From a virus (Duplodnaviria > Caudoviricetes), in IMG/VR virus record IMGVR_UViG_3300049857_000025, positions 1 through 38,735 of that record: a stretch of 38,735 nucleotides of DNA; one strand, 5' to 3'. The translations under genes were made by a program, and so were the position numbers. The notes under the pieces were generated by a model. The model had not been told where the DNA came from and ran no database searches. It saw nothing but the letters and a program-made list of their open reading frames with translations. Of this stretch, positions 1-38,735 are shown piece after piece. Position 1 is the stretch's first letter. Each line of letters opens with the position of its first letter.

Positions 1-840
1 GTTTTCTTCTTGAATCTTCTTTTGGTTGGATTCAAACAAGTTCTTTTTTGATTCTAAAGCAACCAAATATTCCGCGAAATCTTTTTCAGAAATACGCGCA
101 AGATCAATTGATGAATCTTGGAAACCGTGTAACATCTTTGTTGCAATGATTGAACCGCGTGTACTTCTTGTTTTTTCACGCGCTTGTTCAAGTTCATGTG
201 CTTTTAAACGGTCATTCTCAGCTTTGAGACGAGCGTTTTCTTGTTCCTGTGCTTTTTGTTGCTCGGCTAATTTTTTCTTTTGGTTTTCGATTTCAATTTG
301 TTGCTCACGGAGTTTTCTTCCATGTTCGGCATTGGCTTTTTGTATTGCTTCCTGTTCTTCACGGAATTTGCGTTCTTTTTCTTCTTGATCAGCTTTTTTC
401 TTAGCTTCCTCAGCTAGTCGTGTGTCTTCTACCTTTTTAGCTTCTGCCTTAGCGCGTTCAATTTCTGCATTTTCAAAATCAGTTAATGGCTTTCTGATTT
501 GTTCTTTCAAAGCATCAAGTTCATCACGAATGAATTTACGCTCATTATCAACTTTGGTGCATTTTTCGGCCCATTCTGATTTTAAATCTTTACCAGCATT
601 ATCTAAGAAGGTTTTACTTCTAGTAACGCTATAAGCCTGTGAAGCAATTTTTTGTCTACCTTCGCTTGTATTAATGTCAGCAATAAAATCTAATGATTTC
701 ATTTTAATCGCATCAACAATATTTTTTGCTTCAACCCTTGCAGAAAAAACTAATTCAGCTTTAAACCTTTTTTCACCTTCTTTTGTAAACAAAACCAAAT
801 CATTTTTAACATCGTCTTTTTTAATTAATTCCATTTCCAT
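1..840 (-). CDS. Phage coiled-coil protein, truncated at the window edge
   Basis: Absent from the ORF track because no stop lies inside the window. My translation from ATG at 840 reads MEMELIKKDDVKNDLVLFTKEGEKRFKAELVFSARVEAKNIVDAIKMKSLDFIADINTSEGRQKIASQAYSVTRSKTFLDNAGKDL..., followed by a long E/K/Q/A-rich helical stretch. An ACGGAGA RBS precedes it. Confidence 0.8.
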   Translation of the reverse strand, partial: MEMELIKKDDVKNDLVLFTKEGEKRFKAELVFSARVEAKNIVDAIKMKSLDFIADINTSEGRQKIASQAYSVTRSKTFLDNAGKDLKSEWAEKCTKVDNERKFIRDELDALKEQIRKPLTDFENAEIERAKAEAKKVEDTRLAEEAKKKADQEEKERKFREEQEAIQKANAEHGRKLREQQIEIENQKKKLAEQQKAQEQENARLKAENDRLKAHELEQAREKTRSTRGSIIATKMLHGFQDSSIDLARISEKDFAEYLVALESKKNLFESNQKKIQEEN

Positions 841-867
841 CTTAATTCTCCGTTAAGTTTTTTTATA

Positions 868-1698
868 TTAATTCAAGAATCTTTTTTTAGCATCACAAGA
901 ATGCACTTGATAATACATTTTACCGCTATAAACATTTTTCATAAAGTCTGGTAAATCACTAGCTTCATCTTCATTGATTCTTTTAAACCAAACTTTATTT
1001 AAAGTATTCCATGCGTAACCTTCATTTTTAAGAATATCTTTTGATTCAAAAGGCGCACCAGTTGCAAGAACCATAACTTCTTTTTGCGAACCATTATAAA
1101 GCAATTCCATAAAGTAAGAATTTCCTGCGACATCCTTGCAATTCATTAATCTAAGTGTAGCCATGCAGTCAATATGCGCTCTATGGCCATCATAATAAAA
1201 ACCATTATCACGGCAAAGTGATTGCAAGGCACTTGATGAAAAACCTTTGTCTTTCCAATCAATATCGTTTTTAGTGCAAATCCAAAGTTTTTCTCTTGAG
1301 TTTAAAAAATTATTATGACAAAAATTTCTATCAAATTGTGCATTGTGCGCAAAAACAATATCTGTTTGACCAAAAACTTTTTCAATTACATCAACAGGCA
1401 TAACCATATCTTTTAAATCCTCGTCTTTAATGCCTGTTATTTTTATAATTTTTTCGCTCAATGGTTGCTTTGGGTCTGATAAAAAAGAACCAGTACCACG
1501 AACTTTAATAATTTCTTGAGTTAAAGATGAATATTCAAACATGGCAAAACCAAATTCGATTATCTTATCTTCATTGTAATCTAAACCAGTTGTTTCTAGG
1601 TCGATAACCAAGCCTACTTTATCACCTGATTGATCAGTTTTTGGCAAGAAAGAGGAACTGCCATCATAATATTTGATGATTTTATCTGGCTTTTCCAT
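868..1698 (-). CDS. DEDDh 3'-5' exonuclease (DNA polymerase III epsilon-like)
   Basis: ExoI motif VIDLETTG, ExoII motif AHNAQFD and ExoIII motif HRAHID. Confidence 0.92.
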   Translation of the reverse strand: MEKPDKIIKYYDGSSSFLPKTDQSGDKVGLVIDLETTGLDYNEDKIIEFGFAMFEYSSLTQEIIKVRGTGSFLSDPKQPLSEKIIKITGIKDEDLKDMVMPVDVIEKVFGQTDIVFAHNAQFDRNFCHNNFLNSREKLWICTKNDIDWKDKGFSSSALQSLCRDNGFYYDGHRAHIDCMATLRLMNCKDVAGNSYFMELLYNGSQKEVMVLATGAPFESKDILKNEGYAWNTLNKVWFKRINEDEASDLPDFMKNVYSGKMYYQVHSCDAKKRFLN

Positions 1699-1886
1699 TA
1701 TAGTAAATCCCCCTTTTTGAGTCCCAAGGCACTTTCTAGTGCCTTGATTGTATCGCCTGTAACATTTAATTTTTCACCGTCAATTATTCGGCTAATCGTT
1801 GAAATGTTCACACCTGATATTTTGCTTAACTCACCCATTGACATACCTGATGCCTTAAACTTTTCGATAAAATTTTTACAATTCAT
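1698..1886 (-). CDS. XRE/Cro-family helix-turn-helix protein
   Basis: 62 aa with the typical XRE HTH pattern GMSMGELSKISGVNISTISRII...TIKALESALG. Confidence 0.88.
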   Translation of the reverse strand: MNCKNFIEKFKASGMSMGELSKISGVNISTISRIIDGEKLNVTGDTIKALESALGLKKGDLL

Positions 1887-2713
1887 AATAATACCCTCAC
1901 ATCTTCGTAACCAGTTAAATATTTATTTGAAGTTTTCATTTCTTTTAATCTACGCACTTGTTTTTTTACTTGTGCTTGTAATTCTCTTTTAATATCCCAA
2001 CCAACTTTAAAAACACCTACACGATGTGTTTCCATTGTTTCAACGACCACAAAATAATAATCAATATCAAGGTTAGTTACGCTTAAAATTAACTCTGTGT
2101 AAAATCCTGAACTAAAATCATAACCCAATTTTTTAAAGTCGTAACTAAACCAATCTAAATCATCACAAGTTTTTAAATCGAAACAACCATAAGGCCCAAT
2201 CCAATCAGGTCTTATTTGACAATCAACACCTTCGATTTCGCCACGAATTACGCGCTCACCACAACCATAATTAATTAATTTTCTAGCTTCATCATGTTCA
2301 AAAACTGCATTACGCATAGCAATGATTTCGTTTTCTTCATCTTTATTCATCACTTCTTTTTCAATACCAATAGATTCACGCCATTCTTGAAATTTTTTTG
2401 TTTCACTTCCAAAACTTTTCCCTGTTGTCGGATTAATTAATTCGCCAACATAATATTTTTTATCAAAAACTTCTTTACCTTCTAATGTTAAGGTATGAAC
2501 CGCCGAACCTTTTTTAAAAGATGTTGAATTCTTTTTTTTTATCAATCCATCCATTGTCATCTGATACAATTTAGGATTCTTTGAAAAATCTAAAAGCTTA
2601 TGGCTTGATAAAAACAAGCCTTGTCTGCTTTTTTCTTGGTATAATTCCATATCCTCAGTGATTGAAGCACTGAGGATTGCATTATATTCACTTTCTTGCA
2701 TTTTTTCGATCAT
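1883..2713 (-). CDS. PD-(D/E)XK exonuclease, RecE/exonuclease VIII-like (DUF3799 type)
   Basis: LSSHKL, GSAVHTLTLE and catalytic IRPDW...FDLKT motifs; lies next to the SSB and Sak4-like genes. Confidence 0.85.
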   Translation of the reverse strand: MIEKMQESEYNAILSASITEDMELYQEKSRQGLFLSSHKLLDFSKNPKLYQMTMDGLIKKKNSTSFKKGSAVHTLTLEGKEVFDKKYYVGELINPTTGKSFGSETKKFQEWRESIGIEKEVMNKDEENEIIAMRNAVFEHDEARKLINYGCGERVIRGEIEGVDCQIRPDWIGPYGCFDLKTCDDLDWFSYDFKKLGYDFSSGFYTELILSVTNLDIDYYFVVVETMETHRVGVFKVGWDIKRELQAQVKKQVRRLKEMKTSNKYLTGYEDVRVLL

Positions 2714-2746
2714 TTAAGTTTTCTCCGTAAATGGTTAGTTTAAAAA

Positions 2747-3283
2747 TTAAAAAGGTGGTTTATCATCATCAACACCTTGTTGATTAGCAACTTTTGTAGC
2801 GGATGGATTACCGGTTGCCGTAAAAACTGGTTTAATATTTGAATTTGATGCAATTACTTTTGTTTCAACTTTCGGGGCAATTCCTTTAAATGATTTAACT
2901 ACTGATTTTAAACCACCTTTGTAAGCATCGTTTTCAACTTTAATCACAATAACTAATGGTATGTTATGTAATTCAGTTGTGTCTTTTGGTTCTGTAACAC
3001 CAACTGCTTTGCAAATTACAGCAAGCGTAACTCGCCCATTTGCTTCTTTTTTCTTGTCTGTATGCAAAATATTAGCAATAGACCAGATCAATCTTTTAGC
3101 ATAAGGCCCTTCAATAATTTGAAAACAAAAATTGATATATGAACCTGTGTCTTCTTTGTTTCGTTTTAATTCACTGCCTGTAATGATAGCCAAATATTCA
3201 CCATTAGGTATTACACCAAATTTGTCGGCTTGGCTTGTATCAACATCGTTAGCGTTAAAATTTAGTTTACTTAAATCAGTCAT
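2747..3283 (-). CDS. DUF669-family single-stranded DNA-binding protein
   Basis: IPNGEYLAII, FQIIEGPYAKRLIW and ICKAVGV motifs, with an acidic/aromatic tail (DDDKPPF); downstream of the AAA_24 ATPase. Confidence 0.85.
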   Translation of the reverse strand: MTDLSKLNFNANDVDTSQADKFGVIPNGEYLAIITGSELKRNKEDTGSYINFCFQIIEGPYAKRLIWSIANILHTDKKKEANGRVTLAVICKAVGVTEPKDTTELHNIPLVIVIKVENDAYKGGLKSVVKSFKGIAPKVETKVIASNSNIKPVFTATGNPSATKVANQQGVDDDKPPF

Positions 3284-3313
3284 CTGTATTCTCCTTGAGA
3301 TTAATTTTAATTT

Positions 3314-4066
3314 TTAGTTAGTTTTGAAATATTTACTGTATTCTGTGTAAGCTTGTCCTTTGACAAATGGAATTGATTCAGGCATGTCTAGGCGGTTTTT
3401 TGCTGAATAGCTTGGTCTTTCTTGGCATTTTAAAACACGCTCGCCTGTGCCTATCGCTTTGTTTTTACCATCATCAGTTGCTTTCATGTAGCTTTTATAA
3501 CAACAAAAAAGAACTTCATCTGCCCATTCACGAAGTAAAGCATTGCTTTGTTTATGAAGCTTAAGGCTGAAACGATCATAACTATCTGCGCTTGGGTCGT
3601 CGAATTTTTCGATTTTAGCGTGAGCAATTAAAACAATTGCCATGCCTTTTTTATCACGAAGCATATCAAAACCCTTTAGAATACGATTCCAATACTCCAA
3701 AGCATAAATATAGCCTTTCCCATATCCAAGTTCTTCAACACTTTCTGGTCGTTCACCGTTCTTTTTAGTGTTTTCCATACAAACAATTTTGAAAATCAAT
3801 GTTTCCAACCAGTCAAGAGAGTCTAATACTAGAGTTTTATATTCGTGATCTTCTTTGATTAAAGATGTTAATTGTTGTACAACATCTTCAAATGATTCAG
3901 CTTTTGGAAATCTTGCAACATCTAAATGGCTTTGACCGTCCTCAGTCTGAATAAAAATTGGGTTTGGAAATTCTGACCCAAATGTACTTTTACCGATGCC
4001 ATTGGTTCCATAAACAATACATCGTCTAGGCTTTAAAACTTTTCCTTTTTGAATTAATTCAAGCAT
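3314..4066 (-). CDS. AAA_24 / Sak4-like ATPase (single-strand annealing recombinase)
   Basis: Walker A YGTNGIGKST, Walker B TLVLDSLDWLE, plus LIAH, EWADEVLF and AKNR motifs. Confidence 0.9.
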   Translation of the reverse strand: MLELIQKGKVLKPRRCIVYGTNGIGKSTFGSEFPNPIFIQTEDGQSHLDVARFPKAESFEDVVQQLTSLIKEDHEYKTLVLDSLDWLETLIFKIVCMENTKKNGERPESVEELGYGKGYIYALEYWNRILKGFDMLRDKKGMAIVLIAHAKIEKFDDPSADSYDRFSLKLHKQSNALLREWADEVLFCCYKSYMKATDDGKNKAIGTGERVLKCQERPSYSAKNRLDMPESIPFVKGQAYTEYSKYFKTN

Positions 4067-4259
4067 TTTGTTTCTCCGTTAAGATTTCCATATCTTCAAT
4101 AGTTTCAAGTGTTTTTTCTAATACTCTTATTTCTTTTATGTCGCCCCTCTCCTTTCTTTTTGTAATTACTCTTTTATAACATTTAGCCATATATCCCAAA
4201 TCACCTTTGTAACAATTATCACAAATAAATTTAATGTCTTCCATTTCCTTGGTCATCAT
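4059..4259 (-). CDS. Hypothetical protein, first gene of the leftward early operon
   Basis: 66-aa ORF with an ACGGAGA RBS and a CxxC motif; overlaps the next gene's start. Confidence 0.65.
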   Translation of the reverse strand: MMTKEMEDIKFICDNCYKGDLGYMAKCYKRVITKRKERGDIKEIRVLEKTLETIEDMEILTEKQNA

Positions 4260-4300
4260 AATTAATCTCCGTTAATTCTGTTTTTATTAATAATACCGCA

Positions 4301-4322
4301 TGTTTACTTAAATAAAAGTCTT
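4301..4322. promoter_or_regulatory. Palindromic operator-like site, copy 1
   Basis: Core TTTACTTAAATAAA at 4303-4316; related copies at 29443-29456 and 34418-34431. Confidence 0.45.
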
Positions 4323-4361
4323 TTTTTAAATAAATAGTAAAAAAGTATTAAAATTTATTTT

Positions 4362-4408
4362 ACACAACATCTTGTATGATTGTTTTTTCTAAACACTATA
4401 TGTTGATT
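4362..4408. promoter_or_regulatory. Tandem NrdR-box-like sites
   Basis: ACACAACATCTTGTAT (4362-4377) and ACACTATATGTTGATT (4393-4408), 31 bp apart, both resembling the NrdR consensus acaCwAtATaTwGtgt. Confidence 0.65.
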
Positions 4409-4472
4409 AATTAAAAATAATGGTAAAAAAGCAATCAAATTATATAATAAAAAAAGTTATATTTAACGGAGA

Positions 4473-4877
4473 TTGCTTGTGCTACCAGAAAAACCTCTTT
4501 ATATTTTACCTCTACCGATTCCACATAAAAAGTTAAGACCTAATTCAAAATGTAATCCCTATGAAAAATTAAGGATAATTAAAAAAAATCGTCGTGTGTG
4601 CTATTTACTTGCAATGATGTTATTTGGTGACATAGTTAATAAATTTGGATTTAAACCATATAAAAAAGCGCAAATTAAACAAGTGTTTTATTTTAAAGAT
4701 AAACGAACTGGAGACGAAGACAACGCGGAAGCAAGCACAAAATCAAGCACGGATGGTGTTTGCGATAGCAGAATAATTCAAAACGATAAAGGAATACATT
4801 GGCTAGAAAGGGAATTTATTATCGATAAATCAAAAGCGGGGAAAATGGAATACCATTTTTATTCGCTATCAGATTGA
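4473..4877 (+). CDS. rusA: RusA-like Holliday junction resolvase (probable true start GTG at 4479)
   Basis: LPxP..LRPN N-terminus and FYFKDKRTGDEDN...K...DG....IIQND match the RusA acidic triad pattern. ACGGAGA at 4466-4472 is correctly spaced for GTG 4479. Confidence 0.75.
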   Translation: MLVLPEKPLYILPLPIPHKKLRPNSKCNPYEKLRIIKKNRRVCYLLAMMLFGDIVNKFGFKPYKKAQIKQVFYFKDKRTGDEDNAEASTKSSTDGVCDSRIIQNDKGIHWLEREFIIDKSKAGKMEYHFYSLSD

Positions 4878-5203
4878 CTTTCAGATTTAAAATTTTTTTC
4901 ATAAGGTTTTTCATTATCATTAATCTTTCCAAGTCTACCAATAATTTTACCCAAATCTTTAAAGTCCTTAGCGTGTTGAATTAATGCTTCGTTATTTTGT
5001 ATAATTACTTTTTGCTGATCTCTAATCATTAAAGACATTTCATTTCTTATAAAATTATTAGCACTATCTAAATCTTTTTCTATTTTAGAAAATCTTTTTT
5101 CAGCTTGCTTTGTTTGTCTCCAAAGCAATAATAAAAAAGATGTAAAAAGAATAACGGCAAATCCGTATTCTTGAATTAATTTTGGATTAGCTAAAAATTC
5201 CAT
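4859..5203 (-). CDS. Holin-like membrane protein (BhlA/UviB-like)
   Basis: A single N-terminal TM helix (YGFAVILFTSFLLLLW) followed by a charged coiled coil; last gene of the late operon. Confidence 0.55.
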   Translation of the reverse strand: MEFLANPKLIQEYGFAVILFTSFLLLLWRQTKQAEKRFSKIEKDLDSANNFIRNEMSLMIRDQQKVIIQNNEALIQHAKDFKDLGKIIGRLGKINDNEKPYEKNFKSESQSDSE

Positions 5204-5219
5204 TTAAAAACCTTTCAAA

Positions 5220-6137
5220 TTAATTTGGTGCATCCCACTCTTTAAAATACCAAGTTCCTGCGGTTTCATTTATAGTTCCAAATCCATTTATAGGAACACC
5301 TTGATCATTTGTTGCAATTTTTACTTGCACATTTGCTTGAGTTAAAAAAACTTGAACTTTACCGCCTGCATAACGCCCTATATTTGGAGTAATTGCAATT
5401 GAAACATTAAGTAGTTCAGCAAGTGGTGCAGATGTTCCTGTTGGAACATTATTATAAACTTTTGTAATTGTTCCTTGTGGCCCTTGTACGGTTAATGTTA
5501 CAGTTGTTAAACCAGGAAGTCCTGCCGTTCTCCAAAGCATTGCCACACCACCAAGTATAGTTGTGAAGCCAAAATCAGGAACCGATACAAAATATTTTTT
5601 AGTATCTGTCATTGGGAGATAAACAGAATTATGAAATTGAGAACACCGCATATCAGTAACGGCTGTAACATTTGTTGCGTTGCTAACAATATAAGAAAGT
5701 AATGTAGAGTTTGCAGGGCGTGTATGTTGTGCGCCATGTGCAACGGTAACTGTTGTGAATCTTGCAGGCGGTAAAGTGCTTACAACTCCCGATATATTTA
5801 ATGTTAAATATAAATAGGTATCTGAATTAGTTGTAACTGGTATATTGTAACTCGCAGTTGTTGTAACCAATTCAACATATCTACCTTCAATGTAAGCACG
5901 ACCACGAGTAACATTTACAGAAAGCAATGCGCCAATTGTGGTTACAAATCCGCCTGGCAAAGTTGGATTTGCCGAACCATCAAGTTCGGGAAGCACGCAA
6001 TTTTTTGGGCGTCTAGCATTTAAATTTTTAGAAAAATTAACTTCACTACCATTCACACCGTTATAAGGCGCAAAGGCAATATCATTTTCAGTAGGGTAAA
6101 TTCTTTCAAACTGTGCAAATGCAATATCTGTAGTCAT
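5220..6137 (-). CDS. Tail fibre / receptor-binding protein
   Basis: The N-terminal LSVNVTRGRAYIEGRYVE...YLYL...VTDMR pattern is typical of fibre attachment domains; beta-rich C-terminus; at the end of the tail module. Confidence 0.6.
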   Translation of the reverse strand: MTTDIAFAQFERIYPTENDIAFAPYNGVNGSEVNFSKNLNARRPKNCVLPELDGSANPTLPGGFVTTIGALLSVNVTRGRAYIEGRYVELVTTTASYNIPVTTNSDTYLYLTLNISGVVSTLPPARFTTVTVAHGAQHTRPANSTLLSYIVSNATNVTAVTDMRCSQFHNSVYLPMTDTKKYFVSVPDFGFTTILGGVAMLWRTAGLPGLTTVTLTVQGPQGTITKVYNNVPTGTSAPLAELLNVSIAITPNIGRYAGGKVQVFLTQANVQVKIATNDQGVPINGFGTINETAGTWYFKEWDAPN

Positions 6138-6139
6138 TT

Positions 6140-7141
6140 TTAAGCGCCTCTTTTAAATCCAATTACCCAAGTCAATACCGCCTCTGCATTTGCTGGTATT
6201 GGAATATTTAAAACTGACCTAGAAAACATGGTCCTAACCGTCTCAATATTGAGACTGTCGTTAAAATTTCTTCTAGTTCTCTGATTGAAAAGTCCTGCCT
6301 CTTTTATTATAAATGGAACTGTATTAATTGGTATATATTTTTGAATAATAATTTTTGCTTCATAATTCACATTAGAACCTTCACCGGTTAAATCTAGGCG
6401 TGTAATTGTAGGAAGTGAATCATATAATGTTTTTGGAGAATTAAGGTCTAGCATTTCGGCATTTCCTGAGGAATTATTATCGCCAAGAGAAACTAAGTTA
6501 AGGCCCCATGGGCAAGGTGTAAAGAAATTGGAAGGGTCGCCACCTGCATCATAATAATTATTGGAATTATCGACTAGGTCATCAGATTTTTTAAGGGCTT
6601 CACAACAGATTTTTGAACCATTATAAACTATTCCACCACTGGTTAAAAAATCTTGAACATTGAATTTTACTGACCAAATACCGCTATAAATACTTTGATA
6701 ATCCATTGTAAACGGTGCGGATGTCTGCGCGCGCGCGAACATTTCACCGCCTGCAAAGCGATTAAATAAACCAACTTCTCTTAATGTAGTTGATGGGTTT
6801 GTATTTAATTGTGGGTCGTTTGATGCACTAAATTCACTTTCTACTGTATATGTATAATTATTATCAATATCAACTGCAACATCTAATGTGTTTCCTGCAT
6901 GCCTTACTTTTTCAGATGTCAAAGCAGTTTGCAAAGCCACCTGATTAGGAAGAATATTAGCATCGTTATCACCAACAGCGAAATAAAATTGAGGCAAAGA
7001 CTTATCAAGTAAGCTATAAACGATTTCACTTAAACCCTTATTAGTTACAGTATTTTTTTTCGAAAATCTTTCACCGTTTTTTTTTACAAGTGTTGCTTTT
7101 CCAGTTACACCAAGTGAATATTTAAAATCCTGTCTTATCAT
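6140..7141 (-). CDS. Tail-collar/baseplate protein with two tandem DUF3751-like domains
   Basis: Domain 1 reads NTVTNKG..YFAVGD..TALTSE..LREVGLFN..MFAR and domain 2 reads ..LVSLGD..IKEAGLFN..MFSR. Confidence 0.65.
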   Translation of the reverse strand: MIRQDFKYSLGVTGKATLVKKNGERFSKKNTVTNKGLSEIVYSLLDKSLPQFYFAVGDNDANILPNQVALQTALTSEKVRHAGNTLDVAVDIDNNYTYTVESEFSASNDPQLNTNPSTTLREVGLFNRFAGGEMFARAQTSAPFTMDYQSIYSGIWSVKFNVQDFLTSGGIVYNGSKICCEALKKSDDLVDNSNNYYDAGGDPSNFFTPCPWGLNLVSLGDNNSSGNAEMLDLNSPKTLYDSLPTITRLDLTGEGSNVNYEAKIIIQKYIPINTVPFIIKEAGLFNQRTRRNFNDSLNIETVRTMFSRSVLNIPIPANAEAVLTWVIGFKRGA

Positions 7142-8799
7142 ATTAACCCTAAAACTTTCACTTGTGGTCTAAGGTGCATATTATGAAGATGTAAATTTCT
7201 ACCAATATGACACCATGATCTTTCATAACTTTTATTTTGTACTTCCAATGTAGATATTCCAAGTGATGATGTAAAAGTTTGTGTCATCAAAATACCTTCT
7301 AAATTATCATCACCAACAATTAATTTTTGTTGTTCTCTAAGCTTTAATTGTCTACCAAAGAATTCTATTTTACGATAATATTCCTGCCAATCACCTAAAT
7401 TTTCACCTGATATTAATTCATACTTAAATCTTTTTAAAACACCACTTAAATCTGATATTTCAACACTATTAACAACAAATCCGTTTTTTATATCAATTCC
7501 ATAATCGTCTAGCTTAACACTTAGCACTTCGCCTATTTCTAATACTTGAGAATCAGATGAAAATTTAACGGTTACAGGAACATAAGCAAATTTTCTAACA
7601 CGACCTTTTGCGAATTGTAAAGCATACTTTCCGCTTTCAATTGATTCATCATCTTCAACATCTTGATAAAGTCCGCTTGTATTTTCAAGTTTTTTATATT
7701 TATTAATGGAACCAGTTGGATCTTTGTATTGCCTAACAATAGTTTTTAAACCTTTATAAATTACTTCTAATGTTTTACCGCTTGTTAAAACTGTTTCAGC
7801 TTGATTTTGTGAAATTGTATTTTCGCCTTTTGAGAAATACCATTGATAATAAACATCACTTTCATCACGGACACCAATAGTTTGATTAACTCCATTTACT
7901 TTAACAGCATCCGGTGCAATAGTTTTATCTGCATTTAATTTAACTGTGCTTACTGGATACCTAACACTAAATGTAGTTCTTTCACCATCCCCTGCAAATT
8001 GCTCGGTAAGTAAATCAGTTTCATCTTTACCTGCAATAATAAATTGATGATTAACTAATTGATCTGAACGCTTTTCAACTGATATGTCAGCGCTTCTAAT
8101 TCCTTGACTACAATTTGAAAGCGCTGATTTAATAAATGAACAATAATCACTTTGAATTGGAGCAGGGTATAAAAAAGAACCAGTTGTCTGAGTAGACCTT
8201 AAAAAGAAGTGCAGATCACGGTAAAAATCTATATACCAAAATAATCCTGTATTTGTTGAAATATCGTTGAATGCTTTACTAGCTTTAACATAACTAAAAA
8301 CCGCTTTCTCAAGCATTAAATTTTTGCAATCAACATTTTTGGTGGTAATATTTTCACCTTTTAAATAATCTCTAACGATAGCCAAAACAACATCTTGAAC
8401 TGGTTGATTATCATAAATATTAAAAACTAATCTCTTATCAAGTAGCGCATTATAATCCACACAAGTTACTTTATGAAAAACAGTTCTACCAGTATATTCG
8501 CATTCGCTTGTAATATCTCTTAAATGCCCTGCAAAAACTCTTTTAAATGGAACGCCTTTGCAAGGTGAATGCTCAATAATAATTTCTTGATTCATTAATG
8601 GAGAATAACCACCAATTCCAATCAAAGTAAAACTAGCGGTACTGCGATTATTCATGTGTCTTGAAATTTTAAGAGAACCAGGAGCGAGATAATCTAAGGC
8701 GTTTTTTGCATCAATAGAAAATATAAACAGACCTTCTCCGAAGTCTGTAAAATGCTCAGAATAAAAATGCGGTAATACGAAATGTTTAGAAGTAAACAT
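7138..8799 (-). CDS. Tail tip / baseplate hub protein
   Basis: Hub-type motifs RVFAG...VTCVDY..LLDKRLV and WYIDFYRDLHFF, an internal FAGDGERTTF domain, and position two genes after the tape measure. Confidence 0.72.
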   Translation of the reverse strand: MFTSKHFVLPHFYSEHFTDFGEGLFIFSIDAKNALDYLAPGSLKISRHMNNRSTASFTLIGIGGYSPLMNQEIIIEHSPCKGVPFKRVFAGHLRDITSECEYTGRTVFHKVTCVDYNALLDKRLVFNIYDNQPVQDVVLAIVRDYLKGENITTKNVDCKNLMLEKAVFSYVKASKAFNDISTNTGLFWYIDFYRDLHFFLRSTQTTGSFLYPAPIQSDYCSFIKSALSNCSQGIRSADISVEKRSDQLVNHQFIIAGKDETDLLTEQFAGDGERTTFSVRYPVSTVKLNADKTIAPDAVKVNGVNQTIGVRDESDVYYQWYFSKGENTISQNQAETVLTSGKTLEVIYKGLKTIVRQYKDPTGSINKYKKLENTSGLYQDVEDDESIESGKYALQFAKGRVRKFAYVPVTVKFSSDSQVLEIGEVLSVKLDDYGIDIKNGFVVNSVEISDLSGVLKRFKYELISGENLGDWQEYYRKIEFFGRQLKLREQQKLIVGDDNLEGILMTQTFTSSLGISTLEVQNKSYERSWCHIGRNLHLHNMHLRPQVKVLGLI

Positions 8800-8800
8800 G

Positions 8801-9388
8801 TTATAATAATGTAACTCCAGTACGGTTTTTACTATCGCTTGATTGACTAGTTACACGCGAAACGGCATTATTGTTTATTGCTTTGAAAATTGTTTGTGCG
8901 GTTTCTGCACCTGTGGTTTCACCACAAAGCACGCTTGCCATGTATTGAAGTGCGGTTCTCATATTCAATGCTTCGATTGCAACATCATCAACACCATCAG
9001 TAGATAATTTAACTCCTAGTTCACTTGAAACTTTAGTCAAATTAATTTCATACATTACATCTTGATTGGCTGCGCCTGTAAATCTAAAAGAAATATAAAC
9101 TTTACCGCTATTAGATTGCAATATTGCGTTTGGTATTGAATACTGATAAACACCTGGAAGATTAACACTATCAACTTCCTTCCAACCATTTGTCAACCAA
9201 ACATCATTAGTAGCGTTTACAACTGGGTTTGCTGTTGCACTCGCCCCTGCTTTACCTCGTTCAAAATATCGAATAAATACAGCGGTATTGGCAAGTCCAG
9301 TAACTCCCTTACCACTACCATTTAAAACAAGAACTTCAATTATTTTGCTTGTTGCATTGCGCGCTATAAAATCAATTTGGTTAGGCAT
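8801..9388 (-). CDS. Virion tail-associated protein
   Basis: Translationally coupled between the tape measure and hub genes; Gly/Thr/Asn-rich with WKEVDSVNLPGVY and RVTSQSSDSKNRTGVTL segments. Confidence 0.6.
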   Translation of the reverse strand: MPNQIDFIARNATSKIIEVLVLNGSGKGVTGLANTAVFIRYFERGKAGASATANPVVNATNDVWLTNGWKEVDSVNLPGVYQYSIPNAILQSNSGKVYISFRFTGAANQDVMYEINLTKVSSELGVKLSTDGVDDVAIEALNMRTALQYMASVLCGETTGAETAQTIFKAINNNAVSRVTSQSSDSKNRTGVTLL

Positions 9389-11772
9389 TACATTATAACT
9401 CCTGTATTAAGTCTAATTTCTCTTGGTGAATGTTTAATTACTGATTTAGCGATTTCTCGCCCGTCTAAATGTATCATTATTATTTGTTCTTTTGAACCAA
9501 TAATAGAATCAAGTCTATCAAGTGGGATAACCGCTTCTTGTCCTGCTTCCCCAATCAGTGCATTTGTTGGACCTTGCGTGATACCACCTTCAGCAAGTGC
9601 AAGCATACCAAATGCTTCGGCCGCCATAAAAGATGAAGCCGATGAAGCAGCGCCAGGCGCCATTGCAGGGCCAATAATAGGAATTGCAGATATTGAGCTA
9701 AAAGTATTGGCATAAGTTGTAGCAATTGCAGTGCTGATTTCACCTACACCTTTTGCTTTAGATGCTCCGATTGCAACCAAACTATTTGCTACATACTGTA
9801 CTGCCATTTTTATTAATGCAGAAATAATGCTTTTGGCCATATCAATTGCCATTGCTTTCATGGCATCACCAAATTTAACACCATCAAAAATCATACCATT
9901 AATAGCATTACCAAAACCACTTGATATTGTATCATATAAACCAAACATTGTTTCTTTAACTGTTTCGGCAACGGTGCCAATATGGTCAGCCCATTCAGTC
10001 CAAATATTTTTTGTTTCTTCTATATCTGGAACAGGAGGAACTAATTGATCTGCATCAGTACCAATTTGATCTGCTCCAATATCCCTTAAAAATGTGCTTT
10101 GTGATTTATCAGGAATAACCGCACCACTTCCCTGTGCGTTTCCTGCTTGATCGCCTTTAGGAGTTAATAATAATTGTCCTAATTTATTTTTAATAGTATC
10201 AATTCCACGGTTCCAATTTTCAGAAAACTTGGCAACTGAATTTTTTGCAATATCAGCAACAAAATCAAAGGCTTTTTTTGATCCTGATTTAACGGCTTCC
10301 CAACTCATTGCAGAAATATCAACCATGTCATCAAATGTAATCTTGAAATCATCTTTTAACTTGTCAAATTTAATTGGTTCAAAATATAATCCTGTATAAT
10401 TTTCTAACATGTTTAATTTATCAAACATGAAATTTAAATATTCAACAACCTTACCAACAACATTATTATAAATCATTCTTGGAATATTTACCAATGCTGA
10501 CATTACATTGCTAACAAATGCCTTTGCCTGATTAACAACAAATGTAAAAGCACTACTAGCAGTCATTGTTATTTCACCAAATAATGACTCCCAAATACCA
10601 ATAATAAAATCCCAACCACTTTTTAAAATATTTCCAATTCCTTTAACCATTCCGAGCCATGCTTCAACTACATAATCTGTTCCTGCTTTAAATAAAGAAG
10701 AAATTCCTTCCCAAACAATTTGTGCAGCATAAACTAGATCATCCCAAGCACCAATTACAGATATGACTGCAACTACTATGGCACCGATTGCAAGGACAAC
10801 CATACCGATTGTAGCAAGCAAAGTGCCTCCCATATAAGAAGACAATGCCATAACAGCGCCTTTAACTGCGATAAAACCATTTATCATACTTCCAAGAGCA
10901 ACTAATAAAGGCGGTATAACGGCCGATACACCAACTGCAATAATCAAAAATTCTTTAAATTCAGGTTTCAATCTTGCAAAAGCATCAATTAAAGGCTCAA
11001 TAACTTTCATAAATTGAATAGCGTAAGGTATCATTTCCTTACCAAATTTTTCACCCATAGTTTTTATTTGTGAATTCATTTTTTTAAGACTGTTTTCATA
11101 GGTGTCTTGTGAACCTATTAAATCATTTGTATCTTTTTTAAATTCTTTACGATATATATTTAATGTGGCATAAAGTTTTTGTTGGTCTGTTAAATCGGAT
11201 TTACCATCAGATAAGCCCATATTGAAGGCTTCTAATTTTATTTTATTATCATCAATTTCAACACCAAAAGCTTTTAAAGCGCGTGTTTGACCCATCAATC
11301 CGCTTGCTAAAGCACTCATGGCAGTTTCATCAGAAACATTTCTAAAGCTTGCGACATCAAGACCAAGTTTAACAAGTGCCTCGGAAAGATTTGCGCTTTC
11401 CTTTTCAGTGAGTTTCATACCATTAAATATTTCACCAAAATGTGATGCGTAATTTTTTAATTCTGTGGCATTACGACCAACTGCATTACTAATATCTTTT
11501 AATGCTTTTTCAAGTGCGGGGGCAGATTCGCCATAAAATGCTTTTAATTTATCATCAGCTTCATTGGCATCAGATGCTAGTTTTAAAAATTGAAGCCCTG
11601 CAACAGTGGCAGGAAGTGTAATAGCAATGGATAATTTTTTACCAACATTAGTAAGAGAATCAGCCATTTTTTTGGCAGATTTTTCTAGTTCACCAGTAGC
11701 AATTTTTAGATTAGTCATAAAATTCTTTATGTCTAATCCAAGAGATACCTTTAAACTTTTAATTCCTGCCAT
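9388..11772 (-). CDS. Tail tape measure protein
   Basis: 794 aa and helical, with a central hydrophobic segment, W/F-periodic repeats and C-terminal LAEGGI..PTNALIGEAGQEAVIPL; follows the chaperone genes. Confidence 0.93.
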   Translation of the reverse strand: MAGIKSLKVSLGLDIKNFMTNLKIATGELEKSAKKMADSLTNVGKKLSIAITLPATVAGLQFLKLASDANEADDKLKAFYGESAPALEKALKDISNAVGRNATELKNYASHFGEIFNGMKLTEKESANLSEALVKLGLDVASFRNVSDETAMSALASGLMGQTRALKAFGVEIDDNKIKLEAFNMGLSDGKSDLTDQQKLYATLNIYRKEFKKDTNDLIGSQDTYENSLKKMNSQIKTMGEKFGKEMIPYAIQFMKVIEPLIDAFARLKPEFKEFLIIAVGVSAVIPPLLVALGSMINGFIAVKGAVMALSSYMGGTLLATIGMVVLAIGAIVVAVISVIGAWDDLVYAAQIVWEGISSLFKAGTDYVVEAWLGMVKGIGNILKSGWDFIIGIWESLFGEITMTASSAFTFVVNQAKAFVSNVMSALVNIPRMIYNNVVGKVVEYLNFMFDKLNMLENYTGLYFEPIKFDKLKDDFKITFDDMVDISAMSWEAVKSGSKKAFDFVADIAKNSVAKFSENWNRGIDTIKNKLGQLLLTPKGDQAGNAQGSGAVIPDKSQSTFLRDIGADQIGTDADQLVPPVPDIEETKNIWTEWADHIGTVAETVKETMFGLYDTISSGFGNAINGMIFDGVKFGDAMKAMAIDMAKSIISALIKMAVQYVANSLVAIGASKAKGVGEISTAIATTYANTFSSISAIPIIGPAMAPGAASSASSFMAAEAFGMLALAEGGITQGPTNALIGEAGQEAVIPLDRLDSIIGSKEQIIMIHLDGREIAKSVIKHSPREIRLNTGVIM

Positions 11773-12208
11773 TGTCTTTGGCTTCCTGCGCTTCTCGCGC
11801 TTTCTTAGCGTTAATCTCTTTTAACCTTGCAACAATTATTTCAGCCTGTTTTTTCTGAATTTCTTCACGGCTCATAAATTGTCGTTCAAACGCTTCTGCT
11901 TCGTCTATTTCTGGAACATTTATTGAGGCTTCGATTTTCTCTTTTATCTTTTCATAATCAAAAACCTTATTAGGTTCAATCACATTTTTACAATGCGGAG
12001 ATATTAACCAAGATATTTTCCATGCCTCAAACTCATGCTTTTCTTTCCATTCAACTTCACGCCTTTTAGAAATAAAATCAATTTCTTTAGGCGTGTATTC
12101 CCAAAACTTAATTGGGTCAATTCCTAGATTTAAAACAGAAATTTTTAAATAATGTTCTATTAAATCACTAATAGTAATTATTTTTATTTCTGTTTCGTCG
12201 ACTTTTTT
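11759..12208 (-). CDS. Tail assembly chaperone, -1 frameshift extension (gpT-like part of gpGT)
   Basis: The -1 frame stays open from the slippery site: KKVDETEIKIITISDLIEHYLKISVLNLGIDPIKFWEYTPKEIDF...VIEPNKVFDY. It is continuous with the 11759..11983 ORF, and LGxxPxxFWxxTPxE is typical of this domain. Confidence 0.85.
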   Translation of the reverse strand, partial: KKVDETEIKIITISDLIEHYLKISVLNLGIDPIKFWEYTPKEIDFISKRREVEWKEKHEFEAWKISWLISPHCKNVIEPNKVFDYEKIKEKIEASINVPEIDEAEAFERQFMSREEIQKKQAEIIVARLKEINAKKAREAQEAKDNGRN

Positions 12209-12516
12209 TTATTACCCTCTTTGAAGATTGCAGAATCTTCAACAGTTTCTTTGACAATCTTCATTAAAGAATCAAATCCATGATCTTGCATATAATCATC
12301 AAGCATGAAATTTAATTTTTTAGTATCAAGATTATCATTATCACCGACCAAACAAGCTTCAATTAAAACTGAAACCATTGTCAAATCACCGCTTTCAATC
12401 ATTGAAAACAAATCCTGTATTTTTTCAATTTTATGCGCTGACTTTAAATAAGCCATAGAGTTAAACCCAAACCGTAATTGTCTGGGTTTATCATTTTTGA
12501 ATGTAATAAAAGCCAT
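12184..12516 (-). CDS. Tail assembly chaperone (gpG-like)
   Basis: Contains LRFGFNSM and lies between the tail tube and tape measure genes; 3' end has A AAA AAG. Confidence 0.85.
   Translation of the reverse strand: MAFITFKNDKPRQLRFGFNSMAYLKSAHKIEKIQDLFSMIESGDLTMVSVLIEACLVGDNDNLDTKKLNFMLDDYMQDHGFDSLMKIVKETVEDSAIFKEGNKKKSTKQK
12202..12208 (-). other. -1 programmed ribosomal frameshift site (A AAA AAG)
   Basis: In-frame AAT AAA AAA AAG TCG near the chaperone 3' end; the -1 frame is open into the downstream ORF. Confidence 0.85.
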
Positions 12517-12543
12517 AATTATCCTTCTCCGTTTTAAAGATTA

Positions 12544-12975
12544 TTAAGTTAAAATTTTTCTTTCTGGTTTACCACATCCTTGGAAAGCACCTGAAACCAT
12601 CACGGCATCAGCAACAGTATTTTTCAAGTTCCATTCTGTTACCAAAACAGCACCTTCAAAATAATATGCGCCTGATTCGTCTCTTGGTCTGTATTGGAAA
12701 ATTATTTCATTTCCTTCTACAATCGTTCCAAGAACATCTTCTTGCCCTGCATCCGCTTCAATATAAATACTTTCGCATGATACAGACCATTCTTTCAAGC
12801 CTTCCAAATATTCTTTCCAACCATCAATTGTGTCAAAGCTTGTAACATCAATTGGAGACATGTTCTTCTTGATGCTCATATCTTTTGTTGATGATAAAAC
12901 TAAAAACACAACACCACCATCAACAGAAACATAGGGTTTACCCTTATATCCTGCTGTACCTTTTCCGCATGCCAT
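12544..12975 (-). CDS. Major tail tube protein (TP901-1 / Phage_tail_2-like)
   Basis: IDVTSFD..GWKEYLEGLKEWSVSCE...FEG..LVT...FQGCG pattern; strong AGGAGG RBS. Confidence 0.9.
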   Translation of the reverse strand: MACGKGTAGYKGKPYVSVDGGVVFLVLSSTKDMSIKKNMSPIDVTSFDTIDGWKEYLEGLKEWSVSCESIYIEADAGQEDVLGTIVEGNEIIFQYRPRDESGAYYFEGAVLVTEWNLKNTVADAVMVSGAFQGCGKPERKILT

Positions 12976-13007
12976 TTGTGAACCCTCCTAAAACTGTTTA
13001 ATTAAAA

Positions 13008-13346
13008 TTACACTTTTTGTCTGATAGCTGCAAACGATAAATCGGTTGCAGATGTCATATCAATTTCAACTGAACCGCCAGAATTGAAAAGCATACTTTC
13101 AAAGAAAGAAGATTCCCAAATTTCATTCGCTGCAACAGTAAAAACAATGTTACCTGTTCGTCTGTTTGAATCAGTTACAGATTTAATTGTGATTGTTGCG
13201 GCCGCTGTTGCCCCTGCCTTAACAATCAATTTCACAAATCCGTTGTTCTGAAAAGACATTCCATTTGTCGCATCACCTGCGGTAAATGAAGCTTTGGTAA
13301 TTGCATGGTTTAATTGGTCTTGTAATGGAATCACTACTCTTGCCAT
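13008..13346 (-). CDS. Small virion structural protein
   Basis: 112-aa beta-rich ORF (AGDATNGMSFQNNG) between the tail terminator and tail tube genes; good RBS. Confidence 0.6.
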   Translation of the reverse strand: MARVVIPLQDQLNHAITKASFTAGDATNGMSFQNNGFVKLIVKAGATAAATITIKSVTDSNRRTGNIVFTVAANEIWESSFFESMLFNSGGSVEIDMTSATDLSFAAIRQKV

Positions 13347-13368
13347 TGTACTACTCCCTAAAAACTAT

Positions 13369-13779
13369 TTATAAAATTTTACACAAAAACTCAACTGTAA
13401 TCAAACGCCCTTCGGTCTCCATATTGTGGTTGGGGTTCACAACCACACCGTCATACAAAAACATTAAAACACAACAAGCATTTGTATTAAGTAGTTCTTC
13501 TTGTCTGCTTAATAATTCCCTAACTCTTGCTGCAATCTCATTAATATTTATCTGTGAAGCAGATTTTCCATAAATATCTACATTGTAAATCATCGAATCA
13601 CCATCTTCATCAAAAGTATTGAATGGTGTTCCGTTAATTCTACCAAGCGCTATATACGGATAAGGTGCTTTCTGTGGTACATTATCGTAAATATTATTAA
13701 CTAAACCACTCAAAATAACATCCGCTTTTAAAATTGTGTAAATAGCGCATGTTAATTCTTTTAAAAAGCAGGCAGGCAT
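13369..13779 (-). CDS. Tail terminator / tail completion protein (DUF3168)
   Basis: AIYTILKAD..L..LV..IYDNVPQKAPYPYIALG motif. Confidence 0.88.
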   Translation of the reverse strand: MPACFLKELTCAIYTILKADVILSGLVNNIYDNVPQKAPYPYIALGRINGTPFNTFDEDGDSMIYNVDIYGKSASQININEIAARVRELLSRQEELLNTNACCVLMFLYDGVVVNPNHNMETEGRLITVEFLCKIL

Positions 13780-14246
13780 TATTTAATATCCGCTAAAATT
13801 TTATCAAGTTGTTTTTCTACTTTTGGTGCCACAACATTATAAGCAGGCACTAAAAACGGTTTAGCTTTGGTTCCCTCTCTAACTATTTTACGATAAACAG
13901 GATACCAAGGCATATTATGTAAATGCGCCCAACGCTTAATTGATTCTACAAATTCTTCATGGCCTTTTGATGTAACATGTGGAGTAGTCCCAAATTCCAT
14001 GTAAGCACCATACTCAAGAGTTGGGCCAATAGTTACATTTAATTCACCTTTTGCAAACTCATTAACTACAATAATACTTTCACGCAAATGACCAGTGTTT
14101 ACTGGTGCGCCTTGTCTAGCTTTCATTTGTATTGCGTTTCCGCCTGCAATAAGGCATCTTTTAAGTTTATCTATTGTTTCAGTTCCCATTTTCTGCAAAT
14201 CTGCGGATACCTCTTTAAATCCTTCGACTTTACTCATAGAAAACAA
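13779..14246 (-). CDS. HK97 gp10-family neck/tail component (probable start MSK at 14237)
   Basis: APVNTGHLRESI, YGAYMEFGT and GTKAKPFLVPA motifs. Confidence 0.9.
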   Translation of the reverse strand: MFSMSKVEGFKEVSADLQKMGTETIDKLKRCLIAGGNAIQMKARQGAPVNTGHLRESIIVVNEFAKGELNVTIGPTLEYGAYMEFGTTPHVTSKGHEEFVESIKRWAHLHNMPWYPVYRKIVREGTKAKPFLVPAYNVVAPKVEKQLDKILADIK

Positions 14247-14270
14247 ACCTTTTTTTATTAATTTTATCAG

Positions 14271-15551
14271 CTAGAAGCTAAACCGCAAACCTAAATTAAA
14301 TGTTCGATAATCAAGAAAAAAACCATAAACACCGTAAAAATTGTTACTTGCAATTAAATCGGGATTATTCCATGTTAAAATTGTACGCCAATAACGAGCG
14401 CCAAAAGGCACCACCCCATCCATGTCAGGGTCATACCATACTTGTGCATTATGCACTGCATAGTTATCCATATCGAATTCACCAACAACCGTAACACGAT
14501 CGGCACCGTAAAATTTAATTTTAAAATCTATTGAATAGCGTTTCCCAAGTGTAGGCGCCCCATGATCTGTAAATTCTGTAATCAACATCATCCAAGCATT
14601 ATATTCCCACTTAGCTAATCCTGAATCAATTAAGCAGTATTTGTTTTCGGGCAATGGAACCAAATAAGATCTTTGAATTGATTGCGGTTCAAATTTATTG
14701 CCATGTGAAGCAGCGTAAAAAGGACTTCCTGGCACAATGCAGGAAAGTGGAGCAGGGCCAGTAGGGAAAATAGGAGGATATTTATATCCTGCAAATGACC
14801 AAAGGGCGTCATTATATGTTTTATCCCAAAAGCAATAAGTAGATTGACCAGGGCCAACAGTTCCAAGATCTGTAATCGGACTCCATCCAACAGGACCGCC
14901 AACCGTGTATTGAGTACCAATATTAATAAACGAAGAAATAGGTAAATTTAAATTAGGCGCCTGAATAGGTGGCTGTATGATTGATGCAATATCCACATTA
15001 GCAATTGATGTACCTAATTGAGATAAATCGCACCCATTTGCTTCGGCGGTTTCAACACATCCTGTTTCAAAATCAATACGATTATCTTCATATTCTTTTA
15101 ATCTAAACAATGGCCCATTACCAAGTATTTGCAAACCGTTATTTAAAGCGGTAGAAAGTGGATTTTTTTTATCGTTAGAAACAATCAAGCCTTTTCCAAC
15201 GAAAACCCAACGATAAAGATTTCCTGCATTTCCAGTATATTTATATCTAGGAATTATTTTAATCCATGTTTTAACATTGTCGTCAATGGCATCTTCTAAT
15301 TTTTGTTCACCTTCATCTTTGTCAATGGAAATTTTTTTAAATTCTAAAGACCATGTTTTATAACTTGATTCAAAATTGCGGTAATTTTTATTTTTAATCA
15401 GAAAACCAATAGTGCTTATTTCTTTTATTTTTGCTGAAATTCTAAGAGAAAATTCTTGAACGGTGCCTATTTTAATAAATGCGGTATTAATAAATGAATC
15501 GTTATTTTGTAAATATAATTCTCCAAAATAACCTTGTGAAGCCTTAACCAT
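14271..15551 (-). CDS. Second tail-tube-like protein with a long C-terminal extension
   Basis: The N-terminal ~150 aa is colinear with the 12544..12975 tube protein (GYFGELY/GYKGKPY, KTWSL/KEWSV, DEGEQ/DAGQE, FVGKGLI/FEGAVLV, ILGNG/FQGCG), followed by ~270 extra residues. Confidence 0.68.
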   Translation of the reverse strand: MVKASQGYFGELYLQNNDSFINTAFIKIGTVQEFSLRISAKIKEISTIGFLIKNKNYRNFESSYKTWSLEFKKISIDKDEGEQKLEDAIDDNVKTWIKIIPRYKYTGNAGNLYRWVFVGKGLIVSNDKKNPLSTALNNGLQILGNGPLFRLKEYEDNRIDFETGCVETAEANGCDLSQLGTSIANVDIASIIQPPIQAPNLNLPISSFINIGTQYTVGGPVGWSPITDLGTVGPGQSTYCFWDKTYNDALWSFAGYKYPPIFPTGPAPLSCIVPGSPFYAASHGNKFEPQSIQRSYLVPLPENKYCLIDSGLAKWEYNAWMMLITEFTDHGAPTLGKRYSIDFKIKFYGADRVTVVGEFDMDNYAVHNAQVWYDPDMDGVVPFGARYWRTILTWNNPDLIASNNFYGVYGFFLDYRTFNLGLRFSF

Positions 15552-15631
15552 TTCATTTCTCTTTTCTCATGCTTAAATATATTATAAAGATAACAACAAC
15601 AAAATAAACACTGCAAGTATAATAATACACA

Positions 15632-16210
15632 TTAAGTTATTGCACCATCGTCTTTAGCTTTTTTCTCTGCCCTAGCTAGTTCTTCAAATATTTTAGGGTC
15701 AGCCCTTTTAATAACCTCCATGTGTCTTTTTAATCCTGCAACCTTTTCTTCATGTTTAGTTTTTATTTGTTCTGTTTTTTGTTCATGTTCTTGAACAACA
15801 GTTTTTACGGTTCGTCGGTGTTGTATATAAGCACCTAGTGCAGTCAGTGTAGCTGTAATTAATACACCGCCTGTTTCACCACCAATTAAGCTTCCTGCAA
15901 TTTTTAAAAATGGCTCTACCTTTGAAAGTAAACTTACAACTCCACCCATAAAACTATCAAAATTAAATATTCCTACATTAGCGTGAGTTTCTTGTTCGGT
16001 TACAATAACAATTTTATTTGCATTTCCTTTTAAAGAATCAGCAACATTTTTGGGCAAATCTAGTCCTGCCACTACAACATCAACTAAGTTTTCATGCTCT
16101 ATTGCTAAAGCGTGAACATTAGCATTAGTTCTTTGCAAGGCTACCTTTGAAGCAGGCATACAACTAGGAATCAATACAAGTAATATTATTATTAAATATT
16201 TATTTACCAC
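15632..16210 (-). CDS. Putative lipoprotein / membrane protein (probable start GTG at 16210)
   Basis: GGAGG lies upstream of GTG 16210. MVNKYLIIILLVLIPSC is a signal peptide with a lipobox-like Cys, followed later by a hydrophobic segment and a C-terminal coiled coil. Confidence 0.6.
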   Translation of the reverse strand: MVNKYLIIILLVLIPSCMPASKVALQRTNANVHALAIEHENLVDVVVAGLDLPKNVADSLKGNANKIVIVTEQETHANVGIFNFDSFMGGVVSLLSKVEPFLKIAGSLIGGETGGVLITATLTALGAYIQHRRTVKTVVQEHEQKTEQIKTKHEEKVAGLKRHMEVIKRADPKIFEELARAEKKAKDDGAIT

Positions 16211-16553
16211 GATATAAACCTCCAAATAAACGCACACCTAAATAATAAAATGCACTTGCATAAAAACCATCTTCTTTTAATAATTCATAAAAAACTTTGT
16301 CTTTTGTTTTTCTTTCAAGTGGAACATCTTTTGCACAATACAAAGCGTCATGCACACATGAATCCCTATCTGTATCTTTATTGTCTCTTGCAACAGAACA
16401 CCCATTCCAAACAAAACCATGCTTGATAATTATTCTGTTGTTATCAATAATTAAAAAATTTCCAACATAATAAATATGATTAAATTGTTTTGTTATTACT
16501 ACCAAATCATCTATTAAGGTTCTTATTTTTCCTTCTTTAGAATAACTTATCAT
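16200..16553 (-). CDS. DUF1353-family protein
   Basis: GFVWNGCS...SCVHDALY...RKTKDKVFYELL...YLGVRLFG matches the family pattern. Confidence 0.78.
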   Translation of the reverse strand: MISYSKEGKIRTLIDDLVVITKQFNHIYYVGNFLIIDNNRIIIKHGFVWNGCSVARDNKDTDRDSCVHDALYCAKDVPLERKTKDKVFYELLKEDGFYASAFYYLGVRLFGGLYRGK

Positions 16554-17132
16554 TTAAAGAATCTCCAAAACTTCAAAGGCAACCTTATACAAAAGAAAAT
16601 AGCGAGTTACTTTTACATGGTAATATTCTGTAATTTCTTCATCTTCGTTTTTGATAAAAACTTCTACAGGTTCAATTGTCGGATAAAGTTCTTCGATAAT
16701 ATTATTTTCTAAATCTAAAATCTGCCAACCATTAACGCCTGTAATAAATACATCATTATTAGGACTTACATTTAATAAAGATTCTTTTTCTTCATCAAAA
16801 TCAAGTGTTTCAGATTCTTCAAAAGAAGTGGTTTCCCCAAAAACTTTATTAAAATATTTATTATTTAAATGAACCAAAACTCCATTAGGTATTTCCATAT
16901 CATAGGTTAATCCAAGCTTATAAAAAATAATTGCAGGAATATAATCATCATCATTACCCCAAGCATAATATTCTTCATTAACAATATGAACAGTTCTTGT
17001 ATCAATTAAAATTTCTAAATCGTTGTAATAATTAATCGCAAAAGTAATGGATTCTTTTAGTTTTAAATCAGTTACTCTATAAGTAATCCAAGAAAGTGTT
17101 GGGTAAGTTACAGTTGGTTTAACTGGAATCAT
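16554..17132 (-). CDS. Hypothetical protein (acidic)
   Basis: 192-aa ORF abutting both neighbours; contains YYAWGNDDDYI. Confidence 0.7.
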   Translation of the reverse strand: MIPVKPTVTYPTLSWITYRVTDLKLKESITFAINYYNDLEILIDTRTVHIVNEEYYAWGNDDDYIPAIIFYKLGLTYDMEIPNGVLVHLNNKYFNKVFGETTSFEESETLDFDEEKESLLNVSPNNDVFITGVNGWQILDLENNIIEELYPTIEPVEVFIKNEDEEITEYYHVKVTRYFLLYKVAFEVLEIL

Positions 17133-17924
17133 TTAAAGTATTCCTAAAAATCCGCGACCTTCTAAAGCTTCCCAAGTAATAACAATTATTCCTTGTGCAC
17201 CGACTGCACCACCATTGTGTGTTGCTCCACCACCACCACCATATAAACCACCAGATCCACCTGGGAATGTATCGCTAGAAGAATAATCCCCACCACCACC
17301 CGAGCCACCAGTTCCAGCGCCATGTGTAGCATCCCATTCAGTTCCTGTATATCCAGCAGTACCAGAATCACCTGGATTTGCTCCAATAGGACCAGATATA
17401 GAAGCAGTTGTTCCACCATTACCACCAAAAGCAGAACCACCATTATTATTGCTATCGTTCACACCAGCACCAGCGGGTCCACCAGCACCACCACCGCCAC
17501 CTGGGCCTTGCTCGTTACCTGGACTTGATGTATTCTCGCCACCAATTCCACCATCATACCCTATATCGCCTGTTCCACCTGTTCCACCTGTTCCTGGCTG
17601 ATTGCTTTGACCACCTTGCCCACCTTTAGCAACAATTTGCCCTGAATTAAAATCAGTATCAGCACCATCACCTCCAATTGTGAAAGTAAGTCCTGAACCA
17701 CCTGCTCCAACTAAATAGGGGATTATCCCAGATAAATTTAGATTATTCGATCGGCGATATTCACCTCCGCCACCACCGTGTGCGTATTCACCACCTAGGT
17801 CTGATCCACCACCCTGACCACCACCACCAATACACTCCACTGAATTATTAGATGGATTCCAATCTTGAGGTACTTGCCAGTTACCGGCACCAACAGTTGT
17901 TAGAAAGACGCGTTTTTGTACCAT
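17133..17924 (-). CDS. Glycine-rich fibre/spike protein
   Basis: WQVP...VECIGGGGQGG...GGGGGEY...VGAGG...AKGGQGG...GAQGIIVITW, the typical phage glycine-rich domain. Confidence 0.82.
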   Translation of the reverse strand: MVQKRVFLTTVGAGNWQVPQDWNPSNNSVECIGGGGQGGGSDLGGEYAHGGGGGEYRRSNNLNLSGIIPYLVGAGGSGLTFTIGGDGADTDFNSGQIVAKGGQGGQSNQPGTGGTGGTGDIGYDGGIGGENTSSPGNEQGPGGGGGAGGPAGAGVNDSNNNGGSAFGGNGGTTASISGPIGANPGDSGTAGYTGTEWDATHGAGTGGSGGGGDYSSSDTFPGGSGGLYGGGGGATHNGGAVGAQGIIVITWEALEGRGFLGIL

Positions 17925-19049
17925 TTATGATACCGCCACACATCTAAATTTGTTAGTTGCAGTATTAAATATGAAACCAACATCAATTCTAACCGCATTA
18001 GGTGCCAATGTAGGTAAAATGGCGGAACCACTTGATTCAAAATAAGAAGAATTCCAAGATAAATTTCTATCGGCACCACTTGCTGTAATTGAAACAATTA
18101 AAGATTGTTGACTTGTAGGTGTTCCTGTGAAAATTATTGCAGTCGCAATATTACCTGCTAAAGAAGTTAAAATATATGAATCATAATTATCAGCATCGAT
18201 GCTTGGAGCAGTATTACTTGCGGTTGAATAAACTCTTTTAGTAATTCTTTTATTAGTTAATTCAATTACATTTGTTGATGTTACATCGCTAGGAACTGTT
18301 GTAATTTTTATTAATCTCCATTTTGAATCAACACTATTCCAAACAAATTCCATATCACAACGACCAAAACTAAATGTTGAACTAGGTAATGGAATACCAC
18401 TAGCTTGAAATTTATTTCCCCATGAAATTGTTCTTGTTACGCCATTATCTGTAATTGCAATATTAAGTTTTTCGCCTTCCGCAGGTGTTCCTGTTACATT
18501 CGCATTTGAAAATGTAGTATTCGCAGCCAATGCAGTTAATATATAATAATCGTAATCATCAGTGTTAAATGTTGGTGTCGCATTACTAACTTCTGATAAA
18601 ATTCTTGGTTGAATCCTTTTATTTGTTAAAGTATTTGTAGATGTTGGTGAAAATGAACCAGTTGATGATTCTGAAATAGAAATTAAAGCCCATTTAGATG
18701 TAGCAACATTCCATAAAAATCTCATTGTCATTTTTACAGAAACAGTAGTTGTTGTCGGTAAAGATAAACCACTTGATTCAAAATTTGACCCTAATGTAAT
18801 TGCTCTAGCAGTACCATCATCTTTAATAGAAATTAAAAGTTCTTGGCCTCTAACTGGTGCGCCTGTAATAGTAAAAGATGTCAAAGCAACGGCCAATGCA
18901 GTAATTTCGTGAATATCAATATTATCACTATTTATGCTAGGAGTTGCATTACTAGATTCTGCGCTTGATCTCTTTGTAATACGCATCCGCTTTGCTTCAC
19001 CACGGTTCTGCAAATCAATACCAGAATAAAACAATTCTTCGTCAGCCAT
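17925..19049 (-). CDS. Fibre protein with three tandem ~120-aa beta-rich repeats
   Basis: Three copies of SNATPxxNxDxYD...TALA...TGxP...I.DxG..R.I.W...F..SG..LP...F.WN...KW, joined by LTNKRI linkers. Confidence 0.78.
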   Translation of the reverse strand: MADEELFYSGIDLQNRGEAKRMRITKRSSAESSNATPSINSDNIDIHEITALAVALTSFTITGAPVRGQELLISIKDDGTARAITLGSNFESSGLSLPTTTTVSVKMTMRFLWNVATSKWALISISESSTGSFSPTSTNTLTNKRIQPRILSEVSNATPTFNTDDYDYYILTALAANTTFSNANVTGTPAEGEKLNIAITDNGVTRTISWGNKFQASGIPLPSSTFSFGRCDMEFVWNSVDSKWRLIKITTVPSDVTSTNVIELTNKRITKRVYSTASNTAPSIDADNYDSYILTSLAGNIATAIIFTGTPTSQQSLIVSITASGADRNLSWNSSYFESSGSAILPTLAPNAVRIDVGFIFNTATNKFRCVAVS

Positions 19050-19065
19050 TTTATTGCCTTTAAAA

Positions 19066-19090
19066 ATAGGGGGATTTTACTCCCCCATTA
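19066..19090 (-). terminator. Intrinsic terminator
   Basis: GGGGGA/TCCCCC stem (19069-19086) with a 6-nt loop, followed by TATTTTT on the minus strand, in an intergenic gap. Confidence 0.75.
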
Positions 19091-19099
19091 TTTTAGAAA

Positions 19100-19840
19100 T
19101 TAAATTCTTGAAACATGTACTGCTAATTCATCAGTTGTAAGTGGGGCGCCTGCAACATAGAATGTAACATTGTTTGCATCTGTGGCTTTCCAAGTAATTT
19201 CAACCTTAGTATAAGGCGAAGCATTTAATCTTGCAGTTACAGAAACATTTTGAGTATTCAAAGCATGGTTGTAAACTGGATTTTGTGTAGCGCCATCGCC
19301 AATAGTACCATTTGAAAACTTAGTACCTAAGTTTGTGGCTAATTTAAGAGGTGTAACAATTCTTAAATCATCAGTACCAGTATTTGTTTCTGCTTGTGTC
19401 GCAAGTTCAGCAATACCTGCGGTTATTTCACTTGCCGATGGAATTGAACTTGTAGTTGTAACATCAATCAAGCGCCATTTAGAAGTAACAGTATTCCAAC
19501 GGAAAAGAATATCCATTCTTTCAGAAATGATTGTTGTTGTTGGAAGTGCTTCGGCGCTTGCTTCAAATGCAGAACCCCATGCAATTGTTCTTGCTGTGCC
19601 ATCGTCTGTAATTGAAACTACTAATTCATCAGCATCATTCGGTGTACCAGTTAAATTTGTTGTGAATGATGTAATGTTTGCGGCTAATGCTGTGATTGAA
19701 TAATAATCAACAACATCAGTATTGATTGTTGGTGTTGCACTAGATGCAACTGTACCAGTTCTTTTTAGGTGTCTAAAATTTTTAGATAAACCTCTGTTTT
19801 GTCCATCAATACCACTGTAAAAAAGTTCCTCGTTTGCCAT
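19100..19840 (-). CDS. Fibre protein, paralogue of 17925..19049
   Basis: Same N-terminal peptide and one copy of the ~120-aa repeat, then the tail-fibre repeat AGIAELATQAETNTGTDDLRIVTPLKL and a C-terminal beta domain. Confidence 0.78.
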   Translation of the reverse strand: MANEELFYSGIDGQNRGLSKNFRHLKRTGTVASSATPTINTDVVDYYSITALAANITSFTTNLTGTPNDADELVVSITDDGTARTIAWGSAFEASAEALPTTTIISERMDILFRWNTVTSKWRLIDVTTTSSIPSASEITAGIAELATQAETNTGTDDLRIVTPLKLATNLGTKFSNGTIGDGATQNPVYNHALNTQNVSVTARLNASPYTKVEITWKATDANNVTFYVAGAPLTTDELAVHVSRI

Positions 19841-19880
19841 ACCTAAAGCCTTTCGGAAAAAATATAATTAATAAAAAAAA

Positions 19881-20297
19881 CTACGCCAAAACAACAAGTC
19901 TAAATTCGTTTAAAGTTGGTGGTGTACCTGCAAAATCAATATACACATTAGTAACATCGTTTCTTATTGTGCAATTTGCTTTTGAACCATCAGAAATTTT
20001 TCTGACATACGGTATAATATCGGCTGTCGCACGCCCATGCGCAATGATAAAAGAAAGCAAGACGCCATTTCCAAAACTTGCTGTGAACTTAGATCCACCG
20101 CCCCCACCAGGAGGAATTTTCCAAGGTGTTACAGGATCATCAGAAAGAAATTTTGCACCTAAACCGTCAGCGGGATCATTAGCAGGAACTAATCCTTTTC
20201 TGCTTAATCCACCATCACCGCCAACAAAAACATCAAGTTCTTCGGTTAATTCCTTAGCGCTTAAATTCACCCAATTTATAGTTTTATCATCGCTCAT
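19881..20297 (-). CDS. Small fibre-associated protein
   Basis: Contains KGLVPA...KFLSDD..W and a Gly linker, then a C-terminal domain (FGNG...IAHG...) similar to the C-terminus of 19100..19840. Confidence 0.65.
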   Translation of the reverse strand: MSDDKTINWVNLSAKELTEELDVFVGGDGGLSRKGLVPANDPADGLGAKFLSDDPVTPWKIPPGGGGGSKFTASFGNGVLLSFIIAHGRATADIIPYVRKISDGSKANCTIRNDVTNVYIDFAGTPPTLNEFRLVVLA

Positions 20298-20309
20298 AAT
20301 TAACCTCTA

Positions 20310-20663
20310 TTAAACAATTACAACACTGTCAGATTCAATTTCATATACTAAAACACTAAATCTAAAATCGCCTTCAATGATGTTTGTAATTCCTTGAATA
20401 CGCATTAACCTCGTATCAAACATTATAACATCAGTCTGGTCAAACTCAAAACCAATATTGAAACGAGTCTTTATTTTATAACTGTTAATCGTTTCAATCT
20501 TTCTATCGTGATATTGCTCGTCGTTGCCCGATGGGTCGTTGCCCGACACTTGGCACCAACATTCACCTTTTAAAGTAAATGTTTCTATCTGTCCGCCACA
20601 ATTATCATCAGGATTATTTTTACTATACACTTTAATCCTATGTTTTAATTCTCCTGCTTTCAT
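20310..20663 (-). CDS. Head closure / head-tail adaptor (SPP1 gp16-like)
   Basis: MKAGELKHRI...DD..GG...W signature; follows the connector gene. Confidence 0.88.
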   Translation of the reverse strand: MKAGELKHRIKVYSKNNPDDNCGGQIETFTLKGECWCQVSGNDPSGNDEQYHDRKIETINSYKIKTRFNIGFEFDQTDVIMFDTRLMRIQGITNIIEGDFRFSVLVYEIESDSVVIV

Positions 20664-21316
20664 ACTTCTATCTGCCTATAAGAATCAAGAATACTTTCAC
20701 ACATTTCAGATAATTCACCGATTTTCTCTCTTTGTTCATACCATTGCTGCGCATTTTGCATGATAGCAATCTTTATATCATCAGGTACCGCGGCCGCATT
20801 TGCCCAACCTGCGGTATATTTAATTTTGTATTGAGTAAAAAACCGTGCATTTTCAACAATAGTCGTGTCTGGTTTAAACACCACGCGCGATGACTGTAAA
20901 GTATCTTCACGGTCTAAACGGTATAAAGTATTTGAAATAACATGCGCATTGTCGTTTTGATCATAGAAAACAACTTCGTCAATTGATGTTATTTTAATAT
21001 TATGAAGTTCAATAGCGTATTCTTGATAAATATCAGATAGAAAATAACTGCGAAAATTAAGACCAACATTTGAAATGGTGTTTTCACTACCTGCATCTTC
21101 TTTTTGTTGCCATTGTCTTGTGATGAATCCACCTCGTACATATCTTTCACACAATTTTGTAGAGGCATTGATTAGTGTTTGTATTAAAGTATCTTCATAG
21201 GTGCCATCAATACGGCTAAATAATTTTTGTTCTGCTAATGTAACAGGATATAAAATAGGCGTTAATTCTTTGATGTCTAATCCTGCGGTAAAACTTTTAT
21301 TTGAAATGATACCCAT
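20660..21316 (-). CDS. Head-tail connector (HK97 gp6 / SPP1 gp15-like)
   Basis: PVTLAE.K..SRID...ED.LI..LI.A and YTAGW...VPDDIKIAI......WYEQRE motifs. Confidence 0.9.
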   Translation of the reverse strand: MGIISNKSFTAGLDIKELTPILYPVTLAEQKLFSRIDGTYEDTLIQTLINASTKLCERYVRGGFITRQWQQKEDAGSENTISNVGLNFRSYFLSDIYQEYAIELHNIKITSIDEVVFYDQNDNAHVISNTLYRLDREDTLQSSRVVFKPDTTIVENARFFTQYKIKYTAGWANAAAVPDDIKIAIMQNAQQWYEQREKIGELSEMCESILDSYRQIEV

Positions 21317-21344
21317 TAAAAGACACCTAAATAAATATATAAAA

Positions 21345-21380
21345 AATACCCTATTAGGTGATTAATACTAATAGGGTATT
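21345..21380 (-). terminator. Intrinsic terminator after the capsid/decoration genes
   Basis: Perfect 13-bp inverted repeat AATACCCTATTAG/CTAATAGGGTATT with a 10-nt loop and a T-run on the minus strand. Confidence 0.78.
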
Positions 21381-21397
21381 AATAAAATCAAACTATC

Positions 21398-21784
21398 TTA
21401 GCGTTCGTCTCTTTCGCAAACCGCTAATGCACAACCACTCAAAACAACAGTACCCAAAGTAACCAACCTAGCATATTTTTGATTCTCTGAATCGACTCCA
21501 CTAATACCAATTTTCACGATTTGGTCATCAGCGTTGATTTGTACTGGTGCGTTGGGGCGTATCACATACTTTTCATCAAGGTCAGTCCATACCGAATTAT
21601 CTACCGATACTTGAACCTTAAAAGTCATAGTCCCACTTGTGTAAGCATTACAAAAGAAAACCCACGCAAGGGCCATCAATCCTTTTAAAGGGATTGATTC
21701 ACCGTTTGTGGTAGTTGTAAATGCTTGTTGATCTAAGCCTTTTAGAAAGCTTAAAGGTGTTGCAATTTTATCATAATTAGGCAT
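21398..21784 (-). CDS. Probable capsid decoration/cement protein
   Basis: Directly follows the capsid gene with a strong AAGGAGG RBS; beta-rich pattern TTTTNG...VQVS.D..VW.D...KYARL. Confidence 0.6.
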   Translation of the reverse strand: MPNYDKIATPLSFLKGLDQQAFTTTTNGESIPLKGLMALAWVFFCNAYTSGTMTFKVQVSVDNSVWTDLDEKYVIRPNAPVQINADDQIVKIGISGVDSENQKYARLVTLGTVVLSGCALAVCERDER

Positions 21785-21815
21785 TGTATTGCCCTCCTTC
21801 TTTAGTAAAAAATGA

Positions 21816-22988
21816 TTACGCTTTAACTCTTAAAACTTTCATTGATTCAGCAAGTGTTACTTTACCACCAACACGCTTTTTAAACAAGAATTCAACCATG
21901 CCATCAAGCTTGTTTGAATATGGGTCACGAAGCACTGACATACCGATACGGTCAATGATACGGTATGTTTTAAACATATCACCGTAACCAACCAATTTGT
22001 CACCGGCAGCTTTTGTAGTTGTCATGCTTGGCATTTCTACCCAAGGTGTACCTAAAAGCACATAGCTGATACCGGCTGTTTGTCCAGTATTCAAAAGATA
22101 CTGACCGTCAGAACCTTTGAATTTACGGATTGTTGCAAGTTGTTTTCTGTTACCAAAGAAATTTGCACCATTCACATAGGCAGATTTCAAAGAGAACATC
22201 AATTCAATCAAATCGTCAGCCACAAACACACTTGATGTTGCGGTGTCAATGACTTCAATATCAGAATTTGTTAGCCAACCTTCTGGTTGAGTAACATTGT
22301 TACCCAAAGTGAAAGCCAAGTTTTCTGTATATGAAAATGCTTCGGCAGCATCCATGTTCATTTCAGTTTCCATGTTTACAAAAGAATCTTGCAACAATTC
22401 GTCAGAAATAGGCACACAAGTTGTCAAACCATGCGTTGCAATTTCTGCTTGACCGTATGTTGACGCGTCTTTTTGTGTAGTTCCTTGCTCGCCTGTCCAC
22501 TTACCAGTAAGCAAAGTTTTTCTTTTTTGATAAATCAAAGAACGACCACTAATTGCAGTTACGCGTGCGTACTGTCTCATTGGGTCCATTTCAGTGATAT
22601 TTTTAATGATAGAATTTTCAAATTCAGGGCGTAACAAATAACCACCCATTGTTGCATCACCTGCAATCAATTTGGCTTTTGTTTCACTGAACAATAAGTT
22701 CTTTTGTTCAACTGACATTTGTTCTAAACCGCTCTTGCAATAAGATTCAAAAGCACCCTTGTAAACAAGGTTCTTTTGTTCTGTTTCAGAAAGGTCTTTT
22801 TTGGTTTCCATAGTCAGCTTCAACTTTTTATATTCTGCTTCAATGGTGTCTAACTGCTTACCAAGCTTATCAACCTTTTCATCAGACAAGGCCGATTTCT
22901 TGGCTAGTGCTTCATCATTTTCTTTGCGGAAATCTGCGAAAGTCTTATTGAAAACTTCCTTCATTTCCTTTAAAATTGTTTCACTCAT
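21816..22988 (-). CDS. Major capsid protein, HK97 fold
   Basis: Coiled-coil delta domain, GGYLLRPEF, ISDELLQDS, ENLAFTLGN...PEG, K.SDGQYL and YGD..Y.I.DR.G..VLRDPY...RVGG. Confidence 0.96.
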   Translation of the reverse strand: MSETILKEMKEVFNKTFADFRKENDEALAKKSALSDEKVDKLGKQLDTIEAEYKKLKLTMETKKDLSETEQKNLVYKGAFESYCKSGLEQMSVEQKNLLFSETKAKLIAGDATMGGYLLRPEFENSIIKNITEMDPMRQYARVTAISGRSLIYQKRKTLLTGKWTGEQGTTQKDASTYGQAEIATHGLTTCVPISDELLQDSFVNMETEMNMDAAEAFSYTENLAFTLGNNVTQPEGWLTNSDIEVIDTATSSVFVADDLIELMFSLKSAYVNGANFFGNRKQLATIRKFKGSDGQYLLNTGQTAGISYVLLGTPWVEMPSMTTTKAAGDKLVGYGDMFKTYRIIDRIGMSVLRDPYSNKLDGMVEFLFKKRVGGKVTLAESMKVLRVKA

Positions 22989-23701
22989 TTTAAATTTTCC
23001 TTTAAAAAGTTTTTAAAATCTAATACTAACTTATTGTCAATTTCTTTAATGAGTTTTTCATCATCTTCTTTTTTGGTTGAGCTTGAAGGGTCAGCCTTTT
23101 GGAATTTGACTAAAAGATTATTAAATTGACTTACTGCTTGTGTGATAACTTCCACATCTTTACTTGTAGCGGATTCTAACGATTGTAAAACATAATTCAA
23201 GGCATCGGACATGCTACCGCCAACAATTTGTGATTTAATGCCTGTTATATTTGAGCCTTCATTCATCGGGAATGCCACTACCGAGACTTCATGCAAAGCG
23301 ATTTCTTTTAAGATTCTATTGCCGTCTTTATAGGCAACTTTCACTGCTTGATAACCAATAGAAAATCCTTTTACCGCACCCATTCCAACTAAAATACCTG
23401 CTTCTTTACCACGCTGAACGCCCTTAGCAACTTTACTTTTCAATGTTTCAAGACCTGATTTTGATTCAGTTAAATCAATAGTTCCTATTGGTTCTTTTAT
23501 ATCATGGCTCCAAAGCAAAGTTCTTTGCGATCCTTTTTGGTCAATAGTTCTGCGATAGGCGCCTTCCTCGATGATATCTCCACCCAAATCAGGTTTTCCA
23601 TCGTAAGGACTAACCATTCCTTTTAGAAAATAAAAATCATTATCTTCTTCAACGGCTTTAATTTCTGTAAAAAACTGCTTATATTCTAATATTTTGCTCA
23701 T
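22985..23701 (-). CDS. HK97-family prohead maturation protease
   Basis: DLGGDIIEEGAY, LLWSHD..EPIG, GFSIGY and LHEVSVVAFPMN (His and Ser catalytic motifs). Confidence 0.95.
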   Translation of the reverse strand: MSKILEYKQFFTEIKAVEEDNDFYFLKGMVSPYDGKPDLGGDIIEEGAYRRTIDQKGSQRTLLWSHDIKEPIGTIDLTESKSGLETLKSKVAKGVQRGKEAGILVGMGAVKGFSIGYQAVKVAYKDGNRILKEIALHEVSVVAFPMNEGSNITGIKSQIVGGSMSDALNYVLQSLESATSKDVEVITQAVSQFNNLLVKFQKADPSSSTKKEDDEKLIKEIDNKLVLDFKNFLKENLK

Positions 23702-25845
23702 GTGAAAAACTCCGCAAATTCTTCATCAATATAACCTACTGAGCATCGGCAATTGATGACATTGCCCGCGCTTGCACCAAGGCTTGAATCCCTTGGGAAT
23801 TGAAGTTTCTCATTACTAACACGAAAGAAATCATTAAGCCCAATATTTCCGTTTAGCATATCAACATTTCTGTGATTAAACTCACCTTTTGGTGATGTCG
23901 GGCGCGTGCGGTCATCATGTGTTGTCAGCCATTTTTGTTTAGCGGTTGGGTCTATCTTCTTTTGGCTTTCATGGCTTGCAAAACTCATACCACGAAGTGT
24001 TTCTGTCCGCGCAATACGCTCTGAACGCCACTGCGTCATGTCGTTATCATAAACACCTTGTATGTTTTTAGTGATGGCGTTTATATCAAGACCTTCTTTG
24101 GTTCCAAATTCAATTTCACTTATAATCATAGCTTTAGTTTCATCATTGACTTTTATTATTAGGTCTTTTAATTTAATATTATCAAAATAATTGTCAACAT
24201 AGCTTCCAAATTCTTCTTTGAAGTTTTTAAGTATATCAAATGCGGCTTCAATACGATTAGTTTCTTTTTTCTCTAATCCAATGCGCTTAAAAGTTTCTTC
24301 TTTATAATCTTTACGCGCTTTTAAAACATAGTCAAATGCAATGTCTTTATAAATAATATTATAAACTTCTTTTAATGCAGGTGTTGTTTGCTGAATAACG
24401 GAATCAACTGCATGGTTCATTTGCGAAGTATTATTTATGCCTTCCAAATTCTTTTTAATCTCTTTAATTTGATATTGGAAGTAATCAGCAAGCACACCAA
24501 CCGACTCGCTAATTGCACGGTCTTCATTCTTGGTGATTGCTTTTTGTTGAATTTCTAAATACTCTTTAACATCTATTTTGTTTAATGTTTTTACTTGCGG
24601 TGCCTGTTTTCCAAATGTTGGTATAACTGATTGTTGCCCTGCAATAATTTGCTCAAGTGTTTGACCGTTTATGATGATGAAATCGCCATTCTCAATAGCT
24701 TCTTGGCCTTTCATTCTGCGTTTTTCATTGATGGTAAGTTCATTAGATTTATCTATCTTATCCCACTCCGCTTTTTTCTGTTCTTGAATAGCCTGAACTT
24801 TTGAATTATCAATTTTAATAACCAAATCTTTACCATAGAACGGCACAATCCAATTATTAAGTCGCGTTACAAGTCCATTCAAAAGAGGATAAGCAACATC
24901 GTTATGCAAAGAGAGAATTGCTTGCGTGTAATTAGCGAATGTTTGGCTTTCGGTGTCGCCAATAAGTTGTGGCGCTATATTGTAAACGCTCGCAACCTCC
25001 CTTTTAGCAAATTTTACACCATTATTAAAATCAGTGTCCTTTGGAGACATTCCAGTTTGCTGATACTTCATTCCGCCTTGCAAAATCTTTTGTTTCCCTG
25101 CGTTTTTACTTCCGCTAGATGTATCTAACTGAATTTTCATTTCGTTTTGTTGTAATTTTGTTAATGTCCCTTCAACCGTATAAACTCCACTAGGATTAAC
25201 TCCATTTTGAAGTAATGCTATATTCCAACGATTAACTTCATTGATTAAATCAACATTCAAACCACACGCCATTAAAGGCGGTAATCCAATAACCTGATTT
25301 TCAGGATTAAATTTTTTACCGTGTAACATGTCTTTTGGATCAATTGGAATTGTAGAATTTTTAAATTGATAGCGATCAAGAACATTACCAAATGCGGTTG
25401 TTTTGGTAATGACATCAATTTGATATTGACTCATTACTTTTAACATTTGCGGTTTACCAACATTTAGGCCCATTGACGGAGCAATTTTATAGATAAAGCT
25501 ATTTCCAAAAAGCAATATATATGCAAAATATTCAGCTTCCCAATCTTTTATACCTTCATCTTCATCAGGATCAGGTTTTTCTAAAAGCTTTGTAAGATCA
25601 TTTGTAATTGGTTCGTTTTGATCGTCTTTGATGTTACAAACATACAAATCATTTTGCAATATCGCGCTAATAATCAAATCAATACATGAATGCACGCAAG
25701 AGTTTAGAATATACCCTTCACGCGATAAAACTTGAGGGTTATTTACTGAAAAAATACCATTAGTTCCTGAAACATCAGCGTAAAAAGATTTGCTTTGAGT
25801 CAATTTAGATGGTAATAAGTTTTTAAGAGATTTAAACCATTCCAT
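23698..25845 (-). CDS. Portal protein fused to a MuF / SPP1 gp7-like head morphogenesis domain (probable start MEWFK at 25845)
   Basis: The N-terminal ~400 aa is an HK97 portal (LLFGNSFI, GLPPL, NGVNPSG, VASVYNIAPQLIG, LTINEKR). The C-terminus reads RSERIARTET...KWLTTHDDRTR...H...FPRD...INCRC. Confidence 0.92.
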   Translation of the reverse strand: MEWFKSLKNLLPSKLTQSKSFYADVSGTNGIFSVNNPQVLSREGYILNSCVHSCIDLIISAILQNDLYVCNIKDDQNEPITNDLTKLLEKPDPDEDEGIKDWEAEYFAYILLFGNSFIYKIAPSMGLNVGKPQMLKVMSQYQIDVITKTTAFGNVLDRYQFKNSTIPIDPKDMLHGKKFNPENQVIGLPPLMACGLNVDLINEVNRWNIALLQNGVNPSGVYTVEGTLTKLQQNEMKIQLDTSSGSKNAGKQKILQGGMKYQQTGMSPKDTDFNNGVKFAKREVASVYNIAPQLIGDTESQTFANYTQAILSLHNDVAYPLLNGLVTRLNNWIVPFYGKDLVIKIDNSKVQAIQEQKKAEWDKIDKSNELTINEKRRMKGQEAIENGDFIIINGQTLEQIIAGQQSVIPTFGKQAPQVKTLNKIDVKEYLEIQQKAITKNEDRAISESVGVLADYFQYQIKEIKKNLEGINNTSQMNHAVDSVIQQTTPALKEVYNIIYKDIAFDYVLKARKDYKEETFKRIGLEKKETNRIEAAFDILKNFKEEFGSYVDNYFDNIKLKDLIIKVNDETKAMIISEIEFGTKEGLDINAITKNIQGVYDNDMTQWRSERIARTETLRGMSFASHESQKKIDPTAKQKWLTTHDDRTRPTSPKGEFNHRNVDMLNGNIGLNDFFRVSNEKLQFPRDSSLGASAGNVINCRCSVGYIDEEFAEFFT

Positions 25846-25905
25846 CGGCACGATTCTATATAATGTGGTTTTTTGCAAATTCTAACACAATTTTTTATTA
25901 ATCAA

Positions 25906-27435
25906 CTATAAAAGCAAAATACTTGGTTCGGTAGTATCTGTTAGTTTTCCTGTAAAAAATTGTAGGGCCTGCACAAAACTATCAACTTGATCGTCATGTG
26001 CGCCATTAGGGAAAATTGCTAATTCGCTTTTTAATACCGCCGACCAGTGGGCGTCAACTGGTAAAAACACTAATTCCTGTTCCACTGTTGGTGTTATAGA
26101 GTACGCGCGTGATACCTTATCGCGATCAGGATTAACTGGCAATATGATATTTTTTAAATAAGCATCTTGCTTTAATTCATCAATCAAACTTTGACCGCTT
26201 GCTTTATCCTCGATTACTAACTTATTTGGCTTATATCGCTTGGCAAGTTCGTGTATTTTTTCTTTTAGCTTAGGAAATTCTAGCCTCTCACGCAAAACAC
26301 TTTTTAAGTAGTAGGCTTCCTTTTCCTCGTGCATAAATCTATACCAAGTTGTGCAAACTGAATAGTCATTTTCCTCGCCTGTCTTAAATGCAGTATCAAC
26401 TGACATGATAATTTGCATTGGTTCAGGGTCTTCACCAAGATACCTAAATTTATTAATTTTAATTATATTACCACTTAATATTTGCGGTGATTGTTGGAAC
26501 TGTGCTTCAAATCCACGCTCTGTTAGTTTAACTAATTGCTTTTTTAGATAGTCCTCGCTCATTTTTGAAGGCCAAAGTAGTTCGCCTGTCTCGCGCGTGT
26601 GTATTAGTTTTCCTGTTAATGGGCTGTACCATTCCTCGCGCTCGGTTGCTCTAGCCTTTAGAATCAATTTTGTTACTGGTATATCTTTTTCTTTACTTAA
26701 AATATCCCCTGCAACATCTTGTGCATGGCCTCTTTGTTGCATGATTATTTTACGACTGGTTAAGAAATTATTTTCGCGTGTACTAAATACATTATTCCAA
26801 AATTCTAGTACATGCTCGCGAATTGTTTCGGAGTTAATATCATTCATGTCATTAAAATCGTCTGCAATAAGAATATCACCACCTAGACCAGTTGGTTTTG
26901 AATCTACAGATACGCTAACACGCTCACCTTGTATGGTATTTTGAAATAACTGCTTAGTATTTTGATCATTGCTTAACTGATATATTTCACCCCACCTTGC
27001 TTGATACCATCCGTTTTGTATAATACGACGGCATTTAGTGCTATGCCCAACTGCAAGTTTATAATTTGATGCACCGCAAATAAATTTTTCACCAGGGGTG
27101 TGCGTCCAGTGCCAAGTAGGAAGTGCAATGCTGATACAGATTGATTTCATACACCTTGGTGGCATACAAATAAGTAAATAATTTATGCGCCCATCATCAG
27201 ATAGACCTGAAAATTTATCGCGGTAAGCTTCATCAATAACCTTATTTTCTGATATGCACTGCAAATAATCACACAATAATTTTATATGCCAATTATCAAG
27301 AAACGGTGTTTTAGGCTCTATTAAATGCCAAATTTGCTTAGTGTAATGGTATAGACTTTTTTCAGCTAGTAGAATGTCAACGAATTCAGCATTAGCCTTC
27401 TTGGTCTGTGGTATCGGTGCCGTCATTGTCGCCAT
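25906..27435 (-). CDS. terL: Terminase large subunit
   Basis: MPPRCMKS (Walker A-like), ILIADD (Walker B), SVDTA, IEDKASG and FPNGAHDDQVDS (RNase H-like nuclease). Confidence 0.95.
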   Translation of the reverse strand: MATMTAPIPQTKKANAEFVDILLAEKSLYHYTKQIWHLIEPKTPFLDNWHIKLLCDYLQCISENKVIDEAYRDKFSGLSDDGRINYLLICMPPRCMKSICISIALPTWHWTHTPGEKFICGASNYKLAVGHSTKCRRIIQNGWYQARWGEIYQLSNDQNTKQLFQNTIQGERVSVSVDSKPTGLGGDILIADDFNDMNDINSETIREHVLEFWNNVFSTRENNFLTSRKIIMQQRGHAQDVAGDILSKEKDIPVTKLILKARATEREEWYSPLTGKLIHTRETGELLWPSKMSEDYLKKQLVKLTERGFEAQFQQSPQILSGNIIKINKFRYLGEDPEPMQIIMSVDTAFKTGEENDYSVCTTWYRFMHEEKEAYYLKSVLRERLEFPKLKEKIHELAKRYKPNKLVIEDKASGQSLIDELKQDAYLKNIILPVNPDRDKVSRAYSITPTVEQELVFLPVDAHWSAVLKSELAIFPNGAHDDQVDSFVQALQFFTGKLTDTTEPSILLL

Positions 27436-27940
27436 CTTGATTGTTTTCCTCGATTATTTCACCGCTTAAAATTGGGTCATTTAACAGCGGTGTTTTTTCT
27501 GAATTTATGCGGTTAGCTTTATCATATAATTCTTTTAACTTTTCTAAATCTTCAACCGATAAATTACTAGTGTCAATAGTGGTTTCTGTTTTAACTTTTT
27601 GACGATATGGAATTGCTTTGACACTCAGTACATCTTTGCGTCCCCATGTCTTAGTGTATCTTCTTTCTAGTATCCATGCTGCCGATTGCCAAGAATCATC
27701 TTGTTTTATTTTTTTAACTAATTCTTTTTGTCCATTTGCTAAAGCTTCTTTTATTTTTGATAAAAATTTACCATGAATAGAATCAGGTGTCTTTAAACCT
27801 AATCCCTTCCAAACATAGTATGTGTCATTACAAATTCCAACTGTTGCACAAGAATCTGTTATTGTCATACCAAGAGATAGGCACTCACAAATTTTTTCTA
27901 TCAGTTCATCATTAATTTTTGGTGGTTGTCCTACTGGCAT
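27392..27940 (-). CDS. terS: Terminase small subunit
   Basis: N-terminal HTH (G.PPKI..ELIEKIC..L..G......C..VGI...TYY.W) and WQSAAWILERRY; overlaps the terL start. Confidence 0.82.
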   Translation of the reverse strand: MPVGQPPKINDELIEKICECLSLGMTITDSCATVGICNDTYYVWKGLGLKTPDSIHGKFLSKIKEALANGQKELVKKIKQDDSWQSAAWILERRYTKTWGRKDVLSVKAIPYRQKVKTETTIDTSNLSVEDLEKLKELYDKANRINSEKTPLLNDPILSGEIIEENNQDGDNDGTDTTDQEG

Positions 27941-27969
27941 AAAAACCTTTTAATTATCTTTTTATAGGA

Positions 27970-28638
27970 TTATTTTCTATTAGAAAGTTCTTGAAAACTG
28001 TTTTGAATATCAGATAGTATTGAAGCCTGAACATATCTTGCTTCACAAGATTCAATAAAATCAATTCTTAATTTCATTTCAACATTTCCAGATTTTATTT
28101 CCCCATTATGTTTTAATTTTTTAATAACTTTAATCAAAATTAATTCACGATCTTGATTCAATCCAATTTGAAAATTTTCATAATTATCAGAAAGTATTTT
28201 GAATATTATTGATAAACATTTTTTTTCTATTGTATTACATTCTTTAAATTTAATTATTTTAATAGGTGTGGCTAAACAATTTAAAAATAATAAATGTATA
28301 TCGTCAGTTTCTTTTAAATATTTTTGCGGAACTTCTACGGATTTAATTTGCGCTTCAATATCGTTTAAATTTTTATTTAATTCTGCTTCGAATTCAACTA
28401 AATCAATTTTAATTTTAGCAAAGTTGTTAGATGAACGATTATATGCTTCAAAACTATGTGTAAACTCAACAAAAATCATGTTTTTATTTTTTAATATATC
28501 AAATATTTTATTAGTTTTAATAATTTCGATGTTCTTATATTTGTTTAATTTTTCTAAGATATTTTTAGCGCATTTATGAAACAATGCTAGCCTAATATCA
28601 GTATCCATTTTTTCTAATTTTTCAGATATACATGTCAT
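27970..28638 (-). CDS. Hypothetical protein (probable start MTCISEK at 28638)
   Basis: Long, very AT-rich ORF; an ACGGAGA hairpin RBS precedes ATG 28638. Confidence 0.65.
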   Translation of the reverse strand: MTCISEKLEKMDTDIRLALFHKCAKNILEKLNKYKNIEIIKTNKIFDILKNKNMIFVEFTHSFEAYNRSSNNFAKIKIDLVEFEAELNKNLNDIEAQIKSVEVPQKYLKETDDIHLLFLNCLATPIKIIKFKECNTIEKKCLSIIFKILSDNYENFQIGLNQDRELILIKVIKKLKHNGEIKSGNVEMKLRIDFIESCEARYVQASILSDIQNSFQELSNRK

Positions 28639-28663
28639 TTGAAATCTCCGTTTCAAAAGTTTT

Positions 28664-29005
28664 TTATAATTTAATTTCTTTACTCTCTAAAACCGTTTTA
28701 AAGGTAAAATTATAAACTTCGATTATTATTTTTTTACTAGTAGTTTTGAATATTTCTACTTCGCCATTAAACACGACAGAAATAACTATATTATTTTCTA
28801 AAACTCTTAATTCAACATCTTGAGTTTTTGTGCTAAATGACACCTGATAAGCTGATTTACTATTTACTTCTCCGATATATTCAATTGGCGCCGAATAGAT
28901 TATTTCTTTTGATTCTACCGATGAATCGTTAATTTCCGGTGCCTGTGATTTACTGCCACCACATCCATTTAAAAATAAGATTAATATTAAAATTAAATAT
29001 TTCAT
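28664..29005 (-). CDS. Putative lipoprotein
   Basis: MKYLILILILFLNGC signal peptide with a lipobox, followed by a GGSKS linker. Confidence 0.72.
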   Translation of the reverse strand: MKYLILILILFLNGCGGSKSQAPEINDSSVESKEIIYSAPIEYIGEVNSKSAYQVSFSTKTQDVELRVLENNIVISVVFNGEVEIFKTTSKKIIIEVYNFTFKTVLESKEIKL

Positions 29006-29241
29006 TCTGATACTTCCGGTTTAACAACATCATTGGCGGCTTTAGAACCTAATTGATCACCTTTCTTTTTACCACACCCACAATCTGCTTTACCTTCGTT
29101 TTTCAATATGCCATCGGTTAAGCTAAATGCGTTTTTACATCGTTTGCAAAGAAATTTTTTACATTCTTCACACCAAGGTGTCATTGCTCCACACTGGTCG
29201 CATCTGACATTAACTTTTTTAGGATCTAGAACTCTAGGCAT
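29002..29241 (-). CDS. Cys-rich zinc-finger-like protein (probable start MPRVLD at 29241)
   Basis: CDQC, CEEC, CKRC and CGC motifs; ACGGAGA RBS before ATG 29241. Confidence 0.68.
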   Translation of the reverse strand: MPRVLDPKKVNVRCDQCGAMTPWCEECKKFLCKRCKNAFSLTDGILKNEGKADCGCGKKKGDQLGSKAANDVVKPEVSE

Positions 29242-29282
29242 TTTATTTAATTCTCCGTTAAATTTAAAACCCAATCACCGCT

Positions 29283-29384
29283 AAAAAGAAAACAACCAGG
29301 CGGAGAAAACAATAAAACCTAAGCTTTGCGCTTAGATTTTACGAAAACATCCTGGTTGCCCCTTACTTAACGGAGATTAAGTAT
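29283..29384 (-). ncRNA. Predicted structured small RNA / leader carrying anti-RBS (UCUCCG) loops
   Basis: 5' hairpin UACUUAA-UCUCCG-UUAAGUA, then an outer stem CAACCAGG/CCUGGUUG enclosing a pyrimidine-rich internal loop and a 12-bp inner stem with a GCAAA loop. The inner stem has a U-G wobble only on the minus strand. A 3' U-tract follows, and TTTACA-16-TAAAAT lies just upstream. Confidence 0.55.
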
Positions 29385-29388
29385 TTGT

Positions 29389-29456
29389 ATTTTAGAACAA
29401 ATTACCGATTTGTAAACCTTCTTAATAAATCTTACTGTTTTATTTATTTAAGTAAA
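29389..29456 (-). promoter_or_regulatory. Two tandem sigma70-like promoters plus operator copy 2
   Basis: Minus strand: TTTACT(29456-29451)-16-TAAGAT(29434-29429) and TTTACA(29416-29411)-16-TAAAAT(29394-29389). The palindrome-like TTTATTTAAGTAAA overlaps the first -35. Confidence 0.45.
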
Positions 29457-29480
29457 GACTTTTTTGTTAAAATTTAAAGA

Positions 29481-29910
29481 TACTTATTACCCCACGAAAA
29501 GAGCAATAAGTATTTAAATTTAAGTCTTTATTTAACAATTGTTTATAAATATCAACTTGACTTATCACCCCGTTTTTTTACTTATCTCTCTTGCGCGTGT
29601 ACAAAGGCGGACATATTTACGACAATAAAAACAATAAAACAGGCGATTGTTTTCACGCGTGTAAACTTTTTTAATAACGCGCGAGCGGGTGGGTGTAATA
29701 AGTGTAATAATATAATAAAAATAATAATAAATAATATATATAAATATATAAATATATATATTATAGATACTTAGGACAATAAAGTACCTACTTTATTCGA
29801 GGTACTTATTGCCCCATTTTGATGGGGTGAAAAGGGGTAAAAAGGGTAATAAGTATTTTTTGAAATCGAAATTACCCTACTTCCTACCCCAAAAAATAAG
29901 GGTAATAAGT
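29481..29910. repeat. Iteron-like repeats (ACTTATTRCCC) around an AT-rich core; candidate replication origin
   Basis: About nine exact or degenerate copies in both orientations (29481, 29501, 29559, 29579, 29691, 29803, 29844, 29878, 29900) flank a pure A/T tract at ~29705-29765, just downstream of the primase-helicase gene. Confidence 0.62.
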
Positions 29911-30187
29911 TTTTGAATTTTAAGGATGTCGATTCCGTTTAAAAATACTGATCATTTTTTGATTAATTATGAATTATAAATACGAGAAGATTACTAAAAA
30001 TTTTTATCATCTTAAACAGCCTTATTTTGCGCGCGTTTTTAATGACAAATAGTAAATAATAAAAATAAATATACTTTATTTTCAATATGAAATTAATGTA
30101 ACATATTTTATGTTTTATAAATTATAGAATATATAATAAAAGGCAATTAACTATTTGAAAATATTTAGTTAATTGACAAAATGAAAA

Positions 30188-32452
30188 TTATCTAAGAACA
30201 TAAATAAGGCCAGGGCGACCAGACGATTCGGTTGTTTTTACCTCGACCTTACCATCAATAATTAATTCACTGATTGCATCGTCGAAAGTGCGCATGGAAA
30301 ACTTGCTTTTTTTCTTTAAATGGCTTCGACTCATAAACCCAACAGTAGACCCTTTTAAGAAATCCTCTAGTTTTTTGGCATTCTTCATTGTAATTTCTTC
30401 ACCACTAACCTTTTCTAGGCTTGCCATCATATTGCTGATAAGGAATTCGATTAACTCAATGGCCCATTTTATATGTTTGGCTTCCACACCAGGCATATAA
30501 GGTGAATCGCTACACGCCCGAATCAAAGACAACTTCAAAACATTTTCAATGGAACGGCCCCAAACGGTAAGCGCCCCATTATTTTTTTGTTTCTCATAGT
30601 CTTTTTGTATTTGATAAACCTTTTCACCAAATTCATCAATTAAGCGTACACATTCTTCTGTATAAGGAATTTGATGAGGTTCACATGCAATAACATCACT
30701 AATATTACCTACTGTGGTTGAAAAATTTCTCCAATACTGTGCCACATCCAAAATTTCTTGTGGTATCTTTTCTATTTTCTTAGTTTTAAACTTTTCTTTT
30801 GGGTAGCCTTCGAATACAAGCATTCGGCCAAAGAAACCATTATTAAACATCTTCTCACCAATTGCTTCGTAATAATAAGTAGGCACCGCAGTACCAAACA
30901 ATGTCAAGCTTGGCTGATTGATATTAAAAACAATTTCTTGTCCAGCTTTTCTTCTCATTGGCATAGTGCTGCTACTGCTACTATAAGTTTTCATTAACAT
31001 AGCCATTAACATGCCGTAACGCGCTTCTCGACCAATTTTAATACTTTCAAGCATCCCATCGATTTCATCAGTTTGAAATAGTAAGCATGGATTTCTAAAT
31101 AAAGCATCTTCCAAACCTTCGGCACTGGCAAATGAATCACCTAATTCTTCTAATTTACCAATGGTTTTTAATATTTCGGTATTCACCTTTCTAGGGAAAT
31201 CTTTACCACTTGATGAAAAACCTAAACCAAGAAGATATAAATTACTTCTAATATCACTAATACCTTTTACTTTGCGGCCAATCAAATAACTTTGTAGTGC
31301 AAGCGCACCTACAAAACTTATTACTTTATTTGGAACTGGTGAACACCGATAACTATAATCAGCCACACTCCCAATAAAACCACCGACATCAAGCAAATGC
31401 AGTGGTATTAATCTTGCATCATTTTTCTTTTTTTCTGCTTCCTCTTTTGCTTCTTGTGTTAAATCAAATACACCTACTGTCTGTAAAACTTTTTCAATGC
31501 GGACATCAACCAAACTTTTACCATAATTAAGTTTAATTAATTCTTTTCTACAAGCCTCGTCATCACCACCATGTTCAAGTAAACAATAAACTTGTGCCTT
31601 TGTATAACTTTTATTTGGTTCAAAAGGAGAAGCATTGCTACTGAAACAATAAAATACGCATCCTTTAACCGTCGCACTAACACCATCAGCAACATTTTTA
31701 TTTGGTCTTGTCCATCTGTCAACATCCTCGGCCTTACTATGATATACCCAACCATGAGTTTTTAACATATTATCAAAATCACCATATTCATTGTAAGCAT
31801 CTTCTGGACTTATTGCGTAAACTTTACCGTTGATTTTAACCATTTCTTTTTCAATTTTTTCTTGCATAATTATTTTTTCTTGGTCAAGATCAAAAGCACA
31901 TTTGATTAAAAATCCGCGTTCCTCCTCGGTTATCACGCTTATTTTAAAATAGTTTCCTTGAATAAAGTCGTAACCTTGACTTGGTGCAACAAGTATCAAA
32001 CCGCCTTCACCGCGTGTTTCAATTAAAGTTTTTTTGATGTCTTTACCGTTTTCATCAACACCAACCACTTTAGAAGCAAGCTTTAAATTACCTGATACCT
32101 TGGTTTCGCATCTATATGCCACATGAATACCACCGTTTTGGGTTGATTCAATAACCAGTCTATAAAACAGGTCGATTGAATTTTCCTTGACTTTGTTGCC
32201 CCACGCTTCAAATAGTTCACCTTTATTGTCAAAATCAATGAATTCCAAATTACCACTAATGGCACCGGTAACAAAAAAAATTGCATTAATTGCACTAGAT
32301 TTAAAATAACCTACCAAATCATTATTGGTAGGCATTTCTTTTTGAAATTGCTTCCATTCATATTTTGGATGCTTATCTTTTGCTATGCAAGGAAGAACGC
32401 AAAATCCTTCGGCAAGTAGCAATACTGACTCGTCAAGTAATTCCTGATTCAT
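30188..32452 (-). CDS. Bifunctional DNA primase/polymerase (Prim-Pol) fused to a DUF3987-type helicase domain
   Basis: N-terminal TGAISGNLEFIDFD, ESTQNGGIHV and IETRGEGG..VAPS; C-terminal P-loop LGFSSSGKD, FQTDEID and NGFFGR; winged-helix-like end. Confidence 0.88.
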   Translation of the reverse strand: MNQELLDESVLLLAEGFCVLPCIAKDKHPKYEWKQFQKEMPTNNDLVGYFKSSAINAIFFVTGAISGNLEFIDFDNKGELFEAWGNKVKENSIDLFYRLVIESTQNGGIHVAYRCETKVSGNLKLASKVVGVDENGKDIKKTLIETRGEGGLILVAPSQGYDFIQGNYFKISVITEEERGFLIKCAFDLDQEKIIMQEKIEKEMVKINGKVYAISPEDAYNEYGDFDNMLKTHGWVYHSKAEDVDRWTRPNKNVADGVSATVKGCVFYCFSSNASPFEPNKSYTKAQVYCLLEHGGDDEACRKELIKLNYGKSLVDVRIEKVLQTVGVFDLTQEAKEEAEKKKNDARLIPLHLLDVGGFIGSVADYSYRCSPVPNKVISFVGALALQSYLIGRKVKGISDIRSNLYLLGLGFSSSGKDFPRKVNTEILKTIGKLEELGDSFASAEGLEDALFRNPCLLFQTDEIDGMLESIKIGREARYGMLMAMLMKTYSSSSSTMPMRRKAGQEIVFNINQPSLTLFGTAVPTYYYEAIGEKMFNNGFFGRMLVFEGYPKEKFKTKKIEKIPQEILDVAQYWRNFSTTVGNISDVIACEPHQIPYTEECVRLIDEFGEKVYQIQKDYEKQKNNGALTVWGRSIENVLKLSLIRACSDSPYMPGVEAKHIKWAIELIEFLISNMMASLEKVSGEEITMKNAKKLEDFLKGSTVGFMSRSHLKKKSKFSMRTFDDAISELIIDGKVEVKTTESSGRPGLIYVLR

Positions 32453-32454
32453 AT

Positions 32455-32733
32455 TTAGTTACTCGCTTTCAAAATTTCAGATTCCTGTAATCTCATTCCA
32501 TGTTCAAGCACTGCGATAGTGAACATGCGATCAATTAAATCTTGTGGTGGGTTTTCATTATTTTCTTTTACAAATTCAGTAACCTTCTTTTGAATATCCA
32601 TGTATTCTTGAAGGTATCGTTTATATAAGATGTTAAGCTCAGGCATTGTTTTTGTTTTGATGATCTCATTTTTTTCTTGCGTGCGCTTAACAAGTAACTT
32701 TTTTTGCTTGGAAATTTCTATTTCGTTTTGCAT
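32455..32733 (-). CDS. Hypothetical protein
   Basis: 92-aa helical ORF with an ACGGAGA RBS, abutting the primase gene. Confidence 0.7.
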   Translation of the reverse strand: MQNEIEISKQKKLLVKRTQEKNEIIKTKTMPELNILYKRYLQEYMDIQKKVTEFVKENNENPPQDLIDRMFTIAVLEHGMRLQESEILKASN

Positions 32734-32847
32734 TTATTATCTCCGTTAAATTTTATTAATTAATGATTGCAGGAATGTATCACAAAAGCCAAAAACAACA
32801 ATATGGAAATAAACCAGATAGTTGAAAACATTTTTTCATTGAATTCT

Positions 32848-33054
32848 TTATCGTTCATTTTTTTTATTATCCCAAATAGAAGTTGATTTAATCATATTGC
32901 CGTTGTTATGCAAACATATTATAGAACCATCAGAAATACATAAATCTTTTCTATGATCAGTTCCACCTCTAACCATAACCTTAACAATATCAAGACCAGT
33001 CGATAATCTTAATTTATTTACTTTCTTTTGAGATAAAATTTGTCTCATTTTCAT
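32848..33054 (-). CDS. Hypothetical protein
   Basis: 68-aa ORF coupled to the upstream gene; contains VMVRGGTDHRKDL. Confidence 0.62.
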   Translation of the reverse strand: MKMRQILSQKKVNKLRLSTGLDIVKVMVRGGTDHRKDLCISDGSIICLHNNGNMIKSTSIWDNKKNER

Positions 33055-33503
33055 CCTTTACTATTTAAATTTTTTTCTAAAAAATATCTCAAAACAACCA
33101 TAATTTCAAGATATTCACCATGCTTTCTATTTTTTAAAAGAAGAGAAAGCTCTACTAAATCAGATGCATTTACATTAATATTAACTAAATTATCATTTAA
33201 AAGCTTACAGAAAAGCTCAGCGCTTTCTTTTTTATACAAAGTATGTAAAAGTTTATTATTGCTGATTTCATATATATTGTATTTTTTAATTTGATAAGAA
33301 CCAAATTGATGTTGGTCGTCTACTTCAATAACTTTGTAAATTTTATTATTATCTGTTAATTCAGGTTTTATTTTTGATTTAGCCTGTTCACCAACAGAAG
33401 AATTTCTTGCAAGAATTAAGCATACAGGGCAAGATAAAAATTTTTCATTAGTTTCTATTACTTCATAACCCATAATTTCTTGATGATGTATTGGACAATT
33501 CAT
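33051..33503 (-). CDS. Hypothetical protein with N-terminal Zn-binding motif
   Basis: CPIH...CPVC; AGGAG RBS. Confidence 0.68.
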   Translation of the reverse strand: MNCPIHHQEIMGYEVIETNEKFLSCPVCLILARNSSVGEQAKSKIKPELTDNNKIYKVIEVDDQHQFGSYQIKKYNIYEISNNKLLHTLYKKESAELFCKLLNDNLVNINVNASDLVELSLLLKNRKHGEYLEIMVVLRYFLEKNLNSKG

Positions 33504-33504
33504 T

Positions 33505-33711
33505 TTATTTTTCTCCTATCTTTTCTAAGCATTCTAAGCTTATTGCTGGTTTGATAAATCTTTTTAGTTTTGGTGTTTGCAATATATGTACACCAAATTC
33601 AGTTTGTTTTAAAATAAATACACAACCAATCAGCCAACCGTCAACATGAACTTTTTTACATATAAAGTCTTTCGGTTCTTCAATAATTGGAAAATCTTCC
33701 AGTTTAAGCAT
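33505..33711 (-). CDS. Hypothetical protein
   Basis: 68-aa ORF in a tightly packed minus-strand operon. Confidence 0.58.
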   Translation of the reverse strand: MLKLEDFPIIEEPKDFICKKVHVDGWLIGCVFILKQTEFGVHILQTPKLKRFIKPAISLECLEKIGEK

Positions 33712-33715
33712 TTTA

Positions 33716-33796
33716 TTAAACCTTTAATTCAATTGAATTATCATTTAACCACATAGCATGTTGTTTTAATCTTTCTGCAATTTCTTCTTTTCTCAT
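33716..33796 (-). pseudogene. 26-aa ORF resembling the N-terminus of phage pentapeptide-repeat proteins
   Basis: MRKEEIAERLKQHAMWLNDNSIELKV* with an ACGGAGA RBS; no pentapeptide repeats follow. Confidence 0.45.
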
Positions 33797-33826
33797 TTTA
33801 ATTCTCCGTTAGTTAATTTTTAAATT

Positions 33827-34354
33827 TTACGATTTTTTAACATTAAAATAAGCTTCACACACATACAATTGAACTTTATTGCATTTCAAAAGAACCAATT
33901 GTTTTTCACTAAAAGAAATGTAAATTATTGAATATCCTGCATAATTACAAAAGTTTTTCATGTATTGGCTATTAAAAACACGGTGTTTTTCATCAATAGC
34001 AGTGACGATTGAATTAAGCAATCCTTTGTCAAAATGGTAATCAATCTTTGTTGATTTACCAAACGGCACACCTAATACTAACGATGTTTTTGGAAACTCA
34101 CGCGTAACCTTTTCAAGAAACATAAACTCTTTTGTAAAAAAAGGCGCATAGACACCATTATTTTCAAGATTAAATTTTTCAATACAGTCTTTAAATTCTA
34201 AAAGGCACATTGTTTTGCCACATGTTGCAATGATGTTGTTTGATTCAATTTTAAAACAATCCATTGCCATTCTGTGATGACTGCCAAGAGAAGCTTTAAG
34301 GCAAGCAATCTCTTTTTTATTTTCTTTTGTTATTGGAATTTTTGCAATACTCAT
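33827..34354 (-). CDS. Divergent DNA polymerase III beta-clamp-like protein
   Basis: HRMAMDCFKIESNNIIATCGKTM resembles R..L.G...E....VATDGHRL; EFPK..LVL resembles FP.Y..VI; VFNSQYM resembles FN..YL. Confidence 0.5.
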   Translation of the reverse strand: MSIAKIPITKENKKEIACLKASLGSHHRMAMDCFKIESNNIIATCGKTMCLLEFKDCIEKFNLENNGVYAPFFTKEFMFLEKVTREFPKTSLVLGVPFGKSTKIDYHFDKGLLNSIVTAIDEKHRVFNSQYMKNFCNYAGYSIIYISFSEKQLVLLKCNKVQLYVCEAYFNVKKS

Positions 34355-34412
34355 TTCTTTAATCTCCGTTAATTTTTTTTGTTAGCCTAACCATTTTTAT
34401 TTATTTATAGAC

Positions 34413-34434
34413 AAGTCTTTACTTAAGTAAACAC
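34413..34434. promoter_or_regulatory. Palindromic operator-like site, copy 3
   Basis: Perfect 14-bp palindrome TTTACTTAAGTAAA (34418-34431) in the intergenic gap after the helicase gene. Confidence 0.5.
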
Positions 34435-34461
34435 TATTTTTAACATTTTTAAAAAAATATG

Positions 34462-36105
34462 TTAAATTTTTATGTATGAACCTTGATGCACTTGATACTC
34501 TTTAATATTCCAAAACTTTTCGGTTGACTTTTTCTTAACTATAATTGACAAAGGGCGAACAAAATCAATATCAATCACCTGTTGTGTGAATTTTGGTACA
34601 TCTTCACCCATATAATTTTTATTAAAATTTTGATACCACTTTTCAGCCTTGGTACGAGCGTATCCATCATGTTCAAAACAAACATATTCATCAATATAGC
34701 TGTATTGATAACGGTCATTATCTTCTTTGAATCTATATTGTACTTTAAGCATTTCACGACCATTTTTTTCGTGTATTGAATATGAAATATCATCTACAAT
34801 TTTTTCTTCTTTTAAAGTCTTGGAGATTACTTCTTCGGTTCCTGCTAGCATTGCGTGTGTTACTTGGTCTTGTTCTGGAAATATAAAACCACAATGCGGA
34901 CATGTTTTAAACGCCACATGTATTAAAGATTGGCAATTTTCACATTCTTTAGCCATATCTCTACTGGAAGCATCACCTGATTTTTCTTTTTTAGCTTTTG
35001 GGTTAAGATCGTCAACAGGCCCAAGTCGCATGACATTACCTGCATAATCAAGAATTAGGCAATCTTTTTTACCTTCGGCTATTCTAAAACCTCTACCAAC
35101 TTGCTGATAATACAAACCACAAGATGCAGTTGGCCTCATCATAGCTATACAATCTACTTTTGGGGCATCAAAACCAATTGAAAGAATATTAACATTGCAT
35201 ATATATTTTATAGTGCCTGCTTTAAATTCGTTGATAATATCATCACGCATGGTATCGGATGTTTCACTTGAAAGAACTTCACAAGCAAGTTGTCCTTGCT
35301 TTTTTATTTCATCACACACATGGATTGCATGTTTAATACTAATGCAAAAAACAATTACAGATTTCCTATCATGTTGTGTATATTGAATTAGTTCTTTAAC
35401 GGCACCGCTAACTATTTCATCTTTGTCAAGTTTTTCTTCTAATTGACTCTCGATAAAATCACCCATTCTAATAGTTAAATCTTTATCATCGAATTTTTCT
35501 AAACTAGCTTTGCAAATCAAATTTGATAAAAAACCTTGATCAATTAATTCTCTAACACCAACTTCATAACAAATTGTATTAAGCATATTTTCAGGCGCGC
35601 AAATCATACCGCCTTTTAAACGATAAGGCGTAGCAGTTAAACCTACAACTCTCACTTTAGGATTAATCACTTTCATATCTGCCAAAAAAGTTGTGTAGCG
35701 TCCTTCGGCTTCAACTGGTATGCAATGCGCCTCATCTACCATAATAATGTCAAATTTACCAAGTTGACAAGCACGCTTAAAAACGCTTTGAATTCCTGCT
35801 ACAATTATTTGTGATTGATCGTTTCGCATATTTAGACCAGACGAATAAACACCAACACTTTTTAATTCTGGATTGTATGCAATAATTTTTTCATAAGTTT
35901 GTAGTAATAATTCTTTGACATGGCTTAAAATTAAAACCCTGCCATTCCATTTTGTTACTGCTTTACTTGCCATTTCTGCCATGACTAGTGTTTTACCTGC
36001 ACCAGTTGGAAGGACAACACACGGTTGTTCAATTTTATTTGTTCGCAAATGATTAAATATTGCATCTACAGCTTCTTGTTGATACCATCTTAATTTTAAA
36101 GCCAT
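34462..36105 (-). CDS. Superfamily 2 DEAH helicase (YejH/RadD-like) with zinc finger
   Basis: Q motif LRWYQ, LPTGAGKT, VDEAH, TATP, GFDAP, QQVGRGFR and CENC/CPHC. Confidence 0.95.
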   Translation of the reverse strand: MALKLRWYQQEAVDAIFNHLRTNKIEQPCVVLPTGAGKTLVMAEMASKAVTKWNGRVLILSHVKELLLQTYEKIIAYNPELKSVGVYSSGLNMRNDQSQIIVAGIQSVFKRACQLGKFDIIMVDEAHCIPVEAEGRYTTFLADMKVINPKVRVVGLTATPYRLKGGMICAPENMLNTICYEVGVRELIDQGFLSNLICKASLEKFDDKDLTIRMGDFIESQLEEKLDKDEIVSGAVKELIQYTQHDRKSVIVFCISIKHAIHVCDEIKKQGQLACEVLSSETSDTMRDDIINEFKAGTIKYICNVNILSIGFDAPKVDCIAMMRPTASCGLYYQQVGRGFRIAEGKKDCLILDYAGNVMRLGPVDDLNPKAKKEKSGDASSRDMAKECENCQSLIHVAFKTCPHCGFIFPEQDQVTHAMLAGTEEVISKTLKEEKIVDDISYSIHEKNGREMLKVQYRFKEDNDRYQYSYIDEYVCFEHDGYARTKAEKWYQNFNKNYMGEDVPKFTQQVIDIDFVRPLSIIVKKKSTEKFWNIKEYQVHQGSYIKI

Positions 36106-36314
36106 TATTTATCTCCGTGTTCGATTCTGATTCGCCCGTAAATTCTTTTTTTAACCAATTCTTTTTCTCTGTAATAAAAAATATCACTATCATCTTTTTC
36201 ATAAAATTCTATATATCCTTGAATATCATCAGCCTCAACAACACAATTTATTTCAATGCCATCACAATAAAATTTTATTGGTTTTTTATCCCAATTTTCT
36301 AGATTCACTTTCAT
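36105..36314 (-). CDS. Hypothetical protein
   Basis: 69-aa ORF coupled at both ends; contains VVEADDIQGYI. Confidence 0.65.
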   Translation of the reverse strand: MKVNLENWDKKPIKFYCDGIEINCVVEADDIQGYIEFYEKDDSDIFYYREKELVKKRIYGRIRIEHGDK

Positions 36315-36667
36315 TTTTTGCTATCCAAAAATGGCTTTATATATTCAAAGTAAAATCGTTTTGTTTTACTAGCTTTTGCCATAAAACTTTCTGTTTCTTG
36401 CTTTAAAAGTCTTATAGATTGTTGATCTTTAAAGTCCCAACCTAGCATTACTAGATCGCCTTCCTTACAGCCATCATCAAAATGAGGATAGCAAAATGTA
36501 AGTATTTTTTCTTTTCTATCAACCCAGCCATCGTTAGGGTGCGATGCTTTATAGCCTTCTGCTCTTAACTTCTCAATCCATAAAGATTTTTCTGTATCAG
36601 CTTCTTTGCATATTTGATTCCATCTGCCTTTAGCTTCATCATTACCTTTGCATAAATTTTCGTACAT
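36311..36667 (-). CDS. Hypothetical protein
   Basis: 118-aa coupled ORF; contains KASHPNDGWVDR...YPHFDDG. Confidence 0.72.
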   Translation of the reverse strand: MYENLCKGNDEAKGRWNQICKEADTEKSLWIEKLRAEGYKASHPNDGWVDRKEKILTFCYPHFDDGCKEGDLVMLGWDFKDQQSIRLLKQETESFMAKASKTKRFYFEYIKPFLDSKK

Positions 36668-36954
36668 TATTTACTTTCCAAAAAAGGTTTAATCCAATCC
36701 ATAAATTTTCCAAAATCTAATTCTAAATGGCAACTCATTCCTTCTTGTGCGCAAGTTTCTTCATCATCTAAATATCTTGATATTAACCAAGCCTTAATTT
36801 CTTCTTTATTAAATTTTATAGGTCTAATTAAAATTAAAGCCTTAATTAAACAGGTTTCACAAAGGCGATTGCCGTCAGACATTTCAACGACTTTTAATCC
36901 ATGATAAGGGCAATCATCACATTTCACATCTACATCTGCATCAATTAATTCCAT
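36667..36954 (-). CDS. Hypothetical protein with two CxxC motifs
   Basis: CDDC and CETC; coupled to the next gene. Confidence 0.68.
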   Translation of the reverse strand: MELIDADVDVKCDDCPYHGLKVVEMSDGNRLCETCLIKALILIRPIKFNKEEIKAWLISRYLDDEETCAQEGMSCHLELDFGKFMDWIKPFLESK

Positions 36955-37117
36955 TCTCGCCCGCTTTCTTTAAAAATTGTTCTATTCCAATCAATAAAGT
37001 TTTTGTATCATATAAGTTTAAAGTATCAGCAGCTGATAAAGGTTTTCTTTCTATTGCCTTTTCGATTGCTTTGATGTTTCTTAAATGTGTGTTTTCTAAA
37101 TCAAGTGTTATTTTCAT
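36941..37117 (-). CDS. Small hypothetical protein (58 aa, below the ORF-track cut-off)
   Basis: My translation: MKITLDLENTHLRNIKAIEKAIERKPLSAADTLNLYDTKTLLIGIEQFLKKAGENGIN*. It fills the gap between its neighbours. Confidence 0.6.
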   Translation of the reverse strand: MKITLDLENTHLRNIKAIEKAIERKPLSAADTLNLYDTKTLLIGIEQFLKKAGENGIN

Positions 37118-37140
37118 TTTCCACTTTCTTTAAAAATTGT
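36961..37140. repeat. 20-bp direct repeat pair, 160 bp apart
   Basis: CCGCTTTCTTTAAAAATTGT (36961-36980) and CCACTTTCTTTAAAAATTGT (37121-37140). Confidence 0.8.
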
Positions 37141-37144
37141 GTGT

Positions 37145-37411
37145 TTACGCATTTTTCAAGTCCTCCAACATTTCTTTAACTTTAAAATAATCTAAATTAT
37201 CCCCTGTTTCATTTGCCTTAGATAGTTGCTGTATCACCTCATCAATCTTTTCTTTTTTGACGATGATTTCGCCTTCATTTAACAAATCTCTTTTATTTAT
37301 ATCTTTAACGATTTCCTCATTTACGCAATATTTGCAAACAAACCGATTATCTTCTTTATCGTATTTGTCAAATTTATAGTTTGAGCTGTCTTTGTGTTTC
37401 TCGCAAATCAT
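37145..37411 (-). CDS. Hypothetical protein with CxxH/CxxC motif
   Basis: MICEKH...CKYC; ATGA overlap with the upstream gene. Confidence 0.65.
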   Translation of the reverse strand: MICEKHKDSSNYKFDKYDKEDNRFVCKYCVNEEIVKDINKRDLLNEGEIIVKKEKIDEVIQQLSKANETGDNLDYFKVKEMLEDLKNA

Positions 37412-37698
37412 TTTGTTTCCTTTAAATATTTACCAAATGAATCTCTTTTTAAGTATTTATGCTTTATTTCAGATTCTTTGGCAAAATCCCTGTAATTTTC
37501 TTGTATAACACTTTGATTAAATATGTAAGCTAAATCATCAATATCAACCAATACTTTTCCGTTGGATGGCAATTCCTCGCTTGTGTTTTCGCAGACAGTT
37601 TTATACATTTTCTTTATTCTTAATATATTCTCTAAGCTAAATTCAGCGTCTAACTGCATACAAAAATAATTAAAAACAAAATCCCGTTCACTTATCAT
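37408..37698 (-). CDS. Hypothetical protein (probable start MISERDF at 37698)
   Basis: GGAG lies upstream of ATG 37698; this start avoids a long overlap with the YopX gene. Confidence 0.62.
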   Translation of the reverse strand: MISERDFVFNYFCMQLDAEFSLENILRIKKMYKTVCENTSEELPSNGKVLVDIDDLAYIFNQSVIQENYRDFAKESEIKHKYLKRDSFGKYLKETK

Positions 37699-38083
37699 TT
37701 TTATTCTCCAATAAATTTTTATTCTCAAAAATATTTCCGATAATTTCAAATCCTTTTTCATTTTTCCATTCAAATCCGCCTTGAAATCCTTGAGTATCTT
37801 GTTGCATAAACATAGCGTAATCTGGTCTGTATTTAACAAAAGAAATTCTTTTCATATAATCTTTTAAGATGTCATGCTCAAAAATAATATTTCCTCGTAT
37901 ATCTTTATGTCCAGTGCTTCGGCAAAGAGTGGCGTCTACTAAGTTTCTGTGATTAATAATACACGCACCTATCTGATAGTTATGCGAATTATCAACACTA
38001 AAACTATAAACTTCACCATTCTGATTTACGAAGAACGCATCCAGCCACCTTTTATTTTTATTATCCCAAGCCTTGAATTCCAT
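37688..38083 (-). CDS. YopX-family phage protein
   Basis: MEFKAWD...STGHKD.RG..IFEHDIL...EIIGNIFENKNLLE. Confidence 0.9.
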   Translation of the reverse strand: MEFKAWDNKNKRWLDAFFVNQNGEVYSFSVDNSHNYQIGACIINHRNLVDATLCRSTGHKDIRGNIIFEHDILKDYMKRISFVKYRPDYAMFMQQDTQGFQGGFEWKNEKGFEIIGNIFENKNLLENKNDK

Positions 38084-38084
38084 G

Positions 38085-38414
38085 TCACTCCTCCGTCGGT
38101 AAAGATTCTATTGCTTTGATTGCGTTTTCTATTGTTTCTTTTTTCACATTAGCACTTAAAGGATTTTTACTTATTTGACTTAACTTTTGCTTTAAGAATC
38201 TTAATATTATATCTTTTGCTATTTCATCAATTTTCGGCTTATCCTCATTCTCATTCAAAAGTCGGCAAACTAGTTCGGCTGTTTTATTATCTACATCGCC
38301 ACTTTTATCCTTACAAATAATAATACATTCGTCAGATAAAACGATATTTTCACAATATTTGTGACTATTAATCCTGTACTTTTCCTGCTCGCTCATTTGA
38401 GACTTTCCTTCCAT
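38085..38414 (-). CDS. Hypothetical protein
   Basis: ORF in the packed operon; its TAELVCRLLNE segment resembles SAELFCKLLND in 33051..33503. Confidence 0.65.
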   Translation of the reverse strand: MEGKSQMSEQEKYRINSHKYCENIVLSDECIIICKDKSGDVDNKTAELVCRLLNENEDKPKIDEIAKDIILRFLKQKLSQISKNPLSANVKKETIENAIKAIESLPTEE

Positions 38415-38734
38415 TCTTTTATCGTTATTTCGTTTTTTACTTTTAGATATTTTTCTAATTCAATTAAAAGTTCTTTTTTGCTTAATTCTTTAAAGTCTTC
38501 AATCTTTAACATCTTAGGAATCTTTCTTGATTTATTAGCACCATGAGCTTCGCAACAAGCACCACAAAGAGAACACATCGGAGCGCCACAAACAAACTGT
38601 CCGCAATAATTGCAACCTTGCGTTGCTTTCATTCCGCAATTGCGACAAGATAAATTTGCATGTTCAGAGCAATAACCTTCTGAATTAATAAATTTACATA
38701 AACATCTGCTTCCATAAAAAGACCATAAACAATT
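38393..38734 (-). CDS. Cysteine-rich protein, 5' end outside the window
   Basis: The frame of the 38393..38632 ORF stays open to the window edge: NCLWSFYGSRCLCKFINSEGYCSEHANLSCRNCGMKATQGCNYCGQFVCGAPMCSLCGACCEAH... Confidence 0.68.
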   Translation of the reverse strand, partial: NCLWSFYGSRCLCKFINSEGYCSEHANLSCRNCGMKATQGCNYCGQFVCGAPMCSLCGACCEAHGANKSRKIPKMLKIEDFKELSKKELLIELEKYLKVKNEITIKEWKESLK

Positions 38735-38735
38735 G

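What the first reader, a model, noticed from the sequence alone, without database searches (positions are those of the whole stretch)
29283..29384. Candidate antisense small RNA complementary to the shared RBS of a dozen phage genes
Seen in sequence: on the minus strand, starting ~6 nt below TTTACA-16-TAAAAT, lie (i) the hairpin UACUUAA-UCUCCG-UUAAGUA, (ii) a double stem CAACCAGG[AUGUUUUCG]UAAAAUCUAAGC-GCAAA-GCUUAGGUUUUA[UUGUUUUCUCCG]CCUGGUUG and (iii) a U-tract (UUUUCUUUUU). The inner stem has a U-G pair on the minus strand but a C-A mismatch on the plus strand, favouring a minus-strand RNA. Both exposed UCUCCG segments complement the CGGAGA RBS. UUAAUCUCCGUUAA matches UUAACGGAGAUUAA before the genes starting at 4259 and 34354 (14/14). 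GUUUUCUCCG matches CGGAGAAAAC before the ExoVIII-like gene (10/10). Another target lies ~25 nt downstream, at the RBS of the next gene (29252-29258). Established knowledge: P4 CI RNA and P1/P7 C4 RNA are structured antisense immunity RNAs with single-stranded pairing loops. Inference: one RNA could silence translation of much of the early/replication gene set, as an early-to-late switch or RNA-based immunity, in a window with no obvious CI repressor. I know of no described phage RNA with this many RBS targets, but I cannot search for one.
Basis: partly seen in the sequence, partly recalled or inferred. Interest (0 to 1): 0.85.

Follow-up and report, generated by a model that had tools for sequence, protein, structure and literature searches.

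The report
Phage small RNA against shared RBS
An uncultured 39-kb phage carries a 97-base non-coding stretch, predicted to be a folded small RNA, with two segments complementary over 8-14 bases to the ribosome-binding sequence in front of twelve of its genes, and a sister phage has an unrelated predicted RNA matched to its own, different sequence, so one RNA likely shuts off translation of the early genes as a group.

Summary
Minus strand 29382-29286 folds at -33.5 kcal/mol (reverse strand -21.4) and exposes two UCUCCG seeds. All 12 genes with a CGGAGA ribosome-binding site (11 non-structural) pair with a seed over 8-14 contiguous bases. On a two-seed score the element ranks first of 14,055 windows; 5 of 5,000 shuffles reach its target count. 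No sequence homologue was found. Of three sister phages, G003 uses a different shared RBS (AAAGGAAAT) and has an unrelated promoter-two seeds-terminator unit complementary to it (first of 14,427 windows); each RNA prefers its own phage's starts. G002 was not significant and G001 gave only a weak candidate. New here: read-through past the U-tract is predicted to refold into a rod that hides seed 1 and frees the next gene's RBS, so the element is also a leader switch ahead of the packaging genes. Best reading (0.6): a trans-acting anti-RBS RNA that represses early-gene translation. It works like P1/P7 c4 RNA but is not a member. Expression is unseen. Six of 16 cluster K mycobacteriophages carry a comparable inverted SAS core, a lead on an open question.

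The parts
29389..29416 (-). sigma-70-like promoter, TTTACA-16-TAAAAT; predicted +1 at A29382
   Evidence: 10 of 12; +1 inferred from spacing; both predicted folds begin exactly at 29382
29286..29382 (-). predicted terminated small RNA, about 97 nt
   Evidence: -33.5 kcal/mol, 32 pairs, 7 G-U; reverse complement -21.4; ends inferred
29365..29382 (-). hairpin 1; loop CUCC; seed 1 (29380-29367) is the reverse complement of TTAACGGAGATTAA
29289..29362 (-). double stem: outer stem 29362-29351 with 29300-29289, inner stem 29342-29312, 8-nt left bulge 29350-29343
29301..29311 (-). 11-nt right bulge carrying seed 2; unpaired in both predicted conformations (mean 0.91 in read-through)
29283..29292 (-). 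U-tract after the outer stem, candidate intrinsic terminator
   Evidence: sequence; the consensus scan did not call it because of the large nested loop; termination inferred
29269..29284 (-). decoy segment: a G-U-compatible variant of the RBS motif that pairs with seed 1 in read-through transcripts (43-pair rod, -49.0 against -25.6 on the other strand, 9 G-U)
29241..29261 (-). RBS (CGGAGA 29257-29252) and ATG of the next gene; cis target, 10 contiguous pairs with seed 1
29002..29241 (-). 79-aa Cys-rich ORF, first of three small genes ahead of terS-terL-portal
   Evidence: 58% over 31 aa to a G003 ORF
840..860 (-). target RBS, gene starting 840 (phrog_1376, unknown), 12 contiguous pairs
2713..2732 (-). 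target RBS, exonuclease VIII-like gene, 10 pairs with seed 2
4066..4084 (-). target RBS, Sak4-like annealing gene, 11 pairs
4259..4276 (-). target RBS, first gene of the Sak4 operon, 14 pairs
4461..4481 (+). target RBS of the only plus-strand gene, RusA-like resolvase (GTG 4479), 12 pairs; this is an RBS, not a second antisense copy
12516..12535 (-). target RBS, tail assembly chaperone, the only structural-block gene with the motif, 8 pairs
28638..28654 (-). target RBS, unknown 222-aa gene before terS, 10 pairs
32733..32750 (-). target RBS, gene directly upstream of the primase, 11 pairs
33796..33812 (-). target RBS, 26-aa ORF, 9 pairs
34354..34372 (-). target RBS, unknown 175-aa gene, 14 pairs
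36105..36120 (-). target RBS, DNA helicase, 8 pairs

Best explanation
The minus-strand stretch 29382-29286 is predicted to be a small RNA, likely started at the promoter just upstream and likely ended at the U-tract, whose two exposed UCUCCG segments are complementary to the CGGAGA ribosome-binding motif of twelve phage genes and would pair with those mRNAs in trans to block translation of the early and replication genes as a group. Seed 1 would nucleate through its CUCC loop and zip into the hairpin arms, which also match the flanks of the target motif (up to 14 pairs); seed 2 in the bulge would cover targets with A-rich 3' flanks. Transcripts that read through the U-tract are predicted to refold so that a built-in decoy hides seed 1 and the next RBS stays open, so the same promoter would give either a repressor RNA or a translatable message for the genes ahead of the terminase. 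The likeliest role is a timer that shuts early genes as the RNA accumulates in a lytic cycle, with exclusion of co-infecting kin that share the RBS as a by-product or second role. Shown: sequence, complementarity, enrichment, strand asymmetry of the predicted fold, the matched unit in G003. Inferred: transcription, ends, pairing in vivo, repression, timing.
For: Fold: z -6.05, minus strand favoured by G-U pairs. 12 of 12 CGGAGA starts pair over 8-14 contiguous Watson-Crick bases. Motif in 10 of 28 non-structural against 1 of 28 structural called starts, Fisher p 0.003. First of 14,055 windows on the two-seed score; 5 of 5,000 shuffles reach 12 targets, 3 of 5,000 the second-seed count. Own starts with 8 or more pairs: 12 of 56, against 7 of 194 in three sister phages, p 8e-5. 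G003 (structural proteins 33-70% identical): AAGGAAAT occurs 15 times on its coding strand, nearly all just before starts; an intergenic unit TTGACA-16-TATAAA (11 of 12, one of 2 such sites in that genome), two UUUCCUUU seeds (one 14/14 to an RBS) and a terminator hairpin (-27.1 against -5.3 on the other strand) ranks first of 14,427 windows, 22 of 5,000 shuffles on the two-seed score; own starts 18 of 73 against 15 of 177, p 9e-4. Cross-pairing is low: window RNA 0 of 73 G003 starts, G003 RNA 4 of 56 window starts. Seed 2 has no start codon behind it on the opposite strand in either phage. c4 RNA blocks an RBS through loop sequences and gives P1/P7 heteroimmunity (PMC12197685, passage).
Against: No transcript or reporter data. 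No sequence homologue of the RNA, so no base-pair covariation. Only 1 of 3 sister phages gives a clear counterpart: the G002 candidate is not specific for its own starts (5 of 64 against 33 of 186; 520 and 207 of 5,000 shuffles), and G001, which has a shared GGGAGT motif, has only an unstructured candidate (-1.3 kcal/mol; 12 of 57 against 18 of 193 starts at -10 kcal/mol, p 0.02) that did not reach the top six of the scan. The G003 unit was found by looking for the complement of its RBS and the two-seed score was defined afterwards; on the single-count score G003 alone is not significant (394 of 5,000). In both phages one seed reads on the opposite strand as RBS plus start codon of a tiny ORF (30 and 8 codons). 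The primase, HTH and exonuclease starts lack the motif. Fisher tests treat genes as independent and rest on my own start caller, which miscalled the 4259 start.
Confidence: 0.6

Rival explanations
1. Cis-only leader switch: the element is the 5' leader of the operon that leads into the packaging genes (attenuator or translational switch); the anti-RBS segments exist only to control the RBS at 29253, and matches to eleven other genes follow from the phage using one RBS motif.
For: It lies between a promoter and that RBS. Read-through RNA refolds from about 29276 into a 43-pair rod starting exactly at +1; with the decoy forced unpaired, seed 1 pairs with the RBS (unpaired probability 0.61 falls to 0.0).
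Against: Seed 1 fits two distant RBSs better (14 pairs) than the adjacent one (10), and seed 2 fits the ExoVIII-like RBS (10) better than the adjacent one (7). The G003 unit has its own terminator and the next gene (portal) lacks the motif, so it has no cis target. It does not explain why early genes share one RBS.
Confidence: 0.17
2. Relic or small gene on the plus strand: seed 1 is simply an RBS for the 30-codon TTG ORF at 29385 or an inverted copy of an RBS cassette, next to an ordinary terminator hairpin; the shared RBS comes from cassette duplication.
For: Spacing of 8 nt to TTG is typical for this phage; G003 seed 2 also reads as RBS plus ATG of an 8-codon ORF. G001 shows duplicated hairpin-plus-RBS intergenic cassettes.
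Against: No plus-strand promoter-like site in 29000-29345; the 30-aa product has no Pfam or PHROG match; second seeds have no start codon; G-U pairs favour the gene-coding strand in both phages; the decoy keeps pairing with seed 1 only as RNA on the minus strand.
Confidence: 0.1
3. Protein-recognised motif: TTAACGGAGA is a site for a phage or host protein (DNA operator for the HTH protein, or an ANGGA site for a CsrA-type repressor), and the element is an operator pair or a plus-strand sponge RNA.
For: The motif extends beyond the bases expected to pair with 16S rRNA and contains ANGGA (consensus recalled); an HTH gene is present; for the cluster K SAS an RNA or protein partner was left open (PMC3203893, passage).
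Against: A sponge needs the plus strand, which folds far worse and lacks a promoter-like site; no CsrA gene in 4 of 4 genomes, control rang in 3 of 14, though a host CsrA is not excluded; the motif is asymmetric and fixed at RBS distance.
Confidence: 0.08
4. Host shut-off: the RNA is a general anti-Shine-Dalgarno decoy aimed mainly at host mRNAs.
For: The exposed core CUCC is complementary to the common GGAG core.
Against: The seeds match phage-specific flanks and differ between sister phages with their own RBS; the phage's own early genes would be the best targets. The host is unknown, so this was not testable.
Confidence: 0.05

Closest known systems
c4 antisense RNA of phages P1 and P7 (Rfam RF01695; PMC12197685, passages read)
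   Same: Small structured phage RNA whose loop sequences pair around an RBS and block translation; sequence differences give heteroimmunity, as seed and RBS differ here between the window and G003.
   Different: c4 controls one antirepressor mRNA; here 12 scattered starts share the site. No Rfam match; no antirepressor gene identified; no integrase.
CI RNA of phage P4 (recalled, not read)
   Same: Made from an operon leader; double stem with bulges that can pair with a site downstream in the same transcript.
   Different: CI is recalled as cut out of the leader and acting through transcription termination of its own operon; here the RNA starts at the predicted +1, has a 5' hairpin seed and a decoy, and its sites are RBSs across the genome.
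Start-associated sequences (SAS) of cluster K mycobacteriophages (PMC3203893, PMC11373665, PMC12699233; passages)
   Same: An asymmetric motif longer than the Shine-Dalgarno core at the starts of 11-19 mostly non-structural genes, function unknown; four genomes were reported with one inverted copy. In Anaya and Adephagia that copy lies in a hairpin loop in the intergenic region where Adephagia late transcription is reported to start.
   Different: Different sequence and host; 13 nt against about 10 nt; one seed, not two; the inverted core is absent from 10 of 16 genomes checked.
C-rich-motif small RNAs of Gram-positive bacteria such as RsaE, RNAIII and LhrC (recalled, not read)
   Same: Several single-stranded anti-Shine-Dalgarno motifs in one RNA that pair with many RBSs.
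   Different: Those are host RNAs that use the general SD; here the target is a phage-private RBS tag. No Rfam match.
Lambda late-promoter 6S RNA (recalled; named without function in PMC12197685)
   Same: Short terminated transcript from a promoter ahead of late genes, read-through giving the late message.
   Different: No anti-RBS seeds or multi-gene targets are recalled for it; no Q-like antiterminator was identified here.
A published class of phage sRNAs recalled as 'BSRC1' (memory only, unverified)
   Same: Recalled as phage sRNAs predicted to pair with RBSs of several phage genes.
   Different: Not found in the library, so no comparison was possible; if the recollection is right, the general idea is already in print and novelty is lower.

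Membership tests
c4 antisense RNA (RF01695) | match to the family covariance model | tested here: not met
   0 Rfam families at gathering score in the window; only two chance hits at E 1.1 and 6.7 in 29150-29600; RF01695 0 of 4 genomes, but no control genome rang
c4 antisense RNA (RF01695) | complementary sequences displayed in single-stranded loops | tested here: met
   predicted unpaired loop CUCC and 11-nt bulge
c4 antisense RNA (RF01695) | target is the RBS region of an antirepressor mRNA | tested here: not met
   no antirepressor family among 56 ORFs; targets are 12 dispersed starts
c4 antisense RNA (RF01695) | blocks translation in vivo and confers immunity specificity | not testable with these tools
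   needs reporters and infection; only in-silico cognate preference shown
P4 CI RNA (features recalled) | encoded in an operon leader, bulged double stem pairing with a downstream site of the same transcript | tested here: met
   leader position and 7-10 pairs with the RBS at 29253
P4 CI RNA (features recalled) | complementary sites on both sides of the RNA and nucleolytic maturation | tested here: inconclusive
   the RNA begins at the predicted +1, leaving no room for an upstream site; processing cannot be tested
P4 CI RNA (features recalled) | maintains lysogeny of an integrating element | tested here: not met
   no PF00589 or PF07508 match in 4 of 4 genomes, one with direct terminal repeats; the window record may be incomplete
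Cluster K SAS | 13-bp consensus of PMC3203893 | tested here: not met
   the window's motif is TTAACGGAGA
Cluster K SAS | asymmetric motif at starts of non-structural genes, one orientation, rare inverted copy | tested here: met
   10 of 28 against 1 of 28 called starts; two inverted copies in the element
C-rich-motif sRNAs (recalled) | several unpaired anti-SD motifs in one small RNA | tested here: met
   two seeds
C-rich-motif sRNAs (recalled) | homology to RsaE, RNAIII or LhrC models | tested here: not met
   no Rfam match

The most novel reading that the evidence does not exclude
Phages can build an RNA-only regulon: a private RBS tag on their early genes plus one anti-tag small RNA made at the head of the late region, re-invented with new tag and new RNA scaffold in sister lineages so that each silences its own early genes and kin but not cousins; here the RNA doubles as a termination-coupled switch. 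The same device would give the unexplained SAS motifs of cluster K mycobacteriophages a partner: the inverted SAS held in a hairpin loop of the late transcript.
Probability: 0.35. Interest if true: 0.9.

Novelty: new variant of a known kind. Interest (0 to 1): 0.7.

Why it matters
Described phage antisense RNAs such as c4, sar, OOP and aQ each control one phage transcript (PMC12197685, passages). One RNA addressing a dozen genes through a shared RBS tag would be a whole-class translational switch without a protein repressor, with specificity that can be changed by a few bases, and a compact programmable repressor design. It also turns a question open since 2011, what SAS motifs do, into a direct test in cultured phages on M. 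smegmatis. The notes of this scan hold at least eight similar unverified findings in other phages, so the kind may be common rather than unique to this genome.

Tried and rejected
Rfam: no family in the window, G001, G002 or G003; the c-di-GMP-I hit at E 6.7, 13 bits against a cut-off of 35, was rejected. Homologue searches for the RNA: exact two-part pattern, 0 viral contigs; looser two-seed pattern, 15 loci, none with window-related proteins or a like fold; 14-mer RBS pattern, 119 loci from a partial scan, only 2 with any (distant) window-related protein; DNA search of 5 related records, one 22-nt hit at E 0.045. Single-protein scans with terminase and primase found no relative; the tail-tube alignment returned only G001-G003; metagenome and genome scans gave one further close fragment of 5.7 kb that lacks the upstream region and no host. 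Public runs: no RNA holder listed; the one DNA run may be the source and showed no differences over the element. The plus-strand CGGAGA at 4467 was considered as a second antisense copy and rejected (RBS of the RusA-like gene); the one at 11996 lies in the tail-chaperone region, next to the called start of ORF 11759-11983 and probably coding. G002 hairpin candidate: not significant. G001 structured RNA at 35230-35330 (reversed record): no preference for own starts. Cluster K leader alignment of 7 chosen sequences: 2 of 18 pairs with compensatory change, covariation term +0.15, no real support; folding z -2.78 (66 nt) and -1.08 (141 nt). A named-structure pair count on the 15-sequence alignment was not obtained. 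Literature searches listed no paper on a phage RNA against a shared multi-gene RBS; the library lacks most subscription journals, I saw only listings for most hits, and supplements (38 sRNAs without function in PMC12197685; Adephagia RNA-seq figures and files) were not read and may bear on novelty and on the cluster K lead.

Full report
Setting. The window is a whole IMG/VR virus record, linear, 38,735 bases, 33% G+C. It encodes an HK97-type head, a tail with tape measure, and an early module with helicase, primase-polymerase, Sak4, DUF669, ExoVIII-like and DnaQ-like exonucleases, a Cro/C1-type HTH and one plus-strand RusA-like gene. The host is unknown: named helicase relatives at 44-48% are mostly Planctomycetota, and one tail-protein relative comes from a Deltaproteobacteria bin. 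The element lies between an iteron-like repeat region downstream of the primase and three small genes that lead into terS, terL and portal.

Observation. The minus strand folds at z -6.05 against -3.56 for the plus strand. In a scan of 3,092 windows of 100 nt, of which the 40 most stable were z-scored, it came second (z -6.76) behind the neighbouring repeat palindrome. CGGAGA occurs 17 times against 4.09 expected; 12 copies precede start codons, 3 lie in or next to coding sequence, and 2 are the inverted copies in the element. All 12 starts pair with one seed over 8-14 contiguous bases. With my own start caller (56 starts, the 4259 start miscalled) the motif is at 10 of 28 non-structural and 1 of 28 structural starts.

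Is it more than chance? Of 5,000 dinucleotide shuffles of the RNA, 5 reach 12 starts with 8 or more pairs and 3 reach its second-seed count; among 14,055 same-length windows on both strands (those antisense to a called start left out) it ranks first, and the runner-up is the antisense of the miscalled RBS. The promoter alone is weak evidence in this DNA, though a 10/12 site in that slot has probability about 0.004.

Anatomy. From a predicted +1 at A29382, transcripts up to about 29281 fold as hairpin 1 plus the double stem, with both seeds exposed. Longer transcripts refold into a 43-pair rod whose first pair is the +1 base; the segment 29284-29269 is a G-U-compatible variant of the RBS motif and captures seed 1. 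The next RBS is then mostly open (0.61 unpaired); if the decoy is forbidden to pair, seed 1 closes it (0.0). The rod has 9 G-U pairs and is 23 kcal/mol weaker on the other strand, which argues for selection on a minus-strand RNA. In the rod, own starts bound at -10 kcal/mol or better fall from 7 to 1 of 56. These are predictions.

Relatives. No sequence homologue of the RNA was found. A group-specific tail protein has 17 hits including itself; three near-full records could be read: G001, G002, G003, with syntenic structural genes at mostly 35-70% identity and different early modules. Each of G000, G001 and G003 has its own repeated RBS (ACGGAGA, GGGAGT, AAAGGAAAT), each time also at the tail chaperone gene. 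G003 has, between the genes after terL and the portal, an 11/12 promoter, two UUUCCUUU seeds 19 nt apart, and a G-U-rich terminator hairpin. It ranks first of 14,427 windows; shuffles reach it 22 of 5,000 times on the two-seed score but 394 of 5,000 on the plain count. Each RNA prefers its own phage: 12 of 56 against 7 of 194, and 18 of 73 against 15 of 177. Against this, the G002 candidate, though it has a like promoter and a pyrimidine loop, is not specific or significant, and G001 offers only an unstructured stretch with two CUCCCU on the opposite strand. The tally is one clear, one inconclusive, one weak of three, and the clear case was found by looking for it. The match is between seed and RBS across unrelated scaffolds, not covariation within one RNA family.

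Mechanism. The simplest account of a private RBS tag on early genes, two exposed complements in one promoter-to-terminator unit, and a matched change in a sister phage is a trans-acting RNA that occludes the RBS, as c4 does at one target (PMC12197685, passages). No integrase or serine recombinase was found in 4 of 4 genomes (controls rang in 14 and 2 of 14), so a lytic timer or kin exclusion is likelier than prophage immunity. The cis switch is compatible with this and is the main rival if it is the only function; it fails to explain why distant RBSs fit better than the adjacent one and why the G003 unit has no cis target. The opposite-strand small-ORF reading applies to one seed in each phage but not to the other, and has no promoter-like site in the window.

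Comparison with what is known. No Rfam family matches. It works like c4 and resembles P4 CI and C-rich-motif sRNAs (the last two recalled) but fails membership tests. PMC3203893 (passages) describes SAS motifs at 11-19 non-structural starts, leaves an RNA or protein partner open, and notes one inverted copy in four genomes; PMC11373665 and PMC12699233 (passages) still call the role unknown or in need of verification, and the former places the start of Adephagia late transcription between genes 92 and 93. The inverted SAS of Anaya and Adephagia lies in that interval, in the loop of a double stem. Among 15 aligned leaders picked across the ranking of 193 records, 4 have the exact core in the loop, 3 a pyrimidine-rich variant and 8 neither. 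Over whole genomes 6 of 16 have one forward core (control pattern 0 of 16); in Omnicron it is in the 13-nt loop of a perfect 15-pair hairpin between a tRNA gene and the gene before the terminase; the AlleyCat site was not examined. Ten of 16 lack it, so this is a lead only. Ten literature searches listed no description of such an RNA; a class recalled as BSRC1 could not be found or checked. Eight earlier notes of this scan report like arrangements in other phages; I did not test them and count them as no support, but they suggest a recurring kind.

Verdict. Real feature; most likely a multi-target anti-RBS small RNA with a read-through switch (0.6); new variant of a known kind; interest 0.7.

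Noticed in passing
L402:31845-31905 (Anaya), L405:408-470 (Adephagia), L406, L409, L418:405-447 (Omnicron): The inverted SAS core of cluster K mycobacteriophages sits in a hairpin loop in the late-transcript leader (4 of 15 aligned) or just upstream of the terminase genes (Omnicron); 10 of 16 genomes lack it. The leader itself has a conserved promoter-like stretch and stems across subclusters.
   Followed up: partly
L391:10249-10356 (G003): Candidate 74-nt RNA: 11/12 promoter, two seeds against that phage's AAAGGAAAT RBS, terminator hairpin.
   Followed up: yes
window 29436-29915: Direct and inverted iteron-like repeats (five or six copies of an 11-nt unit) and an AT-rich tract just downstream of the primase gene; likely the replication origin. 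The palindrome 29535-29436 was the strongest fold in the scan.
   Followed up: partly
window 29424-29463 and 4314-4359: A shared 40-nt motif (78% identical) upstream of the element's promoter and in the divergent Sak4/RusA intergenic region; candidate operator for the HTH protein at 1698-1886.
   Followed up: no
window 12516; G001 and G003 tail chaperone starts: In three phages the tail assembly chaperone is the one structural gene that carries the early-gene RBS motif, although the motif differs between them. Unexplained.
   Followed up: no
G001 reversed record 29060-29129, 29340-29410, 30040-30105: Repeated intergenic cassette of hairpin plus A/T tract plus RBS ahead of early genes, and a separate hairpin-plus-double-stem RNA at 35230-35310 between two HTH genes.
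   Followed up: partly
window near 28690: Contig depth in run X1 is about 20 left of this place and 10 right of it, with a contig break; could mark a packaging start or a second phage sharing the head genes. Contig depth is a poor measure.
   Followed up: no
window 23698-25878: Portal fused to a Mu gpF-like head morphogenesis domain, also in G001-G003.
   Followed up: no
G002 opposite strand, reversed record 5125-5230: Promoter-like site, 13-nt pyrimidine loop hairpin and U-tract; complementary to GAAAGGA-type RBSs but not specific for its own phage.
   Followed up: yes
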